IMG/VR virus record: IMGVR_UViG_3300014325_000010
Coordinates: 33,130 to 97,129 of that record
DNA from: a virus
Length of the DNA: 64,000 bases
Direction: 5' to 3' (one strand)
Below, one piece after another: positions 1-64,000 of the stretch. Within the stretch, counting starts at the first letter, position 1, and every line of letters starts with the position of its first letter. A model generated the notes under the pieces. It was not told the origin of the DNA. It made no database searches and saw nothing but the letters and a program-made list of their open reading frames with translations. The translations under genes and the position numbers were made by a program.

Positions 1-2847
1 GATACCGTTTGTAATTTCGCTACCAGTTGCATCTGCTTTAGTCCCAAAACCCTTAACATTAGCATAAATTGGTGCAGCTTCATTACTTACAGCAGTCCAA
101 GTAACAGATCCATCTGTTAGTGTTACACCAGATGCTGGAACTGTCAAAGTATCACTTGATCCAGTTGTGCCAGCTGTAGTACATAACAAAAATTTACTTT
201 GACCATCAACCATATTAGATGCTGGACTTACTGCATCACCAACAGAATAAGCAGTTGTTGCAGCCCAAGAGTCTTTTTGTAATGATGATCCTCCATCTAT
301 TGCAGCAGCTCTCCAACCATCCACTAAGACCAGTGTATAATCGTTGCCACCAATTGTAACAAATTTAGCTCCTCCAGGAACAATATCTGTCCATGTAGAT
401 GAATATGGCCACCAAGTATGCGGATCTGCATCTGGGATAGCTACTCCGCCTTGAAATAGATCGAGGTCATGAACAGCATGGCCACAAACCATAAAGGCAT
501 GTTTGGTTAAGCTGTTGATTGTTACTTCACCTACATCATAGAGTAGTAACGCCCCTTCCGTTTCAATCACATCTCCAGCAATAATTGGAATACCAAATCC
601 AAGAGTTTGCGTTGGACAATTTGGAAAATCATCTTGATTAGTGATTCTTTGCGGAATCATTTTCTCATCCGCAAATAAAGAATAGTCGATACTGATAACA
701 TCATTAGCAGTCACTTCAACTGCTAAATCCTCTTTTAATGCATCCGTATAAACTGGCCCTTGAAATAATAATCGTTGATACCCTCGATTTTTTCGAGTGT
801 CATCATCTACCAAATAAGTATAGAATTGCGCAGAAACCAGATCTCCTCGAGTAAGACCACGAATGATACGATCAGTATCTGCAAAGACTGCAGTCGCGGT
901 TTGTGCTTGCCACGACCTAGTGAGCCAGTCCGATGCTACTCGAGAGATATCTGAAATAGACAGTAGTCTCGGTTCTGTGTAGCCACCATAATATCCATCT
1001 TGATTACGAAGTGCTCGAGTTGCTGCTTGCGTTACATTTCCGTTTTCATCTACTAGTGCCACCCAAAATTGAGGGTGAGAGATTGAACAAGGATCTTCAT
1101 AGACAACATTGATTGCACAAGGATCTTTAATACGTAAAACTGTTGCACTATGATGTGTTATCTTACTCGAAGGTAATTGAGCAAGAATAATACTAGCACT
1201 ATGCTGAGTAACTCTTGTTGATGCTGGCTGCGTTAAAATTACTGTAGCACTATGTTGTGTAACAGCAGTTTTTGCTGGAACAAGGGCAATATCACTAATA
1301 TTGACATTTTCGCTGAGAGAAGCTTCAATCGTTCGAGCAACTGTAACTGTATCGTGAACTTTTATATTCTCTGTACGAATAACATCATTTGGATCAATTC
1401 CAAGAATAGGAGTATCTTGTATCTTAAGAGATTCTGTTAAAGAAGTAGCAAGGCTACCTGAACTAGTGACTTGGTCCTGTACTTTTAGAGTATCAGTAAC
1501 AGAAGCGCCTAATGGATCAAGTAACTCATCAATTGACTGCGATATTTTAAGTGACTCTTGTGTACTAAGATTGAGATCATTACCAGCAGATTTGAACGTT
1601 GCTATACCAACAGCTTCGCTAACAGAAACTGCACCTTCTGTGAATCTAAAATTGTATGCTCCCGTTGAAGAAACTAATCTCCACGAAAAGATGAGACCCT
1701 CTGGACTACTGTCGGCAAGAGCAACATCATTCCACAGTCCACCTGTATTAGTTGTAGAATAAGATTGTTGGGTGCCGTGTGATTGAGAAGAACCACCTAG
1801 CAATAACTCATTTGCTTGACTAGTAGTTGCTGTTGCTCCTGAAGTTTTTGGATTAGCAGAACTAAGGCCACTTGAGACCTTATCTAGTGATGATGAAGCA
1901 TCAATACCAGAAAATTCCATAACACCAAACGAACACGCACTGGATCCGCCAGTAGGTGTTAGCGTGAATGTGTGACTTGACCCTCCTGTAATGTTTTCTC
2001 CATAAAATTGTCCGGCAAATGTACCAGCCCACGCACCAAGAAATGTATTGCCCTTATTATCTGAAACTTGAGTGCCAACCGTAGTTGAGAATGTTCGAGT
2101 AAAGCTTGTACCAAATGCAGAAATAAAGTTTCCTGAAGTAGTGGTCATCCCTGCTGTGGTAAGAGATGTGGCAGCACTACTTGTTGCACTTGCGGACTGA
2201 ACGAACGCTATCGAACTACCTTTAAACGTCGATATACCAATGCGTTCTGTGACACTCGCTTGACCATATCCTGAGAAGAAGGTATACGCACCGGTAGCTG
2301 CAACAATCGAATATGACGAGAGAAGACCCTCTGGCAAATTATCAGGTAACGAAATTTGATCGATAAAAAATCCCGGAATACTGGCAGGAGGGTCAGATCC
2401 GGTGTTAACGCCCCCAATACCAAGCAAAAGTTCGTCAGCTTGGGTCGTTGTAGCAGTATTACCAGAATCTTTTATAAAGGAAGATGAGTTAGTAAACGCA
2501 GTTTTATCGAGAGAACTTACTGTCGCAACCTGCGAAAATTCTAAAACAATAAGTGATAATGACCCAGAACCACCTCCTGGTCTAGTAAACGTGACTGTTT
2601 GACTGCCGCTTCCAGCAATATTTTCAAGATAATAGATTCCTGCTCGTCCTGACCCTGAGTTATTTAATCCGGCATTTAGCCAAGTGCCTGCTCCAGAATC
2701 GGATACTGGAGAACCTGATAGCGTAACAACATTACATCCAACACCAGCAGCTAAAAAATTTCCAGATGTAGAAACAAACGACGCCGTCGTGATAGACGAC
2801 GCCGAAGTTGTCTGGACTGTCTTAGCCTGTACAAATGCCGCGCTCAT
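1..2847 (-). CDS. Putative tail fibre / receptor-binding protein, partial (C-terminus lies beyond the window start). It has two internally repeated LamG/concanavalin-like segments.
   Basis: ATG at 2845-2847 (reverse complement ATGAGCGCG = MSAAFVQAK...). Open minus-strand frame runs to position 1 and is missing from the ORF track only because it has no stop in the window. Translation is S/T/G-rich, with two similar segments (..GSGSLSLIVLEFSQVATVSSLDKTAF.. and ..GGSSACSFGVMEFSGIDASSSLDKVSSGL..). It sits last in the tail module. Confidence 0.55.
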   Translation of the reverse strand, partial: MSAAFVQAKTVQTTSASSITTASFVSTSGNFLAAGVGCNVVTLSGSPVSDSGAGTWLNAGLNNSGSGRAGIYYLENIAGSGSQTVTFTRPGGGSGSLSLIVLEFSQVATVSSLDKTAFTNSSSFIKDSGNTATTTQADELLLGIGGVNTGSDPPASIPGFFIDQISLPDNLPEGLLSSYSIVAATGAYTFFSGYGQASVTERIGISTFKGSSIAFVQSASATSSAATSLTTAGMTTTSGNFISAFGTSFTRTFSTTVGTQVSDNKGNTFLGAWAGTFAGQFYGENITGGSSHTFTLTPTGGSSACSFGVMEFSGIDASSSLDKVSSGLSSANPKTSGATATTSQANELLLGGSSQSHGTQQSYSTTNTGGLWNDVALADSSPEGLIFSWRLVSSTGAYNFRFTEGAVSVSEAVGIATFKSAGNDLNLSTQESLKISQSIDELLDPLGASVTDTLKVQDQVTSSGSLATSLTESLKIQDTPILGIDPNDVIRTENIKVHDTVTVARTIEASLSENVNISDIALVPAKTAVTQHSATVILTQPASTRVTQHSASIILAQLPSSKITHHSATVLRIKDPCAINVVYEDPCSISHPQFWVALVDENGNVTQAATRALRNQDGYYGGYTEPRLLSISDISRVASDWLTRSWQAQTATAVFADTDRIIRGLTRGDLVSAQFYTYLVDDDTRKNRGYQRLLFQGPVYTDALKEDLAVEVTANDVISIDYSLFADEKMIPQRITNQDDFPNCPTQTLGFGIPIIAGDVIETEGALLLYDVGEVTINSLTKHAFMVCGHAVHDLDLFQGGVAIPDADPHTWWPYSSTWTDIVPGGAKFVTIGGNDYTLVLVDGWRAAAIDGGSSLQKDSWAATTAYSVGDAVSPASNMVDGQSKFLLCTTAGTTGSSDTLTVPASGVTLTDGSVTWTAVSNEAAPIYANVKGFGTKADATGSEITNGI

Positions 2848-3447
2848 TTAGTCAGTCGGAATTAATGATGTATTAAGTTGATGGCTTTTGATACCAACAA
2901 GATGTATTCGGGTATTCACTGGAGTTGAAGGACGAGTGCTAAACATCTTTGCAATACCAGGTGCAGGATGTGGAATATCTACCATTACTGTACGTTCGAG
3001 AGAGTTGAGTTCAAGTGGCATGTCATCCGAATAGGTTCCGCGTAATCTTTGCGGTGTTTCATTATCGAGAAGACTCGCCGACACTCGCATTTGATGACTA
3101 TCCCAAGTTGATGGATCAGTCGGAAGAACAGAAACAGTCCCACGCATCAATTTATGGTCAACAGGATGTTCGTGTGTACCCCACGCACTCGCTGAATAAG
3201 TTACAGGTAATCCATTTTTATCAATTTCATAGTGACCCCCGCGAAGAGTCATTTCACCAGCATGTAACCAAGTTTTACCATTATCTAATGAAGCTTCTAG
3301 CAATACGTGAATTGTTGTATTTGGGTCTTTATGCTCGGTAATATCCAGATGCATCTGATGACCTCTGGTATAACGCTGAACTTGCATTGGAATAATATGT
3401 TTTTCATTATGTCCAAGAAGCTGTTTCCGATCATGGCGAATCTTCAT
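2848..3447 (-). CDS. Hypothetical tail-associated protein
   Basis: 199-aa ORF packed tightly between the fibre gene and upstream tail genes. Start overlaps the downstream gene start region. No recognisable motif. Confidence 0.4.
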   Translation of the reverse strand: MKIRHDRKQLLGHNEKHIIPMQVQRYTRGHQMHLDITEHKDPNTTIHVLLEASLDNGKTWLHAGEMTLRGGHYEIDKNGLPVTYSASAWGTHEHPVDHKLMRGTVSVLPTDPSTWDSHQMRVSASLLDNETPQRLRGTYSDDMPLELNSLERTVMVDIPHPAPGIAKMFSTRPSTPVNTRIHLVGIKSHQLNTSLIPTD

Positions 3448-3450
3448 AGC

Positions 3451-4581
3451 TTATGCCGTTTCTGGGCCTAACTCCATCGCATTGACAAGTGATGGAGTAA
3501 TAGTGACTCCACCAAAGTCAATAAAGACTGTACGATATCTAGTGTATGTATCACTCATTACATGTGTGACATCTCCTGGAGTATCCACACCAGCCGAGCG
3601 CACAAATGGAGTTATTTCTGCTGTACCAATAGTGCTCTTTTTCATTACATCTTCAGATATCACAGCTAAGATTGTTCCACTCGATACTGGTAAAGGAGCC
3701 GTAAAATATGTATCTCTTAGCCCGGAAGTTGGACCACCCTCATTATAAGAACCATCACCATCGGGAGTAGCTTCCTTTATCATGTCTCCATGATTAACCC
3801 CACTAGATGGTGTCCATTCAGCATAATTTCCATTCGATGTAAGACCTTGTAACCAATCAACTTCGACGTCACCAATTGGATCAGTCGCACCAACTCCTCC
3901 GCCTAAAGCAAGCGAACCATCTTTCATAACAAAGTCACCAAAATCCCAGGTAACAGATGGTGTTGTCGAGAAGAGATTAGATAACCAACGTAAACCAATT
4001 GCACCAGCTGTCCATTGATTATTACCAGATGGAGCAGTATTTTGACCAGTCAAACTAATGTCGGGAACTGAAGCACCATTAAACCAAAGATCAACAGTTC
4101 CGGCACTAGCATGAGGAATCACTCGAACGCACATTTGCACATGGCTATTTGCTTGCATAACATATGTAGATGTCGCAAGCAATGTTGGTGTGCCTGATCC
4201 AAAATTACCGGTATAGATTGAAACTGTTCCATCTGAATTAATAGCAAGACTTACTTGTGCTGTCGCATTATCGAGGATTGAGAAAAAGGGTTCAGCTGCT
4301 GCAAAATGAGGACCAGAATAACGAAAAGCTAGAGCAGTGATATTGGTGCCGTCATTGGACGGCATAGTCTTTGTGAGATAGTTGTTGTAACCAATCCCAG
4401 AGTGATTGATAAGATTGAATCGTATACCAGGACGTCCACCTCGACCATATGCTCCAATGACTTGTGTGCCTGGAGAAGCTGGACTAAAAGTTTGGGATGT
4501 CCAAAATCCTAATGCTACAGCTTCTGCTGGAGTAGCATAACCACCAAATCCGTCAGCAAAAAGTTTTTGATCATTTGACAT
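3451..4581 (-). CDS. Putative tail tip / baseplate-associated structural protein
   Basis: 376 aa, G/S/T/N-rich beta-type composition, positioned 2 genes downstream of the tape measure protein. Confidence 0.45.
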   Translation of the reverse strand: MSNDQKLFADGFGGYATPAEAVALGFWTSQTFSPASPGTQVIGAYGRGGRPGIRFNLINHSGIGYNNYLTKTMPSNDGTNITALAFRYSGPHFAAAEPFFSILDNATAQVSLAINSDGTVSIYTGNFGSGTPTLLATSTYVMQANSHVQMCVRVIPHASAGTVDLWFNGASVPDISLTGQNTAPSGNNQWTAGAIGLRWLSNLFSTTPSVTWDFGDFVMKDGSLALGGGVGATDPIGDVEVDWLQGLTSNGNYAEWTPSSGVNHGDMIKEATPDGDGSYNEGGPTSGLRDTYFTAPLPVSSGTILAVISEDVMKKSTIGTAEITPFVRSAGVDTPGDVTHVMSDTYTRYRTVFIDFGGVTITPSLVNAMELGPETA

Positions 4582-4584
4582 GGT

Positions 4585-5433
4585 TTATGTCCACTCTGGC
4601 CCACCAGCAGTCATATCTTCCACGGATAATTGAATTGTGTTGTAATTCTTATCTACAGCTTGTATATCTAATGTAGAAGTAAATTGACCACTAGACAGAG
4701 CACCAGGACTTGGTCCTAGGGCAATACGTCCCAGATAAGCTTCTTGACTATCAGAATCTGGTACAAACATTATAAGAGATCTACCACCAGTAGCTTGGTG
4801 TAAAAATTGGAGTGCCTGAGCATTATCATCTGTTACAGCAAGAGTGCCAGTTCTTGTTTCAGAACCAGCCATAAAATCATAAGACCAGTGAAAACCAAAT
4901 TGTGTTGTTAAATCAATTCCGTATTGCGAATTTGGTCGATGACTATTCCATTGAAATTGCCTCCCAGACCCACCTGCATCTCCAGTAAGACTATAGATGC
5001 GATTATACCACTGAAATTTTAAACCAGGAGGAACACTATTCGTTGGAAATACAATTAAAGCATAACGATAATTTCCATTTACTAATTTCCACAGTTTAAT
5101 CGTTCTACCATCACCACGTTTTGGCAAAGCAACTATTGTTTCCTCAAAAGAGGGAGAACCCCAAGAAGGTGTATTATTTGCTTTGATTGTGAAAACTAAA
5201 TCTTCATCACCATTATGCCAGAGAAGAAGACCATGTAAAAACGTAGATACACCAAAATCACATTGAATACTTATATTGAATCCAGAAGCAAGACATGGCC
5301 TCCCAAGATTTCCTCCAGTAAAATCCACAGCATAATTAGGTCCATAACTGGATAAAGCTACACCAGATTGTACACTAACAACAGAAGGAATGATAATACT
5401 GCTTGGTAATGTGTAACAAATCACACCCGTCAT
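4585..5433 (-). CDS. Putative distal tail protein (Dit-like by position)
   Basis: 282-aa ORF immediately downstream of the tape measure gene. Its start overlaps the tape measure stop (5430-5433). Assignment is by position only. Confidence 0.4.
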   Translation of the reverse strand: MTGVICYTLPSSIIIPSVVSVQSGVALSSYGPNYAVDFTGGNLGRPCLASGFNISIQCDFGVSTFLHGLLLWHNGDEDLVFTIKANNTPSWGSPSFEETIVALPKRGDGRTIKLWKLVNGNYRYALIVFPTNSVPPGLKFQWYNRIYSLTGDAGGSGRQFQWNSHRPNSQYGIDLTTQFGFHWSYDFMAGSETRTGTLAVTDDNAQALQFLHQATGGRSLIMFVPDSDSQEAYLGRIALGPSPGALSSGQFTSTLDIQAVDKNYNTIQLSVEDMTAGGPEWT

Positions 5434-8400
5434 GATTTCCTCGCTATAGATTCGAATGCAGTGCGAATTCCACCTTCATCATTACGAATAGATTCTAATA
5501 ATTTTGGAATGAATTTCCCTCTAACATCATTAATATCAGCACCATCTACCTTTATAGAAAAAGTGACATATGTTTGCATTGGTTCTGATTTAGTTCCAGT
5601 ATTGGAACCAGTTCCAATTCCGCCAACACCATGTATTACTTGACCACTGTCAATTATAGGTGGTGAACTGGATTCTGGCGTAGAAGTCTCACCAGAAGAT
5701 CTATTCGTCACATATGGTGGAGGAGTCCAGGGATATCGAGCGAATCCCCCATTATCTGGATTGGATGTATCTATAATACTTGGGAATATTGGATTTCCAA
5801 TTTGGTCTCCTGCTAAAAACGATTCGAACATTTTATTTTGAGCTACTGTTAACACGCGTTCTCCAGGTGTTAACCAGGCAGGAACTGTGTCTGTCGAATT
5901 GAGTCCTCTAATTCCTCCGCCAGTAGCAAAATTTTTCGCTCGAACCACACCACCAAGTGCAAATCCACGTTCCTCACCACTTGTATCTGGTGGTTGAGTT
6001 TCCGGAGGACCATTAGAAACAGTATGAGTTTCATCTACATGAACATGTGTAATTGGTGGCAACCCTCGAAGAGCACGAGCCAAATCATCAATAGTATCAG
6101 TTAATGTTTGAATAGCATCTTGAATAGTTGGCGGAGGAGTAATAGCATCTTTCCAAATACCCTCGTCCTTACTTTGATCAATCATCTGTTGCGTTATTGC
6201 ATCGAGGGGGACACCAAGCTTTTTAGCTTCAATCTCTGCTTGATGTAAATAGTCTTGCATTGGTAATAATGCATCTTTTGTGGTTCCTCCCGCCCGAAAG
6301 GCTGCATCTTGCAAACGTGTGTATAATTGAAGAGCAGTTCGTTGTTGGGCACTAAACATATCAGTCGTTTCTTGACCAATACTGTCTAGACCCGTCATCA
6401 TCTTAGTTAATCCAGAAATACCATTGAATAATGTCCCAGAACCACGTAACATTGTATTCTGTGTAAATAGTTGCTTAAGCCCAACATCCTCAACTTTAAT
6501 ACCAAGATCTTCATATTCTTGTTGAAGAACTGCCAGAGCGTCACTTTCGTCTTTTAATGCATCGAGAGGACTCGCTCCCGCTGCTACTCGAGTGAGGTAA
6601 GTTCCAAGAGCTTCGGAACTCAGGTCAGCAAGTTCTCCTGCTGCATTTTTACCAGCAGTTGTTTGTTTTTCAATTGCATCTTTTAAGTCTTTAGCAGCCT
6701 TTTCTAATTGAGAACTAGAAGCAGTTCCACTTTCAACCAACTTTTTCTGTGCTTCCGTAGCATCATCAACAGCTTTTTTGATATCATCATAGCCAGCAAC
6801 AGCATCTTTCTGCGCAGCCATTACATCATTAAAACCAGACATAATCGCAGCTGTTTGCTGTGTAATAAACTCTCGAACTTCTTTAGCATTCGTGCCGTAT
6901 TTTTTATTCAGGTCAAGAACCCGAGTCCAAGCTTCTGTAATACGACCAGCAGAATCAACTGAAGCAGCAGCAAGATCTTCCGTATTCTGCTTTAATATTT
7001 GTAGAGTTTCTGCAATTGGTTTCATTGCAGCATCAAATTCTTGTGGTGTTTTAGCATCCCACAATTTATGTAATGCTGCTTCAGCTTCTGTTCCTTTATG
7101 CCCAGTTAACGCATAAGCTTCCCCAACAGATTTAATTTCATCTTCGGTGCTACCAAACATCTTGACAAGAGCAGCTTGTTTATCCTTTACTTCATCCCAA
7201 AGTTTACCAGCAGCTCGCCAACCGGCAATAGCACCAGCTATTCCTCCAACTAAAGCACCAATACCAGTGCCAAGAACAGGAACTACCGAACCAATTGCAG
7301 CACCAGCAGCAGCTCCTGCACCTGCTCCCATAGCAGCACCAAGAGGTTTGCTCTCGGTTTTGCTACCAAGCCATTGACCAAGTTGCCAACCAGCAATACC
7401 CGCACCAGCTGCAGCACCCATAGCGCCGGCAGCAGCACCCAATCCTCCCGCTCCACTGCTAGCTGCCATGCTGGATGTAACATTTGGTATCGTCGCCGCG
7501 CCAGCGATCCCGTGACTAGCTAGGGTACCGGCTACCGCCGGGGTCGCAACAGACGCGCCATAAGCCACTGCTGGGGCCGCCACAGTGGAGGCGTAGTGCG
7601 CTGCTATAGCGCCGAAGGCGTATTTAGTTCCAAGGTTTTGAGCAGTACTGACTAAATTATTGCCGATACTCCCACCGCCACCACCGCCACCACCACTATT
7701 GGAAAGATAATTTGAAACACCCGTGTATTGACTGACCCAATTAAGTAATGCTTGTTGAAGTACATTTCGGAAATAGTTCATTATTGGTGCAATGAACAAA
7801 TTTTCAAAGTCGGCCATCATTCCAGCTAAGATATTCCGGAATGGAGTCCACATCGATTGGATTAAAGTAGTTTGAAATGCATCTCCAAAAGATTTTGTGT
7901 CATCGAGGAATTCGCCCCAAGTAGAAGCATTAGTCTTACGCATGTCCTCGTTGAGAGATTGCCATGCGGTCCAGACAGGGTCCATTGCGGCGACCACCGC
8001 AAATGCTTCATCCTTGGCTAATTTAATTCGCGCATTAACAAGTCTTGTATCCGAATCCAAACCTTGTTTACGTAATTTTTCTAAATCAGCTTGTAAAGCA
8101 ATCTCGATTTTAGTAAGTTCAGTTTGTTGCTTTGTTCCAAGAAGACCGAGCATTACTTCTTGATCTTTTAAACGAAGTGCCTCTAATTCAGCATCACTTC
8201 TTTCTTGCCATTTAAAACGATCTACAGCTATTCTCGCGGCACCTTTGGCCTCGATTGCATAGACCATTTCCTGAATATGCTCAGCAGTATCACCAGCCGC
8301 TTTTTGACGTTTGGTGTATTCGTAAATCTCCGTCGTTGTAGCAAGTTGAATTTGTGCGATTTCTTTACCAAGACCTTGTTGTCCTATCTCACCACGGATA

Positions 8401-11400
8401 GCATAACCTTGCATCCACACCTTAGTAATTTCATCATCCGCCTTCTCCCACATATTTGTGAAATTGGTAGCATTTGTTCTATTCTTAACGAGTGCATCAG
8501 CTTGGGAACGAGTTAAGTCTGGAAACATTCCTTCGAGCATTGCAACGCCAGCACCTTGATCTGCCGCAGCTTTGGCGCCATCACGAATACCGGCATTAAT
8601 ACCAGCAATAGTATCTGTAACCGTTGCTCCAAGGGAACGAAAATCATCCCAAGCATCGACGATTTTTCCAATGGCTTTGTATTGTCTCTCGAGTTCCTTA
8701 TTGTAGTTTTCTGCCAGAATTGGACTCATGAATTGTTCGGCATGAGCTGTTACAGAAGCCGGAATACCCTTGGAGAAACCTTCGTTAAGTTGAGTCTTTT
8801 GTGCATCTGTTAATTCAATAACTGCATCTCGAAGTTTCTCTGTTCCCTTGACAGCCTCGATTTGGCTCTTCGTAAGATTGGGAAATTTGGCAGCTACTTT
8901 GTCGACACTATCTCCCATTTGTAGATAATAGTCAACAACTTTTATCTGCTCTGTAGAGAGAGTATCAAGAATACTGAGCCAACCACCAGAGTCTTGTGCC
9001 CAGTCGCTCCATGCTTTATTGTAGTCTTCAATTGCTTTTTTTGCTTTTGAAGTCGTTTCTGCAGATTTTTCAAAAGGATTAACTGGATTGATAATTTTAG
9101 CAACATTAGACCCAGGAGTCACTCCTGAGAAAGGCAATAAATTTCTCGAAGCTAAATCTAAATTTGTGGTGTCACTTGGTAAAAACGAACTATTTTTTAC
9201 AGATTTTTCATGGTCAATTACCCATTGTAATATTCCTTTAATTTCGTTCAGTTTTAAACGAGCTTGATCAATACCTGTTAAATCACCAAATAGTTCTTTA
9301 ATAACGCTTCCATTCGAAGCTTTACTGTCTGTCATCCAGCGCAAAATTCCTTGAATCTCAAGGAATTTTAAACGACTTTCTTCTAGTCCAGTTAGATTAT
9401 TGTACAATTCCCATAACACACTACCACTTGGAACAGGATCATTGAGTAGCCCTGATAATTCTTTAACTTGATTCTTAATATCAGTCATTAAACTCAAAAC
9501 TTCAGGACCTTTGCTATTTTCCCAAAGTTTTTCTAGATCATTCCAATGTTGATAAAGTTCATATACTGCTACACCTAATGCAACAATAATTGCTCCATAT
9601 CCTGTTAATTCGAGAGCAGTCATTCCTCCTAGAAGACCGGCTCCAGCTCCAGCCTCCGTAGCAGCAACACCCACTCCACCTGCACCAATTGCGGGAAGTG
9701 CAGCACCACTTGCTACAGTCCCACCAACTTTTAAAGCAGCTAAAGTTTCTTGAGCAGTTTCTAAAGTTTTAGTTGCAAGAGCAACTTCGGAAAGACCTCT
9801 TTCAACACCGAATAGATCAAGTATGAGTTGAGCAAAACTGATACCAGCTATTTTTTCAAATGCACTGATAAGATGTCCAGCACCAATAGTGGCTTCACCA
9901 AAGAACATTAACGCCGGACCAGCAGCAATAAGAAAGAGTCCAAACGCTGCGGTTGCCGTTTGAATAGAACTTGGTAGTTTAGCCCACCATTCGACTGCTG
10001 CCTTGATGATAGGCAACATGTCTGTCTCAAACCACTTTAATAGTCTTGTAACAATTGGAAGTAATACGGCACCAATTTCAATACCAACATTATGGAGTTG
10101 AGTTTGAAATGATGCTAATTGGAAATTGAATGTGCGAGTAGTAACTTGAAAAGAATCATTCAACGTGTTATTAGCATTTAATAGTTCGTGAGTCGTAAAT
10201 GCGTATCTTTCTTCTTGAGCTCCAGCAGTTGCGAGAACGTCAACGAAAGCTCGAACATTTGGAAAGACATCATGTAATTTATCTAATCCACCCGGTAACT
10301 CCTTCATTCGTTGCGTTAAATGAATTAATGCAACGTCTAAACCCTTGGTAACCATTTCCTCCCGAAGTTCGCTCATCGAAACGCCAAGAGCTTTTAGTCC
10401 TTTCTCAGTTTTAGAACTATCATTCAACATCGTGCTTAAAATAGCACGAATACCAGTTGCAGCAATATCAGTAGAAGCACCTAAGTGGGTAAATGTAGCA
10501 ATAGAAGCATTGATATCAGCGAACTTTAAACCAAATGCAGCAGCAATAGGATTCACACGAGCCAACGCCGTTACTAATTCGTTGACCTTCATATTACCCA
10601 ATTGGACTGTCTTTACCAATTGGTCAGCTGCTTGTTCAGCTGTTAAGTTAGTGCTTTGAAATGTAAGCATTGCGCCCACAACAGCTCGTGTTGTTTCTTC
10701 AACACTACCCATTCCAATTGCACTCATCTTAGCAGAGTGAGTCATAAGATCCATGGCAGCAGCACCACGGAATCCTGCCGATTCGACAACAAATAGACCT
10801 TTAGCTAATTCTTCTGGAGCAATAGCTGTTTCTCCAGATAATTTTAGAATTTCCCCTCGAAGATTTTTTACCTCTTCAGCAGACGCACCAGCGAGAGAAA
10901 CAACTTTTGCCATGCCGGCTTCAAAATCTCCGGCAAATTTTATAGATTCTGCACCAGCCGCAGCTAAAGGAACAGAAATAGCAGCAGACATTGTAACACC
11001 GACAGCTCGCATACCGCGACCAACTTCGGTGATTACACTTCCAACATTCTGCCATTTTGACAAAGCCTCTGCTGTTTTAACAGAAGCTTCTGCATTTTGA
11101 ACAGAAAGTTGTGCTGCTCGTTGTGTGGCTTCAGCAGACGAAGCCATTGCTTTCTTTACAGCAGCATCAGCATCTTCGGCTTGTTTCTTTTGATTAGTAA
11201 ATAGACGTTGTTGCGCGTCGGCAATTTTCGAAGCATTTGCTAGTACACCAGCCCCGGCATCCGCTGCACTTTTCTCAACTTCTTTCAGTGCAACAGAAAG
11301 TTTTTTCGTTCCTGCTTCAGCAACTAATAATTTTTCTGTAGCAACTTGTAATTTCTCAACCATTCCTTGAGAAACAGCAATACCAGCTGCTCTAATTTTT

Positions 11401-11663
11401 TCTGCAGCTTGACTTACCTCCGCACTGTATGCTTTGACTTGTGCTTGTGCAACAGACAACTGGCTGTGCATTGCAACAAATCGTTGCATCTCCACACCAG
11501 ATGCCATTGTTTCTTTGGCGTTGGATTTGATTGCCACATCGAGTTGACCCAAACTCTTTATGGCAACCTGAGTGTTGGCACCAATGGCGTATAGAGCTGG
11601 AGTATAATTGTCCTCCAGCTCTATACTACCAAACAGTGTTCCGAGATCGAGGGCTCCGGCCAT
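5430..11663 (-). CDS. Tail tape measure protein (2077 aa)
   Basis: Very long ORF with a coiled-coil Ala/Glu/Lys/Gln-rich N-terminal two thirds, a Gly run (GGGGGGGGS) and Ala/Gly-rich hydrophobic segments. Located directly downstream of the chaperone G/GT pair. Length implies a long non-contractile tail. Confidence 0.9.
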   Translation of the reverse strand: MAGALDLGTLFGSIELEDNYTPALYAIGANTQVAIKSLGQLDVAIKSNAKETMASGVEMQRFVAMHSQLSVAQAQVKAYSAEVSQAAEKIRAAGIAVSQGMVEKLQVATEKLLVAEAGTKKLSVALKEVEKSAADAGAGVLANASKIADAQQRLFTNQKKQAEDADAAVKKAMASSAEATQRAAQLSVQNAEASVKTAEALSKWQNVGSVITEVGRGMRAVGVTMSAAISVPLAAAGAESIKFAGDFEAGMAKVVSLAGASAEEVKNLRGEILKLSGETAIAPEELAKGLFVVESAGFRGAAAMDLMTHSAKMSAIGMGSVEETTRAVVGAMLTFQSTNLTAEQAADQLVKTVQLGNMKVNELVTALARVNPIAAAFGLKFADINASIATFTHLGASTDIAATGIRAILSTMLNDSSKTEKGLKALGVSMSELREEMVTKGLDVALIHLTQRMKELPGGLDKLHDVFPNVRAFVDVLATAGAQEERYAFTTHELLNANNTLNDSFQVTTRTFNFQLASFQTQLHNVGIEIGAVLLPIVTRLLKWFETDMLPIIKAAVEWWAKLPSSIQTATAAFGLFLIAAGPALMFFGEATIGAGHLISAFEKIAGISFAQLILDLFGVERGLSEVALATKTLETAQETLAALKVGGTVASGAALPAIGAGGVGVAATEAGAGAGLLGGMTALELTGYGAIIVALGVAVYELYQHWNDLEKLWENSKGPEVLSLMTDIKNQVKELSGLLNDPVPSGSVLWELYNNLTGLEESRLKFLEIQGILRWMTDSKASNGSVIKELFGDLTGIDQARLKLNEIKGILQWVIDHEKSVKNSSFLPSDTTNLDLASRNLLPFSGVTPGSNVAKIINPVNPFEKSAETTSKAKKAIEDYNKAWSDWAQDSGGWLSILDTLSTEQIKVVDYYLQMGDSVDKVAAKFPNLTKSQIEAVKGTEKLRDAVIELTDAQKTQLNEGFSKGIPASVTAHAEQFMSPILAENYNKELERQYKAIGKIVDAWDDFRSLGATVTDTIAGINAGIRDGAKAAADQGAGVAMLEGMFPDLTRSQADALVKNRTNATNFTNMWEKADDEITKVWMQGYAIRGEIGQQGLGKEIAQIQLATTTEIYEYTKRQKAAGDTAEHIQEMVYAIEAKGAARIAVDRFKWQERSDAELEALRLKDQEVMLGLLGTKQQTELTKIEIALQADLEKLRKQGLDSDTRLVNARIKLAKDEAFAVVAAMDPVWTAWQSLNEDMRKTNASTWGEFLDDTKSFGDAFQTTLIQSMWTPFRNILAGMMADFENLFIAPIMNYFRNVLQQALLNWVSQYTGVSNYLSNSGGGGGGGGSIGNNLVSTAQNLGTKYAFGAIAAHYASTVAAPAVAYGASVATPAVAGTLASHGIAGAATIPNVTSSMAASSGAGGLGAAAGAMGAAAGAGIAGWQLGQWLGSKTESKPLGAAMGAGAGAAAGAAIGSVVPVLGTGIGALVGGIAGAIAGWRAAGKLWDEVKDKQAALVKMFGSTEDEIKSVGEAYALTGHKGTEAEAALHKLWDAKTPQEFDAAMKPIAETLQILKQNTEDLAAASVDSAGRITEAWTRVLDLNKKYGTNAKEVREFITQQTAAIMSGFNDVMAAQKDAVAGYDDIKKAVDDATEAQKKLVESGTASSSQLEKAAKDLKDAIEKQTTAGKNAAGELADLSSEALGTYLTRVAAGASPLDALKDESDALAVLQQEYEDLGIKVEDVGLKQLFTQNTMLRGSGTLFNGISGLTKMMTGLDSIGQETTDMFSAQQRTALQLYTRLQDAAFRAGGTTKDALLPMQDYLHQAEIEAKKLGVPLDAITQQMIDQSKDEGIWKDAITPPPTIQDAIQTLTDTIDDLARALRGLPPITHVHVDETHTVSNGPPETQPPDTSGEERGFALGGVVRAKNFATGGGIRGLNSTDTVPAWLTPGERVLTVAQNKMFESFLAGDQIGNPIFPSIIDTSNPDNGGFARYPWTPPPYVTNRSSGETSTPESSSPPIIDSGQVIHGVGGIGTGSNTGTKSEPMQTYVTFSIKVDGADINDVRGKFIPKLLESIRNDEGGIRTAFESIARKS

Positions 11664-12438
11664 TATGATGCTCGTCTCACTTCGTCAGGAATTTCCGCTC
11701 CATACGCAGAAGCAATTAACAAAGCGATTTGTTTCTTTTCTTGCCACGTTTGTTTCGGTTTAGCGGGCTCCTGTTCGCCAAAGGGAAGTATGTAGTCTTC
11801 TAACTTCAGCGCTTGTTGGTTGACATTCTTAGTCCCGCCTAAGATTAGCATCCCTCGATAAATTTCTGCTAACCATTTAGCGAGCTGAGCATTTCGTATG
11901 TCTTCCCTCTTTTCATCAAACGGCTCTAGGTCAGCGTAGGCACGCCACTCATTAAACAGTTTGAGAGGGATTCGTTTAAGAAACGAATCCACATCCCAAA
12001 TTCCAAAGCGGAGACATAGGCGAAAAGCAAATCGCCTAGATGGGCTCCGCTTTAGCCGTTTTTTGCTGCGTCGGCCTTCACATTCAGATGATTAAGTTTG
12101 AGAACTTCATCAACCAAATGATTGATCATACCAGCACTCTTTTTCTTGAGCTGGTCAATATAACGATCCGATCCAATTCGTTCGTTATCCGCGTTCACCA
12201 TACTTCGAATGAGCAAACGAACACCAGCAGTTTTCTTTGTTCGCTCATCCGTAGCATCCTGCCACTCCGTAAGTTCATCAGTGGTCAGTGATCCAAGACG
12301 AATACACCCTGGAACTTTAGTGAACTTCTCAACATCCACATTCACAAACTGAGTGGGTGTTGGTGTGTTGAGAATTTCCTCAATCGAGAAGATATGAGGA
12401 CCCTCAACTAAATGATCTTTCGGTTCCGACATGTCCAC
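11663..12438 (-). CDS. Tail assembly chaperones G (12052-12438) and G-T fusion made by -1 programmed frameshift into the 11663-11992 frame
   Basis: The 128-aa ORF ends ...GCA GCA AAA AAC GGC TAA. The heptamer A_AAA_AAC (forward coordinates 12058-12064) is a canonical slippery site three codons before the stop. The -1 frame downstream is open (CGG CTA AAG CGG ...) and runs without stops into the 109-aa ORF (first in-frame start codon GTG, translated M in the ORF track as MDSFLKR...). Both lie immediately upstream of the tape measure gene. Confidence 0.7.
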
Positions 12439-12532
12439 ACCTCATGATACCGGGCTCTGTGTAGCGAAAAACACCTTGGTCCGCAGAGCCCGGTGTGACA
12501 CCGGACCAAGGTGCTCCTGGTGTGGAGGAGAT

Positions 12533-13033
12533 TTAACCGATGAGCGTCGTTCCAATCTTCATACGACCAATGAAACGAATGGTAACGTCAGCCGACATTA
12601 ATCCATCTTTGGGCGCATGTGGAACAAAGTTCTGCACACGACCGGACATAATCCACACAGTTCCTTCAGGAAAGGTAACTCGAAAGCCAGTCACCGTGTT
12701 ATTGATGATCAAGCTTTGCAGACCAGTGATATGGTCATGCGTGGGGTCCTGCGGAATGTAGTTAATTGGCATCGTCATCGCGCCACGGCGAAGAACGCCG
12801 AGCACGTACGAGTCAATGTTTTCATTCTGCGTAGTCGAGTCGAACTCATTACGCATGAGTGAAGGTGGGGTGATATCGCCCAGTTCGGCGACATCAGTAA
12901 AAACGGTGGGAGTTAGCACGGTCTGGTAGGCGAAGATCGTGCCATGGCCCGACAAAGAATTGACAGTCCACAGTAAACCGTCGGGACTTTGATCGAGCAG
13001 GGATCCCAGTGCGAAGAAACTTTTGCGATGCAT
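12533..13033 (-). CDS. Putative major tail (tube) protein
   Basis: 166 aa, at the position of the major tail protein (upstream of the chaperones). Beta-rich with TVTGFRVTFPEG...VTIRF segments typical of siphovirus tube proteins. Confidence 0.55.
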   Translation of the reverse strand: MHRKSFFALGSLLDQSPDGLLWTVNSLSGHGTIFAYQTVLTPTVFTDVAELGDITPPSLMRNEFDSTTQNENIDSYVLGVLRRGAMTMPINYIPQDPTHDHITGLQSLIINNTVTGFRVTFPEGTVWIMSGRVQNFVPHAPKDGLMSADVTIRFIGRMKIGTTLIG

Positions 13034-13051
13034 CTGAACTCCTTTGCAACC

Positions 13052-13459
13052 CTAGAATGGTCGCTTGAACCCAAGAACGTTGAACGTATACAACTGCCTG
13101 TTGAAATCGTCTAACGGCATTTCGAAAGGTTCTTGTAGTGGTACGATTTCAACATACCAAACACCATTAACATACGTATTTTTCACAGAAGAAAATAACG
13201 CATAGGCAAATTCAGCTTTTGACTTCGCAATTGTTGGTGATATTGCACGAACAGTAATTGAGGCTCCAGGACGTCGATAAGCAGCTTGAGGAGCCGAATT
13301 TTGTGTACGAAGCGCCCCAGTTCCTCCCGTTTCGTTGATAACAGTAAATGGCCCATTTCCCTTTGGAATAGACCACGCAGAAGATAAACCAATATTTGTA
13401 TTATAGATGCCATACCCGCCATTTACCAAAATTGTAACTAAATCGTTTCCCCAAGACAT
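13052..13459 (-). CDS. Putative tail terminator / tail completion protein
   Basis: 135-aa ORF between the head-tail joining genes and the major tail protein. Assigned by position and size. Confidence 0.4.
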   Translation of the reverse strand: MSWGNDLVTILVNGGYGIYNTNIGLSSAWSIPKGNGPFTVINETGGTGALRTQNSAPQAAYRRPGASITVRAISPTIAKSKAEFAYALFSSVKNTYVNGVWYVEIVPLQEPFEMPLDDFNRQLYTFNVLGFKRPF

Positions 13460-13463
13460 CTTC

Positions 13464-13862
13464 TTATCCGCGCTTTAGTCGAGCATTAATTCGACGTAGC
13501 ATGTAAGGAGCACTTGCAAATAGAACGGATTCGATAAATTTAGCTTGAGTTGGTGGTGCATGGTAGTTGTCTAATTTCTCATGCACGATTATGGCATAAG
13601 GAATGTCGGGGCCACCAGCAACCACACGAGTTGTAATTTTTCGCCCAATGAATGGACGTGTTGCATGAACACTATCACGTAATTGCCCAGGGTGAGGTGC
13701 ATCCGGTCTTAAATCCACTGGAGTGATTCGTGCACACTCTTCTGCTTCAATAACCGTTTCCTCAAATTGAGCTTCCGCAAACGCAGTGGGAAATCTTTGC
13801 GCAAGACTTCGTATCTTACGCTCCATTTCCACATTGCCTTTAACGGTTGCACCACTAGGCAT
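13464..13862 (-). CDS. HK97 gp10-like head-tail joining protein
   Basis: 132 aa. The N-terminal region (KGNVEMERKIRSLAQRFP...APHPGQLRDSV) matches the pattern I associate with the HK97 gp10 family. Position is consistent. Confidence 0.5.
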   Translation of the reverse strand: MPSGATVKGNVEMERKIRSLAQRFPTAFAEAQFEETVIEAEECARITPVDLRPDAPHPGQLRDSVHATRPFIGRKITTRVVAGGPDIPYAIIVHEKLDNYHAPPTQAKFIESVLFASAPYMLRRINARLKRG

Positions 13863-15087
13863 GGACTACATCCTCCAACTCAACTTTAGCAGACGGATCC
13901 AACGCCATCTCGGGATTTACTAACACCTCGTTGATCATTAATGCAAACATATTACCGAGGCTTTCCCAACGATACAGAGGATTATTCGCAAGTTTTAATC
14001 CAAGATCACGATATTTATTTCGAATTTCTTTACTGGTGTAAAAGAAATCCAGTGCTTCCAGAGTCTTCTGTTTGTCGGCAACACCACCAATAGTATTTAA
14101 CATTGGTGTCGTGTTTGTAGAAGTACACGGAATAAGATAAGCGGCATCTTTAGCCCAATCACCATACGCCGCCCAATCAGAAACAATTTGTGGAATCCCG
14201 CAAGCCATCCCCTCTATCGTAGGTAATCCAAAACCTTCACCTTGTGAAGTACTCCACATAACGTCTAACATCGAGTACATTTGAGCTATTCGTTGATCAG
14301 ACCAACCAACCCAGAAAGGTGGAATTGCTGTTAGAAGATGATTTGCAAGTACGACTCCGTATTTCTTAGAGTAGTAATTGGATAATTGTTCAATATCAAA
14401 TCCACTATCATCTGTAGGAGCTTGCTGTAAATAAAGAATTGCGTCATGAATATTTCGCGTTGCAATCCATTCAGCAAAATATTCAATATTGAGATCAAAA
14501 CGTTTTCGAGGGCCATTCCGATTCACATTGCCCACGATAAACGCGTCCAAAAGATTACCTACTAAACCAACATCTTTTCGAGCGGTAAGCCGATCTTGTG
14601 GTTTGTAGATATTTAGGTCTACTCCACAAGGTAGAATTGCGGAAGGACCCGTGTAGCCGCCATTAATTGCTTCTTGACGACCAAATTCTGTCCAAAAGAT
14701 TGCGAGAGACAATCCATTTAGTTTATCTCCTTGGCAATTCAAACTATCTACAGCAACGATTCCAATTACTGGAACGTCTTTCAGTCGCTTAAGATAAGAG
14801 GGAAAATTCCAAGGATCATTTTGGACAATAACCACATCTGGCTTAAAGGTCGCCAATAATTCAGCTATTCGAGGTTGTCCCGACCAATCTCCACCAAACA
14901 TAGCCGATTTAATTGGATATGGATATGCCGTAGGTGTATCACCATTGAAATTAATACCAAGCACCATAACGTCATACGGACCTCCAGGAGTTTCTCGGTA
15001 GTCTACACTGCGGAGAAGACCATGGGTGTTCTTAGCAAAGCCCGACGGACATCCAGCATCACCAATAAATAAAACTTTCTTTCTCAT
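13855..15087 (-). CDS. Glycosyltransferase, GT-B fold (GT1/GT4-like), inserted within the head-tail joining gene block
   Basis: 410 aa. C-terminal EGFGLPTIEGMACGIPQIVSD is the EX7E motif of retaining GT4-type enzymes. Start overlaps the upstream gene stop (15087) and its stop overlaps the next gene start (13855-13862), so it is translationally coupled to virion genes. Confidence 0.75.
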   Translation of the reverse strand: MRKKVLFIGDAGCPSGFAKNTHGLLRSVDYRETPGGPYDVMVLGINFNGDTPTAYPYPIKSAMFGGDWSGQPRIAELLATFKPDVVIVQNDPWNFPSYLKRLKDVPVIGIVAVDSLNCQGDKLNGLSLAIFWTEFGRQEAINGGYTGPSAILPCGVDLNIYKPQDRLTARKDVGLVGNLLDAFIVGNVNRNGPRKRFDLNIEYFAEWIATRNIHDAILYLQQAPTDDSGFDIEQLSNYYSKKYGVVLANHLLTAIPPFWVGWSDQRIAQMYSMLDVMWSTSQGEGFGLPTIEGMACGIPQIVSDWAAYGDWAKDAAYLIPCTSTNTTPMLNTIGGVADKQKTLEALDFFYTSKEIRNKYRDLGLKLANNPLYRWESLGNMFALMINEVLVNPEMALDPSAKVELEDVVHA

Positions 15088-15500
15088 TAACCATCTCTTA
15101 AAGTGATAAGATACTTAGTTAACCAAATTTCTCCATAGAACGGATGTGTGGTATCTGCGTCTACAAATCCTTGTGCCGCAGCCACACGACCAGTCGTACC
15201 ATCTGGACATACGATTATGTCTCGAGGATCAAATGGTTCTGTTCTGCCAGCTGCTCCATTTGGAGGAACTGGTTGGAGGAATAGGATATAAGCATTTGTT
15301 AAAACAAGTTGCCCATCCGAGTCATGTCTTTGAATTACCCGCATGTCTACGATTGCTTTATAGACAGCGGGACTACCATAATGTGGTGTACCATCTCCAT
15401 CTTGGCCAATCCATGGAGTATGTGTAACGTCACCTTGAAGAGATTTGGTAACCCCATCTACCGTCTTAACTGCCTTTTGGATAATCGTCCGAAGGCTCAT
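15087..15500 (-). CDS. Putative head closure / head-tail adaptor protein
   Basis: 137 aa, positioned between the connector-like gene and tail joining genes. Confidence 0.4.
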   Translation of the reverse strand: MSLRTIIQKAVKTVDGVTKSLQGDVTHTPWIGQDGDGTPHYGSPAVYKAIVDMRVIQRHDSDGQLVLTNAYILFLQPVPPNGAAGRTEPFDPRDIIVCPDGTTGRVAAAQGFVDADTTHPFYGEIWLTKYLITLRDG

Positions 15501-16075
15501 CGGTATACTTGAAAGATTGGTTTACGAAGAATAGCTGCTCGAGTATACCACGATGGAACAAGTAAGAGAGCCACGTATGGAGGGATTGTTGTCTTATCTA
15601 GAAAAGCGAATTCTGGATTTGACAATCGTAAGTTAGCATCAAGTAATTGGAGATTACTCGCTGATATGCTATTACGGAATTTTACAGCAACTGGACCAGC
15701 TTTGACAGACTCAATTTGATCTTGATCTTGTTGAAGATTAGATGTAAGATCGTCAACTGTTATTAATCGAGCGTATTCCGATTGAGCATCCTTTAATTCT
15801 TGAGGAATAATAGTGCTTGGTAATGCAAACCCATTTCGGGTAAACATACCAGTTCGAGGCCAAGACAAAGCCTGTATATCATCCACCGCCGAACCCGTCC
15901 ACACAAAAGAAGCATTTATAGTTCTACATGCTTCTATTAGTGCAGCTTCTTGAACATCTGTATCTAAATCTGCCCAGCCAGTTGCAAAAGTTCGGGTTAG
16001 CTGATAAGCAGTCGCTTCTGCAAGTGTAGCATACGAATTTGCGTTTGCTCCACCCACCGTTGCATCTATTGACAT
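15497..16075 (-). CDS. Putative head-tail connector protein (gp6/gp15-like)
   Basis: 192 aa. N-terminus ...YATLAEATAYQL... resembles phage head-tail connector N-terminal helices. Position is downstream of the capsid gene. Confidence 0.45.
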   Translation of the reverse strand: MSIDATVGGANANSYATLAEATAYQLTRTFATGWADLDTDVQEAALIEACRTINASFVWTGSAVDDIQALSWPRTGMFTRNGFALPSTIIPQELKDAQSEYARLITVDDLTSNLQQDQDQIESVKAGPVAVKFRNSISASNLQLLDANLRLSNPEFAFLDKTTIPPYVALLLVPSWYTRAAILRKPIFQVYR

Positions 16076-16082
16076 AAAGTTT

Positions 16083-16121
16083 TCGATTGAAATGACGAAT
16101 TTAATTCGTCATTTCAATCGA
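16083..16121. promoter_or_regulatory. Near-perfect 39-bp palindrome immediately upstream of the connector gene start
   Basis: tcgattgaaatgacgaatt-t-aattcgtcatttcaatcga. On the minus strand it ends 9 nt before the ATG of 15497-16075, and no Shine-Dalgarno lies outside it. Possible translational control or RNA processing site. Confidence 0.4.
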
Positions 16122-16128
16122 CTACGCC

Positions 16129-16551
16129 TTACTTCTTTGTAGTTGGACCAGGATCCTTCGTCAATGTACCAGCAGCAGCATCAAAGGTACTAACTGCTTC
16201 GGGACTGCTCGAACCAACTTTCGTTTCAGCCGAAAGTTTATCTTTCTGGGCTTGAGCAGCTTCGTCACCCTGCGCAACTGGCCCAATGCCAGCATCTTTA
16301 GCAGCGCGATTAGCAGCATTAGCGAAGAACTTCTTATGGACTTCAGCACCGTGATCAACGAACGGTGCATTTTCGTCCACTGCCTCAAACTTATCACGAA
16401 AGGCCACGGCCTGCCGCGCGTTGAGGTGAAGCACATCACCCGGTTGAACATCAACTCCACCGTGATTATGCGCTCGATTCGGACGTAGACGAAATTCCTT
16501 CGTCGGTTCAGTATAAACCGGAGGAACTACCACTTTAACAGAATCAGCCAT
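16129..16551 (-). CDS. Hypothetical head-associated protein
   Basis: 140-aa ORF between the major capsid and connector genes, with an Ala/Lys-rich C-terminus. Confidence 0.4.
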   Translation of the reverse strand: MADSVKVVVPPVYTEPTKEFRLRPNRAHNHGGVDVQPGDVLHLNARQAVAFRDKFEAVDENAPFVDHGAEVHKKFFANAANRAAKDAGIGPVAQGDEAAQAQKDKLSAETKVGSSSPEAVSTFDAAAGTLTKDPGPTTKK

Positions 16552-16620
16552 CTTTGCCTCACTTAGTAAATAGTTTCAAAACTTAGATCAAGGAACGGGA
16601 CAAATCTCGTTCCGGATCTA

Positions 16621-17634
16621 TTACGCCATGTGGCAAATGCCCGAACGCCCTGCAGCTGATGCCTTGATAAGAGGCACACCAATCTGCCATGTCTTGAAGT
16701 TGATTCTGAATCCGCCAAGAGTGTCCCACTGGACGTTCTGAAGTGGTTCTCCTTGCACCCATTGGACAACGTCCGAAGTAGGCATAACCATGACGAGATT
16801 TGCCGCAGGAAGTTGGTCGACAACAGTGATGCTTTGCAGCCCCTCAACAGCCAACAGACGTTCACGAATAGTCTGTGTTCCGAGAGCCTTGAAGTCGTTG
16901 TCCAGAGGAATGTTCGCATCACGGCCGGTGTACAGCCAGTAAGGGCCATACATACGGTTATTCTGCAAACGGGTAATCATGGTAAGAACGTCTGTAAGGA
17001 AATCTGCGCCAGTCTTACCAGGGGTAGCCCAATTTCCACCAGTGAAAGAGGCAGTCAAACGACTTGGGTGAGTCGTGTAACCGTAGATCGGGAAACCAGC
17101 AAACGTCTTTCCACCCTGGAAAAGCATCTGTTCAGCCATCTCAGCCACTCGTCGACCAGCCTGACGCATATTCGACGTATCGAGAGGCTCTCCGCGCTCA
17201 CGCGATGCCACTAATGTACGAAGGTCGAGGAACCAATCTTTATGAGTGAGAGGGATCGGCAAGCTCGCCATGTCGAGTTCTTGCCGGTCATTCTCAGTCT
17301 GCGTTTGTCCGTCCAACGACACGGTCGCGATTCCCATGTCGGTGATTCGCTCGTATTGTAACATCGTCTTACCGAGCGAATTTGCGAGCGGACGAACAAG
17401 GCCCGCCCCGATCAGATCTTGGACACCTTTAAGAACAGTGAGTGCTTCTTGGACGACAACCTCATCAAAGAAAACCCACTCATCTTTCTGGAGAGTATCC
17501 AAGGTTCGAAGAATAGACGAATCCATTTTCCCAGTTTTAGCCGCCTTCAAAAACTGGTCAGCAGCCCATCTTCCGGACGTAGTCCGAATTAGGCTTGCTC
17601 CTGTGTCGACACTGGCCTCATCGTGCATTGTCAA
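16621..17634 (-). CDS. Major capsid protein (HK97 fold)
   Basis: 337 aa at the canonical position after the protease/scaffold and decoration genes. Composition and length typical of HK97-type capsid proteins. A hairpin followed by a T-rich tract lies downstream on the minus strand (about 16585-16606). Confidence 0.7.
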   Translation of the reverse strand: MTMHDEASVDTGASLIRTTSGRWAADQFLKAAKTGKMDSSILRTLDTLQKDEWVFFDEVVVQEALTVLKGVQDLIGAGLVRPLANSLGKTMLQYERITDMGIATVSLDGQTQTENDRQELDMASLPIPLTHKDWFLDLRTLVASRERGEPLDTSNMRQAGRRVAEMAEQMLFQGGKTFAGFPIYGYTTHPSRLTASFTGGNWATPGKTGADFLTDVLTMITRLQNNRMYGPYWLYTGRDANIPLDNDFKALGTQTIRERLLAVEGLQSITVVDQLPAANLVMVMPTSDVVQWVQGEPLQNVQWDTLGGFRINFKTWQIGVPLIKASAAGRSGICHMA

Positions 17635-17681
17635 TCTCCTAAAATTAGTGTTGCTTTGATCTTATCTAGATAAGATCAATA

Positions 17682-18128
17682 TTACATGATCTCAACGCGA
17701 ATATTGGCGCGCACAACCGCAGTTGCATTAACGGATTCAAGAGCACGACCAATAATCACACCGGAACTATAGACCTTGAGGGTTCCGTCACCAGCGCTCT
17801 CCAAACGAGCGTTGATAGTGATATTCTGCCCCGACGCAATCCACGCCAGAACACGTTCGCCCTGCTTGAACGAACCAATTTTAACTGTGTCGCCAATTGC
17901 ATAATCAGACGAAACGGTACCAAGCACTTGGTAGGTATTATCGATACCAGCGCCAAGTTCCGATCGCTCCAATGCAAAAGTTCGAGGGCAAGCCGCACCA
18001 GCAGACGCGTGAGGTGCCACAGATAACACACCATCAACCAAATAGCCAGGCTTGATAGCTGCTGTAGCAACGCCATCCTCATTGATGAGAGGATCGCCTT
18101 TCAACGTGATAACTCTCTTTAGTGCCAT
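17682..18128 (-). CDS. Putative head decoration protein
   Basis: 148 aa, beta-rich and Gly/Val/Ala-rich, positioned between the protease/scaffold and capsid genes where DUF2190-type decoration proteins occur. Confidence 0.4.
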   Translation of the reverse strand: MALKRVITLKGDPLINEDGVATAAIKPGYLVDGVLSVAPHASAGAACPRTFALERSELGAGIDNTYQVLGTVSSDYAIGDTVKIGSFKQGERVLAWIASGQNITINARLESAGDGTLKVYSSGVIIGRALESVNATAVVRANIRVEIM

Positions 18129-18181
18129 GTCGTAATACTCCTTGGATCGATGTCTTTGTTTCTAAGGAAACAAGATTTTTG

Positions 18182-20032
18182 TTACGAAGCCTTGGCCTGA
18201 CGAGCCGCCCGAACACGCTCGTTAAAGTTCGGCGGTGCAGGAACAGTTGTTGCATCCTCGGCGGTACGAGCTGTACCTCGACCCGAGAAATCAACAACGG
18301 GAGCCGGAATCTTGGCAATACGAGACATCCTCTCTAACTGAGGAAGTTCCATAGCCTTCAATTCATCTTCCGAATATTCGGACTGAGCCGACTTCATCAA
18401 AGTTACCAGCTCATTATGACGCGCAGTCTCCTGGGCTTCCTGCCGCGCAATCATGTCCTTCAGCCGTTGCGGAAGAACGGCCATAACCTCGGCCTCAGTC
18501 AAAGGCTCGTCAGCAACAGCCTTTGCGGCAGCAACTCGAGCAGTTTCGGCATCATCAAGAGCCTTCTTCGTCGCCGCGGCAACACGAGCATCCTCTGCAA
18601 TTTTTGCATCAGCCGCATCCTGAGCAGCCTTCTCTTCAGCCGTTTTCTGCGCAGTGCAATGGGCTTCGAGAGCTGCCAAAGTCTCGTCAGATGCCACTTC
18701 AAGCGCTTTCTGGTCTTTGACCAGATTGTGCTTGTTAGCCAGTAGTGCCGCAATTCTCTCAGTCTTCGTCATGTCAATTTCTCCTTCTACGGTTGGGGTT
18801 TGGGCGGACGCCGTAACAGGCGTCTTTCCGCCACAAGAACAAGCAGATTTCATAGGCTCTTTACACGTGGCACCAAGCGCAACTGAATGGTCGTGCATGG
18901 CTTGAATCTTTTCTTTCTGTCCAGCTGCTTCACGTGAATCAACAGTTGGATCACTAGACAAATCAACGACTTCAAACGTGGTGACCGGTTCCACTTCCAC
19001 TCGATTTGCATCGACAGTGTAACCTGCTGTTTCGTCACCAGTATAACCTCGTTGATACAAGCACATGCTACCACCGCCATAGGCGGAATAGACAACCCGA
19101 TCAGAATAGACGGCAACAATACTCCAGCAATCCGGTTCCATCTCTTGGAGCGCTTCCATCAATCCATCACGTACATCTTGATCGGATTCTGTGCCACTTA
19201 CTGAACCTCGTAAAACACCACGAATCGAGGATTTCAGCATATCAAAGAATTTAGAAGTCTTATTCTTTGGTTTTTCGATTGTCTCTGCTGCTTTTGGAGG
19301 ATCAGCGACGTCACTTGTCGTTTCGTCTGCCAATGGTCCAGTTTCCATATCTTCTCCTTTTGTCACTGGAGCACGTGCAGCACGTACACCGCACCCCATA
19401 TCACAACTACATGCGCCGGTGCTACCTTCTTGTAAGATAGCTAAGTGATCAGGAACAATATTTTTCCATTCTCCCTTGTATTCTGCACCTCGATAATTTC
19501 CCGTAGCCTCTTCGTCCATGTCAACGAAAACGCCAACAGAAACTTCAATTTCCTCGTCTTTGGATTTATTAAGAGCTTGCAATCTTTTGACAATAGCGGG
19601 ATCAACTTCATCCGCTTTTTCAACGTCGACCCAAGCTTCTAAGGTAAGCTTTTTCTTTTTGGCAGCAGTATGAAAGACTGTTCCAAAAGCGGCTTTTTCG
19701 AGGAGTTCGGGAGTATTTCCTGGGGTAGGATCGCCATCTTTTAATGGATGTCCGTAGAATAACGGACGCCCATTGAATCCTAAGACAGTCTTAGGATCTG
19801 AGAAAGTTTGTGCCGCCACAAACTCCGGTTCAGGTGCATTCATTGCCTGAATCACACCTTCAACCAACGCTGTGACAGGTGCTACCAGATGTCTACGTCC
19901 CATGTATTGCTCTTCTCGAAGAAGAGGGCCGAGAAGAGCAGTAATATGACGAGCAACACGGGGTGCCACTAAAAGATCGTCATCCTCTAAAACTGAGGTT
20001 TCAGTGGAAGCGAGGTCTAGTTTCATTGGCAT
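18182..20032 (-). CDS. Prohead protease - scaffolding fusion protein
   Basis: 616 aa. N-terminal globular domain (..FYGHPLKDGD..DHLAILQEGSTGACS..) followed by a long Ala/Glu/Lys coiled-coil C-terminus typical of scaffolds. Located just upstream of the decoration and capsid genes. Confidence 0.55.
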   Translation of the reverse strand: MPMKLDLASTETSVLEDDDLLVAPRVARHITALLGPLLREEQYMGRRHLVAPVTALVEGVIQAMNAPEPEFVAAQTFSDPKTVLGFNGRPLFYGHPLKDGDPTPGNTPELLEKAAFGTVFHTAAKKKKLTLEAWVDVEKADEVDPAIVKRLQALNKSKDEEIEVSVGVFVDMDEEATGNYRGAEYKGEWKNIVPDHLAILQEGSTGACSCDMGCGVRAARAPVTKGEDMETGPLADETTSDVADPPKAAETIEKPKNKTSKFFDMLKSSIRGVLRGSVSGTESDQDVRDGLMEALQEMEPDCWSIVAVYSDRVVYSAYGGGSMCLYQRGYTGDETAGYTVDANRVEVEPVTTFEVVDLSSDPTVDSREAAGQKEKIQAMHDHSVALGATCKEPMKSACSCGGKTPVTASAQTPTVEGEIDMTKTERIAALLANKHNLVKDQKALEVASDETLAALEAHCTAQKTAEEKAAQDAADAKIAEDARVAAATKKALDDAETARVAAAKAVADEPLTEAEVMAVLPQRLKDMIARQEAQETARHNELVTLMKSAQSEYSEDELKAMELPQLERMSRIAKIPAPVVDFSGRGTARTAEDATTVPAPPNFNERVRAARQAKAS

Positions 20033-20120
20033 GATGGTGGTAAACGTATCATTACCTATTTATCATCCAGAAAGCTAGTTCAAACGGAGGTGATTTTATA
20101 AATCATTTCTTCGTAATGTT

Positions 20121-21023
20121 CTATGATGCTTCTATTCGTTCCCAAAATTCCCCAACTATGTTTGACCAATCAAAAGTTGTTCTTACCTCTTCAAATTCTC
20201 TATCTGTGACAGGCAATTCTTTCTTCAGTACTTGTTCAATTGACGCAGTCACCTTCTCCGAACATTCTTCTGGAATAAACACTGCCCACTTATCAAACCA
20301 TTTACGATAGTGTGGTGCGTCAAACATAATTGGACGTGCACCACACATTAGTCCTTCAGCAGCAGGTAATTCAAATCCTTCGTCTCTACGAAGACCAGCT
20401 ACAAATCGAGAACGTGAATAAAGACTTGCCATCTCAAAATCTGGGATATTGAGTTTAGCAGTTGAGTGTGGCCCAATATGAAAATCAGGTCCAACCTGGA
20501 AATGTTTACCTTCGACTCGACGAACAGCTTCTGCACATTCTCGAATACACTCTGCATCAGGCACATAACCTGTAGTCAACATCGTAATGTCACGATCTCG
20601 TTTTCCGTTTCTATTGAATACAGAAGAATCAACACCAAGAGGTGCATAGTAAAATGGGAAATCATATGTTGGAGCAAATTTGGTCAAATCGAGATAGCTC
20701 CAAACTAAATCTGCATTAGTCCAAAGTGGTTTCCAAAAGTCTGGAACCGCTTGTTCTGTGCTCATTAAGCAACACTGCACAATAGCATAGCGCTGATCAT
20801 GTGCCATCTCGTTTTCGATTAACTTATCGATAGGTATATCAGCAAAATTACCAACTCCAACCACAATATGGACAATCAAATCGGCCATCTGTGGGTGTTC
20901 TACAATAGCTATATGTGATGGTGCATGCGCAGCTAAAGCAGTTGAAATTCGTTGTATACTTCTTGCAGGAATATCAGATTTAACGTAAGCTCTTAACATA
21001 ATCCAGCACTCGCCATTAGCCAC
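20121..21023 (-). CDS. Glycosyltransferase-like protein (GT-B C-terminal domain)
   Basis: 300 aa. RRDEGFELPAAEGLMCGARPIMFD is an EX7E-type motif. Confidence 0.55.
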   Translation of the reverse strand: MANGECWIMLRAYVKSDIPARSIQRISTALAAHAPSHIAIVEHPQMADLIVHIVVGVGNFADIPIDKLIENEMAHDQRYAIVQCCLMSTEQAVPDFWKPLWTNADLVWSYLDLTKFAPTYDFPFYYAPLGVDSSVFNRNGKRDRDITMLTTGYVPDAECIRECAEAVRRVEGKHFQVGPDFHIGPHSTAKLNIPDFEMASLYSRSRFVAGLRRDEGFELPAAEGLMCGARPIMFDAPHYRKWFDKWAVFIPEECSEKVTASIEQVLKKELPVTDREFEEVRTTFDWSNIVGEFWERIEAS

Positions 21024-21778
21024 TTCTTAGGATTTTTCTCTTCACTCCACACAAGCGGTTTTGCTGTTTCTCTACCTGCACAAATAGTACAAGCATCTAA
21101 GGGTTTTGCTTGTGTAAGATAAGCATGTAACGCAGATTCCGTTAGCCCATCAATCTTAATACCATCTGTACCAAATTCGCGATTTTGAATAAGCATTGGA
21201 ATATGAGGCCCACAACAACATGTAAAGAAATACCCATAACTGGCACACCTACTAAAATGACGGAAGAAACAACCATCGTATTTGGTTTGTGTTGCTGCTG
21301 GACTAGTTGGAACTGGTTCGAGCATTGTCATGAAATTTGGATTAAGTCTTTCATCTCGAGGTGAGTAGACTACTCCTTCATCTGCACATTTAGCAATAAT
21401 CCATTGAATATCTTGATCTGTCAATTTACCTGGATAGATTGACACAACAAGATGATCAAAAGATTTCCAAAATTCGGGGTATTGCCTCTTTAGCAACATC
21501 CCATTAGTCCATACTTCAGTAATGTCTGCTACCTGTGAATCACGTGCAATTTTAAGAATATCTACTAATTTGGCATTCATTAGGGGTTCACCACCAAGTG
21601 CACCCCATTTATCTGCATGCAAGATAGTTGCCATATGACTGAGATCTTTTTCAACTTGCTTAGGATCTGCAGACCATGGGCCGCGTTCCCGCCATAGTGG
21701 AACACTGTGATTACAACCAATGCAGGATAATTGACAAGCTTGAGTAATATCAGTTTCGAGGTGAGGAATACGTATCAT
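20993..21778 (-). CDS. Radical SAM enzyme with C-terminal Cys cluster (SPASM/twitch-like)
   Basis: 261 aa. CQLSCIGC is a CX3CX2C radical-SAM motif near the N-terminus. Additional Cys-rich C-terminal segment (FFTCCCGPH...CTICAG). Confidence 0.7.
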   Translation of the reverse strand: MIRIPHLETDITQACQLSCIGCNHSVPLWRERGPWSADPKQVEKDLSHMATILHADKWGALGGEPLMNAKLVDILKIARDSQVADITEVWTNGMLLKRQYPEFWKSFDHLVVSIYPGKLTDQDIQWIIAKCADEGVVYSPRDERLNPNFMTMLEPVPTSPAATQTKYDGCFFRHFSRCASYGYFFTCCCGPHIPMLIQNREFGTDGIKIDGLTESALHAYLTQAKPLDACTICAGRETAKPLVWSEEKNPKKWLMASAGLC

Positions 21779-22137
21779 ACACCACTATCCGAACAAAAAG
21801 TCCACATACCGGCGGTAAGATATCCATGAAATTTACAACCATCTAATCTTCGAATAGATGGTTGAAGTGTGGGTTTTTCTCTATTTCCATCCCATTGCCA
21901 ACATCGTTCAAGTTTCTCACCTGTAGCAATAGGTAGGCTCATTAATTCACCACAGCCACAAGGACAGATATAAATAATGGAACTATATGGCCCAATTCCA
22001 TTATCTGCAAAATTATAAGCACCAGGTGTTTCATTATCCCAGATATGGTCTACTTTTGAAGCTTGGACTGGATCAATCATATTAGCTTTCTTTGATTGAA
22101 TGAAACCAACTTCGAATTTTGACCCACCATATTGCAA
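21775..22137 (-). CDS. Cys-rich small protein (zinc-ribbon-like), conserved phage hypothetical
   Basis: 120 aa with ICPCGCGE and CWQWDGNREKPTLQPSIRRLDGCKFHG motifs. Start/stop overlap with the radical SAM gene. Confidence 0.45.
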   Translation of the reverse strand: MQYGGSKFEVGFIQSKKANMIDPVQASKVDHIWDNETPGAYNFADNGIGPYSSIIYICPCGCGELMSLPIATGEKLERCWQWDGNREKPTLQPSIRRLDGCKFHGYLTAGMWTFCSDSGV

Positions 22138-22308
22138 TAAATGCTGGAATTCTAATTCTAATAAAACAAACAGCCTTCAATTTGCCTAATTCCCAAGTTT
22201 CACATAATTCGACAGGCTCTGTTTCAAAAGAGTCACGCCAAAGAAATAAGCTGCCAGTTGGCCAATCATTAGGTTCTTCTAATTCTTTTGTACCATCACG
22301 GTAATATT

Positions 22309-23535
22309 TCATGCACGTACCACTCCAATCCCACCCCAATCACCATGAACTGTAATTTCAATTTTATCCACCATATTAAGATCATGCCAGAAACGAGGCA
22401 CTCCACCAGCTTCAGCTTCCGAGAAGTGGCGAGCATCAGCATTAATATCATGGAAGGCAATAAAGCCTCCGGGTTTGACTATTGTCTTATAAAACGCATA
22501 GTCAGAAGCTACACCTTGATAAGAATGATCTCCATCAATAAAAAGAAAATCTAAGAATTTTCCTGTTAATAATTCCAAGACTTTACACCTTACAGATGTG
22601 TCTTGTGATTTACCGTAAATACTTCTAAAACGAGGGAATCGTTTTTCCAACGCATTTATTTTATCATCAATTCCAATCACGAGACCGCTACAAAGATCAT
22701 GCCATAGGGCACTAGTGCCCCCACGATGGACACCAATTTCTAATACATCCACTGGACTCTGCGCTCGAACTATTTTGGTTAAGGAGCTTATTTCTTTAGA
22801 ATGTTGCTCCATTGGAATATCCGGTGGAAATATACTAGCATTCTGTTTAATCACATCGTAATAATCTGCTCTTTCGAATACGTCTAATTCAGAATCAGGA
22901 GTGACATTAACAATACTCATTCCTTGACGACGAGCATTAAGAAATGATTTTCGCATACGTTCGGGTTGAGGTGGAAAAGATCTTGATCCTTTTGGCCAAT
23001 AATTTTTGTCAAAGTGGTTATCATCTTGACTGCCTGTAATCCATTCAATCTCTTCTTCATTATAAGAATCATCCACTAATGCTTTTCGCATAATATGAGA
23101 CTTATTCCATTTGAAATCATTACCAAGCAAATAGGCAGAACTACAACCCATATAAGCAGCAAGTTGTAGCATCATATACATAACTGTTCCACCAAAATAA
23201 AATGGTGGTTCAATAGAATATTTCTCACAAGCTAGATCACGAACAAAGGGAGTCTTACAATATTCACCTTTAAACGGAATGTCATCTGCTACAAATTTGA
23301 TTGATCCGACAAATTCTTCAAAACCTTTACCCCACTGTTCATAATCGAGGAGGTCCTCCAACGCCCAATACGTTGTAGGAAATCCAAGTTTTTCAAACAG
23401 TAAGTACCCTCGATTACACGAAAAGGTGATCTCCGATTTAAGACCACTCAAGTCCATCGAGGCGAGGCTAGGACCACTTCCTAATAGAAAGCAACGTTGT
23501 CCTAGATGGCGATTGTGAAAATCTGTAATAGTCAT
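22309..23535 (-). CDS. Two-domain protein: Maf/DUF115-like (putative nonulosonic-acid-type glycosyltransferase) N-terminal domain fused to a CmcI-family SAM methyltransferase
   Basis: 408 aa. N-terminal CFLLGSGPSL glycine loop as in DUF115/motility-accessory-factor proteins. C-terminal LEIGVHRGGTSALW...FLFIDGDHSY...GGFIAFHDI matches the CmcI/rhamnosyl-O-methyltransferase class I methyltransferase pattern. Confidence 0.65.
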   Translation of the reverse strand: MTITDFHNRHLGQRCFLLGSGPSLASMDLSGLKSEITFSCNRGYLLFEKLGFPTTYWALEDLLDYEQWGKGFEEFVGSIKFVADDIPFKGEYCKTPFVRDLACEKYSIEPPFYFGGTVMYMMLQLAAYMGCSSAYLLGNDFKWNKSHIMRKALVDDSYNEEEIEWITGSQDDNHFDKNYWPKGSRSFPPQPERMRKSFLNARRQGMSIVNVTPDSELDVFERADYYDVIKQNASIFPPDIPMEQHSKEISSLTKIVRAQSPVDVLEIGVHRGGTSALWHDLCSGLVIGIDDKINALEKRFPRFRSIYGKSQDTSVRCKVLELLTGKFLDFLFIDGDHSYQGVASDYAFYKTIVKPGGFIAFHDINADARHFSEAEAGGVPRFWHDLNMVDKIEITVHGDWGGIGVVRA

Positions 23536-23984
23536 TGGAGCCTTGCAATTGCTTTTTTAACGTGGAAGTCTGTTAAACCAACGTCCCATTTGGTTTTAAT
23601 CAAAGCTTCACGTAAGTTTCCCATGTCACTGTCGTCATCTAGAATAACAAATTTTTCGGCTCCATGCTTGGCTAGCCACTTTTGAATTTCGCTACCTCGT
23701 GGTTCATTGGTAAGAAAGGGTGTTGATCCTATAATACTCCCTCTAACACCAGCTTGTTGTAAAATTTTCTTCACGTTCCAAAATCGTCGCCATGTGGATG
23801 AAATAACAATAACGGAATCTGTCGCGTGTGTGATCTTATTAAGTCTCCTAACCGCCATAGGATCAATCCAAGTTCGGCCAGCTTTTTTGGGCCATCTACG
23901 GATATTATTCATTACGCCATCAATATCTAAAAATACAACTTTCATACACGTGCACCCATCATTGTATAAGCCGCTCGCACACAA
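23532..23984 (-). CDS. HAD-superfamily phosphatase (small, sugar-phosphate phosphatase-like)
   Basis: 150 aa. VVFLDIDGVMNN has the DxDGV HAD motif I. Downstream acidic ILDDDSD is a motif IV candidate. Confidence 0.6.
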   Translation of the reverse strand: MCASGLYNDGCTCMKVVFLDIDGVMNNIRRWPKKAGRTWIDPMAVRRLNKITHATDSVIVISSTWRRFWNVKKILQQAGVRGSIIGSTPFLTNEPRGSEIQKWLAKHGAEKFVILDDDSDMGNLREALIKTKWDVGLTDFHVKKAIARLQ

Positions 23985-25135
23985 AATTCGTCAATTTCAG
24001 CAGGAGTAACAGCTAAATTTGGTCGAAGTCGAACACACTTTTCACCTGTAGGAATCATAATAGTTGCAGATCCCCACATGGCTTCAACAAAATAGTCACG
24101 TTCCGAACGACTTTCAAAATCAATGGCTAGAAGTAAACCCACACGACGACATTTTAATCCTAGACTGATTAATCTTTCTTCGAGGAGCTGACCTTTCGTT
24201 TCCACACTTTGTAAGATTTTTTCTTTTTCGTATACTTCGAGGATTGCTCGACAACGAATCATGTCCATGACATCACCGTCCCAAGTAACTTCAAGACGTG
24301 CTGGATCATCAAAAATCTTACTAAATTGTGTCTTAACCATAATCCCAGATACTTGTGTCTTTTTACCAAAGACTACAATATCTGGTACGATACCAATTCG
24401 TTCAAAATACCACATAGAACCTGTTCCACCAAATCCTGTTTGAATTTCATCAAAGATTAGTGGAATACAATTTTCACTGCACAGCTTACGTAATTCCAGA
24501 ATTAATGCAGTATTAAATACAAGATCTCCAGATGTACATTGAATTGGTTCAATCAGAATACCTGCAATATTACCAGATTTTACATAGGTAGTACATTGTT
24601 TTAGCAAAAGTTCAATATTTTGTGCATTTGGATTAGCCACTTCACAAGAATTGCTAGAGTAAAAACCAGCAAGTCTTTTTGATGCCGGACCAGTTCTAGA
24701 AGCTAGGAATCCACCATACCCATTGATACCATGAAAATTATTTGTGAATATAAGCATTTCGCCATGGTGTCTCAAAATAGCAGTTTTAACCGCTGCTTCA
24801 ATAGCTAATGCTCCGGTACAACAGAAATGAAAATAAGCAAATTCTGCCATTGATGGATGTAATGTAAATGCTGAAATAAATTTTTCAGCTTCCAAACTAT
24901 CCATTTCACAGTTTGCCACCTTCACAGTGGAGTGTAAAAACATCTCATTGATATATTCCACTTTATGGAATATTGGATGATTATAACCAATAGGTAAAGA
25001 AGAATACATACCAAAGAAATCTAAAATCTCTCGCTGTGTATTAACATCATATACATAGGAGCCATGACTTTTAGATAAGTCAGCTTTAATATTGAATTTA
25101 GATGAACGATGAGATTGTTTAATCATGATACACAT
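23942..25135 (-). CDS. PLP-dependent aminotransferase, class III-like
   Basis: 397 aa. IFDEIQTGFGGTGSMW and VVFGKK (candidate Schiff-base Lys) are hallmarks of class III aminotransferases. Confidence 0.7.
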   Translation of the reverse strand: MCIMIKQSHRSSKFNIKADLSKSHGSYVYDVNTQREILDFFGMYSSLPIGYNHPIFHKVEYINEMFLHSTVKVANCEMDSLEAEKFISAFTLHPSMAEFAYFHFCCTGALAIEAAVKTAILRHHGEMLIFTNNFHGINGYGGFLASRTGPASKRLAGFYSSNSCEVANPNAQNIELLLKQCTTYVKSGNIAGILIEPIQCTSGDLVFNTALILELRKLCSENCIPLIFDEIQTGFGGTGSMWYFERIGIVPDIVVFGKKTQVSGIMVKTQFSKIFDDPARLEVTWDGDVMDMIRCRAILEVYEKEKILQSVETKGQLLEERLISLGLKCRRVGLLLAIDFESRSERDYFVEAMWGSATIMIPTGEKCVRLRPNLAVTPAEIDEFCVRAAYTMMGARV

Positions 25136-26195
25136 GTATTACTTTGTCTCGACTAACTGCGAGACGGGTTGCTCGACTATCTCCAGTAACTGTGATTTGA
25201 TGCCATGTACCTCGAGGGATAGAAATGATATCTCCTTTATTTGCGATTATCTTTTTATCTTCAATTACGTACTCATATTGACCTTCGAGAATTAACCACC
25301 ATTCATCCCAGTCTGGATGATAATGACGTCGATTACCTTCTTTTGGTAATTGGCTAATAACTGTCGCCGAATTACTTGGTTTCTGTATTACACGTCTTGC
25401 TCCACCATTTACAGGCAAATCGGCAAGTAGTTGGTCTAGATTAATAGAATTCTGTACTGATAAGTCAATGTCTCCAACACCATCATGATACAATACTTCT
25501 ACCGCGTTAGATTCAGAGTGTTCTGTTGGGGACCAATAGCGATTGATTGCGCGTGATTTACGTCTTTCGAGAATAGCTTCTGCCAGTTCAAAATCTCCCT
25601 GTGTGTCAATGTCTAATGCAGAATCTCCATCTAAAACTAGATGAGAAACTCTACCAGAACTATAACCATAGGTACTTGTAAAATCCTTCCACGCAAAAAT
25701 CCCATTACACATAATGTCTATAGGACGTAGTTGTTGCGATGGTAACATTGGTTTGAATGGATTAAAGTTGGTAGGGGTTCCTTGAATAAAAGCTTCTGCA
25801 TAGAGACGTTTTACTGATAAAACTGTATTAGCACCATCAAGGATTAGATCTCTGGCACGATGTAGATCAATTCGAGAAAGAAATGGGGAGGTTGGTGTGA
25901 TCTGGAATAAAACATCACACGGAACATCTTCTAAAAAACTTGGGATAAAATGTTCACTTGTAGCAGAGTCCACAGCTAATTCTGGTTGACGATGATAAAA
26001 CTTGACACCCAAAGATTTAGCAAGATCTCCTAAGATATCTGCTTCAGAATTAATATAAACCTCATCAAATATTTTAGAATCTCTAGCTGTTTCAACTACC
26101 CAAGAAATTAGAGGTTTATCTCCTAAGAATCGAAGATTCTTAAGTGGAATTCTTGTACTACCAAGACGTGCAGGAATCATAGCCACATATTTCAT
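25119..26195 (-). CDS. CMP-sugar cytidylyltransferase (CTP_transf_3: KdsB/NeuA/PseF-like) fused to a C-terminal cupin domain
   Basis: 358 aa. N-terminal MKYVAMIPARLGSTRIPLKNL is the acylneuraminate/CMP-Kdo cytidylyltransferase signature. C-terminal HYHPDWDEWWLILEGQYEY...GDIISIPRGTWHQI is a cupin two-motif pattern. Confidence 0.7.
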   Translation of the reverse strand: MKYVAMIPARLGSTRIPLKNLRFLGDKPLISWVVETARDSKIFDEVYINSEADILGDLAKSLGVKFYHRQPELAVDSATSEHFIPSFLEDVPCDVLFQITPTSPFLSRIDLHRARDLILDGANTVLSVKRLYAEAFIQGTPTNFNPFKPMLPSQQLRPIDIMCNGIFAWKDFTSTYGYSSGRVSHLVLDGDSALDIDTQGDFELAEAILERRKSRAINRYWSPTEHSESNAVEVLYHDGVGDIDLSVQNSINLDQLLADLPVNGGARRVIQKPSNSATVISQLPKEGNRRHYHPDWDEWWLILEGQYEYVIEDKKIIANKGDIISIPRGTWHQITVTGDSRATRLAVSRDKVIHVYHD

Positions 26196-26839
26196 TCGAG
26201 TACCACCCGACCTTGTTGTGATCCTTCTAGAAAAATTTCGTAACCAGATTTGTAAAGAAGTTCTACCGTTTGAATACGCATTAACTCATGAGTTGGAGGA
26301 TGCCATTCAATAAACAACTTTGGTTTATTCTTTAGTGCTTTAGTCATTCCTTTGAACGCTAAATCCTCAGCTCCCTCGATATCCATTTTTAGAATGTCAA
26401 CTTTAGTGTCTTGTAGAATTTCATCTAGTGTAGTTGTATCAACTGTAAATCGAAAACCTACACTGTGATAACAGCCTTCAAACGAAAGTGATACACCAAC
26501 ATCTGGTTTAATCGCTTCACGTTTTACAGAACTATCAGATACTGCTAATGGGTAAATTTTCACATTTGGATAGGATTTCATCCAATTTTGCAGTAGTTCA
26601 AATCGTATTCGTTCGGGTTCAAAAGCAATTATTTGAATATCAGGTGGGCCATATTTTAATGCAAGACTGATGTAAAATCCGTATTCCGCACCACAATCTA
26701 CATAAACTTTAGCCGTTTTAATTCTATGGATAAATTGAGAAGTAAATGATTCCCATCTAATATTTGATTGTTCACGACCAGTTACCATTGATGAAAGAAT
26801 ATCATCAATAGCTGCTAACCCAAATTCTCGTTCAGTCAT
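26192..26839 (-). CDS. FkbM-family SAM methyltransferase
   Basis: 215 aa. VYVDCGAEYGFY and DILKMDIEGAE motifs. Confidence 0.65.
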   Translation of the reverse strand: MTEREFGLAAIDDILSSMVTGREQSNIRWESFTSQFIHRIKTAKVYVDCGAEYGFYISLALKYGPPDIQIIAFEPERIRFELLQNWMKSYPNVKIYPLAVSDSSVKREAIKPDVGVSLSFEGCYHSVGFRFTVDTTTLDEILQDTKVDILKMDIEGAEDLAFKGMTKALKNKPKLFIEWHPPTHELMRIQTVELLYKSGYEIFLEGSQQGRVVLE

Positions 26840-26842
26840 AAA

Positions 26843-27301
26843 TTACAGTGGTTGCTTAACCCACACCCAATGACCTTCACCAAATCCAACTCGATAGTAA
26901 TTTTGATAATCTGGTGGTTTTACCTTAACACGTTCACCTGTTTCATTAGCTTCTATTAGAGTCCAACCATTAGCATTTAACACAGGTTCGAGGGATAATA
27001 GTGTGTTTTGCCCAAAGGGCATACCGACAGTTATTTGTCGAAACCATGTTTCTGGATTTATTTCTCCTGGCACATAAATTGGAATAGCAGAATTTGCAGA
27101 CGCACCTGCAGTTGATTCAACTTCTGAAGTTTCTGGTTTAGACGATTCTTTTTCCGCTTGTGGTTTAGAAGGCACGATTCCTCCAAAATCTAATTTTGTT
27201 AATTCACCATTTTCTTCAGACCATAACGTGAATGGTGCTTCTTCACTATCTGTCCAAGAAGCAATAGTAACACCATTAGAATTTTTTAACATGATCTTCA
27301 T
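26843..27301 (-). CDS. Hypothetical protein
   Basis: 152-aa ORF within the sugar-gene block. Acidic/Ser-rich middle. Confidence 0.4.
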   Translation of the reverse strand: MKIMLKNSNGVTIASWTDSEEAPFTLWSEENGELTKLDFGGIVPSKPQAEKESSKPETSEVESTAGASANSAIPIYVPGEINPETWFRQITVGMPFGQNTLLSLEPVLNANGWTLIEANETGERVKVKPPDYQNYYRVGFGEGHWVWVKQPL

Positions 27302-27908
27302 CGTAGCTCCTTACCATAAATGAGCAGTAAACCCAGTGTAACATCATCATACTAACATCTTCAGCTAACGCCGGATTATCAGTACCCAACACTATTTTCA
27401 AATGTGCATACTCTGAGACAGATCCTTTATTACCAACAATTGCAACAGATCTCATTCCACGTTCGTTAGCCCGTCGAATAGCCTTGGCTAGATTTTTACT
27501 ACACCCTGAAGCAGATACTGCAATAAAGAGATCATATTCTTTTGCTAAAGCAGATAATTGTATCGCAAACATATCTTCATAACCAAAATCATTTACAGCC
27601 GCTGATAGCATCATACCTGCATTAAGCGAATAAGCTCTATTACAATATCCAGTTTCACGCAAAATATTTAAAGACATCCCTAGTGCAAAATGATCTGCTA
27701 CTGTAGCTCCGCCACCATTTCCAGCAATAAATATTGTATTCTGTTTTTCGTGGGTTTCCTTCACAATTTGCCGAAGTTTTTCGGCATCTGCAGATGGAAA
27801 CCGTTTTGTAATTTCTGCGATAGCAGCAAAATAGTCATCACAGGTTTCGTTAATTACCATTGCTGTAAGGCCTCCCAATCTGGCGTCCACGGAATACCTC
27901 CGTCCCAC
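27276..27908 (-). CDS. SIS-domain sugar-phosphate isomerase (GmhA/KdsD-like)
   Basis: 210 aa. IFIAGNGGGATVADHFALGM and DLFIAVSASGCS match phosphoheptose-isomerase-type SIS motifs. Confidence 0.7.
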   Translation of the reverse strand: MGRRYSVDARLGGLTAMVINETCDDYFAAIAEITKRFPSADAEKLRQIVKETHEKQNTIFIAGNGGGATVADHFALGMSLNILRETGYCNRAYSLNAGMMLSAAVNDFGYEDMFAIQLSALAKEYDLFIAVSASGCSKNLAKAIRRANERGMRSVAIVGNKGSVSEYAHLKIVLGTDNPALAEDVSMMMLHWVYCSFMVRSYDEDHVKKF

Positions 27909-28567
27909 GGTGCTACTAATTTTACCATATGACCTTTATAAGCATCTTCTGGTAATGAAAACGGTTTCATATTCCCGGTACCATATCCTGGGCTGTAATT
28001 GTCATACACAGCAGCAATAGCACTTCTGGTTTCATAATCCTTAATCACAAATTTGTGATGTTCAATAGTAACCGGTGCTCGTTCACCACCTCCAAAAGGA
28101 GATCCAGCGTGAACACCAAAACGGTCACCAGATTTTGCTTTAATTGACAAACGGGTTTGATAATCTGGGAATAATTGTGGAGTCATAAGCACGGACTTAC
28201 AATGATCCCACATATGCGCTCGAGGAAATTCCCAATGATCCTGTTCTAGCCAACAATTATTAATTAGCCATTTTTCCATTGCAGGAGAAAGAGCCTCGTC
28301 ATCATCTATTCGCAGAATATAGTCTCCCTCACAATAAGCTAACGCTGAATTTAGGGAACTTTCAAGATATCCCTTAGATTTAACACATGCTATTTTCAGA
28401 TCAGCATTTGGTATATTAAGGGAGACTGCTTGATCAAATGCCATCGTTCCATCAGTGATCAAGACAAATTCTGTTGACTCTAATTTATCTGCTAATTGAG
28501 CAAGTTTTAAAATGAATGGTCTTGCACACCATTCCATTTTAGATATGCACAGAATGCTTAATTTCAT
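27854..28567 (-). CDS. Glycosyltransferase, GT-A fold (GT2-like)
   Basis: 237 aa. N-terminal Rossmann-like segment and DxD-type YILRIDDDE. Confidence 0.55.
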   Translation of the reverse strand: MKLSILCISKMEWCARPFILKLAQLADKLESTEFVLITDGTMAFDQAVSLNIPNADLKIACVKSKGYLESSLNSALAYCEGDYILRIDDDEALSPAMEKWLINNCWLEQDHWEFPRAHMWDHCKSVLMTPQLFPDYQTRLSIKAKSGDRFGVHAGSPFGGGERAPVTIEHHKFVIKDYETRSAIAAVYDNYSPGYGTGNMKPFSLPEDAYKGHMVKLVAPWDGGIPWTPDWEALQQW

Positions 28568-28648
28568 TTCTTATCTCATATGGTATTACGGTTATTCTAC
28601 CTCAAAATAGATACGAAAACCCGCCCGATGATAAATATCCTGAAGCAA

Positions 28649-29017
28649 TTACGGAGCAGTTGCCTTCTGTGTTATAAAATTTCCCCAAGCAAGAACTGTT
28701 TCACTGCCGTCATCCATTCGTTTCCAGCTATGTCGATAAGTCCCTGCTTTGAATTTATTCATATCCTCATCAGTAACAACGACGATTGCCCGTTGTGTAT
28801 TTGCACTGCGAGTTGCACTGTAAGTACCAGTGATTGTTGGAGTAAAACTTAAAATTGGTGGTGAAGGTGAAGCATCTAATTTACGTACATCAAATCTGAG
28901 TACCCACCCCGTCATATTGATAGGCACTAAATTTAAATCAATAAGTTCCAATCGAAACGTCTTATCTTCTCCAACAAACAGAACTCCATCTCCGCCAATA
29001 GGTGCATCTAGAGCCAT
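28649..29017 (-). CDS. Hypothetical protein, translationally coupled to the giant repeat protein
   Basis: 122 aa. Start codon overlaps the stop of 29017-33588. Confidence 0.45.
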   Translation of the reverse strand: MALDAPIGGDGVLFVGEDKTFRLELIDLNLVPINMTGWVLRFDVRKLDASPSPPILSFTPTITGTYSATRSANTQRAIVVVTDEDMNKFKAGTYRHSWKRMDDGSETVLAWGNFITQKATAP

Positions 29018-32000
29018 TAGACTTCCTCCCCTCCTACGATATCGATCGTTTCTACCACAGTTCCAATTGCATCTATCACAGTTTGTGAACTACCAACCAC
29101 ATCGATAATGCCTGATTGATACTGACCTAAAATATCAATCGTAGTTATATAGCTCCCAACCACATCGATTATTGTTTGATAAGAACCAATTACATCAATC
29201 GTAATTGGTGTTCCTGCACCAACAGGACCATCCTTAATCCGTAAAGATTCAATGAGTATAACTTCAAGATCTCGAGAAGCTTGAACCGAATCACTAATCT
29301 TTATTGTTTCAGAAGTAATTTCAGTTACAATACTATCGATGTATATGACAACAATATCAGCTATCGCAACATTTTCTATAGCAAGAACACTAAGATCAAT
29401 TCCAACAATTACTGTGTCATGAACTTGAAGATTTTCATCTTGCACCCGAAGTTCAAGTGGATTGATCTCTGTGGTAACAGTATCTTGAATCTTAACTGCT
29501 TCCGTCAGTAAACTCGAAATATCCGCAGTAATTAGTGCTGAAACTGAATCAACAACTTTAACAGTTTCATTTATTGATGCAATTTCGGGATTTAAGACAA
29601 CCGTAATATCGTCAGAGATTTTTAAAGATTCTGTGACACTAGTTATTTCACCAAGAGAAGGTGTAAGTGAATCAGATACTTTAACCGATTCACTAAGATT
29701 AGCAGAAAGATCAATACTGACTAAAATTGTATCAGCGACTTTAAGTGATTCAGTCTGCGTTACTGAAATGTAATCAACAGCAGCTTGAACCGAATCAGCT
29801 ACTTTGACTGATTCAGAAATATTAGCTGTAAGATTAACAGTTATTGAAGCAGTAACCGTGTCAACAACTTTAACAGATTCCGTTAATGTTGTCTGCTCTG
29901 GATTGATCAGAGTAGAAACTGTATCAGCAACTTTAACTGATTCAGATTGACTTGTTTCCTCCGGATTAAGAATAACACTAATCGTATCTGCGATTTTAAC
30001 AGATTCGATTTGTGTTATCTGTTCTGGATCTAAAGTTACCGAAACACTGTCTGCAACTTTTAGCGACTCACTTTGAGTTGTTTGTTCAGGATTAAGAACT
30101 GTAGAAACAACATCTGTAATCGAAAGTGGTTCTGTAAGTGAAGTCTGCTCAGGATTTATGAAAGCCAATACAGTGTCTACGACTTTAACCGAGTCGATTA
30201 AGAGAACTGATTGCGAATCAATCAGAGCCGTAATCGTATCAACAACTTTAAGATTCTCAGATTGAGTCGTTTGTTCTGGATCTAAAGTCGTTGAAATAGT
30301 ATCAGCAACTTTTATCGAGTCAGATTGTGAGGTTTCCTCGGGATTTAACGTTGTCGCGGCAAGGTCAACAACTTTGAGAGATTCTGTAAGCGAAATCTCT
30401 TCTGGATTTAATGTGGCAGCTACAGAATCAGAAACTTTCAAGGTTTCTGTTTGTGCAGCTTGTTCCGGATCTAAGGTTGTGAAGACGCTATCAACAACCT
30501 TTAGAGCTTCTGATTGTGAAGCTTGTTCTGGATTTAAGAGTGTGCTAACATTATCAGAAATTTTTACATTTTCAATTACGGAAGTCTGTTCGGGGTCTAA
30601 CGTAACCGAAACACTGTCCGCAACTTTAAGTGATTCCGTTAGTGAAACAATTTCATCGAGGATAGCAGTGACACTGTCCGCAACCTTGATCGTTTCAGTA
30701 CTAGACGCTTGTTCTGGATCTAATGTTGTTGTGACAGTGTCAACAACTTTAATTGGCTCTGTTTGTGAAGTCTGCTCCGGATCTAAAACAGTATTAACAC
30801 TGTCTACGACTTTGAGCGATTCAATAACTAATGTTTGTTCAGGATTTAGTGTAGTTGCAACCGTATCACTTACACTAAGATTTTCTTCGAGATAAATAAA
30901 GTCTGGATTTAGACGAGCATTAACTGGACCATCAGCAATTTGAATCGATTCGTTAGAAATTAAAGTGCCGGCACCTATAGAAGCCGCAATACTATCAACA
31001 ACTGAAAGTGATTCAGCAGGAACAGCTACCGGCCGCGGATTTTCGTCCGCAATTGGTGTATCTTGAACAATTACGTTTTCAGTAAGGGATACGTCAATAT
31101 CTCTCGAAACAGTGACCGTGTCACTAATTACAAGTGCTTCCTGAACAGAAGTCTGTTCGGGATTCAAGCTTGTCGAAGGAGTGTCAACTACCCTGAGCGA
31201 TTCTGTTTGTGTGGTTTGCTCTGGATTAAGTGTTGTTGATACGCTATCTGCAACTTTTAACGACTCTGTCAGTGAAACGAGTTTGTCAAGAATCGCAGTA
31301 ACAGTATCTGCGACTTTTAAGGATTCAGTCTGTGTGGTCTGTTCGGGATCTAAAGTCGTGATTACAGTATCAACGACTTTAAGCGATTCTGTCTGTGAAG
31401 CCTGCTCTGGATCTAATATTGTGAATACGGAGTCAGCAACTTTTACTGATTCAGATAGAGAAACAATTTTGTCGAGATCAGCAGTAACAGTGTCTGCAAC
31501 TTTTAATGATTCTGTTTGTGTGGCTTGCTCTGGATCTAAAGTAGTGAAAACGGAATCAACAACTTTGAGAGAATCACTCTGTGACGTCTGTTCGGGATTA
31601 AGAAGTGTTAAAACACTATCGGCAACTTTGACTGGTTCCGTTAGTGAAACAACTTCATCTGTGATAGCAGTAACAGTGTCAACAACTTTTAATGAATCAC
31701 TTAACGAACTTTGTTCTGGATCTAAAGTAGTTGTTACAGTGTCAACAACTTTAAGAGAATCTGTAGCAGAAGTTTCCTCCGGATTAAGGAATGCGAGAAC
31801 AGTATCTGCTACTTTAACTGGTTCTGTTAACGAAGTTTGCTCGGGATTTAAAGTTGTAAGAACAGTATCAGCAACTTTGAGAGCTTCTGTTACAGTAGCT
31901 TGCTCTGGATCTAAAGTCGTCGAAACGGTATCAACGACCTTTAAAGAATCCGAAGTTGAAGTCTGTTCAGGATCTAAAGTAGTTGAAACTGAGTCTACAA

Positions 32001-33588
32001 CTTTTAACGATTCACTTACAGAAGTCTGCTCGGGATTAAGAGTGGTGAAAACAGTGTCAGCAACTTTAAGAACTTCTGTTATCGAAGCATTTAAATCTAT
32101 GCTGGCAGTAAGAGTATCAACAACTTTAAGAGATTCAGTTTGTGTTGTCTGTTCAGGATCTAACGAAATAGTAGGAGTGTCAACTATTTTAAGTGATTCT
32201 GTTTGTGACGTCTGTTCTGGATCTAAAGTTGTGAGTGGTGCGTCCGCAACCTTAACATTTTCCGTTAACGAATTCTGTAGAGGATCTAAAGTTGCAAAAA
32301 CTGTATCAGCAACCTTTAACGTTTCAGTTCGAGAGGATTCCTCTGGATTAAGATTTGTTGTGACATTATCCGCAATCTTAAGTGGTTCGCTTAAAGAAGT
32401 TTGTTCTGGATCAAGAGTAGTAAGCGGAGTATCTATAACTTTGAGTGGTTCAGTGAGTATGGTCTCTTCAGGATTTAGAAAAGTAGTAACAGTGTCTGCT
32501 ACCTTGATAATCTCAGATACAGACGCATTTATATCTATAGAAGCAAATACTGTATCAGCAACTTTAAGCGAATCCGTTAAAGATGTCTGTTCTGGATTTA
32601 AAGTTGTAAACGGAGTATCAACAACTTTTAATGATTCAGTTGGACTTGCTTGTTCTGGATCAATAAAGGTAGATACAGTATCTGCAATTTTCAATGACTC
32701 AGATACAGAAGTTTGCTCTGGATCTAAAGTAGCAGTTACAGTATCAGCAACTTTTAAGGAATCGGATACTGAGATTTGTTCAGGATCTAAAGTTGTTAGA
32801 ACAGTGTCAACAACTTTAAGCGATTCGGTAATTGACGACTGTTCGGGGTCTAACTTGGTAAGAACAGTATCAACAACCTTTAAAGAATCCGAAACAGATA
32901 CTTGCTCCGGATCTAAAATAGCAAATACACTATCTACCACCTTTAAAGATTCAGATACAGAAGTCTGTTCTGGATCTAAGGCAGGAGTTACTGTATCAAC
33001 GACCTTTAAAGATTCTGTCTGTAATACTAATTCAGGGTCTATCTTAGCAAGAACAGTATCAGAAATTTTTATAGATTCGGTTAATATCGTTTCTTCTGGG
33101 TTTAGAAGAATCGTAACCGTATCAGAAACTTTTACATTTTCTTGTAAACTTGTTTGTTCTGGATTTAAAGAAGCAGTAACAGTATCTACTACTTTAAGAG
33201 ATTCAGGTCCTGCTGTTTGAGAAAGATCAGTACCTGTTATAAGAGCTGCAATAACAGGACCATCAGTTACGTGTACGACACCAAGTAATTGTGCTATTCC
33301 TTGGTGAAAATCAACGATTTTTAAAGATTCCGATAAAGATACACCAAGGATGAAATCATCCTTGATTTCGATATTTTCTGTCAGAACAGACGTGGGTTGT
33401 AGCGGCGTCAACTCTGCCGTTACAGTATCTGTAATTTTTAAATTTTCAGTGGAGGATGCCGAAGGACCAGAAGTAGTGACAGACGCCGTCACCGTATCAG
33501 TAAGGCGTATGCCTTCTGAATAGTAACGGCCGTCGTCTATTCTTATTGTTTCTGGAGTAACTACTATGGAGAGATCAGCCATGCGCAA
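29017..33588 (-). CDS. Giant repetitive fibre-like protein (1523 aa, about 65 tandem 21-aa repeats with consensus xSLKVVDTVxTxLDPEQTSxx)
   Basis: A single minus-strand ORF spans 4.5 kb. Translation shows 21-aa periodicity (63-bp diverged DNA tandem repeats), each unit carrying conserved L-K-V-x-D and D/N-P-E-Q-T/S. The C-terminus has a distinct approximately 10-aa IDVVGSYxTI repeat. The opposite-strand ORFs in this span are repeat artefacts. Confidence 0.8.
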   Translation of the reverse strand: MRMADLSIVVTPETIRIDDGRYYSEGIRLTDTVTASVTTSGPSASSTENLKITDTVTAELTPLQPTSVLTENIEIKDDFILGVSLSESLKIVDFHQGIAQLLGVVHVTDGPVIAALITGTDLSQTAGPESLKVVDTVTASLNPEQTSLQENVKVSDTVTILLNPEETILTESIKISDTVLAKIDPELVLQTESLKVVDTVTPALDPEQTSVSESLKVVDSVFAILDPEQVSVSDSLKVVDTVLTKLDPEQSSITESLKVVDTVLTTLDPEQISVSDSLKVADTVTATLDPEQTSVSESLKIADTVSTFIDPEQASPTESLKVVDTPFTTLNPEQTSLTDSLKVADTVFASIDINASVSEIIKVADTVTTFLNPEETILTEPLKVIDTPLTTLDPEQTSLSEPLKIADNVTTNLNPEESSRTETLKVADTVFATLDPLQNSLTENVKVADAPLTTLDPEQTSQTESLKIVDTPTISLDPEQTTQTESLKVVDTLTASIDLNASITEVLKVADTVFTTLNPEQTSVSESLKVVDSVSTTLDPEQTSTSDSLKVVDTVSTTLDPEQATVTEALKVADTVLTTLNPEQTSLTEPVKVADTVLAFLNPEETSATDSLKVVDTVTTTLDPEQSSLSDSLKVVDTVTAITDEVVSLTEPVKVADSVLTLLNPEQTSQSDSLKVVDSVFTTLDPEQATQTESLKVADTVTADLDKIVSLSESVKVADSVFTILDPEQASQTESLKVVDTVITTLDPEQTTQTESLKVADTVTAILDKLVSLTESLKVADSVSTTLNPEQTTQTESLRVVDTPSTSLNPEQTSVQEALVISDTVTVSRDIDVSLTENVIVQDTPIADENPRPVAVPAESLSVVDSIAASIGAGTLISNESIQIADGPVNARLNPDFIYLEENLSVSDTVATTLNPEQTLVIESLKVVDSVNTVLDPEQTSQTEPIKVVDTVTTTLDPEQASSTETIKVADSVTAILDEIVSLTESLKVADSVSVTLDPEQTSVIENVKISDNVSTLLNPEQASQSEALKVVDSVFTTLDPEQAAQTETLKVSDSVAATLNPEEISLTESLKVVDLAATTLNPEETSQSDSIKVADTISTTLDPEQTTQSENLKVVDTITALIDSQSVLLIDSVKVVDTVLAFINPEQTSLTEPLSITDVVSTVLNPEQTTQSESLKVADSVSVTLDPEQITQIESVKIADTISVILNPEETSQSESVKVADTVSTLINPEQTTLTESVKVVDTVTASITVNLTANISESVKVADSVQAAVDYISVTQTESLKVADTILVSIDLSANLSESVKVSDSLTPSLGEITSVTESLKISDDITVVLNPEIASINETVKVVDSVSALITADISSLLTEAVKIQDTVTTEINPLELRVQDENLQVHDTVIVGIDLSVLAIENVAIADIVVIYIDSIVTEITSETIKISDSVQASRDLEVILIESLRIKDGPVGAGTPITIDVIGSYQTIIDVVGSYITTIDILGQYQSGIIDVVGSSQTVIDAIGTVVETIDIVGGEEV

Positions 33589-33778
33589 TCACTCCTGCGG
33601 GCGGAGGGTCAGCCCCAGTTTGCCCTATAGTTGCTTTTTGCGCTTCCTGAACCGGAGTAGAATCGGGAGATTCCGGCAAAGGAATTGTTACTTTCACAGG
33701 TTCTGGAGGTGCACATTCAATAAGTTGTGCACTTACAATATCTGAGACACCAACTGGTCGTTCATCCAATGGCATAAA

Positions 33779-34984
33779 CTAACTCAACCTAGCAAAGATT
33801 CCAGCACCAACTTGTGGACTTGAGCTCATGTTAACATTTTCATTAGCTGGAGTATAATCCACATAAATGCCCATAAAACAAACACAGGCTACTCTAGTAG
33901 TAACATCTGTTTTTATCACTTTCATAACTGGTGAAGAACCAATTACAACAGATGGGTTATCAATAAATTGGCCAGCAACAGTTTCACTCGACCAATGATT
34001 ACTAGAACTATTAGTATTTGCATATAAACCATGAGCTCCGGCATCACTCCCAACACCATTACCAGCTGCGCCCAAAGTTAATGCGTTTACTATTGGATTA
34101 CTAGTAAGTTCTACAGTTCCAGTTTTTGTTCCAGTTTGAATATCTTCACCATGTAGAAGTACAATCTGAATAGCATTGATTTTATCCGAAGCTTGTATAC
34201 CACCGCTAGAATAAGCCGCAATTGTCGCAGCATAAGCTGCAGATCCACTAGAAGATGCTGACTCAATATTAGTTGAATCCGTTTCATTTGCACTTGCTAC
34301 ACCTGGAGGTGGTAATGCACTTACTGATTGCCATAACCCTGTGTTAGTCGAACCTCCACCGCGTGTCCAATTAGTAACTAAACTGTCTCCAGTTGCAGTT
34401 AATAAGATAACTTTTCCAGGATCAGGAAATTGCGAATTATTAACAATTAAGTCATCAAAATAAACAGTGCATGCATCAGCTTCTGTTCCTGAAGCACCAA
34501 TCGCTGATGGAGCAGGCCATGTGGAAGGAGATCCGACCACTTCAGTAGAACCGTCTATTCTAAGAACAGGTACACTAGAGCCGTTAGCTTGACGAACTTC
34601 AATACGATAGAATCTTGTTGTGTCTGTTAAGCGTGTTGTAGATGTTCCAATACTAGTTGTAGCATTATAGTATTCAATGGAACCATTTGGGTTAAGACGC
34701 AAGTTAATTGTAGTAGTGCTACCAAAAATAACACGCTGAACACTAGAAGGTAAAACAGTTACACAAATATAGAATCGTATATATCCTGGTATAGCAATGA
34801 CTAGATTAGCCCAGGCTGCTACACCACTAGTCGCATTAATCTTTAACGAATGCGCACCACTGCGTACAATAGTTGACTCTATCGTAGCACCAGCAGTTAC
34901 TAGCACACACGAGTCAATTGATTGTCCAGTTGCTCTGGACAATGACTCATTTCCTTCCCAGCCACAAATAAGTGTTGTTGACAT
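33779..34984 (-). CDS. Putative structural (fibre/appendage) protein
   Basis: 401 aa, S/T/G/N/A-rich with low-complexity SSSGSAAYAATIAAYSSGG. Sits upstream of the giant repeat gene. Confidence 0.45.
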   Translation of the reverse strand: MSTTLICGWEGNESLSRATGQSIDSCVLVTAGATIESTIVRSGAHSLKINATSGVAAWANLVIAIPGYIRFYICVTVLPSSVQRVIFGSTTTINLRLNPNGSIEYYNATTSIGTSTTRLTDTTRFYRIEVRQANGSSVPVLRIDGSTEVVGSPSTWPAPSAIGASGTEADACTVYFDDLIVNNSQFPDPGKVILLTATGDSLVTNWTRGGGSTNTGLWQSVSALPPPGVASANETDSTNIESASSSGSAAYAATIAAYSSGGIQASDKINAIQIVLLHGEDIQTGTKTGTVELTSNPIVNALTLGAAGNGVGSDAGAHGLYANTNSSSNHWSSETVAGQFIDNPSVVIGSSPVMKVIKTDVTTRVACVCFMGIYVDYTPANENVNMSSSPQVGAGIFARLS

Positions 34985-34990
34985 TTATAT

Positions 34991-35362
34991 TTATGTAGGA
35001 GGCCAAGGCTCGATTGCACCGCTTACACCGCCCATATCATCAGCCAGTGCTTTAATGTATTGTACTTCTGGTCCATTTCCAAAATTTGCCGCAATAGCAT
35101 ATAATAGATCACGAAATTGCTGCAGTGTAACTGCCGGAGTAGTATCAATTACTAATCGACGACATAAATTACAAGAACCTGGTGGATCAGCTGGAGACTG
35201 ACCAACTGGAGCAGTTTGCCAACCACTTAAACCGCCATTCCAACAACGTTGGGCAATCTGTCGTTGCTGAGGAGTAAGACTTGCTAAAATTGCTGAACCT
35301 TGTCCAGCGTTAGCAACAATACTACTTAAATCAGACAACTCATAAAAAATTGCAAATGCCAT
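34991..35362 (-). CDS. Hypothetical protein
   Basis: 123-aa ORF in the same operon. Confidence 0.4.
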   Translation of the reverse strand: MAFAIFYELSDLSSIVANAGQGSAILASLTPQQRQIAQRCWNGGLSGWQTAPVGQSPADPPGSCNLCRRLVIDTTPAVTLQQFRDLLYAIAANFGNGPEVQYIKALADDMGGVSGAIEPWPPT

Positions 35363-35371
35363 GATTTCTCC

Positions 35372-36016
35372 TTAAAAAACGCTTGATCCTATTGTTGGCT
35401 CACCAAGAGCAGCGGTCAAACTATTGACTAAAACAGTCCCACCACCAAAATCATCTAATACTGCCCCTGGACGATCAATACTCATGCCAATAAAACCAGT
35501 ATTATATGTTCCATCTTGGCGTTGCATTAAACTATTCCATCCACTTCCTGTGTTTAAATATGCAGTTAATTGATCACCTATCTGTTCAAACCCTAGCTTA
35601 TCGCCATCGTTAAATGTTTGAAGTAAAGAAGCACCAAGCATAGTTGTTACATTATTATCAATTCGGTATATTTCACAATGTTGTACACCGCTAAAGATAT
35701 AAGCAACAACAAAGTATCCATCTACACCTGAAGTATCTGGAGAAACTACTGCAAGGTAAAGTGCAACTCCTTGATCAGTAAAACAGGTTGTCATTGTAAG
35801 CCAAACTTCAGCATTTGGCCCAAAAGAGCTTGTATTCCAATAAGATTCACTTGTAACCGAAGAACTAGTAGTAATAACTGCGTTCGATTGAAGAACTAAT
35901 GAAAGATCTGGGGGAACACTCAAAAATAACGGGCCTAGCCAATTACCACCATCCAGTGGATTTTCGTTCGCTCGGTTAAACCGATCTAAGATCGTAAGAT
36001 TTGTTGGAAATGACAT
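35372..36016 (-). CDS. Hypothetical structural-module protein
   Basis: 214 aa, beta-rich. Start overlaps the upstream gene stop (36016). Confidence 0.4.
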   Translation of the reverse strand: MSFPTNLTILDRFNRANENPLDGGNWLGPLFLSVPPDLSLVLQSNAVITTSSSVTSESYWNTSSFGPNAEVWLTMTTCFTDQGVALYLAVVSPDTSGVDGYFVVAYIFSGVQHCEIYRIDNNVTTMLGASLLQTFNDGDKLGFEQIGDQLTAYLNTGSGWNSLMQRQDGTYNTGFIGMSIDRPGAVLDDFGGGTVLVNSLTAALGEPTIGSSVF

Positions 36017-36501
36017 TAGCTAACTCTAGCGTCTAACCTATCAACAGATTCGCAAGCTTGGACATCCCCATCAAGAATAATTGTATCACTACCAGCATCA
36101 TATCGAGGCTTTAACCGACGTGTAGCAAGAAACCGCAACGCATCTCCAATTGTCACTTGTGCTAGATTAGGAAACCTCGTATCGACTTCTGTAGCTGTGT
36201 ATCCTGCATTGATAATCAACGTTCTTATGGCAGAACGTTGACCAGCGGTTAGAGAAGAAAGCGGGTCATCTAATCGAGAAAGTGGCACACGTGTTACACC
36301 AGTTAATGCATTAATTAGAGTAAGTGTCGCTGACGAAGCATTAACCTTAACAATGGCTTGATTTCCTAAAACTTCAACTTCAGACCAATTACCTCCATCG
36401 GCCAGAATTTGTGAAGTTAGATCATCAACGATAACATAACGAGCCACACGATTACTAAGAGTTTTTCTCGCATACGGTGCGATAAAATATGCTATTGGCA
36501 T
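36016..36501 (-). CDS. Hypothetical protein
   Basis: 161 aa. ATG overlaps the stop of 36501-37409 (ATGA-type junction). Confidence 0.4.
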   Translation of the reverse strand: MPIAYFIAPYARKTLSNRVARYVIVDDLTSQILADGGNWSEVEVLGNQAIVKVNASSATLTLINALTGVTRVPLSRLDDPLSSLTAGQRSAIRTLIINAGYTATEVDTRFPNLAQVTIGDALRFLATRRLKPRYDAGSDTIILDGDVQACESVDRLDARVS

Positions 36502-37409
36502 TAGTACATTACTCCAGTTCCGCGATCTACATGCTTAAATACCAGCGAAGTATCAATAATATAAGGATATTCTTTAGCGGCAAACTTTCCCCAACCTGCC
36601 TTTTTCAATAGTCCGCGTTTAATTGTTTCGCCACTCCACCAAAGATCAGATGTGCCGGAAGCAACGTGGACGCCACCATTTTCAATCCAAACCCTAGCAG
36701 GCTGCTGAAAAATCTTTTTCAACGGAAATGGGTATCCAGGAAGCGTATACATTTCAACGTCTTCTTCCTGAGCCCAGGCTTCGAGGATAGACCGATGAAG
36801 GAGCAATGCACCTGTTGGCACGCCGTCCACCCAGATTACGTCGCCGTATTTCCAATCACGGTAAGCTCGAGTTCCGCCACCTCGGTATGCAAGAGGTTCC
36901 GGACCAAGTAGTTCAATACCACCTTTCTTGCCATTTCGAATTTCGGCGGAACCCTTGATATGGTACAAACCACTCACAACGGGAGGAGCCTTTTTACGTT
37001 CCATCTTCCAGAACCACCTGTCGAAAACAAGCAGCGTTTCCGGAGGTGGACATGTATCATCTTCGATAAGAATTAATGCTCTAAATGGACCACGAAGTAT
37101 CGTGTCTACAAGCAGATTTTGAGCATCAGCGACATTATAACCCATAGGCGTGGATCGCACCACACTGAAGTTTGGTGGTGTGACCATACCTACCATCATA
37201 TTGTACCATTCGATGCGTACAGTCCCTAGTGTTGGTGTGCCAATCAATACTTGGACACTGGTATTTGAAGCTTTTGGATTAACTGGATTCAAGGCAATAT
37301 TAGATTGTTTACGTGCAAGTTTGGCCTGTTTTCTCATAAAGGGTGTTGTAACTCCCGACCATCCACTTGCAGCAACTTGCGAAACTGAACTAATTGACTT
37401 TTCACTCAT
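36501..37409 (-). CDS. Putative glycosyltransferase (GT-A-like)
   Basis: 302 aa. VQVLIGTPTLGTV followed by LILIEDDTCPP (DxD-like acidic motif). Confidence 0.4.
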   Translation of the reverse strand: MSEKSISSVSQVAASGWSGVTTPFMRKQAKLARKQSNIALNPVNPKASNTSVQVLIGTPTLGTVRIEWYNMMVGMVTPPNFSVVRSTPMGYNVADAQNLLVDTILRGPFRALILIEDDTCPPPETLLVFDRWFWKMERKKAPPVVSGLYHIKGSAEIRNGKKGGIELLGPEPLAYRGGGTRAYRDWKYGDVIWVDGVPTGALLLHRSILEAWAQEEDVEMYTLPGYPFPLKKIFQQPARVWIENGGVHVASGTSDLWWSGETIKRGLLKKAGWGKFAAKEYPYIIDTSLVFKHVDRGTGVMY

Positions 37410-37633
37410 AATTTGTCTTCGTCCGCTAGTACAACTTTATTTTCTTTTAACACAGCATATACATGTTGATAAATGTCTGCTATGCTCGTACAACCTAGAA
37501 TTGCTGCTCGACGGTATCCTTCTTCTTTTAATGGAGCACATCTTTCACATGCCCAAAACATACTAGCGGTCCATTCATTGCACCACCAGCATCTATGCAT
37601 GTTTGTATTCCCCGATGCGCTCGAGCCAACCAC
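37406..37633 (-). CDS. Small zinc-ribbon protein
   Basis: 75 aa, CWWCNEW...CERC. Confidence 0.35.
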   Translation of the reverse strand: MVGSSASGNTNMHRCWWCNEWTASMFWACERCAPLKEEGYRRAAILGCTSIADIYQHVYAVLKENKVVLADEDKL

Positions 37634-38357
37634 CTGGATTCATTGTTAGCAAATATCGTTCACACACTGGATCCTGTCGCCATTCATTTGGATGCAAATT
37701 CAAATAATCTTCAACACCACCTCTTGCACCGCGGTCACCATAACGACCTTCTTCATCAGGCACCCAAGCAATATTTGTGTCTTCAACCACAAGACGATCA
37801 CCTACGCGGCACATAGGTGCGTAGAGTTCAAGTTCTTTGAGGACATGAGCTGCAGAGTGATCTGCATCAAGGCTAACTAAGAGAGGGTACTGGATCTCCT
37901 CTCGAATAGCATCAGCTAACCGTGGATCAGTAGAATCACCAGCTAAGAATACAATTCGAGGGTGATTACACTTAACACGGTCTTCAAAGTCAATTGTGAA
38001 GATTTTACCATCTTCAATTTGCAAAGAGTCCATCAAAAACGCAAACCACAGTGCGGAAGCACCAGCATAAGTTCCCGTTTCAATAATGGTTTTCGGTTTG
38101 TGATCATTAATCAAAGCTTGGTAAATCCAAAGGTCATTTGGACACTTCATCATACCAATACCAAGAAAATGAGTATAATGCCAGGTATGTGGTGCGTTAT
38201 ACCACACCTCATGGTATTGCTGAAGAAGTTTACCGTGTTCTTCACGTGTTCGTAGAATTCGTTGTTCTAATTCAGCAATAGAAATAGAAGCATCTTCATC
38301 CACTATGGTAAGTGGCTGTACGCCCGGAATTTTAGGATTAATTGTTGATGTGCTCAT
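37593..38357 (-). CDS. CmcI-family (cephalosporin hydroxylase / rhamnosyl O-methyltransferase-like) SAM methyltransferase
   Basis: 254 aa. IIETGTYAGASALWFA ... LVSLDADHSAAHVLKELELYAPMCRVGDRLVVEDTNI. Confidence 0.65.
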   Translation of the reverse strand: MSTSTINPKIPGVQPLTIVDEDASISIAELEQRILRTREEHGKLLQQYHEVWYNAPHTWHYTHFLGIGMMKCPNDLWIYQALINDHKPKTIIETGTYAGASALWFAFLMDSLQIEDGKIFTIDFEDRVKCNHPRIVFLAGDSTDPRLADAIREEIQYPLLVSLDADHSAAHVLKELELYAPMCRVGDRLVVEDTNIAWVPDEEGRYGDRGARGGVEDYLNLHPNEWRQDPVCERYLLTMNPGGWLERIGEYKHA

Positions 38358-38857
38358 TGTTTAATAGCTTGAAGTGTCACATTATAGCTGATGCTACCCT
38401 GAGTTCCAGGAACTCTAGCAGTAGCCAATGGATGCCATGGTTTAGGTTGAGGTCTACCTAATGATTCATGTAAACTGTACAATGGACCACGAGGATCTAG
38501 CCACAGAAAGCTGGCTTCGACGATACGTGTGACATGCTGTGGATCACTTACCCACCCATGTGAATCATCACCACCATATGGACCACTAATATACACAATA
38601 CCAGAAGGTTGCACTACACGATGTAGCTCATCCCACCAAGCAAAGAATAACGGTGGTGGAACATATTCGATGACATGAGTCACTACTGCGGTATTCACAC
38701 AATTATCGGGCAGAGGGAACGGGAGTGTTCGAGGATCATGAGGGACATCTCCCTGCGGTCCCAACGTAACACTCCTTGGTTGCGGGGTTCCTCCCAACGA
38801 AACGTCAAGAAAAATTCCCTTCTTACTCTCGATAAGCTTTTTGATTTTTGAAGTCAT
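38354..38857 (-). CDS. Methyltransferase-like protein (Methyltransf_11-like core, divergent SAM loop)
   Basis: 167 aa. GIFLDVSLGG ... LPFPLPDNCVNTAVVTHVIEYVPPP...WWDELHRVVQPSGIVYIS resembles the post-motif-I region of class I methyltransferases. The glycine loop is degenerate. Confidence 0.4.
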   Translation of the reverse strand: MTSKIKKLIESKKGIFLDVSLGGTPQPRSVTLGPQGDVPHDPRTLPFPLPDNCVNTAVVTHVIEYVPPPLFFAWWDELHRVVQPSGIVYISGPYGGDDSHGWVSDPQHVTRIVEASFLWLDPRGPLYSLHESLGRPQPKPWHPLATARVPGTQGSISYNVTLQAIKQ

Positions 38858-38874
38858 ATTTAAGAGAGTGAAAC

Positions 38875-39114
38875 TTACATCACTTTCTTTCCTTCGGCCA
38901 TTAACGCATAATGATTTAACTTAGATGCGACGTCACGAGCCTCTTCCGGTGAAAAGATTAGTCGTTCTGCGGCTACACCAAATTGCATCAGAACTTTACG
39001 AATTTCCGTATTGTGACCAAATAGGATTTGGCAGGGTTGCCCATCCATACCTTGTGGTAGATTAAATTTTGGTGCCGGGCCACTAGCTTTCTTTGAATTC
39101 AGAGGTTTAGCCAT
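38875..39114 (-). CDS. Hypothetical protein
   Basis: 79-aa ORF. A strong hairpin lies just upstream (39131-39162). Confidence 0.4.
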   Translation of the reverse strand: MAKPLNSKKASGPAPKFNLPQGMDGQPCQILFGHNTEIRKVLMQFGVAAERLIFSPEEARDVASKLNHYALMAEGKKVM

Positions 39115-39130
39115 ATAATTCCTAACAGGA

Positions 39131-39162
39131 TGAAACCCAACGGTCCGTAAAGACCGTTGGGT
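39131..39162. other. Intergenic perfect hairpin (13-bp stem)
   Basis: aaacccaacggtc-cgtaaa-gaccgttgggttt, between consecutive minus-strand genes. No clean U-tract on the minus strand. Confidence 0.4.
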
Positions 39163-39169
39163 TTCACCG

Positions 39170-39526
39170 TTATTTCTTCGTTACTTCGCCACCTGACAAT
39201 TCCAAAGTAGCCGCCGCGTTCGAGGCAAACCGGGCCATTGCCGCTTCGATAGTCATAGTGTTGTCTTGCAGGTCTGCAAAAGCAACAGGGCTGATTTCTC
39301 GAACCGGAATATCCGGATGTCCATCTGCCATAAGAGCCTCTAGTTTGGCTAGAGCATCTTCCAGCAGTGCTTTACGGCGATCGTAAAGCGCAAGTGACGC
39401 CTCGATTTCCGCCTTAGTCGCGTCTTTGAGATCAAGTCGATCAAAATCTCGAAGACCTTCGTGCTGAGGAGCGAAGGCTGCCAAGAGGTTTTGAATCTCT
39501 ACGATAGCCTGTTGAACTGCAGTCAT
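39170..39526 (-). CDS. Hypothetical protein
   Basis: 118 aa. Strong Shine-Dalgarno (reverse complement of 39527-39541 gives TTAGGAGGTAGCCAATG). Confidence 0.45.
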   Translation of the reverse strand: MTAVQQAIVEIQNLLAAFAPQHEGLRDFDRLDLKDATKAEIEASLALYDRRKALLEDALAKLEALMADGHPDIPVREISPVAFADLQDNTMTIEAAMARFASNAAATLELSGGEVTKK

Positions 39527-39541
39527 TGGCTACCTCCTAAA

Positions 39542-39889
39542 TTAGACGGGAGGAGCCGGAGCCTTTGGTTGGACCACACCTGCCGAGAAACCAAAGTTCT
39601 TTGCGTGAGCACTTGTCACGGTCAAAGTAACGGTGTCTTGAATCGTTTCAACACCAGCACCCAGATCCGCATCTGCCTCCACCAGATAAACTGTGTCAGC
39701 AATAGCGTCACCAGAAATCAGATCAAAGTTCAAAGGCGAAGCGGGATCCTGAGCAAAAGTCCCGTCACCACTCTGCACTGTGATCTTTAGTGCGCCATCA
39801 ATCTGTGCCGGCTTACCACCAGAAGTAAGAGGGGTAGCAGCACAACCAACGACCATCTCCTCATTCGAACAAGCAACAGCCAAGCCCAT
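39542..39889 (-). CDS. Ig-like domain protein (possible capsid/fibre accessory)
   Basis: 115 aa. Beta-sandwich-like composition (ITVQSGDGTF...TVTLTVTSAHA), Pro-rich C-terminal tail. Confidence 0.4.
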   Translation of the reverse strand: MGLAVACSNEEMVVGCAATPLTSGGKPAQIDGALKITVQSGDGTFAQDPASPLNFDLISGDAIADTVYLVEADADLGAGVETIQDTVTLTVTSAHAKNFGFSAGVVQPKAPAPPV

Positions 39890-39997
39890 GTTAGACTCCT
39901 TTGTTTACGAACGTGACCAAGAATAGATACGTGAGAAAATTACTCTACTACAGGAACCGTCTGAAGTAAAGATCTTTAGATCATCTTTAATGGTCCT

Positions 39998-40720
39998 TTA
40001 CACTATCTTAACACTACCATATTCTTCCTTACTTGGTAGATCTTGAAATTGATTTGCTTTTCTTAAATTGCTTGGAATTCGAGAGGCTCTAGCTTTAGCA
40101 GATTCGCTCATTTTCTCGTGATTCATGCCAGCCATGTGTCTCGCACGTTCTTCTTCAGTCCAGGGTCGCCGCTTTTTACCAGCTTGAGCTGCGGCTATTT
40201 TCGCGTTCCATTCTGGAGTTCGTTGTCGTGCATGCGGTTTGCCTAATTTGGCTAGACGCATTTTCTCTTTAGCTTCGTCAGAACGCTTGAGACCAGTTTG
40301 GATACGTTTATTTGTTTCTATGATAACTTCACGATGAGCTTGTCCTGCTTCAGAAGCCCAATAATCTAACATAATCCTACTCTGGTGTTCACGACGTTCG
40401 TCTGTTCTTTCAAAATTACCATCACCACCAAGAGTTCCATTAACCAATAGATGACCATTTTCTTTATATTCTTTAATAAATTCTCTTTCCAGAAGTGCAG
40501 CATCATCCATTGTCTCTACAATTGCTAATATCCGCCAATCAGGAAGTATATTTTATGCAACTAATTCCTTTAACCAATTACATTTATTTGTGTGACCCTT
40601 ACCCTTTTTTGCCACGGAAATATGGTGACGAACTCTACTTTCTGCTTTTCTGGAAAACCCAATGTATCTTACATGAATAGGGTCTCGTGGATCAAAGAGA
40701 GCATAAACCGTATAAGACAT
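39998..40720 (-). pseudogene. GIY-YIG homing endonuclease gene interrupted by an in-frame TAA (forward 40553-40555)
   Basis: Reverse complement of 40556-40720 reads MSYTVYALFDPRDPIHVRYIGFS...NWLKELVA (GIY...YIG motif), then TAA. The same frame continues NILPDWRILAIVET-MDDAALLEREFIKEYKENGHLLVN (rest of the GIY-YIG core) and a C-terminal Lys/Arg-rich NUMOD-like DNA-binding region (39998-40510 ORF). Flanked by an AT-rich spacer containing a 19-bp inverted repeat (40758-40777 / 40808-40825). Confidence 0.6.
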
Positions 40721-40843
40721 GTTAACTCCTTTACGGTTTATACTACTCTAAGAACGTCTAGAAATAAAGTTCTTTATTTCGTCTTAAAATTATCTTTAAG
40801 AAATCTAAAGAACTTTATTCTAGTAACATCCAACTTGAATTTT

Positions 40844-41476
40844 CTAAGTACTGAAAACGAAGTTGTACGTAATGTTCAGAGCCTGTGTGGTTCCTTTCGT
40901 TGAACTTGCAAACGTAGCCAAGCTATGTGCCGTTCCCGCACCAACCGAACTATTGTGATACTGCGCAATGCAATTCACAGTCTGGGCGTGCGAAATGTAA
41001 GACGACACGTATTGGAACGATTGCGACAGTGTCCAAGTTCCAGACAATAGCTGAGAACCCACCGAAACAGTCGCGCGGCTCACGCCACCGGTGGACGCTA
41101 ACGGCCATTCAGTCGAGTCGATAGCAGACATAGTCGAGAAGTTGGAAGATTGTGCCTGAGTCTGGTAGCCAATACCCCAGAATCGAGCAAAACCCATGTC
41201 GCTGATGACGGTTGCAGCAACAGACGAGGCGCTGGAAGCCAACCCCGCATAGTTACGAACCACCATACCATGCCCGTAGGTGGTGATTACGTTCTCGTGG
41301 TAATCACCAATCTGTTCCTCACCGGTAATGCAGTCAACCAGTGCACCCCGAATGAAGCCCCGAATACGAGGCATTTCGCCAGGACGGCTACGTCCCATCT
41401 TAGGCACAACGCCGGTCTTTCGAACGACGTGAACCTTTCCGTCGTGTGTATGAATCTTGTCACCCTTCTGAAACAT
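40844..41476 (-). CDS. Hypothetical protein (Ser/Thr/Ala-rich C-terminal half)
   Basis: 210-aa ORF. Confidence 0.4.
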   Translation of the reverse strand: MFQKGDKIHTHDGKVHVVRKTGVVPKMGRSRPGEMPRIRGFIRGALVDCITGEEQIGDYHENVITTYGHGMVVRNYAGLASSASSVAATVISDMGFARFWGIGYQTQAQSSNFSTMSAIDSTEWPLASTGGVSRATVSVGSQLLSGTWTLSQSFQYVSSYISHAQTVNCIAQYHNSSVGAGTAHSLATFASSTKGTTQALNITYNFVFST

Positions 41477-41516
41477 TCGGATCTCCTTTAACGGTTAACT
41501 GCATTATTCGAGACGA

Positions 41517-42620
41517 TTACTTTGGAGCTACATCCAAACTGATTGTAGGAGCAAGAGCAGGTGCCGGTGCATTTGGTACATTTGGAACATTAGCACCTAG
41601 ATCAATATCAGCTATATGGTCATCGTAAATAGTGCTCGTATTATCGGTAAGAATACTCACTAATTTCAATTGGGTCCCACCAGAAGTTGTACGATACAAT
41701 TTTCTTGCTATCGTTCCAGTTGGACCTACTGCGATCCCAGCAACTTGCGCATAAAACGGACCTCCAGTAAGTGGTCCTGGTACAGTAGCACTTGCACTTG
41801 GCGCTGATTCAGTAGCCGTTGAAACCCAAGTATATGCCCAAGAACGAACACTATCCCCAGACTTAAAAGGAAACGACAGCACTTGTATATTCGAGGTGGA
41901 TGTAAGAATTCTCCCACTCTCATCTCGAAGAGACAAAGTTACTGTGTATCTACCAACTTTCAAGCCATTTACTACTCCTGGTACAGACATTCTACCAGTT
42001 GCAGCCGTTCCATCCGTTAATCCAGTTGTAACCGTTTCGGGTGATGGACTCGAATCAAAAACAATATCACGAAAATAGTTGTCGGAATTTCTAGTCGCTG
42101 GGTATCTACCGGAAGCAGCATATACACCAATTGATCCAGTAAGTGTATTATTCACGATTGCTTTCGAATAGCCATTTTTGATAGTTGCGTAATGCGCTCC
42201 GCTTGGGTTATTGACACTAGCCACAAAGACCACATTAGCATCTATGGCTACTGGAGTAATTGCCTGTTCTTGCCATCCAGAAGGGGTTTCATTAACAAAG
42301 GTAGCAGTTGCAAGCAAAGTACCAGAAGTATTCCACAAATGACCAATATGTGGACCAAGATCACCAAGCATTTTGTAGAACCGAATAGCTGTGACTCTTC
42401 CAGCAACAGAACTTTTTGCTTGAAGTCCTAATTCGTTTGAACTTGTACCACCAGAAGACACAGGAACTTGGGTGGTCAAAACAGTATTTAATACTGGTCC
42501 TGCTCCGGCGTCTTGCGCTCTCGGATTTTGCACCAATAGAAATAATACGAATGCTAGACTCAATTTATGTATCACTTGGTTTCTCTGGTTTTTTGGAAAG
42601 TCCATCTCTTGGAATTCCAT
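41517..42620 (-). CDS. Secreted beta-rich protein with N-terminal signal peptide
   Basis: 367 aa. N-terminal charged n-region then LSLAFVLFLLV and AQDA cleavage-like site. S/T/G/N-rich body. 5' end overlaps the preceding gene by about 50 nt, so the true start may be an internal Met. Confidence 0.45.
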   Translation of the reverse strand: MEFQEMDFPKNQRNQVIHKLSLAFVLFLLVQNPRAQDAGAGPVLNTVLTTQVPVSSGGTSSNELGLQAKSSVAGRVTAIRFYKMLGDLGPHIGHLWNTSGTLLATATFVNETPSGWQEQAITPVAIDANVVFVASVNNPSGAHYATIKNGYSKAIVNNTLTGSIGVYAASGRYPATRNSDNYFRDIVFDSSPSPETVTTGLTDGTAATGRMSVPGVVNGLKVGRYTVTLSLRDESGRILTSTSNIQVLSFPFKSGDSVRSWAYTWVSTATESAPSASATVPGPLTGGPFYAQVAGIAVGPTGTIARKLYRTTSGGTQLKLVSILTDNTSTIYDDHIADIDLGANVPNVPNAPAPALAPTISLDVAPK

Positions 42621-42801
42621 ATCGCTTCATTTTATGATTCATCATACGCGGACTAATACCCAACACCTCTGCTGCCTTTTTTTGATTACCACCAGAAAAT
42701 GCTAGCGATTCGAGTAAAACACTTCTAATAACAGACTTTAACGTTGGTGGTTTCTTTACAGGAACCCATTCACCATTTTCGTCTTCATAATATTGTTTCA
42801 T
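42565..42801 (-). CDS. Fis-family helix-turn-helix DNA-binding protein
   Basis: 78 aa. C-terminal GNQKKAAEVLGISPRMMNHKMKRYGI matches Fis/NtrC-type HTH_8. Confidence 0.5.
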   Translation of the reverse strand: MKQYYEDENGEWVPVKKPPTLKSVIRSVLLESLAFSGGNQKKAAEVLGISPRMMNHKMKRYGIPRDGLSKKPEKPSDT

Positions 42802-42962
42802 ATTACTCCTTTGGTATTACATACACACAGGATTCGGAATAAGCAAAAGATTCTTCATCCGTCGTATCCATAAGCAAAAAGTCAGAATGAAAAATTCGTT
42901 CGCCCCAAAGCACAATATCCGGAGGATTAGGGAATTCTGGTATTTGAGCCGCCGCAATAAAT

Positions 42963-44432
42963 TCACCGGACCGCGTGTATAACTCGATCTTCATGGTAAG
43001 GTGTCTTCTGTGTCATACGATTCAAAATTTCCTTACGACGTTCTAAAGAAAGCACAGCCCACTTACGAGCAAAGACAGTTGCAGCTGCGGGAAGCTGTTT
43101 TTGTCTTTGGGTCTTAGCCGGCAGGTTCTTTGTTTCTTGTACAGGTTGCACATCCATCTGTACAGGAAATTCCCGATATGGTAATCCGAGAAGGCGATCT
43201 CGAATTTCGTTTGCGTCCACAACCTTTTCTTTAGCATCCGTATTCAATTGCGCCCAAAGAGTAGCAACTTGTGCTCTTTGCAAGACGTCAAGGTTTTGAA
43301 TTTCGGGCCATCTAACCTCATATTTTTTCGGTTCCGGTAAAGCTCCATGGTCAATTAAGCGATCGACCAACTGCTTTACGACTAAAGGTCCGGCAAAAGC
43401 ATTCCGCCTGTCTGTGACCCGCTCAGCCCAATTATCTCTATCCTGATTGCTTGCTAATTCACCGCGCTCGCTACCCATTAAGATTCGTTGAGGAATACCC
43501 GTTCCGGCTGAGATTTGAGAAATAATGGCATCCATTGGTCCTTTAAAGTTAGCGACCTGGGAACCAAGATTCTTCATCTCGATACCACGTGTCAAGATAC
43601 TCCGTCGATATTTATGTAAATAATCTTCTAACTGCTGCTCAGTTTTTTCTTGATCTTTTTCGTCAAAATCCAATTCGGAATCCACATTGAGTTGAATTCC
43701 AGCATCAGCCCTCTTCCAAAATGCCTCAGATCCTCCTCCTGTCACCTTTTCCAGGTCATCGAGGAGGTTCCACACCCGTTCAAGACGAGGGGTTGCGTAT
43801 ACGTTATCGTCAAGAAGACCGTCGGCAATATGGATACAACGTGTCCAATGCGCTTTTCGTCCAACAGTGGAAAACGCTGTTGTCTGTCCACTAGCTCCAG
43901 AAGGGGGCACCCTTCTCAACATGTAATACAGAGGAAGACCCCAACGAGGATTAGTAGCATCTCGTTCAAATTCGTTAATAACCGCATCTTCTTCGGCAAA
44001 TACTTGTAGATAACCAATTGATTCTGGGTCAGATAGTTCTGGAAGTGGTGTCGTAAGCTCGCCAGGTGCGCCAATAAGAATCACACCATATTGTCCAAGC
44101 CCAGAGACAATATCTGCTCGTTGTAAAACAGACCAGATTTTGAGCCGCGTTTCGAGGAGTTCCCATTCCTGCTCAAATTCCGTGAAGGTATCTGGGTCTT
44201 CATCCTCGATAACTTCGGCTCCACCTCGCCAGGTAGCTTGTGGCTTTGCTTCCACAATTCGTCCGGCAACTGCATTACGGCGATAACGATCACGGTACAT
44301 TTGTGGCACAAGAACACGATCATAGCCACAAACAGCAAAAATGTCCCGTTTACCACCGTATGTAAGTCCAGCAAGAGAAGCTAGTCGTGCTCGCGACGAA
44401 ATTACCGAAGCGACAAGAGACCTCAGATTCAT
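42963..44432 (-). CDS. Putative portal protein
   Basis: 489 aa, acidic, located downstream of the large terminase in the late operon and upstream of head genes. Assignment mainly by position and size. Confidence 0.55.
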   Translation of the reverse strand: MNLRSLVASVISSRARLASLAGLTYGGKRDIFAVCGYDRVLVPQMYRDRYRRNAVAGRIVEAKPQATWRGGAEVIEDEDPDTFTEFEQEWELLETRLKIWSVLQRADIVSGLGQYGVILIGAPGELTTPLPELSDPESIGYLQVFAEEDAVINEFERDATNPRWGLPLYYMLRRVPPSGASGQTTAFSTVGRKAHWTRCIHIADGLLDDNVYATPRLERVWNLLDDLEKVTGGGSEAFWKRADAGIQLNVDSELDFDEKDQEKTEQQLEDYLHKYRRSILTRGIEMKNLGSQVANFKGPMDAIISQISAGTGIPQRILMGSERGELASNQDRDNWAERVTDRRNAFAGPLVVKQLVDRLIDHGALPEPKKYEVRWPEIQNLDVLQRAQVATLWAQLNTDAKEKVVDANEIRDRLLGLPYREFPVQMDVQPVQETKNLPAKTQRQKQLPAAATVFARKWAVLSLERRKEILNRMTQKTPYHEDRVIHAVR

Positions 44433-44446
44433 CTTGATTTCCTAAT

Positions 44447-45052
44447 TTACTTTTGGTTCTGTACTGCCGATGAAATCATAAGCCATTGTGCTACAGCTAA
44501 AAGTAATTCGGTTCCCTCACCACTTTTAGGGACCATGGCGTTACATCCGGAGTCCAGAGCTTTTTTACGTCCTGCATAACGTTCGGATAAGCTGGGCCCA
44601 ACAGATCCACTATGAGCAATAATTGGAACCTGCCATCCCGTTAAACGAACTTGTCGTGCGAACTCATAACCATCCATCATACCCAATCGTATATCGAGAA
44701 CGATTAAGTCTGGTAGTCCTTCGTTCACTAAAGAAGCTAATGCGGTTTCTGCATTAGAACAAGTTCGAACTTTATATCCGGTCGTTTTAAGGATCGTAGT
44801 GGTTAATCGTAAAGTAACCGGATCATCCTCGACTACCAAAATTTCTTTTTCACTGGGAACCACTTCTTTGGGAACAATCCGCGCGTTTCCAAATGTAGCA
44901 ACCACAGTACGATTGGTATCGATAGCATCCAATGTTGCTCGGGAGTGAGTAGTGATTACAGACGATAGATGTTTTGTCTGTTGTGTCAAAACGAACAAAA
45001 TTGCAAGAATGCCAAGAACGATGAGCCCTATAAAAATGGCTAAGTAATTCAT
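44447..45052 (-). CDS. Membrane-anchored response-regulator receiver (CheY-like REC) domain protein
   Basis: 201 aa. N-terminal TM helix MNYLAIFIGLIVLGILAILFVL. The REC domain has all conserved positions: ILVVEDDP (acidic pair), LIVLDIRLG (phospho-acceptor Asp), IIAHSGS (Thr/Ser), AMVPK (Lys). Confidence 0.65.
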   Translation of the reverse strand: MNYLAIFIGLIVLGILAILFVLTQQTKHLSSVITTHSRATLDAIDTNRTVVATFGNARIVPKEVVPSEKEILVVEDDPVTLRLTTTILKTTGYKVRTCSNAETALASLVNEGLPDLIVLDIRLGMMDGYEFARQVRLTGWQVPIIAHSGSVGPSLSERYAGRKKALDSGCNAMVPKSGEGTELLLAVAQWLMISSAVQNQK

Positions 45053-45678
45053 GGTTTCTGTTCTTTGTCTAGTTGAGGTGCCTGTTTTTGGAATGATAAC
45101 TGTTGCTGTTGTACAATTTCAAATAATTTTTGCAATAATTCTCCTTGTTTTAAGTTTGCTTGACTCAATGCTTTAAGTTTTTCATTCACACCATTCGCTT
45201 CATGATAAGCAGCATCAGCTTTATCTGCCACATAATTCTTTGATTGTTCAATAGCTTGCGTTAAAACGTTTGTTTGATCATTAGCAATTCGTTGTGTATC
45301 TTCTCGTACTTCTATTTTATGTATATCCGTTTTCATTGCAAGGGCGTCAGTTCGGTCGCGTAAAGAATTAGCAGCAGCATGTAATTGATTTTGTACATTA
45401 CTTGCTTCAGTTACAACTTGTGTTTGAAGTTTTGCTGCTACTTCAATTCGTTCTGCTTTTTCGAGAGCCGCCTTTTCGCGTCGATCAGCAGCATCCATAT
45501 CATGCTGCAATTTTATCATTTCCATCGCGTATTTTTGATCTCGACTTGTCTTCCATAGCATTGCCAAAGTGGAAATTAGAGATACAAGTACGAGGACAAT
45601 TTGTCCACTATAAGTCGCTAGAACAGAACTAGCTGTCGCAGCAGCCGTTGCAGCAGCTGTAGCAGTTGTTGGATCCAT
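45049..45678 (-). CDS. Single-pass membrane protein with long coiled-coil ectodomain/cytoplasmic domain
   Basis: 209 aa. TM IVLVLVSLISTLAML, then heptad-like Gln/Ala/Glu/Lys-rich sequence. Start overlaps the upstream stop (45678) and stop overlaps the downstream start (45049-45052). Confidence 0.5.
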   Translation of the reverse strand: MDPTTATAAATAAATASSVLATYSGQIVLVLVSLISTLAMLWKTSRDQKYAMEMIKLQHDMDAADRREKAALEKAERIEVAAKLQTQVVTEASNVQNQLHAAANSLRDRTDALAMKTDIHKIEVREDTQRIANDQTNVLTQAIEQSKNYVADKADAAYHEANGVNEKLKALSQANLKQGELLQKLFEIVQQQQLSFQKQAPQLDKEQKP

Positions 45679-46226
45679 TAACTTGCCGACTTATTTAATC
45701 CTTCGACGATACGGTTAGCAGCAGCTGTCATTAGTTTTTCTGCAGCAACTGCTGCTGCATTTAATCTATCAGCCGCAGCAATAGCGGCATCATCAATAAC
45801 TTTCTTTGCTGCCATTGCTGCAATCCCTGGATCTGTAGAAGCAGCCGCAATATTAGAACTATCGAGGGCACCTTCAGCATGACTCGCTTTGGCAGTAAGA
45901 GCCACCAATTGACTCAATCTACTGTTAACCGCTAAATGTACTTGTTGCACACTAGCTGCCAAAAATGCCATAATAACGGGAACCAAAAATCCTAACACAA
46001 CTGTGATCAAAGATGAGTTATCTTTATCAGGCCGTATCAGAAAAATAATTAGAATCGCGATAACCGCCACGACGGAAAGACCAATTACAGCCCAAACATA
46101 GATACTCGCATTAGAAGATTGTGTTGGATCAGTAGTTGTGGGGCTATGTGTTTGTATCAAATCATACACCGAACTTTCTCTTAATTTATCGGAGTATCGT
46201 GTCCCGGCGTCGTCTTTATTTTCCAT
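45678..46226 (-). CDS. Two-TM membrane protein (holin-like topology) with Ala-rich C-terminus
   Basis: 182 aa. TM1 IYVWAVIGLSVVAVIAILIIFLI, TM2 LITVVLGFLVPVIMAFLAASV. Start abuts the terminase stop (46226/46227). Confidence 0.5.
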   Translation of the reverse strand: MENKDDAGTRYSDKLRESSVYDLIQTHSPTTTDPTQSSNASIYVWAVIGLSVVAVIAILIIFLIRPDKDNSSLITVVLGFLVPVIMAFLAASVQQVHLAVNSRLSQLVALTAKASHAEGALDSSNIAAASTDPGIAAMAAKKVIDDAAIAAADRLNAAAVAAEKLMTAAANRIVEGLNKSAS

Positions 46227-47783
46227 TTAGAGGTCACCCCTTTTACCCCATACGCCGCCGTGTTTTTTCGGTGTTTCCGAGATGGGCTTACAAAATGCTA
46301 ACATCAAAGCATCTGCGCGGTTAGGAGAAGGGATTCCACGTCGTTTCGCTTCGTCTTTACTTTCAATAAGAATTTTTCCACTGGAACTACGTTTATAGCG
46401 TAGTTCTACAAGTTCGGCAGCAAGATCATCATCATTAGGATCAAGATCGATTTGACCAGACTCAAATAAATCTCGAACTCGCCACCAAGATTCCGCTCGA
46501 AAATTACCAAAATCCTCTTCGCCGGCTTCGCTTGGGCTGGACGATACGTTGATACCAATAACATTTTTCTTCAGTTCGAGTGCACGATCAGTCACACCAC
46601 GGCCAATACCAATCACGTCAATTTTAGCGAGAGTAGCACCAGTTTTGTTCATGTCGGCAATAACGTTACCACATGTTTCCATGGTGTCTGGATTATGGTC
46701 TTCGCGTATGACGCGAACTACGCCACCTCGCCGATGCGCGATACAGGATGTATCGCCACCACCACCAACGTCGACTCCTAATTCGTTTTTCAATCCAGGC
46801 GAGAGAGTTCTCGCCTGGGCTGCTAAAATCCAAGAGATTGGTATAAGTCCGCCAGCATCGGCAAATTCGGGAAACTTCCCTAATATTTTCGATTGCCAAA
46901 GTGGATTTGTGTCGGTTGGGCTATCTCCCTCAGGTGGAATACACCGAACACCATCCTGGGGTAGACAAGGATCTCCATTTCTGTCAATCCAAAACCATTT
47001 TGGAGCCCATTTTCGACGCTTGTCTTCGACGTAGGTGTGTCCAATCAGCTGGCCACGGATAAAGGCAGGAATATCTTCGCCAGTGAAATTTGGTGTTTCG
47101 AAAGCACCAATTTCGATTACATGCCATCCTGATCCCGGTTTGTTGTTTTCAAAGAATTCGCCATTTGGATCATCGGGATTACCAATAACAACCATCTTAC
47201 TCTGGTCATTTGCAATCAACGAATCCGCGGCCTCCCATAGAGGGCCGCGAATTCCGTTCCCCTCATCAAAGATGACCAGGACTCGTGGAGCATGAATTCC
47301 TTGGAACGCGTCAGGGTTAAAATCATCAGGCTTACGACCATAAGCAACAAGTTCTTCTTTACCACCTTCAACCGGTAACAGCCATTCTGTTTGGTTCATT
47401 CTACCACCAAGCTTACCTTTGGTATGAACCCGGTTGATTTCGCGCCACAAAATGGTTCGAACTTGGTGAGCGCTGGGTGCGCTCGTAATCGCAAATGCTT
47501 CGCCAGGTGGGCTTGTGTCAATCCACCAACCCGCGATTCGGCTAGCAATGAAAGATTTCCCTACGTCGTGGCAACTACGAATCAAGGTTTTGCGATGTGT
47601 AGCAACCGCTTCTAATATTCGTTTCTGTGCACTCCACAAAGTATCGCGTAATTTGATTTCGTTCCACGCCACTGGGTCGAGGAGGAAATGGCGACGTGCC
47701 ATCTCCTCTTCTAGCGCCGCCAGTTCGGCGATAGGGTCTTCGATCTCGTAGTCGTCGTCGTTAGAAAATTGGGAAGCTTCCAT
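46227..47783 (-). CDS. Terminase large subunit
   Basis: 518 aa. Walker A IRSCHDVGKS, Walker B VLVIFDEG, C-terminal RNaseH-like nuclease segment (GVDVGGGGD...IGIGRGV...SPNRADALM). Confidence 0.85.
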   Translation of the reverse strand: MEASQFSNDDDYEIEDPIAELAALEEEMARRHFLLDPVAWNEIKLRDTLWSAQKRILEAVATHRKTLIRSCHDVGKSFIASRIAGWWIDTSPPGEAFAITSAPSAHQVRTILWREINRVHTKGKLGGRMNQTEWLLPVEGGKEELVAYGRKPDDFNPDAFQGIHAPRVLVIFDEGNGIRGPLWEAADSLIANDQSKMVVIGNPDDPNGEFFENNKPGSGWHVIEIGAFETPNFTGEDIPAFIRGQLIGHTYVEDKRRKWAPKWFWIDRNGDPCLPQDGVRCIPPEGDSPTDTNPLWQSKILGKFPEFADAGGLIPISWILAAQARTLSPGLKNELGVDVGGGGDTSCIAHRRGGVVRVIREDHNPDTMETCGNVIADMNKTGATLAKIDVIGIGRGVTDRALELKKNVIGINVSSSPSEAGEEDFGNFRAESWWRVRDLFESGQIDLDPNDDDLAAELVELRYKRSSSGKILIESKDEAKRRGIPSPNRADALMLAFCKPISETPKKHGGVWGKRGDL

Positions 47784-47830
47784 GTTTGGAACTCAATCTA
47801 CGATTTCGTTCCCTTCGTTTCGTTCCCCTC

Positions 47831-48220
47831 TTAGTGTATCGACCTAGGAGTAAAGTCCGTTACGTTGCTTCGCTTTTCTTCCTCTATCGATTCCGTTGAT
47901 ACAATGGCTTTCGCATCCAGATACTGCTTCAGCTTGGTAGCCCGCTTCTGCAGCTCTTCTTGCGACAACTTACTGTAGTCCAGCTTGTCGTCAACCGTAA
48001 TCGTCGAGTGAGTACCAAAACCCGTTCTATCAAGGATAGCACAGGCTGCTTTCACGGAGATGTAGTCGTCTTTATCGCCAGTAGCGATTGCTCGCTGTAA
48101 GGCTTCGATGGATGGTTCGACGAGTTCCAGTAATTTTCTCTTTCCGAGCCTGCGAACCTCGGAAAGAGAAAGACTCGCCTTCGGCGGATTATTCGGTGGA
48201 TTATCTTTGAATAGACTCAT
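47831..48220 (-). CDS. Putative terminase small subunit
   Basis: 129-aa ORF immediately upstream of the large terminase and first gene of the leftward operon. Basic N-terminus with helix-rich region. Confidence 0.45.
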   Translation of the reverse strand: MSLFKDNPPNNPPKASLSLSEVRRLGKRKLLELVEPSIEALQRAIATGDKDDYISVKAACAILDRTGFGTHSTITVDDKLDYSKLSQEELQKRATKLKQYLDAKAIVSTESIEEEKRSNVTDFTPRSIH

Positions 48221-48397
48221 GCTCGTTACACCTAGAAGTTATTGTAGCTGATCGGCAGGGTAATCACAAGACCTTTTTTTGGGCCGGGTTTTCATTTCAC
48301 CAAAAAAGTCCAATAAAATTCACCAAGATAAGTTTGAACGAGCTTTGGAAGAAAGATTTAACTTTACATTTAAGTAAGATCTATAATAACTTAAGGC

Positions 48398-48955
48398 ATG
48401 AAATATCCTATGTTACGTGACCAAGAAATAATTACTATGTATTTAGCCGGAAAAACACAAGATACAATAGGAAAACATTTTGGTATTACTAAAATGAGAG
48501 TTAGTCAGATTCTTAAGTTTTGGAGTGTACCACGAAAAGAAAATAAAATAAAAGATTCTATAGAAAAACGCAGTAACAAATATATAAAACGGTATAGATA
48601 TGCTAAAACAGCGGAATACGAAGAACTTGTTAAAATTGGCGAACTAATGATACAGAATGGAAGTAATCCGGCACAAACACCAATAGGAGCTTTTTATCAA
48701 CACCGTGCAAATGCACGTTATCGGGGTATCGAATGGAATTTAACTTTGTGGGATTGGTGGAAAATATGGAATGATTCTGGAAAATGGGAACTTCGAGGTA
48801 GACGACACAATGAATATCAGATGTGTCGTTGTGGAGATGAAGGACCTTATCAAAAAGATAATGTGTATATTGATTTTTCTCATAATAATGCAGCACTTGG
48901 TGGAGCTAAAGGAGGAAAAATACCCAAGATCAAGCCACTTCCTTCTTCCGATTAA
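48398..48955 (+). CDS. HTH (sigma-70 region-4/LuxR-like) domain protein in an AT-rich island (possible homing-endonuclease-like or regulatory moron)
   Basis: 185 aa. IITMYLAGKTQDTIGKHFGITKMRVSQIL HTH. Local base composition is visibly AT-rich (about 30% GC in the first 60 nt) against neighbours. RBS AAGG 4 nt before ATG. Divergent from the late operon. Confidence 0.5.
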   Translation: MKYPMLRDQEIITMYLAGKTQDTIGKHFGITKMRVSQILKFWSVPRKENKIKDSIEKRSNKYIKRYRYAKTAEYEELVKIGELMIQNGSNPAQTPIGAFYQHRANARYRGIEWNLTLWDWWKIWNDSGKWELRGRRHNEYQMCRCGDEGPYQKDNVYIDFSHNNAALGGAKGGKIPKIKPLPSSD

Positions 48956-49568
48956 CTACAAGCCACCAGTCGCGGTTTAAAGCCGAGTTCAACCCGGCTT
49001 TAGGCTAGTATGAGCCTAAACTTTCGTAGAGCCCTGGGCTCGACCAGTGGCCGGTAAGTAAGCATACCGGGCGGATGTGGACTCGGCGGTTAGCTGGATT
49101 TCCGCGATTAAAAATTCTGAGCCATAAATTTTGGAATAGAAGGGATAGTTTATCAAAGGAGGTAGAATACAATTCAAAAATTGGAATCGTTGCGAAGCCA
49201 AAAACCAGGAGTTCTAAAGGAGGGCCTAGGGTTTCGAGCTTGTTGATGGAAAATAGAAGTTGGAGGTTGGAAGTTGAGGGTTGCGAATTCCGGGTTTAGA
49301 GTTTCGCGGTTCGAGAGGGAGGAGGCGGGTTTAGGGATTCTGATTGGTTTAGGGATTCTGATTGGATTAGAGAAATGGAATTTGGATGAGGATTCCTACG
49401 AGCGCGCATATAAATTTAAGATGACTGATTTCGGGACAAAAAATTTTTACCGTCGTGCGTGCGCCGGGAGTTTTGAGGGAGTTTTGTAACGTGGTAAGTA
49501 ACGCGACAGCGTTACCGTTACGGTCTAAGTAACAGTAACGCTATACCGCGCGTAGCGTGCGGGTGTTA

Positions 49569-49643
49569 CTAGCGGATACGTCGTCCAAGTAACCCGATGA
49601 TGGTAACAAACCAGATGACGAAAGGAACCATATCTAGAGTCAT
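49569..49643 (-). CDS. Candidate 24-aa hydrophobic micro-protein
   Basis: Reverse complement gives AACGAGGTTACACA-ATG ACT CTA GAT ATG GTT CCT TTC GTC ATC TGG TTT GTT ACC ATC ATC GGG TTA CTT GGA CGA CGT ATC CGC TAG (MTLDMVPFVIWFVTIIGLLGRRIR). Strong Shine-Dalgarno with 7-nt spacing, within the conserved ACGAGGTT motif. Too short to be in the ORF track. Confidence 0.3.
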   Translation of the reverse strand: MTLDMVPFVIWFVTIIGLLGRRIR

Positions 49644-49655
49644 TGTGTAACCTCG

Positions 49656-50048
49656 TTACTCGGCAGGGTTGCAGTATGAGATAGCAACGACGATACCGCC
49701 GTCAGGTATCGGCAGTGTTACCGATTGCAGGACACCTTTACCGTAGACGCCTTGTCCTGGGATTGCAGGATACGCAACGCATACCTCGTTAACGTGTGCA
49801 AGGGCGTATGCAGCCATTCCGTTTACGGGTGTAGGTCCGTTAGGTGAACTGCAAGCGGATACTACGACCATACAGAGCAGGGTAATACCTGCCGTAGCTA
49901 CTCTGACAAGGTGTAGAAGCATCGTAGCTGGTTTCACTGGTACAGACTGCGAAGCGCCAAGTTTGATAAGCTTCGCGTAGTCTTCTACGTTCATGCGGCA
50001 GGTAACGCAAAGCTTGTTAGTGTCGGTTTCGGTTTTCTTTTTAGCCAC
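49656..50048 (-). CDS. Small membrane/lipoprotein-like protein
   Basis: GTG start preceded by AACCGAGGTTAAACC (good Shine-Dalgarno). Internal segment MLLHLVRVATAGITLLCMVVVSAC-SSPNG has a lipobox-like VVSAC. Either a type-II membrane anchor or a lipoprotein if translation starts at the internal ATG (49922). Confidence 0.4.
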   Translation of the reverse strand: MAKKKTETDTNKLCVTCRMNVEDYAKLIKLGASQSVPVKPATMLLHLVRVATAGITLLCMVVVSACSSPNGPTPVNGMAAYALAHVNEVCVAYPAIPGQGVYGKGVLQSVTLPIPDGGIVVAISYCNPAE

Positions 50049-50141
50049 GGTTTAACCTCGGTTTAAGACGTTACCAAACGACTAACGGTCGTTACCCCCT
50101 AGACTAGCAGGTAACGACCGTTAGGGTGTTACTACGCGGTG

Positions 50142-50840
50142 TTACCGACGGTTGCCACGGTTGCCACGGTTGCCGCTACCGGCTCCCACGGTTTCGCGTT
50201 CGACCGTTGCGCTCGGCTCGACCGTTGCGCTCGGCTCGACCGTTGCGCTCGGCTCGACCGTTGCGCTCGGCTCGACCGTTGCGCTCGGCTCGACCGTTGC
50301 GCTCGTCGCACTGGCGGCAGACATACCCGCGATAATGTCCACCGTTGGCGCTGCGGTCGTTGCGGTCGTTGCGTCCACCGTTGGCGCTGCGGTCGTTGCG
50401 AACGGGTTGGACGTTGCATTGCGGCGCGCGCGTCCTTTGCCGCCCCTACGCACCCACAGCGTTACGTCACTGTCCAGCGAGCCGAAACCAGAAACCGCGA
50501 ACCCGGTTGTCTGCGCCTTGCTATCCCAGTCGTTAGCAAGCGCAATCGCCTTTGCCGCGTTCTCCGGTGTCGCGTTACCGATGTGCTGATACGCGGTAAC
50601 GCGGGTGCCGCTACCCTCGATACGGCCCGGTGCAACGTTGATACGAACGGCGATACCGTCCTTTGTGCAATACGCGGTGATACGCGCGCGCCGCATGTCG
50701 CTGGTGTCGGCTGGAACCAGAAGCGAGAAGTAGCCGTTCTTCCAGTCGTTGAGCACAAGTAGAATCGACGCAACGGCGATACCCGTTGCTTTGCTCACCG
50801 TCTCGCACGCCGCTTGCAATGCCGTTTGAACTGCGTTCAT
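50142..50840 (-). CDS. Hypothetical protein with C-terminal SATVEP x6 repeats (coding status uncertain)
   Basis: 232-aa ORF. N-terminal 150 aa look globular, with codon third positions GC-biased. Start preceded by AACGAGGTTTAAGGTA. C-terminus is encoded by an 18-bp tandem repeat x6 (50200-50307). The region is GC-rich, so several overlapping ORFs on both strands also exist. Confidence 0.35.
   Translation of the reverse strand: MNAVQTALQAACETVSKATGIAVASILLVLNDWKNGYFSLLVPADTSDMRRARITAYCTKDGIAVRINVAPGRIEGSGTRVTAYQHIGNATPENAAKAIALANDWDSKAQTTGFAVSGFGSLDSDVTLWVRRGGKGRARRNATSNPFATTAAPTVDATTATTAAPTVDIIAGMSAASATSATVEPSATVEPSATVEPSATVEPSATVEPSATVERETVGAGSGNRGNRGNRR
50200..50307. repeat. 18-bp tandem repeat x6 (tcgaccgttgcgctcggc), plus nearby 9-bp x3 (ggttgccac, 50150-50177) and 10-bp x3 (gtaggaaacc, 50934-50963)
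   Basis: Direct reading of the sequence. Head-to-tail identical units. Confidence 0.9.
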
Positions 50841-51979
50841 TACCTTAAACCTCGTTACTGCCGTATCGTTTCGCGTTATTGCGTTACGACCGACAGCAAC
50901 TACTGTAGCACGCTACGTGCCAACGTAGGGACTGTAGGAAACCGTAGGAAACCGTAGGAAACAAAACCGCTATAGCAACGTAGTCTGCCTGTAAGCAGAC
51001 AAAAGGTTACTTTTTAACCCTAATACGGTATTACCTCGTTAGCAGGCTAACGACCGTTATATACACACAGTATTATATGTACGTTGCTACCTCGGTAACG
51101 TTAGCTCTGCCATATCGCCGTAACTGACGCAAACGTAAGCGTAACGCGATAGGGTCTAGAACGTGCGAGGTTTCGATATGAGCGGCGCGCAACGTCACCC
51201 GCTACTTACCTATTACCGGGTTCCCGTTCGTTAAACCTCGTCAAATTTACGTGTAACGTAACTCAGTAACTTACAGGCTTTTGGCGTAACGCCCTAATAC
51301 CGCGTTATTACAATCTGCAATACCGTTATTACAATCTGTAATGTGCTTACGTTACTAGCAGGCTGCTACTTTTGTAACACCTTGCGGGGTAACGCCCTAA
51401 TACGAGGTAACGCCCTAATACCGCGTGGCAAAGACCGTGCCATCCGCCTATCGTTCAGCTTCAAGCTCGGCCGTGGTCCGGGTCCATTTTCACCTTCCAA
51501 GTCTGGTTTCGGCCAGCTCTCCTTTTCGCCGTACTTCCATGGTCCTTCGTACTGTTCCAAATCCTACTGGGTTGGTCGGTATCCCTCGGTTCCTTCGGCG
51601 GAGACTCACAAGCTGCCGGCCGGCGGCTCGTTGATTTTCAATCCTGATTTCAGATTGGATGGGCGACCGACTGATCCGACCGACTGATCCGACCGACTAA
51701 CATCATCCGGATTCCATCGCGATGGATGATCAGAGGGAAACCAGGACTGGTGCTGCGGACGAACCCATAATACATCGGATGGTTCTTAACCCATCTGACC
51801 CCGCGAAAATAGATGCTAGCATTTGGCATCCGCAGCAATCCGACCCTCACCCAAGGGTATACCCGATATAACCCGAGTTTATACCTTTTACGCCCCGCGC
51901 CGCTGGATTCCAGCGATGCGTTCTGGATCAGGATAGACGCGTTCTCGACGCTATCTAAACGTATAGAAACCGCGCGAAC

Positions 51980-52002
51980 GCGGTAAAATAGCGTACCGGG
52001 CG
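51980..52002 (+). promoter_or_regulatory. Conserved promoter-like element copy A (GCGGTAAAATAGCGTACCGGGCG), about 60 nt upstream of the 52061 gene
   Basis: Shares G-TAAAATA-(G/C)CG(T)TA..GGCG core with four other sites (52980-53006, 55048-55075, 61936-61954, 62664-62688), each upstream of a plus-strand gene start. Confidence 0.5.
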
Positions 52003-52060
52003 CCCCGCGTTTGAAACCGCGCGGTTTAGCTCCAATTGATAATCAGAACGGGAGGTAATA

Positions 52061-52345
52061 ATGACAACGACAAGAATAGTCAAGCTACGTGCAGATCGTG
52101 AGTTAACCAAACGTGGTGGGTATGGCGTGGATCGGCTGCTCCCAAGCAGAAATTCCAATGAAGCAGTGTATTGGAAGGACGGAGACAGCTACGTTGCTTC
52201 CAAGGATTCTCACGGTGACTACGTGATCTTCTCGATAACCGGCGTCGGTGAGATCCGTTGGGATGTACGACCCCTGGAGTGGCATCCCAGAAACCTCGAC
52301 GTCATTGACTACTTCTTCGAGCGAGGCACCGAAGAGCGGGCGTAA
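52061..52345 (+). CDS. Hypothetical early protein
   Basis: 94 aa. Strong RBS GGGAGGTAATA-ATG. Confidence 0.55.
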   Translation: MTTTRIVKLRADRELTKRGGYGVDRLLPSRNSNEAVYWKDGDSYVASKDSHGDYVIFSITGVGEIRWDVRPLEWHPRNLDVIDYFFERGTEERA

Positions 52346-52420
52346 GACGTTGCGTGGTGGATAGGTGCAGACTCCTATCTATCACGGAGCAATCTTGCTC
52401 CCTCACCGAAAGGTTCTGGT

Positions 52421-52711
52421 ATGATCAAGGTCTACCATGGCAAAAACTTTGGGCAGATGGCGCTGAAACAGACTCAGTGGCCAGCCGATTACGAGCTGGT
52501 CGCGACAGTGAAAACCGACGATCTCGAGAAAGCGTTCGAGCTCACGAACCACATCAACAGTATCTGGATGCAGAATCCAGATGTGACCGCCGAGCCCGGA
52601 CAGCACCGATCCACCTCAGTCGGCGACGTGATGGTGGACGAAAGCGCCAGAACGTGGCAGTGCGGGGATTTTGGATGGCGGGAGATCGCCTCCGTACAAG
52701 GAGATGCTTAG
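52421..52711 (+). CDS. Hypothetical early protein
   Basis: 96 aa. RBS AAAGG upstream. An alternative overlapping frame (52354-52851) looks like Arg-rich GC artefact. Confidence 0.45.
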   Translation: MIKVYHGKNFGQMALKQTQWPADYELVATVKTDDLEKAFELTNHINSIWMQNPDVTAEPGQHRSTSVGDVMVDESARTWQCGDFGWREIASVQGDA

Positions 52712-52979
52712 CCGTCAAGGATGTGGTGGATGCCAATCCTCTTGTGCCAAGGTCGGCTGCCGACGGAAGAAGCAGTGCAAGCGTTGCGAGAAGCCATACA
52801 GCTTTGATAACCATTCGGGGTTTTGCTGGTGGTGTTGGTTCCGATTTGTAAGGAGAAGTTAGATCCGAGGGATGCTGGATGGCCTGGATCTCGGGCCATC
52901 TGGTGTCCGTTAAACGACGCCCACCCAGGCTACATTTTTATTTTGCCGAGCGTAGTTCGCCGTTAGGAAAACGCCGAAG

Positions 52980-53006
52980 GCGCGGTAAAATAGCGTTACC
53001 GGGCGG
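52980..53006 (+). promoter_or_regulatory. Conserved promoter-like element copy B (GCGCGGTAAAATAGCGTTACCGGGCGG)
   Basis: 43 nt upstream of the 53049 gene. Followed by a partial second copy CGCCCGGTAAAAGGCG. Confidence 0.5.
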
Positions 53007-53048
53007 CGCTTAAGTCGCCCGGTAAAAGGCGTAAAGGGTGGTTAAATC

Positions 53049-53489
53049 ATGGTCGTAAAATTTATGGGTATCCCCGCCCCTCATTTCACGGCTAGGCTCA
53101 GCGTCGAGGAATACCGAGCTTATAAAGAAGACGAGCTCTTCCTCCAGCGCCAGGCAGCGTGGAACGCGAAGGCGGCAATTGAACTCAAGGAAAAACGGGA
53201 GCCTGAGTTCTGGTGGTGGCAAGATGAGAAGGGCGAGTGGGTAGGCAAATGCTCGGGTAAGAAGAACCCGACAACAGGCCTGCCGTGCGAGGCTACGATT
53301 AAGGCTGTTGGACTGGTCCACGTGGAAGGAAAGCGCGTGCGGAGTTCCGACGGCGTGATCAAGGTGAGCGACGAAGCCCACTACTGCATGGAATGTCGAC
53401 CGCGGATCTTTGGACGGGTGAGCGGGCGACCGAGTCGCGGGATTCCAATGTGGGGTTCCGATAACGCCGATTACGAAGGCGAGGTTTAA
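53049..53489 (+). CDS. Hypothetical early protein (Trp/Cys-containing)
   Basis: 146 aa. RBS AAAGGGTGG. Confidence 0.55.
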   Translation: MVVKFMGIPAPHFTARLSVEEYRAYKEDELFLQRQAAWNAKAAIELKEKREPEFWWWQDEKGEWVGKCSGKKNPTTGLPCEATIKAVGLVHVEGKRVRSSDGVIKVSDEAHYCMECRPRIFGRVSGRPSRGIPMWGSDNADYEGEV

Positions 53490-53490
53490 A

Positions 53491-54030
53491 ATGGATGTTC
53501 GAAAATTGAAAGCCTCGGGGCTGTACGTCGAGGCACATCAGAGTAGCGTCGCGAAAGAGCCGACGAACCTGGTGTGTGAGGCGTGCAATAAGACCCTCAT
53601 GCAAATCCCGACCGGCGGGATGCTCTTCACCCAAACCCACGGCCGCTGCACCTGCAGCTGGGGCTGCTGCGAGACGGCCAAGCCGACGAATCGCCCGCAT
53701 CCCCGACACCTCGGCCATCGTGTCGCTGCCCCGAAACTCCAGCCGGGCAAAATCCTGACCCGCAACCATGGGTTCGCGGACGACAAGAAGCACAATGCTG
53801 TGAGGAGTAGCGACTCCGGCATCAACTACATGTTCTTCACGAACTACGAATCGGTGAGTCTGACCGACCGTGAAATTCGCGCTCGCTGGTCCATCGCTGG
53901 TGGTGATCCCTATCGCCATCGTTGTTCTCACGAACACGATTGCTGCGCGTGCCACTTTCATTCCGAGATTCACATCGAGCGTCGTCGGCGATTCGTGGTT
54001 GTTACCCAATTCTGGGGCATTAACATTTAA
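53491..54030 (+). CDS. Hypothetical Cys/His-rich protein
   Basis: 179 aa. CEACNK...CTCSWGCCE...CSHEHDCCACHFHSEIH, likely metal-binding. ATG 2 nt after the previous stop. Confidence 0.5.
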   Translation: MDVRKLKASGLYVEAHQSSVAKEPTNLVCEACNKTLMQIPTGGMLFTQTHGRCTCSWGCCETAKPTNRPHPRHLGHRVAAPKLQPGKILTRNHGFADDKKHNAVRSSDSGINYMFFTNYESVSLTDREIRARWSIAGGDPYRHRCSHEHDCCACHFHSEIHIERRRRFVVVTQFWGINI

Positions 54031-54044
54031 TTCGAGGTGGGCAA

Positions 54045-54533
54045 ATGAAAATCCTGGTTGCACGATTCTGGAACAACGAACCAAGCAAGTGGCACGAGAC
54101 TTATCGCGACGTCATTGGTCTTCGTCGTCTGTCTTCTCATCGTTGGGAAGTTCGTCGTAAGTCCACGACTTCATTAGGATTCGACGACACCATAGTTAGC
54201 GCCGACGAATGCGAGTTCGAGATGGTGGATGAGACCGCCAAGTGCTTCGTGTTCGATTCCACTGAAGAAGCATACGGTGCCTGCCAAACTCGCGACGACA
54301 TCAAAAACGGCGACATGCTTGTCATCCCCTCCGAGCAGGTTGTTGGTCTCGCCGGAACATGGCCAGTGGCTGTGACGGATGAACACGGAGAATTGCACTT
54401 CGTCAATGGGGATGCAAATATTCGTCGATTGATGACCGACGTTAAGTGCTCGAAAGAGCAGGTCAATGCCGCCGTGCGCTTCGCCCAAAAGCACAACTGG
54501 ATCGTTTCGTACCCGTTCCGCCAGGAGATTTGA
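54045..54533 (+). CDS. Hypothetical early protein
   Basis: 162 aa. RBS TCGAGGTGGG. Confidence 0.55.
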   Translation: MKILVARFWNNEPSKWHETYRDVIGLRRLSSHRWEVRRKSTTSLGFDDTIVSADECEFEMVDETAKCFVFDSTEEAYGACQTRDDIKNGDMLVIPSEQVVGLAGTWPVAVTDEHGELHFVNGDANIRRLMTDVKCSKEQVNAAVRFAQKHNWIVSYPFRQEI

Positions 54534-54536
54534 TCA

Positions 54537-54709
54537 TGAGCCGAGCTATTGTCGCTCGATGCATCATTTGTGGGGACGTATACATGTTGACCATCCCCAC
54601 CGGAATGACAAAACCGAATCCGTTCGTCTGCAAATCATGTAAGTCCAACCAGGGAGTTCAAAATGAAGAAACAAGTTCAGCGCACAACCAAGACGGTTGG
54701 CGTAGCTGA
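54537..54709 (+). CDS. Small zinc-ribbon protein
   Basis: 57 aa from ATG 54537 (TGATCATGA overlap with the previous stop). CIICGD...CKSCKS. The ORF-track entry 54446-54709 is the same frame extended upstream. Confidence 0.45.
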
Positions 54710-54995
54710 TCCGACCGAAGTGATCAGCTACGTTGTCCGAGGGAATCTTCCCTTCAACGGACCATGGTACGAGCTCAAGCTTAGTGAGTTCCAGCAGATC
54801 GTCAGTGGGAGCTTTATATACAAGACGATAGAAGGTGAGATCATCAATGGCAGGACGCTGGACGAATTCGTCGCGAATCTCATCTTCGACGGGCTGGAAG
54901 CCGAGCACGAGCTCAAGGAGATCGAGCGGCGGGAGAACGATCCGACCGGCGAGTTTGCGGCGGCTGATCGGAAGATGGGGGATGCGACACCATAA
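54663..54995 (+). CDS. Hypothetical early protein
   Basis: 110-aa ORF. Confidence 0.5.
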   Translation: MKKQVQRTTKTVGVADPTEVISYVVRGNLPFNGPWYELKLSEFQQIVSGSFIYKTIEGEIINGRTLDEFVANLIFDGLEAEHELKEIERRENDPTGEFAAADRKMGDATP

Positions 54996-55047
54996 GAGAT
55001 GTCTGACGGCCGATTGACCGTAAATAGACCGCTAGAAAACCCCGCCC

Positions 55048-55075
55048 GCGTAGTAAAATACGCTTAAGGCGTAGC
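55048..55075 (+). promoter_or_regulatory. Conserved promoter-like element copy C (GCGTAGTAAAATACGCTTAAGGCGTAGC)
   Basis: 63 nt upstream of the 55138 start. Contains dyad TACGC-TTAAG-GCGTA after the TAAAATA box. Confidence 0.5.
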
Positions 55076-55137
55076 CTACCCTTGGAAAAAGCCGAATGTT
55101 CCTGAAAAGAGTGAGCAATAATAGACAAGGAGGTCAC

Positions 55138-55356
55138 ATGTCGGATGAATGGATCGGAAAACGCGTGAAGGTATTCGAGTTGGACGACGAGGGAGATCCA
55201 ACCGAAGTGGTCGCGGCCATCGGAACGGTTCGCGACGCAGATGAGCACCACGGCTTGGGTATTGAGCCCGATGCCGAGTGGCTGAACAACGTTGTGGTCT
55301 ACGGCGACGGACTTATGAGCGCCGAAACTCGAAGTGTTGAGGTGATTGACGAATAA
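55138..55356 (+). CDS. Hypothetical early protein
   Basis: 72 aa. Perfect RBS CAAGGAGGTCAC-ATG. The ORF-track start at 55096 is less likely. Confidence 0.55.
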   Translation: MSDEWIGKRVKVFELDDEGDPTEVVAAIGTVRDADEHHGLGIEPDAEWLNNVVVYGDGLMSAETRSVEVIDE

Positions 55357-55643
55357 TGGACAAACAAGCGATCGCTTTTACATGGGTTCCTACTGCAAAA
55401 ATCGCGCAGATTCAGGAGTTAATTTCGAATGCTTTAGTAGCAAATCCAGAACCATTGCAGGAAGGTGATGTAGTCGCGGCGCTGTTCTTTTTGATCCTTG
55501 GTACGTTGATGATGAGAACGATGGATGAGCAAACAAGGATAGCAGGAGCAACATTCCTCGAGCTCATATCTGATGTGTTTGAGCAGACCGGGTGTCACCA
55601 TCAAGTACACGCAGGGCAGGAAAATCCCGAAACGAAGCATTGA
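55356..55643 (+). CDS. Hypothetical protein
   Basis: 95 aa. TAATG stop-start overlap. Confidence 0.4.
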   Translation: MDKQAIAFTWVPTAKIAQIQELISNALVANPEPLQEGDVVAALFFLILGTLMMRTMDEQTRIAGATFLELISDVFEQTGCHHQVHAGQENPETKH

Positions 55644-55644
55644 T

Positions 55645-55860
55645 ATGAGAAAGATTGAACGTACATCGGACGGGTATTACCATCTCGCATTGACAAACAG
55701 GGAACTCGGCGCGCTGATACAACAGATCGACATCGAGCCAGAAGAACCAACTTCGGCTATGTACAGCAACGCAATTATTGCGGCTGAAATCATAGACGCC
55801 ATCGCGGAAGCATACAAACCAAACGAGGAGGCCGTTGACGATGACGATCAACCCGCCTGA
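55645..55860 (+). CDS. Hypothetical acidic protein
   Basis: 71 aa (MRKIERTSDGYYHLALTNRELGA...). Start chosen at the internal ATG after the previous stop. Weak RBS. Confidence 0.35.
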   Translation: MRKIERTSDGYYHLALTNRELGALIQQIDIEPEEPTSAMYSNAIIAAEIIDAIAEAYKPNEEAVDDDDQPA

Positions 55861-56206
55861 TTGGTACTTCATCTACCTCAATCCAACCTTCGAGGAGGTT
55901 CAGAAACTCGCCGAGAGCATGTGGGATACATGCCGCATCATCAAACATGAGGATGATATCGTCATCGCATCTGGATTAGGGAACACACACGAATCAATGC
56001 TGAAGGCATACCGCACACATACACAGAATTTGCGAGCGATGCCGGAAGCTTACATTTTGTACCATCGTGGTGGGATCGCGTTCTTCAACCTCGAGGATTT
56101 GGGAGGGAGCAGAGCTGCTCGAGCCGCACGATGGGAGAGGTTCTTCTGCGACTTGCACATAAAAATGTTGAAAGATTTAATACGGGAGTCCGGGTACGCA
56201 TTGTGA
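55835..56206 (+). CDS. Hypothetical early protein
   Basis: 123 aa. RBS GAGGAGG upstream. Confidence 0.5.
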   Translation: MTMTINPPDWYFIYLNPTFEEVQKLAESMWDTCRIIKHEDDIVIASGLGNTHESMLKAYRTHTQNLRAMPEAYILYHRGGIAFFNLEDLGGSRAARAARWERFFCDLHIKMLKDLIRESGYAL

Positions 56207-56212
56207 GGGTTT

Positions 56213-56572
56213 ATGGGAGTTTGGGATGAAGGCGGTAAGTCGTGGGCTCGTCCAAAACCTGTTGCCGATCTGAGTAAAAGTGAGGGAACAGTTTTTGAAA
56301 ACCAAAAAACTCTGAGTAAAAGTGAGGGGGAAGGTAGCAAAACCCAAAAAACTCTGAGTAAAAGTGAGGGGCAAAACCCGTTTCCAGCCTCGCCACTCAC
56401 TTCCCCTCAGAAAGACTTACATATTTGTCAGCGATGTAAGCATATCTGGAGCTCCGATTTACACCCTAAACAGTGTCCAAAATGTCGTACCAGGCAGTGG
56501 AGTAAAGTCCTAAACGCCGAAGAATTGTTCCCTTCGCGTATCATTAATTTCAATAATGACGAGGATAATTAG
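56213..56572 (+). CDS. Zinc-ribbon protein with three KTLSKSEG repeats
   Basis: 119 aa. DNA repeat ctgagtaaaagtgaggg x3 (56269, 56312, 56353). C-terminal CQRCKHIW...CPKCRTRQWS. Confidence 0.5.
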   Translation: MGVWDEGGKSWARPKPVADLSKSEGTVFENQKTLSKSEGEGSKTQKTLSKSEGQNPFPASPLTSPQKDLHICQRCKHIWSSDLHPKQCPKCRTRQWSKVLNAEELFPSRIINFNNDEDN

Positions 56573-56581
56573 GGAGTAGTT

Positions 56582-56818
56582 ATGCGAATTGATCGTTCAT
56601 ATCTGTCCGCTACAAAACCACCCAAACACTTTTACATAGAGGCAAAATCTGTTGGCCTCGCTCGTGGGGACTGGCCAATGACTCTCGAAATCATTGAAAA
56701 TGGCAAAGAAATCATGGTGTTCACTCGAGGTGAACCACATTATTGGCAAGAAGCATCGTTCCTTGGATACAATTACGCATCCGAAAAAGATGGCCAATTA
56801 GTGGTTCTTGCATACTGA
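56582..56818 (+). CDS. Hypothetical protein
   Basis: 78 aa. RBS TAGGGAGTAG. Confidence 0.5.
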   Translation: MRIDRSYLSATKPPKHFYIEAKSVGLARGDWPMTLEIIENGKEIMVFTRGEPHYWQEASFLGYNYASEKDGQLVVLAY

Positions 56819-56829
56819 TTGGAGGTCTA

Positions 56830-64000: not shown

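Follow-up and report, generated by a model that had tools for sequence, protein, structure and literature searches.

Two adjacent open reading frames of 55 and 170 codons, read from the minus strand of a 64,000-nucleotide stretch of viral DNA (the window), raise the question of what this locus encodes: a homing endonuclease that has been broken, one that is whole except for a misread base, or one that still works in two pieces or through a recoded stop. The reading that we consider likely is a free-standing GIY-YIG homing endonuclease gene that lies at one fixed site after a 210-aa gene and that has recently been inactivated by a single G-to-T substitution. Coordinates of the features discussed are collected in Table 1.

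Table 1. Features of the endonuclease locus, in window positions.
Feature	Position	Strand	Description
79-aa gene	38875..39114	-	Right neighbour of the 210-aa gene at empty sites
115-aa and 118-aa genes	39170..39889	-	Between the endonuclease and the 79-aa gene; 51% GC
Degenerate second copy of the upstream element	39939..39991	-	Past the endonuclease stop, before the 115-aa gene; third palindrome TAAAGATCTTTA at 39967-39978
Remaining endonuclease frame	39998..40552	-	Strand 3, helix 3 with catalytic E78, N94, linker, NUMOD3-like helical DNA-binding region; normal stop at 39998-40000
Premature stop TAA, codon 56	40553..40555	-	GAA (Glu) in L001/L002; same TAA in L034
N-terminal endonuclease fragment	40553..40720	-	55 codons and the premature TAA; holds GIY (Y6), YIG (Y19, G21), R29, H33 and W49
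RBS hairpin	40696..40749	-	Encloses Shine-Dalgarno AAGGAG (40726-40731) and start codon (40718-40720); core arms 40727-40744 / 40700-40717
Conserved upstream element	40733..40802	-	TTAAAGAT..(T/A)AAAGAnCTTTA..CTTA(T/G)AGTAG; common to L001, L029 and L030; runs into the 5' arm of the RBS hairpin
Inverted repeat	40758..40823		Arms 40758-40776 / 40806-40823; 18 pairs, one bulge, 29-nt loop; TAAAGNNCTTTA in each arm
210-aa gene	40844..41476	-	Conserved left neighbour; precedes every endonuclease homologue with fetched context

The interrupted frame and its family

On the minus strand, one frame of about 240 codons (240-241) extends from 40720 to 39998 and is interrupted once, by the TAA at codon 56. 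It opens with MSYTVYALFDPRDPIHVRYIGFS and runs to KELVA before reaching this stop, beyond which 185 codons continue in the same frame to the terminal TAA. The list of open reading frames splits the sequence into the 55-aa ORF and a 170-aa ORF that starts at the ATG at 40510 (40508-40510, codon 70), the first in-frame ATG beyond the stop and 42 nt after it; no in-frame ATG, GTG or TTG occurs between the premature TAA and this codon. The codon context is GCA TAA AAT in the window versus GCA GAA AAT in the nearest relative, protein P0001 of locus L001, and the change from GAA to TAA amounts to a single G-to-T substitution with loss of Glu56. In the family alignment, Glu is the commonest residue in the stop column and is present in the closest relatives. 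As ∼4.8% of the possible single-base changes in the endonuclease ORF would give a stop, a single nonsense hit is unremarkable.

The joined frame matches the Pfam GIY-YIG model (PF01541) at 24.4 bits (cut-off 22.6 bits) over residues 3-88, across the stop at 56. Taken by itself, the 55-aa piece scores no more than 19.9 bits against this model, and the 170-aa piece by itself matched no nuclease model in Pfam. PF01541 is recognised in 17 of the 23 family members, and the joined frame also matches PHROG 314 ‘homing endonuclease’ (E=3.8e-13). The first-pass annotation had described a GIY-YIG endonuclease split by one in-frame TAA, with which the frame, the stop and the PF01541 match agree; the HMM alignment that it named as a check, together with the fold model described below, places the stop inside the catalytic domain. 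It had also envisaged that the two halves might align to different protein families, and both are found to lie in the same one. Its NUMOD-like C-terminal tail holds only in part: in the window protein NUMOD3 scores a weak 14.3 bits, below the cut-off of 20.4 bits, although 10 of the 23 family members match this model at E<=0.01.

An AlphaFold2 model of P0001, a homologue of 79% identity, was used to stand in for the window sequence. Its mean pLDDT is 82.9, with values above 90 over the nuclease domain (residues 1-100), and its elements are b1 (3-10), b2 (13-23), a1 (26-39), a2 (45-55), b3 (61-68) and a3 (71-87), the C-terminal part being a run of short helices. A profile search of PDB sequences reached I-TevI (1mk0) only at E=0.74, with an identity of ∼17%, and thus a comparison of folds was required. 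The top Foldseek match of the P0001 model is the I-TevI catalytic domain 1mk0 (TM 0.76 target-normalised, rmsd 2.8 Å, probability 1.0), followed by I-TevI 1ln0 and then by other GIY-YIG nucleases. The top PDB sequence match, the DNA-binding protein SSO0352 (E=7e-5), falls within the low-complexity helical tail and was set aside. The family residues Y6, Y19, R29, E78 and N94 we take to correspond to Y6, Y17, R27, E75 and N90 of I-TevI.

In terms of this fold, codon 56 is the first residue past helix 2 and the restart ATG at codon 70 lies beyond strand 3. The tyrosines of GIY and YIG and the Arg reside in the 55-aa peptide, Glu78 and Asn94 are in the C-terminal ORF, and both pieces lack residues 57-69 and with them strand 3 (61-68), one of the three strands of the sheet. 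As the stop follows helix 2 and the next ATG is past strand 3, neither product would be able to form an active site, and on the model a working split enzyme made of the two pieces is unlikely.

A search of ∼5.8 billion clustered proteins retrieved 22 full-length homologues of about 39-79% identity, all of them uninterrupted and spanning both halves, as well as the window's own 170-aa piece; among these clustered proteins no intact allele is closer than 79% identity. The nearest relative, P0001, shares 79% of amino acids and ∼81% of nucleotides over the gene. None of 50,697 phage records matched 38500-42700 in a megablast search, tblastn of the endonuclease against phage records gave one distant match (32%), and the 64-kb window holds no endonuclease paralogue elsewhere. 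An uninterrupted frame through the nuclease and DNA-binding regions is thus a feature of 22 of 22 homologues but is broken at codon 56 in the window copy, which is therefore classed as a pseudogene of the GIY-YIG family and not as a working member.

Apart from the stop, the gene is well preserved. All 23 family-invariant residues are present in the window frame, including Y6, Y19, G21, R29, H33, E78 and N94. Compared with L001, the N-terminal and C-terminal parts of the frame have dN/dS values of 0.075 and 0.13, respectively, set beside 0.02-0.10 for the neighbouring genes. Private amino acid changes number 4-7 in the window versus 12 in P0001, with P0004 or P0005 as the outgroup. The invariant residues, dN/dS and private changes thus give no sign of relaxed constraint in the window lineage, and as the rest of the gene is undecayed, with no excess of amino acid change, the inactivation appears to be recent. 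This is in agreement with the recent nonsense mutation proposed earlier, given the GAA in the nearest relative and the uninterrupted frames of all homologues.

Insertion site and flanking elements

In the window the endonuclease gene immediately follows the 210-aa gene, and in 9 of the 9 other homologue contexts fetched it stands in the same way right behind a 210-aa homologue. Endonuclease identity to the window at the occupied sites is 79% (L001/L002), 59% (L035-37), 58% (L029), 50% (L030) and 50% (L038), and at the more distant ones 47% (L040), 46% (L031), 45% (L011) and 40% (L032/33). The endonuclease is absent from 12-13 other related loci, including L003-L009, L010 and L012-L015. In the seven IMG/VR phages L003-L009 the empty site consists of the 210-aa gene, ∼65 nt and then the 79-aa gene; as these phages are near-identical to each other in the region, they count as about one lineage. 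Comparison with phages lacking the insertion had been suggested in the first-pass annotation as a means of defining the insertion site, and the bare 210-aa/79-aa junction now does so.

The insertion site is intergenic, the endonuclease gene lying between two ORFs, and an Rfam search of 38800-41600 revealed no intron or other known RNA at threshold, with two sub-threshold chance matches at 39122-39168. In L001 and L029 the endonuclease ORF overlaps the 5' end of the 79-aa gene by ∼70-80 nt in a different frame; the 210-aa gene of L011 and L031, having lost its stop, reads on into the insert. Over its last 63 nt, the 210-aa gene shows no consistent difference between carriers and non-carriers that could serve as a target-site or immunity mark. 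From family membership and this distribution we infer that the endonuclease family would cleave and home, although ordinary recombination could instead produce the site-specific pattern of presence and absence.

Collinearity between the window and L001, at a nucleotide identity of 68-82%, extends from the terminase side over the portal, a DUF4082 gene, the 210-aa gene, the endonuclease, the 79-aa gene and a 167-aa gene to a CmcI-type methyltransferase. Gene content on both sides of the 210-aa/endonuclease pair differs between the two. The 115/118-aa pair is missing from every related locus fetched and is not part of the endonuclease. Neither the 210-aa gene nor the small downstream genes gave a family match (Pfam, and PHROG for the 210-aa gene), and beyond the small genes methyltransferases are the first to be recognisable; the cassette had been placed between structural genes, a description that these neighbours do not establish. 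In L032 the gene in front of the 210-aa gene is capsid-like. The window phage terminase finds nothing above 41% identity in the phage collection of 50,697 records, in which there is also no DNA match, and the host phages are a group of uncultured tailed phages.

The cassette is AT-rich relative to its surroundings, as had been noted at the outset: the endonuclease ORF has 39.7% GC (GC3 24.5%) and the 123-nt spacer 26% GC, compared with 43.7% for the window and a GC3 of 55.5% for the upstream gene. An inverted repeat begins in the spacer 20 nt past the stop of the 210-aa gene, with a perfect core of 14 nt (40763-40776 / 40806-40819). The 19-bp repeat originally reported is therefore real, except that it comprises 18 bp with one bulge and that its coordinates were 1-2 nt off. 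The coding-strand RNA of the repeat has a folding energy of -27.9 kcal/mol (z = -5.3). At the same position L001, L029 and L030, which carry the endonuclease, have stable hairpins of different sequences (z = -3.4, -4.35 and -3.55), with 17 perfect pairs in that of L029. In the empty-site phages a short GC-rich stem and then a T-run occupy this position, and the fold does not exceed shuffled sequence in stability (z = 0.21). Such a repeat had been regarded as typical of an endonuclease insertion; what is found instead is that hairpins of unrelated sequence follow the 210-aa gene in carriers. Rather than marking an endonuclease insertion, the repeat most likely acts as an RNA hairpin closing the 210-aa message, as a putative terminator or 3' stabiliser.

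The palindrome TAAAGNNCTTTA occurs three times in 64 kb (0.10 expected), and all three sites flank the endonuclease gene, one in each arm of the inverted repeat and one 20 nt beyond the endonuclease stop. The right arm of the inverted repeat belongs to a conserved upstream element, TTAAAGAT..AAAGAnCTTTA..CTTATAGTAG. The CTTATAGTAG box sits at the 5' edge of the hairpin described below and does not recur upstream of other window genes, and the motifs CTTATAGTAGCA and AAAGATCTTTAC, scanned with mismatches as possible general phage promoters, likewise do not recur to any meaningful extent in front of the other window genes. Of the conserved boxes only TAAAGNNCTTTA is specific to the cassette (3/3 sites). 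The palindromic box that the inverted repeat overlaps is a possible operator, by analogy with I-TevI autorepression.

A second hairpin, absent from the first-pass annotation and new in the present analysis, covers the ribosome-binding site of the endonuclease gene. Its folding energy is -26.7 kcal/mol in the window (z = -5.7) and -29.3 kcal/mol in L001 (z = -8.3); AGGA of the Shine-Dalgarno sequence is paired and the AUG is in the loop. The structure is kept in L029 and L030 through compensatory changes (AAACCGU/ACGGUUU to AGAUUGU/ACAGUCU). Over the four sequences 96.3% of the cells are paired and 3 of the 21 pairs are changed on both sides, compared with 24-52% pairing in slid controls. With four sequences and a coding 3' arm, the support for compensatory conservation is modest. 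The more distant L031, L035 and L040 have unrelated hairpins over the RBS region. A scan of 39800-41000 for sigma-70 promoters and intrinsic terminators gave nothing above shuffled expectation. Expression of the intact gene was probably throttled by this RNA hairpin, which would bury the Shine-Dalgarno sequence and the AUG.

Alternative readings of the stop codon

A recent inactivation presupposes that the TAA is real. Over 4,060 nt, TAA included, Logan contig L034 (run SRR7975957) agrees with the window at 100% of positions; gene calling on this contig gave the identical 55-aa product, and the exact 210-aa neighbour protein is also there, whereas an exact look-up of the 170-aa product returned no locus. 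As an independently built assembly carries the same TAA, the stop is not an artefact of a single assembler, although the window and Logan assemblies may rest on the same reads. The sequencing error raised in the first-pass annotation is thereby weakened, and what is left of it is an error shared at the level of the reads, or a minority variant of the metagenomic population with the gene intact in most genomes. For such an explanation speak the origin of the window sequence in a metagenome assembly and the end of the Logan contig inside the gene at window position 40417, which thin read coverage or branching of the assembly graph could explain. Moreover, the remainder of the gene is flawless in its invariant residues, low dN/dS and lack of excess change, as it would be if the stop were an error; with nothing else decayed, a very recent mutation and one that is not real and fixed are indistinguishable in sequence. 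Consensus substitution errors are however rare with short reads, and the clustered proteins contain no near-identical intact allele. A scan for the exact pattern around the stop, in which the mutated base was left as N, found 0 matches in viral contigs; two matches in metagenome contigs were rejected as chance AT-rich sequence unrelated to the window. As neither of these contig collections includes the source contig, the scan says little about an intact allele. On balance, we regard an erroneous or minority base as unlikely.

If the TAA is real, it might be decoded or skipped, by a suppressor tRNA, by reassignment of the code or by a bypass of the gene 60 type from GCA at codon 55 to a GCA 33 nt on. 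The GCA before the stop is indeed repeated in frame at codon 66, and the full contig of 161 kb could hold tRNA genes beyond the window. TAA is however the commonest normal stop in the window, where it ends 31 of the 47 minus-strand genes, in agreement with the original judgement that reassignment is unlikely, and the window has no tRNA genes. A hop as in T4 gene 60 was rejected: the 33 nt between the two GCA codons are no ‘coding gap’ but homologous coding sequence that aligns codon for codon with the intact homologues and encodes the conserved W62 and L65, and their omission would remove strand 3. Recoding in any of these forms is highly improbable.

More can be said for a divided gene that retains a function, with reinitiation at ATG 40510 yielding a 170-aa, nuclease-dead DNA-binding protein that acts as a repressor or site protector, or with the pieces reassembling into an active nuclease. 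The C-terminal ORF is intact and conserved (the dN/dS given above), an in-frame ATG is available close behind the stop, TAAAGNNCTTTA palindromes lie on both sides of the gene and nowhere else in 64 kb, and I-TevI is known to repress its own gene by means of its DNA-binding domain (PMC2988022). The low dN/dS is explained equally well by a recent mutation, and no other member of the family is split. The sequence upstream of ATG 40510, gcaattgtagagaca, contains no AGGAG-type Shine-Dalgarno, unlike that of the true start, taaaggagttaac, and of the immediately adjacent genes, which have similar AGGAG-type sites. With strand 3 in neither product, reassembly of the nuclease is implausible in any case. 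The two-piece expression from ATG 40510 that the first-pass annotation offered is thus disfavoured, and we consider a functional split quite improbable. Somewhat less probable still is a nonsense allele that is maintained as such, its reinitiated nuclease-dead protein binding the TAAAGNNCTTTA sites as a domesticated repressor or site protector that might, for example, control the 115/118-aa pair.

On the preferred reading of a recently inactivated gene, translation would end at codon 56 to give an inactive 55-aa peptide, and a ribosome restarting at ATG 40510 would make no more than a DNA-binding fragment without nuclease activity. The gene would then stand at the ‘degeneration’ stage of the homing cycle.

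Comparison with known homing endonucleases

Broken homing endonuclease genes are an expected stage in the cycle of invasion, fixation, decay and loss. Alone, the window copy therefore matters little, as it represents an ordinary stage and defunct copies are already known in T4. It does however provide a clean and datable example of decay, with a single hit and no secondary decay, accompanied by intact alleles of 40-79% identity and by empty sites in sister phages, the whole set coming from phages that lack any cultured relative. The RBS hairpin suggests T-even-type translational throttling in an unrelated phage lineage, and may point to such control as a widespread means by which endonuclease genes are tolerated. 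The appropriate annotation is a single pseudogene that takes in both the 55-aa and the 170-aa ORF.

I-TevI (1mk0, 1ln0) resembles the window gene in its catalytic fold, in the motif set of GIY, YIG, Arg, His, Glu and Asn, in the arrangement of an N-terminal nuclease and a C-terminal DNA-binding region, and in an RNA hairpin over the RBS. It differs in sequence, at ∼17% identity, and in being intron-encoded, whereas the window gene is free-standing; the window tail consists of NUMOD3-like helices, with no zinc-finger or helix-turn-helix match like those known for I-TevI in the family search, and the window copy is interrupted by a stop. Control by an RBS-sequestering hairpin has been described for T4 I-TevI, I-TevII, I-TevIII, segB and Aeh1/T4 mobE (PMC2988022). 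A T4-like timing logic, in which a promoter would let some transcripts escape the RBS hairpin, is suggested for the window gene by analogy only.

The free-standing T4 SegA-G and Aeh1/T4 mobE are closer in their organisation: they too are intergenic, present or absent among relatives, and overlap or abut their neighbours, and segB and mobE share the RBS-sequestering hairpin (PMC2988022). Free-standing phage endonucleases also lie at boundaries of mosaic gene content (compare PMC10448857). Unlike the Seg and mobE systems, the window gene belongs to an unrelated phage group, and a recognisable late promoter was not found. The closest parallel for the present state of the gene is the defunct I-TevIII of T4, an endonuclease gene that persists after loss of activity (PMC2790892). 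Table 1 of PMC2988022 lists I-TevIII as an intron-encoded member of the HNH family that is active in RB3. It further differs in the kind of damage, as that of the window gene consists of a single nonsense codon and leaves the rest of the gene untouched.

Junctions of the insert and flanking gene content

In two related loci that carry the endonuclease, L011 (6622-6717) and L031 (about 3900-3959), the homologue of the 210-aa gene has lost its usual ...NFVFST stop, and its reading frame continues into the insert for ~20–30 codons. The left junction of the inserted DNA can thus be placed at the lost stop codon. On the opposite side, the endonuclease ORF of two further carriers (L001, 10657-10738; L029, about 1890-1974) overlaps ~70–80 nt of the 5′ end of the 79-aa homologue, the two ORFs being read in different frames. 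In the window, the endonuclease and the 79-aa gene are now 880 nt apart, although the endonuclease tail there, KANQFQDLPSKEEYG, is homologous to this overlapping stretch.

The genes intervening in the window (Table) have a GC content of 51%, as against 43.7% for the window, and no counterpart of either was found in any related locus fetched. As the pair is preceded by a further, degenerate copy of the conserved element upstream of the endonuclease, a separate insertion or recombination event beside the endonuclease is suggested. For the short structured stretch that follows, Rfam returned two matches, both below threshold (P37 sRNA, 22.7 bits; mir-584, 20.8 bits), which are probably chance matches to a terminator-like hairpin. 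To the left of the 210-aa gene, L001 contains five additional genes (102, 77, 559, 189 and 64 aa; 6089-9206) that separate it from the DUF4082 gene, whereas the window has a gap of only 40 nt (41477-41516), and thus gene content differs to the left as well as to the right of the 210-aa/endonuclease pair.

Table. Features neighbouring the endonuclease and portal genes in the window
Feature	Window position	Strand	Remarks
Structured stretch	39122-39168	-	Between 118-aa and 79-aa genes
115-aa and 118-aa genes	39170-39889	-	Between endonuclease and 79-aa gene
Degenerate second copy of upstream element	39939-39991		
201-aa protein gene	44447-45052	-	Match to Pfam Response_reg (66 bits), a response-regulator receiver domain

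Possibly mosaic endonuclease homologues

The endonuclease homologues of L001 (P0001) and L029 (P0003) are almost identical over the C-terminal third, including the tail, whereas identity is only about 50% in the N-terminal part. Together with a pairwise dS of 0.58 and a dN/dS of 0.50, this sequence pattern points to recombination between endonuclease alleles. A further homologue, P0023 (236 aa, from an NCBI contig), possesses the nuclease domain without its N-terminal half and contains an internal match to the Pfam family Phage_portal (E=1.2e-9); this copy may be chimeric or have been rearranged.

A receiver-domain gene beside the portal gene

On the terminase side, the portal gene is immediately preceded by the 201-aa protein gene, whose product is kept in L001 and in L034, a Logan contig of SRR7975957. 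A response-regulator receiver domain is an unusual find near the portal/terminase side of a phage genome.

Follow-up and report, generated by a model that had tools for sequence, protein, structure and literature searches.

The locus analyzed here raises the question of why a phage would place three membrane proteins, one of which carries a two-component receiver (REC) domain, between the genes for its terminase and its portal. The burst size and the fitness of a phage depend on when it lyses its host, and the sequence-only reading of this DNA had suggested, as one possibility, that the three genes form a lysis-timing switch. The locus lies within a 64-kb window, which is the whole 64,000-nucleotide stretch that was analyzed, and a further 48 kb of the contig are outside this window. 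The upstream neighbor is the terminase large subunit (TerL, 518 aa, nt 46227..47783), which was identified by phrog_2 (E 2.2e-28) and by tblastn against annotated phage terminases (34-41% identity). The downstream neighbor is the portal protein (489 aa, nt 42963..44432; Phage_portal_3, E 4.8e-27; phrog_146, E 9e-62). Between them are gene A (nt 45678..46226, 182 aa), which is directly 3' of TerL, gene B (nt 45049..45678, 209 aa), and gene C (nt 44447..45052, 201 aa), and all five genes are encoded on the minus strand. The ATG of gene A directly follows the TAA stop codon of TerL, the stop codon of A shares 1 nt with the start codon of B (TAATG), a 4-nt overlap (ATGA) joins B to C, and a gap of 14 nt separates C from the portal gene, with an AGGA 5' of the portal start. 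The open reading frames, the overlaps, and the hydropathy profiles all agree with the initial description of three tightly packed membrane-protein genes between terminase and portal. Based on gene order, the region is probably the TerL-portal slot of a siphovirus-like phage, within a late structural operon. A terminator scan found no strong terminator between TerL and portal; terminator-like sites were modestly above the shuffled-sequence level (10 versus 5.7 ± 2.7), promoter-like sites were at that level, and Rfam returned no RNA families in the window. Purifying selection acts on each of the three genes: in comparisons with relatives, dN/dS is 0.18 for A (against L039), 0.15 for B, and 0.11 for C.

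The protein encoded by gene C consists of a TM anchor (residues 4-22, nt 44987-45043, by hydropathy), a helical linker from residue 23 to approximately residue 55, and a REC domain (residues 70-200, nt 44453-44845). The REC domain matches Pfam Response_reg (PF00072) over residues 71-187 with an E value of 3.7e-18 and a score of 66.1 bits (cutoff 30.2). The AF2 model has a (beta/alpha)5 fold with a pLDDT of 90, and the top Foldseek matches are OmpR/PhoB-type receivers (YycF, KdpE, and PmrA), with an rmsd of 1.6 Å and TM-scores, normalized by target length, of up to 0.92. A family alignment, with codon coordinates checked, locates the acidic pair at D76/D77 (nt 44822-44827), the phospho-acceptor at D120 (nt 44693-44695), the Ser/Thr position at S148 (nt 44609-44611), and the Lys at K176 (nt 44525-44527). 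These residues are kept in C, in P0002, and in the REC protein of L009, and the C-terminal tail QWLMISSAV is conserved in the family. Taken together, the Pfam score, the AF2 model, the Foldseek matches, and the alignment bear out the earlier claim of a complete REC domain with its acidic pair, Asp, Thr/Ser, and Lys.

Response_reg is the sole Pfam match in C, and the remainder of the protein is the TM helix and linker, with no output domain. Called genes across the 64-kb window gave no Pfam match to an endolysin, a histidine kinase, or a REC output domain, and none of them matched HisKA or HATPase_c, the domains expected of a cognate kinase. The view of a membrane-tethered receiver that lacks a nearby kinase or output domain is therefore upheld by its N-terminal TM segment and by the Pfam-negative window. 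C has the fold, acidic pair, phospho-Asp, Ser/Thr, and Lys in common with CheY, DivK, Spo0F, and the OmpR/PhoB-family receivers. It differs from them in its N-terminal TM anchor and linker of ~45 residues, in being encoded in a phage late operon with no cognate kinase or output domain, and in having P-K-S for K-P and a non-aromatic switch. In our reading of the sequence, a Met occupies the aromatic switch position (K-3) and P-K-S replaces the usual K-P, and thus the beta5-alpha5 face of C is atypical. A 78-aa HTH_8 protein encoded after the portal was considered as a split output domain for C and was ruled out because it is conserved in L039, which does not have C.

Gene B encodes a protein with one TM segment (residues 24-42, nt 45553-45609, by hydropathy) and a helix of ~155 residues. 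AF2 predicts a single continuous helix from residue 4 to residue 199 (pLDDT 85), and 32% of the helix is made up of DEKRH. The hydrophobic periodicity of the helix is 3.6 residues, rather than the heptad value of 3.5, with a power of 102 as compared to 35 ± 18 for shuffled sequences (measured at 3.5). Of the earlier description of B as a one-TM protein with a long coiled coil, the single TM and the long helix stand; because of the 3.6-residue periodicity, "long amphipathic helix" is a safer term than "coiled coil." The B family is rare, with 45 representatives in 1.84 billion (1.84e9) proteins, and profile scans of viral, metagenome, and genome contigs returned only a handful of loci. Gene B has no Pfam, PHROG, or PADLOC family match, including no match to a spanin PHROG; like A, it matches no NCBIfam holin family and no other curated holin, spanin, or lysis family, and tblastn of B and P0125 against annotated phages gave no match. 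A conserved C-terminal motif, DKADAAYHEANGVNEKLKA (nt 45169-45225), recurs in B proteins without a REC partner and is thus not a REC-docking site.

The orientation of B in the membrane was predicted from the positive-inside rule only. In 23 of the 25 family members with a detected TM, no K/R residues precede the TM and two to six follow it. The first loops of the 3-TM variants (P0169, P0173, L017, and L033) are strongly basic, in agreement with this bias. The helix of B is therefore predicted to be cytoplasmic, with an N-out/C-in topology. We also considered B as a His-phosphotransfer or DHp-like phosphodonor for C, based on the motifs YHEAN and LQHD. This candidate was rejected since P0123, itself the partner of a TM-REC, has Arg in place of both His residues, and since the AF2 model has no helical hairpin.

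B and C are a conserved, translationally coupled unit. The pair, with its ATGA overlap, is found in the window, in L003, a close relative that does not carry A, and in a high-GC phage (L009/L010) that is unrelated to them and where it follows tail-fiber genes. The two TM-REC proteins are 36-40% identical and have common TM residues, phospho-site residues, and a QW..I..SV tail. The relative L039 has the reverse arrangement to L003, with A present and B and C missing. Since each relative carries one part alone, A and B+C are separable modules, and the idea that the three genes form one fixed unit does not hold.

The product of gene A is a holin-like 2-TM protein, an accessory module that is absent from L003. 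Hydropathy places its TM segments at residues 46-64 and 73-91, as the two-TM, holin-like topology first proposed for this protein predicts. Searches of gene A against curated holin, spanin, and lysis families in Pfam, PHROG, and NCBIfam gave no match. The A family consists of 26 proteins with an invariant loop, RPDxDN, and a conserved helix after TM2, QQVHLAVNSRLSQL. One to three genes for small TM proteins come after the A-family gene in viral contigs, at spacings of -3 to +4 nt, and these clusters are located at the ends of late operons or 5' of terminase genes. In L039, the end of the A homolog (A') overlaps, at an ATGA, the start of a gene for a 62-aa 1-TM protein, whose charges follow the N-out/C-in pattern. 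Among the relatives L003 and L039, the TerL-portal junction is a variable slot.

The link of A, B, and C to lysis comes entirely from gene neighborhood in other phages, which suggests such a role. Several features of holins are present in the window: small size, at least one TMD, and a charged, predicted cytoplasmic C terminus (A with two TM segments; B with one TM segment and a charged helix). Adjacency to an endolysin is absent in the window and present for homologs of B (L007, L013, L032, and L034) and of A (L028, where a Peptidase_M15_4 gene lies 4 nt downstream). In L007, the B-family gene is near a Phage_lysozyme gene and a gene for a 67-aa 2-TM protein. A GH108-type muramidase gene is directly downstream of B in L013, a Phage_lysozyme gene (E 2e-46) is directly downstream in L032, a prophage of a Sphingomonadales MAG, and a Hydrolase_2 gene is directly upstream in L034. 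The B family is thus found beside four different endolysin types in four of ~11 lineages, for which a rough binomial estimate gives a chance of ~0.003.

An independent, analogous setting, with a gene pair that is not homologous to B+C, was found in cultured Alteromonas phages. In phage R9Y2, gp13 (1 TM and a charged helix), gp12 (REC only, 83 bits), and gp11 (GH108 and PG_binding_3) are encoded with 4-nt overlaps throughout. In phage H4/4, the order is the holin gp42 (2 TM), gp43 (1 TM), gp44 (REC only), gp45 (annotated with two membrane domains), TerS, and TerL, and the succession of 2-TM, 1-TM, and REC genes beside terminase genes is the same as in the window. A pair of a 1-TM helical protein and a REC protein is found again in the IMG/VR contigs L036-L038. 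The REC proteins of R9Y2, H4/4, and L036-L038 all retain the DD, D, S/T, and K residues, and in each of the two phage REC families the phospho-site is kept, at identities of 23-48%. The Alteromonas REC-only proteins (R9Y1-3, H4/4, and R8W; phrog_731-type) are, like C, coupled to an upstream 1-TM helical protein, in a holin/endolysin cluster that in the podoviruses is beside the terminase genes. They are unlike C in being soluble, with no TM and with a C-terminal extension of ~35 aa; their similarity to C is that of REC domains in general (23-30% identity), and their 1-TM partners are not members of the B family. The tentative proposal of a lysis-timing switch gains comparative support from these REC-only proteins in Alteromonas lysis cassettes and from the A and B families beside endolysins.

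The closest architectural parallel to A and B is the LysF1 pair of F1-cluster mycobacteriophages. LysF1a (2 TMD) and LysF1b (1 TMD, predicted N-out/C-in, with an extended charged cytoplasmic helix) are encoded by genes that overlap at an ATGA, and efficient lysis requires the two proteins together (PMC13056207). A and B likewise are a 2-TMD gene followed by a 1-TMD gene with a start/stop overlap and basic residues after the TMD. The same arrangement of a 2-TMD partner with a start/stop overlap is seen for A' and the 62-aa protein in L039 and not in L003. The LysF1 class comprises ~20 unrelated phams, and sequence similarity to A and B was neither detected nor expected. The LysF1 genes differ from A and B in their location beside lysin A/B, rather than between TerL and portal, in the length of LysF1b (92-150 aa versus 209 aa for B), and in having no REC partner. 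A further parallel is lysis timing that is set by a separate small protein through its contact with the soluble domain of a holin, as for the T4 holin T with its antiholins RI and RIII and for the N4 pinholin gp63 with gp62, whose regulatory contacts are proposed to be cytoplasmic (PMC12642591). The T4 and N4 systems have the concept, and no homology, in common with A, B, and C; their regulators are associated with superinfection-related signals, and none is a two-component receiver domain. To our knowledge, none of the known lysis-timing regulators (dual-start antiholins, T4 RI/RIII, P1 LydB, and N4 gp62) uses two-component chemistry.

Our current hypothesis, to which we give slightly less than an even chance, is that A, B, and C are a holin-type membrane module with a phosphorylation-dependent REC regulator of lysis. 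In this mechanism, B would be an N-out/C-in protein whose long amphipathic helix lies in the cytoplasm, an architecture of the LysF1b class. C would be anchored in the same membrane, with its phosphorylatable REC domain on the cytoplasmic side and next to the helix of B. The phosphorylation state of C would be set either by a histidine kinase of the host or by acetyl phosphate or another small-molecule donor. This state could alter the self-association of C through its alpha4-beta5-alpha5 face, as in OmpR/PhoB-type receivers, or its binding to B, and the altered state of C would advance or delay the membrane-permeabilizing step. Were C to control this step, lysis timing would in turn be tied to the physiological state of the host, as we propose. 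It should be noted that we infer the contact between B and C, the phosphorylation of C, its effect on lysis, and, from the positive-inside rule, the topology.

A wider and more doubtful reading is that several unrelated phage lineages time lysis via a REC protein in the holin cluster, which would read a host phosphodonor (a histidine kinase or acetyl phosphate) and, by its own phosphorylation state, gate a 1-TM holin-like partner. The lineages would include the metagenomic siphovirus-like phage of the window, the high-GC phage, and the cultured Alteromonas siphoviruses and podoviruses, and we regard this generalization as possible rather than probable. If true, REC domains in holin clusters would be a direct biochemical read-out of host signaling or energy state at lysis, and receiver domains would gain a new output class, the control of membrane lesions. 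It would also mean that a two-component-type input to the lysis clock has so far gone unnoticed and been mis-annotated as PhoB. A literature search found nothing relevant on REC domains in lysis cassettes or on membrane-anchored response regulators. The idea is directly testable because analogous modules are present in cultured Alteromonas phages (R9Y1-3, H4/4, and R8W).

Of the alternatives, the one that survives best, itself unlikely, is that C is a moron-encoded decoy or phosphate sink, tethered in the membrane beside host histidine kinases. It would draw off or report the phosphoryl groups of a two-component system for envelope stress or nutrients and in this way blunt a host response, with B as only a scaffold and no role in lysis. 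The complete phospho-site of C, its likeness to OmpR/PhoB-type receivers, which are partners of membrane HisKA kinases, and its lack of an output domain all fit such a sink, and so do the variable TerL-portal slot, of a kind that collects morons, and the absence of a nearby endolysin. However, a decoy would leave unexplained why several phages that are unrelated to one another couple a REC protein to a 1-TM helical protein and why these pairs occur in a holin/endolysin setting. Moreover, C is a late-operon gene, and most host responses would probably be under way before its expression.

We consider it still less likely that the REC fold is a phospho-independent adaptor, that is, a protein-binding module in a membrane (lysis) complex, similar to pseudo-receivers, in which the Asp is structural. 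The atypical beta5-alpha5 region, with PKS for KP and Met at the switch, and the absence of a cognate kinase from the window are what this view would predict, but retention of the D-D, D, S/T, and K residues at 23-48% identity would be unexpected had phosphochemistry been lost. Small membrane proteins in a variable locus could instead be a superinfection-exclusion or other membrane-defense module with no part in lysis, as some defense systems employ membrane effectors. This is improbable, since in PADLOC A and B had no match and C had weak REC-type matches only, and both the late structural operon and the repeated endolysin/holin neighborhood point elsewhere.

Two further readings are very improbable. 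The first, that B is an i-spanin and C an unrelated insertion, draws on the N-terminal TM and long helical soluble domain that B has in common with Rz-type i-spanins and on an analogous 133-aa protein in L037, which has weak Rz-like PHROG matches (E about 1e-3). The sequence-only reading had likewise called B i-spanin-like, which we do not retain: the charge pattern of the family predicts the opposite topology (N-out/C-in), 3-TM members exist, spanin PHROGs gave no match, and no lipobox ORF that could encode an o-spanin partner lies within -400 to +700 nt of B at 12 loci. Together with the Pfam-negative window, this last result agrees with the earlier remark that no endolysin or o-spanin is nearby. 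The second reading, that C is a PhoB-like transcription regulator or low-phosphate auxiliary metabolic gene, follows the annotation of the Alteromonas REC-only proteins as "DNA-binding response regulator" or "PhoB" ("putative DNA-binding response regulator" in H4/4 and R8W) and the publication of the R8W homolog of the H4/4 REC as a "PhoB" low-phosphate auxiliary metabolic gene (PMC8228385), but the C, R9Y2, and H4/4 proteins have no Pfam match to a DNA-binding domain, C is membrane-anchored, and the HTH_8 protein kept in L039 without C is not a split output domain. If our hypothesis is true, the published "PhoB/AMG" interpretation would be corrected.

Two candidate additions to the comparison were discarded. 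The 152-aa neighbor of the REC gene in L037 was guessed from a motif to be an SLT-type lysozyme; it has no Pfam or PDB match and matches only phrog_3108, for which a function is not assigned. REC matches in unverified "Bacteriophage sp." records from human feces were, in all three examples examined, ordinary bacterial-type response regulator or kinase genes rather than phage modules.

A final observation concerns the amphipathic helix of B. In its central part, the profile of the B family matches the 11/22-mer amphipathic repeats of exchangeable apolipoproteins (ApoA-IV, ApoE, and ApoA-I) with an E value of 8e-9, and several repeat-level matches score 14-17 bits. B differs from these proteins in having no proline punctuation and in being a prokaryotic viral, membrane-anchored protein, and we rejected homology in favor of an analogy of repeat and composition. 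As in the apolipoproteins, a period of ~3.6 residues is consistent with a helix that has a single hydrophobic face and that may lie along the membrane.

The window belongs to a 112-kb metagenomic contig (ENA ERZ27252489 k141_2788800) and contains one long late operon on the minus strand, ordered TerS-like, TerL, A, B, C, portal, sugar-modification cluster, capsid, tail tube, a 2077-aa tape measure, and distal tail genes. As the sequence-only reading had it, three tightly packed genes for membrane proteins lie between terminase and portal: A (46226..45678, minus strand, 182 aa), B (45678..45049, minus strand, 209 aa), and C (45052..44447, minus strand, 201 aa), which by hydropathy contain two, one, and one TM segments, respectively. 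The ATG of A directly abuts the TerL stop, A shares 1 nt with B, which in turn shares 4 nt (ATGA) with C. A promoter and terminator scan of the stretch found no convincing element interrupting it. All three genes are under purifying selection (dN/dS 0.11-0.18 against their relatives).

The receiver (REC) domain that had been proposed for C is real. C matches Pfam Response_reg with 66 bits (cutoff 30), and its AF2 model (pLDDT 90) consists of a TM-plus-linker helix followed by five beta-alpha units. The best Foldseek matches are OmpR/PhoB-type receivers (YycF, KdpE, PmrA), with TM-scores of up to 0.92. The phospho-site residues D76/D77, D120, S148, and K176 are present; the beta5-alpha5 region is atypical, with P-K-S and a Met at the switch position. 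Among ∼5.8 billion clustered proteins there is one close homologue, P0002 (71% identity). A search of 50,697 GenBank phage records with C gave matches in 15, mostly ones that resemble bacterial contigs, and three inspected faecal "Bacteriophage sp." records, which are unverified, carry response regulator or kinase genes of ordinary bacterial type. Apart from the lysis-context examples described below, genuine REC genes are rare in phages.

B is modeled as a single continuous helix (residues 4-199). The long coiled coil initially assigned to it is borne out as a long helix but not as a coiled coil, since hydrophobic residues recur every 3.6 positions and not every 3.5, as they would in a heptad repeat; "long amphipathic helix" is the better description. 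The B-family profile also matches apolipoproteins in their 11/22-mer amphipathic repeats. We read this as an analogy of repeats and not as homology, pointing to a helix that is hydrophobic on one face. A full HMMER scan of 1.84 billion proteins with this profile gave 45 representatives, all of 100-280 aa. They share a TM anchor, a helix that differs in length among members, and, C-terminally, the invariant motif A.AAY.E.N..N.KL. The family matched neither curated families nor GenBank phages. B was rejected as a His-phosphotransfer partner of C, since P0123, a REC-paired family member, has Arg in place of both candidate His residues.

In 23 of the 25 B-family members with a detected TM segment, there are no flanking Lys/Arg residues on the N-terminal side and two to six after the TM, and the first loops of 3-TM variants are strongly basic. 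Based on these two features, the family is predicted to be N-out/C-in with a cytoplasmic helix. This is the opposite of the orientation implied by the earlier description of B as i-spanin-like, which we therefore abandon. No lipobox ORF was found near B-family genes in 12 loci, which also argues against a spanin and is in keeping with the absence of an o-spanin noted at the outset. In one prophage of a Sphingomonadales MAG (L032, JBBRXQ010000081), a 121-aa ORF with a lipobox-like LTLASC (6027-6392) lies 3' of the B-like gene and lysozyme and may encode an o-spanin or u-spanin.

The order A-then-B has the same architecture as a known pair. In F1-cluster mycobacteriophages, LysF1a (two TMDs) is followed by LysF1b (one TMD, N-out/C-in), with an ATGA overlap; LysF1b has an extended, charged cytoplasmic helix, and efficient lysis requires both proteins (PMC13056207).

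As had been pointed out, no endolysin is encoded nearby, and none was found in the 64-kb window. Elsewhere, B-family genes neighbor endolysins. In L007, Phage_lysozyme is two genes upstream, with a 67-aa 2-TM protein before it; a GH108-type muramidase (L013) or Phage_lysozyme (L032, E 2e-46) directly follows; in L034, Hydrolase_2 directly precedes. These four different types, in 4 of ∼11 lineages, are unlikely to be neighbors by chance (rough binomial estimate ∼0.003). The L032 lysozyme (276 aa) is unusual in having two C-terminal TM segments. L007 (GCA_043956535.1 JBINNZ010004957, a prophage-like contig; 10612-12921) has an odd extension for a lysis cassette: the B homologue overlaps by 4 nt the gene of a 769-aa protein, whose sole Pfam match is a weak CarboxypepD_reg, followed by a PAP2 phosphatase and a GT2-like protein. 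The A family comprises 26 proteins, in which an RPDxDN loop is invariant and a QQVHLAVNSRLSQL helix is conserved. Its genes are located at the ends of tail modules or ahead of terminase genes, almost always with one to three small TM proteins within a few nt 3', and in one case with Peptidase_M15_4 4 nt downstream. Neither A nor B matched curated lysis families.

Comparison with related phages shows that, in this phage group, the slot between TerL and portal carries variable cargo. In the window (44433-46226) it holds A, B, and C. In L003 (TerL 87%, portal 82%; slot 3708-4971) the order is TerL, B', C' (P0002), portal, with A absent. In L039, a third relative (portal 76%; slot 396-1390), A' is followed by a 62-aa 1-TM protein and a 59-aa, excisionase-like HTH_17 protein, with B and C absent. 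Since each occurs without the other, A and B+C are separable modules. B+C also occurs, with a 4-nt overlap, after the tail-fibre genes of an unrelated high-GC phage (L009/L010), where the REC protein likewise has an N-terminal TM and shares with C TM residues, all phospho-site residues, and a C-terminal QW..I..SV tail. Independently of B and C, a 78-aa Fis-type HTH_8 protein and a DUF4082 protein lie directly 3' of portal in all three relatives (window 42565-42801 and 41517-42620; L003 6639-7975; L039 3025-4300); a small DNA-binding protein amid a head-assembly block is unusual.

A scan of viral contigs with the C-family alignment identified L036-L038, which have the order TerL, structural protein, 60-aa protein, 133-aa 1-TM helical protein, REC-only protein, and further 1-TM proteins, with an 8-nt overlap between the 133-aa and REC-only genes. 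Querying GenBank phages with this type of REC then led to cultured Alteromonas phages. In the siphovirus vB_AmaS-R9Y2 (L040, OM732336), gp13 (1 TM, charged helix), gp12 (REC only, 83 bits), and gp11 (Glyco_hydro_108 plus PG_binding_3) each overlap by 4 nt. The T7-like vB_AspP-H4/4 (L041, NC_047834) has holin gp42 (2 TM), gp43 (1 TM), gp44 (REC only), gp45 (annotated with two membrane domains), TerS, and TerL, and thus shares with the window a 2-TM, 1-TM, REC order beside terminase genes. These RECs retain all phospho-site residues; their similarity to C is only generic (23-30% identity), and the 1-TM partners are not B-family members, so the association has either multiple origins or great age. 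The usual Gly-Ala of receivers at alpha4-beta5 (G-A-D-D-Y motif) is Gly-Cys in four of five phage lysis-context RECs (C residues 166-172, LDSGCNA; L009, R9Y2 gp12, and H4/4 gp44 are among those compared), which hints weakly at a shared feature or at a redox-sensitive Cys.

In the paper on R8W (PMC8228385), the homologue g48 is named "PhoB" and interpreted as a low-phosphate auxiliary gene; no connection is drawn with the holin encoded two genes upstream. In H4/4 and R9Y2, the corresponding proteins (150-153 aa) are REC only, with no DNA-binding domain by Pfam, and lie within the holin/endolysin cluster. Both this reading and the GenBank annotation "putative DNA-binding response regulator" therefore look wrong.

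Our working hypothesis, held at slightly less than even confidence, is that A and B make up a membrane module of holin type, which C regulates in a phosphorylation-dependent manner. The soluble parts of B and C would both be cytoplasmic and anchored in the same membrane. Phosphorylated OmpR/PhoB-type receivers dimerise via the alpha4-beta5-alpha5 face; a dimerising, TM-anchored C might draw two TM helices together or alter its binding to the B helix, which could nucleate or restrain a membrane lesion. With a host kinase or acetyl phosphate as the presumed phosphodonor, lysis timing would track host state. Against this hypothesis stand the lack of an endolysin in the window, the failure of A and B to match curated lysis families, and the atypical beta5-alpha5 region. 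Gene anatomy, REC fold, conserved residues, coupling, and gene neighborhoods are observed, and from these the topology, a B-C interaction, phosphorylation, and an influence on lysis are inferred. It is rather unlikely that C is instead a host-signalling decoy or phosphate sink, somewhat more so that it is a phospho-independent adaptor, and more doubtful again that the genes form a superinfection-exclusion module. A spanin, against the predicted orientation, and a PhoB-like regulator, against the REC-only architecture, are both very improbable. Taken singly, receiver domains and holin-like membrane proteins are both of known kinds. Their combination, in which a REC protein (in this phage tethered to the membrane) is translationally coupled to a lysis-cassette protein with one TM, recurs in unrelated phages, and no description of it was found in the searched literature. 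The analogous module in cultured phages makes a direct test possible.

Three other features of the window were recorded. The sugar-modification cluster (22309-28567, 13855-15087, and 37593-38357, minus strand) is embedded in the late structural operon, with portal on one side and capsid on the other, and encodes Aminotran_3 (E 1e-52), a CTP_transf_3 cytidylyltransferase plus Cupin_2, an FkbM methyltransferase, SIS_2, a weak GT2 match, HAD_SAK_2, two RMNT_CmcI/Methyltransf_24 proteins, and Glycos_transf_1, a gene set suggestive of glycosylation of the virion or of the production of a nonulosonic-acid-like sugar. A GC-rich island in the early region (49500-56000; 0.50-0.62 versus ∼0.42 in the rest of the phage) carries numerous overlapping ORFs, in both orientations, and no recorded Pfam match. 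Lastly, a 1523-aa late gene (29017-33588, minus strand), whose sole Pfam match is a weak FAD_SOX, is alone in the late operon in having a positive GC skew (+0.06 to +0.09 versus -0.04 to -0.16 elsewhere) and contains an antisense 679-aa ORF (31181-33220, plus strand).

Follow-up and report, generated by a model that had tools for sequence, protein, structure and literature searches.

A possible origin-type iteron field of GTAAC pentamers between divergent gene blocks of a phage

The alpha primase-helicase of P4 binds two separated iteron regions, ori and crr, which carry the same octamer, and in the P1 oriR-repA-incA and F incB-repE-incC replicons the initiator gene is flanked by iteron clusters of 19-22-bp repeats. 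Short repeats also serve as TerS recognition sites, as in the R sites of lambda cosB and the hexamers of P1 pac, and the start-associated sequences of Cluster K mycobacteriophages and the stoperators of Cluster A are 13-bp motifs spread genome-wide. The Reps of SaPIs use a C-terminal winged-helix domain to bind 6-12 penta- or hexanucleotide iterons that lie directly 3' of rep, opposed around an AT-rich centre, and binding of such iterons 3' of its gene has been shown experimentally for SaPI1 Rep1 (PMC9371898). A common layout of primase, SF3 helicase, and winged-helix domain is found in P4 alpha and pRN1 ORF904 (PMC2777425). For packaging, the pacL and pacR sites of SPP1 are recognized by TerS, whose oligomers bracket pacC (PMC4856287).

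We analyzed a region of frequent GTAAC/GTTAC pentamers in a window of 64,000 nucleotides (IMG/VR record IMGVR_UViG_3300014325_000010, positions 33,130 to 97,129 of the record), and compared it with these systems.

Repeat content and layout of the field

The features of the region are as follows (tandem repeats from TRF; coordinates are those of the window).

49328-49370: tandem repeat, 18 bp x2.4
49486-49659, unstranded: cluster A, 11 GTAAC/GTTAC in 174 bp, at the 3' end of a small leftward operon
49498-49515 and 49508-49542: overlapping palindromes of cluster A, GTAACGCGACAGCGTTAC and AGCGTTACCGTTAC/GTAACAGTAACGCT, respectively
49569-49643, minus strand: 24-aa ORF (MTLDMVPFVIWFVTIIGLLGRRIR), preceded by GTAACGAGGTTACACAATG
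49647-49659: GTAAC-CTC-GTTAC of cluster A
49656-50048, minus strand: 130-aa ORF that starts with GTG after CCGAGGTTAAACC and encodes a hydrophobic segment and a lipobox-like VSAC
50070-50145, unstranded: cluster B, 5 GTAAC sites where 93 bp separate the 232-aa from the 130-aa ORF
50142-50840, minus strand: 232-aa ORFan gene with GTAAC clusters on both flanks
50148-50174: tandem repeat, 9 bp x3
50200-50305, minus strand: tandem repeat, 18 bp x5.9, inside the 232-aa ORF
50854-51411, unstranded: cluster C, 14 GTAAC sites upstream of the 232-aa ORF
50934-50962, unstranded: tandem repeat, 10 bp x2.9, unit GTAGGAAACC, a second repeat family within cluster C
50990-51089, unstranded: AT-rich stretch (GC at most 0.35, surroundings 59% GC), where GTAAC orientation switches
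51072-51099, minus strand: candidate leftward promoter GTTACC-16-TATAAT with a GTAAC site as -35 (consensus match only)
51286-51426, unstranded: three copies of GTAACGCCCTAATAC (51286, 51389, 51407) flanking an AT-rich 21-bp x1.9 repeat
within 51286-51426: candidate rightward promoters GTAAC-18-TACAAT and ATTACA-17-TACAAT (consensus matches only)
51303-51342: tandem repeat, 21 bp x1.9
51664-51698: tandem repeat, 13 bp x2.7

The segment 49486-51411 contains 35 GTAAC/GTTAC pentamers, while the other 62 kb of the window contain 117, or 1.9 per kb. An earlier sequence-only reading had called the region GTAAC/GTTAC-saturated, and the counts agree, as dinucleotide-preserving shuffles of the region gave 11.1±3.0 pentamers with a maximum of 23. 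That reading proposed a k-mer enrichment check, in which the hexamer GTAACG/CGTTAC was the best-enriched word (22 copies, where the rest of the window predicts 0.65 and the GC-rich neighbour 0.39). Codon usage of translated ORFs, the competing cause it had named, fails to account for the enrichment because outside the three minus-strand ORFs there are 34.8 sites per kb, within them 6.0, and within the sole ORF of the field with good coding statistics 4.3. The description of the region as largely non-coding and saturated with repeats holds. The early operon adjoining the field is depleted of GTAAC (3 observed against 10 expected, P=0.009), which suggests that the word is read in the phage. No second GTAAC field was found in about 100 kb of the phage genome.

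Within clusters, consecutive sites are 5-30 bp apart at irregular spacing, with no preferred distance and no 9-11-bp phasing, and each cluster holds sites in both orientations. To the left of the AT-rich stretch 50990-51089, 11 of 14 sites are minus-oriented (in cluster C, those at 50854, 50883, and 51006) and to the right, at 51095-51407, 10 of 11 are plus-oriented, with cluster A mixed; this switch is significant by Fisher's test (P=0.001) but only marginal after allowing for the choice of split point (best-split permutation P=0.05). The AT-rich stretch also holds the palindromic site TAACGACCGTTA (51048-51059) and TATATACACACAGTATTATATGTA, and is a candidate unwinding centre or promoter core. 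A further AT-rich segment, 51295-51359 (GC 0.275), lies over the 21-bp repeat zone. Sites mostly follow the inferred direction of transcription on either side, and the field does sit where leftward and rightward transcription part, as had been noted. The candidate leftward GTTACC-16-TATAAT and rightward GTAAC-18-TACAAT promoters are about 190 bp apart and each uses a GTAAC site as its -35 element; the promoter scan showed no excess over shuffles.

At least four other small repeat families accompany the ~35 GTAAC(G) pentamers. Each of the previously listed tandem repeats (18, 9, 10, 13, and 18 bp) was recovered by TRF, along with the 21-bp repeat absent from that list. The previously described 15-bp inverted repeat is present and is in fact longer, with 21-nt arms (50082-50102 and 50104-50124) that are 90% complementary. 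Cluster B is centred on this 43-bp near-perfect palindrome (50082-50124), which contains two TAACGNNCGTTA sites; the three occurrences of TAACGNNCGTTA (50083, 50112, and 51048) compare with 0.03 expected. A minus-strand motif said to recur six times could be followed in part. Three copies do lie at Shine-Dalgarno distance from the starts at 50840, 50048, and 49643, and three or four copies of AACGAGGT or CCGAGGT lack a start codon within usable reach, but the region has five ACGAGGT on its minus strand and one on its plus strand (12 in the whole window), and the strict form AACGAGGTT only twice, with CCGAGGT variants adding two more. The reported rise in GC is likewise real, from 0.36-0.45 in the late block to 0.59 at 50-51 kb, but it is not specific to the region because GC-rich sequence extends as far as about 57 kb.

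The field and the early operon both encode ORFans. The N-terminal 135 residues of the 232-aa ORF have codon statistics resembling those of the early genes of this phage, and its C-terminal half is of low complexity (SATVEP x6, GNR x3, and a basic patch). It had no Pfam, PHROG, or PDB-related hit up to E=5, an exhaustive HMMER search returned matches from the same phage only, and its AF2 model has a pLDDT of 47. The 18-bp x6 repeat, counted earlier among the elements of the control region, was rejected as a regulatory repeat, as it encodes the SATVEP x6 of this protein and varies in copy number between assemblies. It behaves as a VNTR: an ENA contig of 99.6% identity is four copies (72 nt) shorter, and a Logan assembly breaks at 50200-50305. 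The codon statistics of the 130-aa ORF are ambiguous and a search for homologues found none, while the putative 24-aa ORF (49569-49643) may encode a small membrane peptide. Helix-turn-helix (HTH) or ribbon-helix-helix (RHH) domains were not detected in the 232-aa and 130-aa ORFs even at E=5, nor in any ORF within the field or to its right. The sole HTH protein nearby is the product of gene 48398-48955, the neighbour previously called sigma-region-4-like; by eye only, its C-terminal domain appears HNH-like, in which case the gene would resemble the homing-endonuclease type more than a regulator.

Two further functions suggested for the region, a late/early switch and immunity, gained no support. 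For terS (start at 48220), a sigma-70-like promoter of its own lies in another divergent intergenic region, 48221-48397, and the field begins 1.27 kb from the terS start, with the opposite-strand gene 48398-48955 and a 500-bp GA-rich repeat zone between. No repressor-like or integrase gene was found adjoining the field.

Iteron arrays beside the primase-helicase family

Two features to the right of the field bear on its reading.

57586-57904, unstranded: compact GGTAAACC/GGTTTACC array with copies in both orientations and an A-rich stretch, 1.4 kb upstream of the primase-helicase gene
59328-61649, plus strand: primase-helicase of 773 aa with Prim-Pol and VapE-like Pfam domains, a SaPI1 Rep1 homologue

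The helicase profile matches PDB 7PDS (SaPI1 Rep1) with E=1e-51, and about 110 aa of conserved C-terminal sequence lie beyond the helicase domain. The 773-aa protein is the candidate iteron-binding initiator. The GTAAC field lies 8 kb upstream of this gene, and no array was found 3' of it (61650-61986), where there are 1-2 GTAAC sites. All nine exact copies of GGTAAACC in the window fall within 57586-57904, together with four one-mismatch copies. A second helicase, of the D5_N/DUF5906 type and with a separate Prim-Pol, is encoded 14 kb to the right of the window.

Five TerL relatives (L002/3, L004, L007, L008, and L016) have compact GTAAC arrays between the primase-helicase gene and terS, just 3' of the Prim-Pol/VapE gene and 60-600 bp upstream of terS. 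Three direct copies at 9-bp spacing are followed by a spacer of about 100 bp and three inverted copies. These canonical arrays span 200-350 bp, compared with 2 kb for the field, and use (T/G)GTAAC(C/A) rather than GTAACG; the field is therefore no simple copy of a canonical array. Other relatives have TATAAC, GCGGGA, TTGGACA, or GTAAAC at the same place, differences that fit co-evolving iterons, as expected. The GTAAC-array phages have TerS proteins only 31-37% identical to that of the window. The closest relative (L001/L152; TerS 60% and helicase C-terminal domain 45% identical) has no GTAAC field or cluster, including upstream of terS. Its GTAAAC array, the only array in L001, lies at a distance of 600 bp to the helicase gene and 7 kb to terS, and the GGTAAACC array is its counterpart in the window. 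In a further relative, L171 (TerL 58% identical), a 275-bp divergent intergenic region 5.7 kb from the terminase genes is rich in GTAACG and contains AACGAGGT; the flanking ORFs are unannotatable and the HNH-terS junction is far away.

This association extends across the helicase family. Among 77 bacterial loci with helicase homologues, 36% have a pentamer cluster of at least eight copies in the 400 bp after the helicase stop codon, compared with 4-16% at six control offsets, and the strong arrays begin at the stop codon itself. GTAAC is the commonest iteron in these loci (eight with at least six copies, several as GTAACG or CCGTAAC). In three loci (L436, L438, and L458) the genes downstream of the array are convergent, which indicates that the arrays go with the helicase and not with terS. 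The helicases nearest to that of the window by C-terminal domain similarity have, in order, GTAAAC, GTAAC, GTAAC, GTAAC, then GCAAC and ATAAC, and the primase-helicase is the sole protein family common to the window and the array loci L002, L007, L008, L016, L056, and L102. Among viral-contig hits, GTAAC arrays were present in 38 of 120, against 4 of 120 and 7 of 118 for two composition-matched control pentamers, and are thus 5-10 times commoner; many of them adjoin replicative helicases. The word is not exclusive to origins, since in 15 unrelated viral contigs a Terminase_2 terS begins about 100-150 bp downstream of a GTAAC array.

Candidate functions of the field

Because GTAAC arrays accompany SaPI1 Rep1-homologous helicases in the relatives and the 77 loci, we tentatively favour, with somewhat less than even confidence, reading the field as an origin-type iteron field, a protein-binding platform rather than an early/late switch. 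The behaviour of the GTAAC sites is that of protein-binding sites. The ~35 single GTAAC(G) pentamers, in three non-coding segments that flank and separate the small leftward ORFan operon, would form the iteron field, each pentamer being an individual site for the putative winged-helix C-terminal domain of a self-loading SF3 helicase-initiator of the phage. We infer that the binding protein is either the 773-aa Prim-Pol/VapE protein (59328-61649) or the second D5_N/DUF5906 helicase, and that replication starts at the field. Oligomers bound on both sides of the AT-rich segments 50990-51089 and 51295-51359 would melt the DNA there, and the field would serve as an origin or, together with the compact GGTAAACC array at 57.6 kb, as an auxiliary or copy-control region; this latter role would resemble that of P4 crr or the inc iterons of P1 and F. 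Iteron binding would probably also repress local transcription, since GTAAC sites overlap the -35 elements of the two candidate divergent promoters.

A second origin was among the roles suggested from the sequence. This keeps the support that GTAAC is the commonest iteron beside homologues of the primase-helicase, but the field is 8 kb away from the helicase gene, whose 3' flank has no array. The field is atypical for an iteron origin also in its irregular spacing, its 2-kb span, and the ORFan gene it encloses. The GGTAAACC array, a better match to the closest relative, may be the cognate origin in its place. A rather unlikely variant is that the phage has two iteron fields for two helicase-initiators or, alternatively, that the GTAACG field is a sink against the Rep of competitors. 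We propose for the former that the SaPI-Rep-like Prim-Pol/VapE protein goes with GGTAAACC, and the other pair, the separate Prim-Pol and the D5_N/DUF5906 helicase, with GTAACG, in which case the two fields would bracket the GC-rich early operon. If the field is a sink, the repeats would be a weapon in mobile-element conflict, titrating or handcuffing the Rep of GTAAC users, and would not be the phage's own origin.

The main rival to an origin-type field is an operator field, in which a phage protein binds GTAAC(G) half-sites and TAACG-N2-CGTTA palindromes and governs back-to-back promoters for the leftward ORFan operon and the rightward early operon. The three TAACGNNCGTTA palindromes against 0.03 expected, the 43-bp palindrome between two ORFs, the use of GTAAC as -35 in both candidate promoters, the orientation of most sites with the inferred transcription, and the GTAACG-rich divergent region of L171, which shares AACGAGGT, all point this way. 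We nevertheless consider it doubtful. A search for a repressor-like gene adjoining the field found none, with no HTH or RHH in the 232-aa and 130-aa ORFs at E=5; the 35 sites have no fixed dimer spacing and are far above known operator regions in number; in clusters A and B, sites are still present downstream of the operon; the promoters are no more than consensus matches, without excess over shuffles; and the ORFs beside the L171 array are unannotatable. An operator role is compatible with a simultaneous origin role. In the leftward transcript the palindromes would also fold into hairpins, both between ORFs and at the 3' end, and together with the three or four AACGAGGT/CCGAGGT copies lacking a usable start and the orientation bias they could suggest a signal in RNA, with GUAACG and the Shine-Dalgarno-like AACGAGGU acting in transcripts as decoy ribosome-binding sites, RNA-binding-protein sites, or processing hairpins. 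This is very improbable given that no Rfam match was found at E up to 1, that both GTAAC orientations occur in every cluster, and that the same word makes DNA-type arrays beside helicase genes in many genomes.

A further reading is a packaging site (pac or cosB-like), where TerS oligomers would assemble on GTAAC arrays on either side of a cleavage site, as at SPP1 pacL/pacR or with the P1 pac hexamers. Upstream of terS, no GTAAC cluster of the window is closer than the field, arrays precede terS by 60-600 bp in the five related phages and by about 100-150 bp in the 15 unrelated Terminase_2 contigs, and there is the precedent of TerS oligomers that bracket pacC (PMC4856287). A packaging role is unlikely, however, as terS is 1.27 kb away beyond an opposite-strand gene (48398-48955) and 500 bp of GA-rich sequence, the phage with the closest TerS (L001, 60% identical) has no GTAAC array upstream of terS, bacterial arrays follow the helicase even where no terminase comes after, and the HNH-terS junction of L171 is far from its array. 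None of the contigs compared ends at the field. The field could finally be a GC-rich segment acquired from a GTAAC-type relative, either a functionless remnant or an iteron sink that titrates the initiator of competing phages or satellites with GTAAC origins. Consistent with this, the field and the early operon have a GC content of 0.50-0.59, like the GTAAC-type relatives (0.52-0.63) and above the late block (about 0.40), their proteins are ORFans, and the L001-like GGTAAACC array is already available as an origin. The 35 intact copies and the depletion in the neighbouring operon argue instead for present selection, and the compact (T/G)GTAAC(C/A) arrays of the relatives differ from GTAACG, so that a remnant or sink appears improbable, if less so than a packaging site.

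Comparison with described systems

As with the Cluster K and A motifs, a word with a ribosome-binding site (GTAACGAGGTT) recurs both before some starts and without a start, and many asymmetric sites are biased towards the direction of transcription; unlike those motifs, the phage sites have a 5-6-bp core and are confined to 2 kb. The field shares with TerS recognition sites the clusters of short repeats on both sides of a central segment near terminase genes, but it is not adjacent to terS, and among relatives the repeats do not co-vary with TerS.

The resemblance to the P1 and F replicons lies in the flanking of the 232-aa ORF by cluster C upstream (14 sites) and clusters B and A downstream (16 sites), with sites overlapping the likely promoter of the ORF. 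In contrast, the 232-aa protein has no Rep_3 or winged-helix signature and no homologues, and the phage repeat core is 5-6 bp. Like P4, the phage combines primase and SF3 helicase in one multifunctional protein, with a putative winged-helix part, and has two iteron regions several kb apart; unlike in P4, these regions use different words (GTAACG and GGTAAACC), and the phage also has a D5_N/DUF5906 helicase.

The field departs from a SaPI-type origin in lying 8 kb from the helicase gene rather than at its 3' end, in having 35 sites over 2 kb compared with 6-12 over about 300 bp, in its irregular spacing (relatives have a 9-bp period) around an enclosed ORFan operon, and in the presence of a second, canonical-looking array of another word (GGTAAACC) nearer the helicase gene. 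It resembles such origins in its penta- or hexanucleotide unit, present in many copies and both orientations around AT-rich stretches. Its phage has a SaPI1 Rep1 homologue in the primase-helicase (E=1e-51), and the canonical layout is seen in related phages and in the 77 bacterial loci, with GTAAC as the most frequent word.

The GTAAC/GTTAC field and its surroundings

The window is a segment of a tailed-phage genome. The same phage is present on a 112-kb ENA contig at 99.6% identity, so its genome is at least 112 kb, and Logan contigs from SRR7975957 likewise carry it. A nucleotide search of the INPHARED phages with the field region gave no match, and when TerL and the helicase were searched as proteins, the cultured relatives returned were all distant and pointed to no host; by these comparisons no close cultured phage appears to exist. 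The features used below are as follows (window positions, except in the last two lines).

Late block, long, minus strand, ending with the portal, TerL and TerS homologue
42963-44432, minus strand, portal gene
46227-47783, minus strand, TerL
47831-48220, minus strand, TerS homologue
49486-49659, pentamer cluster A
50070-50145, pentamer cluster B
50142-50840, minus strand, 232-aa ORF
50854-51411, pentamer cluster C
From 52061 onward, plus strand, small ORFs
57586-57904, both orientations, compact GGTAAACC/GGTTTACC array with an A-rich stretch
59328-61649, plus strand, Prim-Pol/VapE primase-helicase
L509 10001-10762, stand-alone Prim-Pol, 253 aa, ~10-14 kb right of the window end
L509 13947-15359, D5_N/DUF5906 helicase, 470 aa, ~10-14 kb right of the window end

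GTAAC/GTTAC occurs 35 times at 49486-51411; shuffling the region with dinucleotides preserved yields 11±3, and the remainder of the window has 1.9 per kb. The top enriched word is GTAACG (22 observed, 0.65 expected), and TAACGNNCGTTA has three copies where 0.03 are expected. Coding does not account for the sites, as a codon-usage check found 34.8/kb outside the three minus-strand ORFs and 6.0/kb inside them. All elements named in the sequence-only reading were found: TRF recovered each tandem repeat, the inverted repeat is a 43-bp palindrome, and the ACGAGGT motif has six copies in the region and 12 in the window, with three of the related GAGGT copies being Shine-Dalgarno sites proper. The rise in GC that it described is real but reaches 57 kb, beyond the field. 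Site spacing is irregular, and orientation appears to flip at an AT-rich stretch (50990-51089) that holds a palindromic site. The GC-rich early operon (52061-57024) is depleted of GTAAC/GTTAC (3 observed vs 10.1 expected from base composition, P=0.009), a depletion not seen in the late block, and there is no second GTAAC field in ~100 kb of this genome. The field is a genuine, strongly non-random cis-element. An ECF-sigma-type promoter, with GTAAC at -35 and CGT at -10, gave just 1-3 matches and was rejected.

Within the field, the 232-aa ORF resembles early genes in codon statistics over its N-terminal 135 codons and contains the 18-bp repeat, which encodes SATVEP six times. The ENA contig, otherwise identical across 20.7 kb bar one SNP, has four copies fewer of this repeat, and one Logan contig ends within it; the repeat is therefore a VNTR. 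The 232-aa protein is an ORFan both in a 5.8-billion search and in one over 1.84 billion representatives. A word-indexed search and an exhaustive HMMER search (1.84 billion representatives) returned the same phage and low-complexity matches only, no family was matched, and an AF2 model of the N-terminal domain was unusable (pLDDT 47). The 130-aa and 24-aa ORFs, also on the minus strand, have good ribosome-binding sites and coding statistics that are ambiguous or untestable. Pfam at E up to 5 gave no match for the ORFs in and beside the field, the 232-aa, 130-aa and 185-aa ORFs had zero homologues in IMG/VR, and the first-operon protein at 53491-54030 matched only itself. Since field and first-operon proteins match the same phage only, phylogenetic footprinting of the field is impossible.

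Between terS and the field sits the 185-aa ORF (48398-48955, plus strand), with an N-terminal HTH of Sigma70_r4 type and a C-terminal half (phrog_16521) that, judged by eye, is HNH-type nuclease-like. Its homologue is absent from every relative compared, and it is probably an inserted homing-endonuclease-like gene rather than a regulator; as a candidate GTAAC binder, this sigma-r4-like neighbour had no PDB relative. A purine-rich (GGA/GGTT) non-coding zone between this HTH gene and the field (49000-49480) holds an 18-bp x2.4 repeat (49328-49370) and 7/14-bp repeats. It is possibly a terS-proximal element, either late promoter or pac; L001, the closest relative, has a C/T-rich zone of similar composition upstream of its terS, with AACTATATTCTC x3. 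Across the field, ~600 bp of non-coding sequence with no GTAAC sites (51450-52060) precedes the first early gene. Hairpins resembling terminators lie in it at 51503-51516 and 51611-51633, and the 13-bp x2.7 repeat CGACCGACTGATC at 51664-51698. In the precomputed Pfam matches to the gene calls of locus L030, TerL and portal are separated by a Response_reg-like protein of 201 aa (44447-45052), and a 78-aa HTH_8 (Fis-type) protein follows directly after portal (~42560-42800), within the morphogenesis block; both positions are unusual for such proteins.

Association of pentamer arrays with the helicase

TerL homologues of 51-67% identity from IMG/VR and JGI metagenomes served as relatives; one closer relative (88% identical) came from the metagenome scan, on a contig of only 1 kb. 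Compact GTAAC arrays of ~300 bp are present in five relatives (L002/3, L004, L007, L008 and L016), between terS and the homologue of the window's primase-helicase. They are built of three direct copies at 9-bp spacing, a ~100-bp spacer, three inverted copies and further sets. Equivalent architecture is found with other words, namely TATAAC (L005), GCGGGA (L006), TTGGACA (L160) and GTAAAC (L001/L152), and this change of word from phage to phage at a fixed position has the appearance of co-evolving iterons. The closest analogue of the field itself is L171 4021-4296, in a relative with 58% TerL identity. This 275-bp divergent intergenic region is rich in GTAACG, contains the AACGAGGT word and lies 5.7 kb upstream of HNH-terS-terL; the ORFs on either side of it, of 281 and 391 aa, gave no Pfam match.

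The sequence CTCTATTT is common to the array centres of L007, L008 and L160. In the window it occurs at 57626 beside the GGTAAACC array and is absent from the field, and it was rejected, with three matches in 64 kb, the chance level. A near-palindromic motif of the CCCTATAG(G) or CCTTATAAGG type lies in or beside the GTAAC arrays of unrelated loci (L436, L464, L007, L016, L100, L102 and L080) and could be a melting site, nick site or promoter; of this type the field has only GCTATAGC at 50969-50976.

Because an array between helicase and terS is ambiguous in position, both associations were tested. IMG/VR was scanned for GTAAC-N4-GTAAC-N4-GTAAC, and at least 120 loci were compared as proportions with control pentamers. 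Among the matches listed, 38/120 were non-coding, two-orientation GTAAC arrays of at least seven copies, compared with 4/120 and 7/118 for two composition-matched control pentamers. GTAAC is a privileged iteron in these viral contigs (L031-L150; examples are L041, L047, L059, L066, L080, L085, L119 and L145). Among the matches listed, 18 of 53 non-coding GTAAC arrays adjoin VapE/DUF5906 or DUF927 primase-helicases, one adjoins a Toprim-AAA_25 helicase, and 15 precede a TerS of one Terminase_2 family by 100-150 bp. In another phage group, therefore, the word GTAAC also stands at the head of the packaging module.

Bacterial genomes, one per species, were searched with an alignment of four helicases, a seven-helicase alignment being too divergent. 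The search gave 77 loci from Alphaproteobacteria, Acidobacteriota, Planctomycetes, Bacillota and others. A pentamer cluster of at least eight copies lay within 400 bp past the helicase stop codon in 36% of the loci, against 4-16% at six control offsets, with onset 0-70 bp from the stop codon. GTAAC was the commonest word, at 8 loci and often in the form GTAACG/CCGTAAC; GGAAC and CTAAC came next. At three of these loci (L436, L438 and L458) the array is followed by convergent genes and hence not by terS. The L001/L152 array lies closer to the helicase (600 bp) than to terS (7 kb), and L001, whose TerS is the nearest to the window's, has no GTAAC array. On these grounds we assign the arrays of this helicase family to the helicase, to which they are tied. 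The helicase is the only protein family common to the window and all six array loci L002, L007, L008, L016, L056 and L102, and the C-terminal domains nearest to that of the window helicase use the words GTAAAC, GTAAC, GTAAC, GTAAC, GCAAC and ATAAC.

A second array and a second replication set

All nine exact copies of GGTAAACC/GGTTTACC in the 64-kb window lie within 57586-57904, together with four one-mismatch copies, 1.4 kb upstream of the primase-helicase. This array corresponds to the GTAAAC array 3' of the helicase in L001/L152 and is the probable cognate origin of SaPI type; one Logan contig terminates inside it, at 57737. With the GTAAC field there are therefore two iteron fields, flanking the GC-rich early operon. 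The phage also has two SF3-type helicases, the second being D5_N/DUF5906. Neither this helicase nor the stand-alone Prim-Pol has an adjacent iteron array in L509, and no GTAAC array is nearby.

Just upstream of the primase-helicase, 58143-59319 contains five copies of a ~76-nt repeat and related 63-86-nt families, with two hairpins each and no Rfam match. The second stem varies with pairing kept (CCAGTAACAC..GTGTTACTGG, CCAATAACAC..GTGTTATTGG, CCACTACAAC..GTTGTAGTGG), a pattern suggestive of covariation within a structured element, DNA or RNA.

Readings of the field and comparison with SaPI/P4 origins

The best-supported reading, which we hold tentatively and somewhat short of calling probable, interprets the region as a SaPI/P4-like iteron field of the origin type, expanded and displaced. 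The family's favoured word, the words of the nearest C-terminal domains, the shared helicase family, the apparent orientation switch, the early-operon depletion and the presence of a single GTAAC field all suggest it, while the distance from the helicase, its bare 3' flank, the irregular spacing, the size and enclosed ORFs, and the GGTAAACC array suggest otherwise. Of the roles guessed in the sequence-only reading, a second origin still stands, whereas the late/early switch and immunity do not. Operator or overlapping promoter control, the main rival, is plausible and compatible with an origin role. GTAAC stands at -35 of a candidate leftward promoter (GTTACC-16-TATAAT, at 51072-51099) and a candidate rightward one (GTAAC-18-TACAAT, at 51286-51335), and the divergent region of L171 is comparable. 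Against this, no gene for a regulator can be seen, and known operators do not look like 35 sites that lack a fixed dimer geometry.

A packaging role is unlikely for this field, whatever GTAAC marks in the Terminase_2 group, because the closest TerS comes from a phage without a GTAAC array and arrays follow helicases where terS is absent. We consider it improbable that the field is a remnant, with acquired iterons lacking present function, or a sink that titrates the initiator of competing GTAAC-origin elements. An RNA-level role of the field's signals, for which Rfam at E up to 1 gave no match, is very improbable.

Should the field prove to be an origin or a copy-control region, SaPI-type pentamer origins would not be limited to satellites. 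They would be general, with GTAAC as a preferred word, across the large VapE/D5 primase-helicase family, in the phages and prophages of many phyla, and could move away from the helicase gene, grow to tens of sites and be duplicated with different specificity within a single genome (here at least 112 kb). The pentamer array at the helicase stop codon would then offer an origin-prediction rule for uncultured phages, and the arrays a test case for co-evolution of iteron specificity with helicase C-terminal domains. As an operator field or an iteron sink, the field would be unusual among regulatory or competitive devices, and under either reading the GTAAC motif is a clear experimental handle.

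The helicase profile matches SaPI1 Rep1 bound to DNA (PDB 7PDS) at E=1e-51. SaPI Reps are self-loading initiator-helicases. Through a winged-helix domain at the C-terminus they bind 6-12 iterons, each a penta- or hexanucleotide, which lie directly downstream of rep and face opposite ways on the two sides of an AT-rich centre (PMC9371898). The layout of primase, SF3 helicase and winged helix is common to P4 alpha and pRN1 ORF904 (PMC2777425). The canonical arrays of the relatives match the description of the SaPI origin in each feature. In contrast, the window's field lies 8 kb from a helicase gene whose 3' flank is bare, and compared with a canonical array it is six times longer, irregularly spaced and encloses ORFs. 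Iteron origins of the SaPI/P4 kind are already known; on the best-supported reading, what is new here is their expanded, displaced form.
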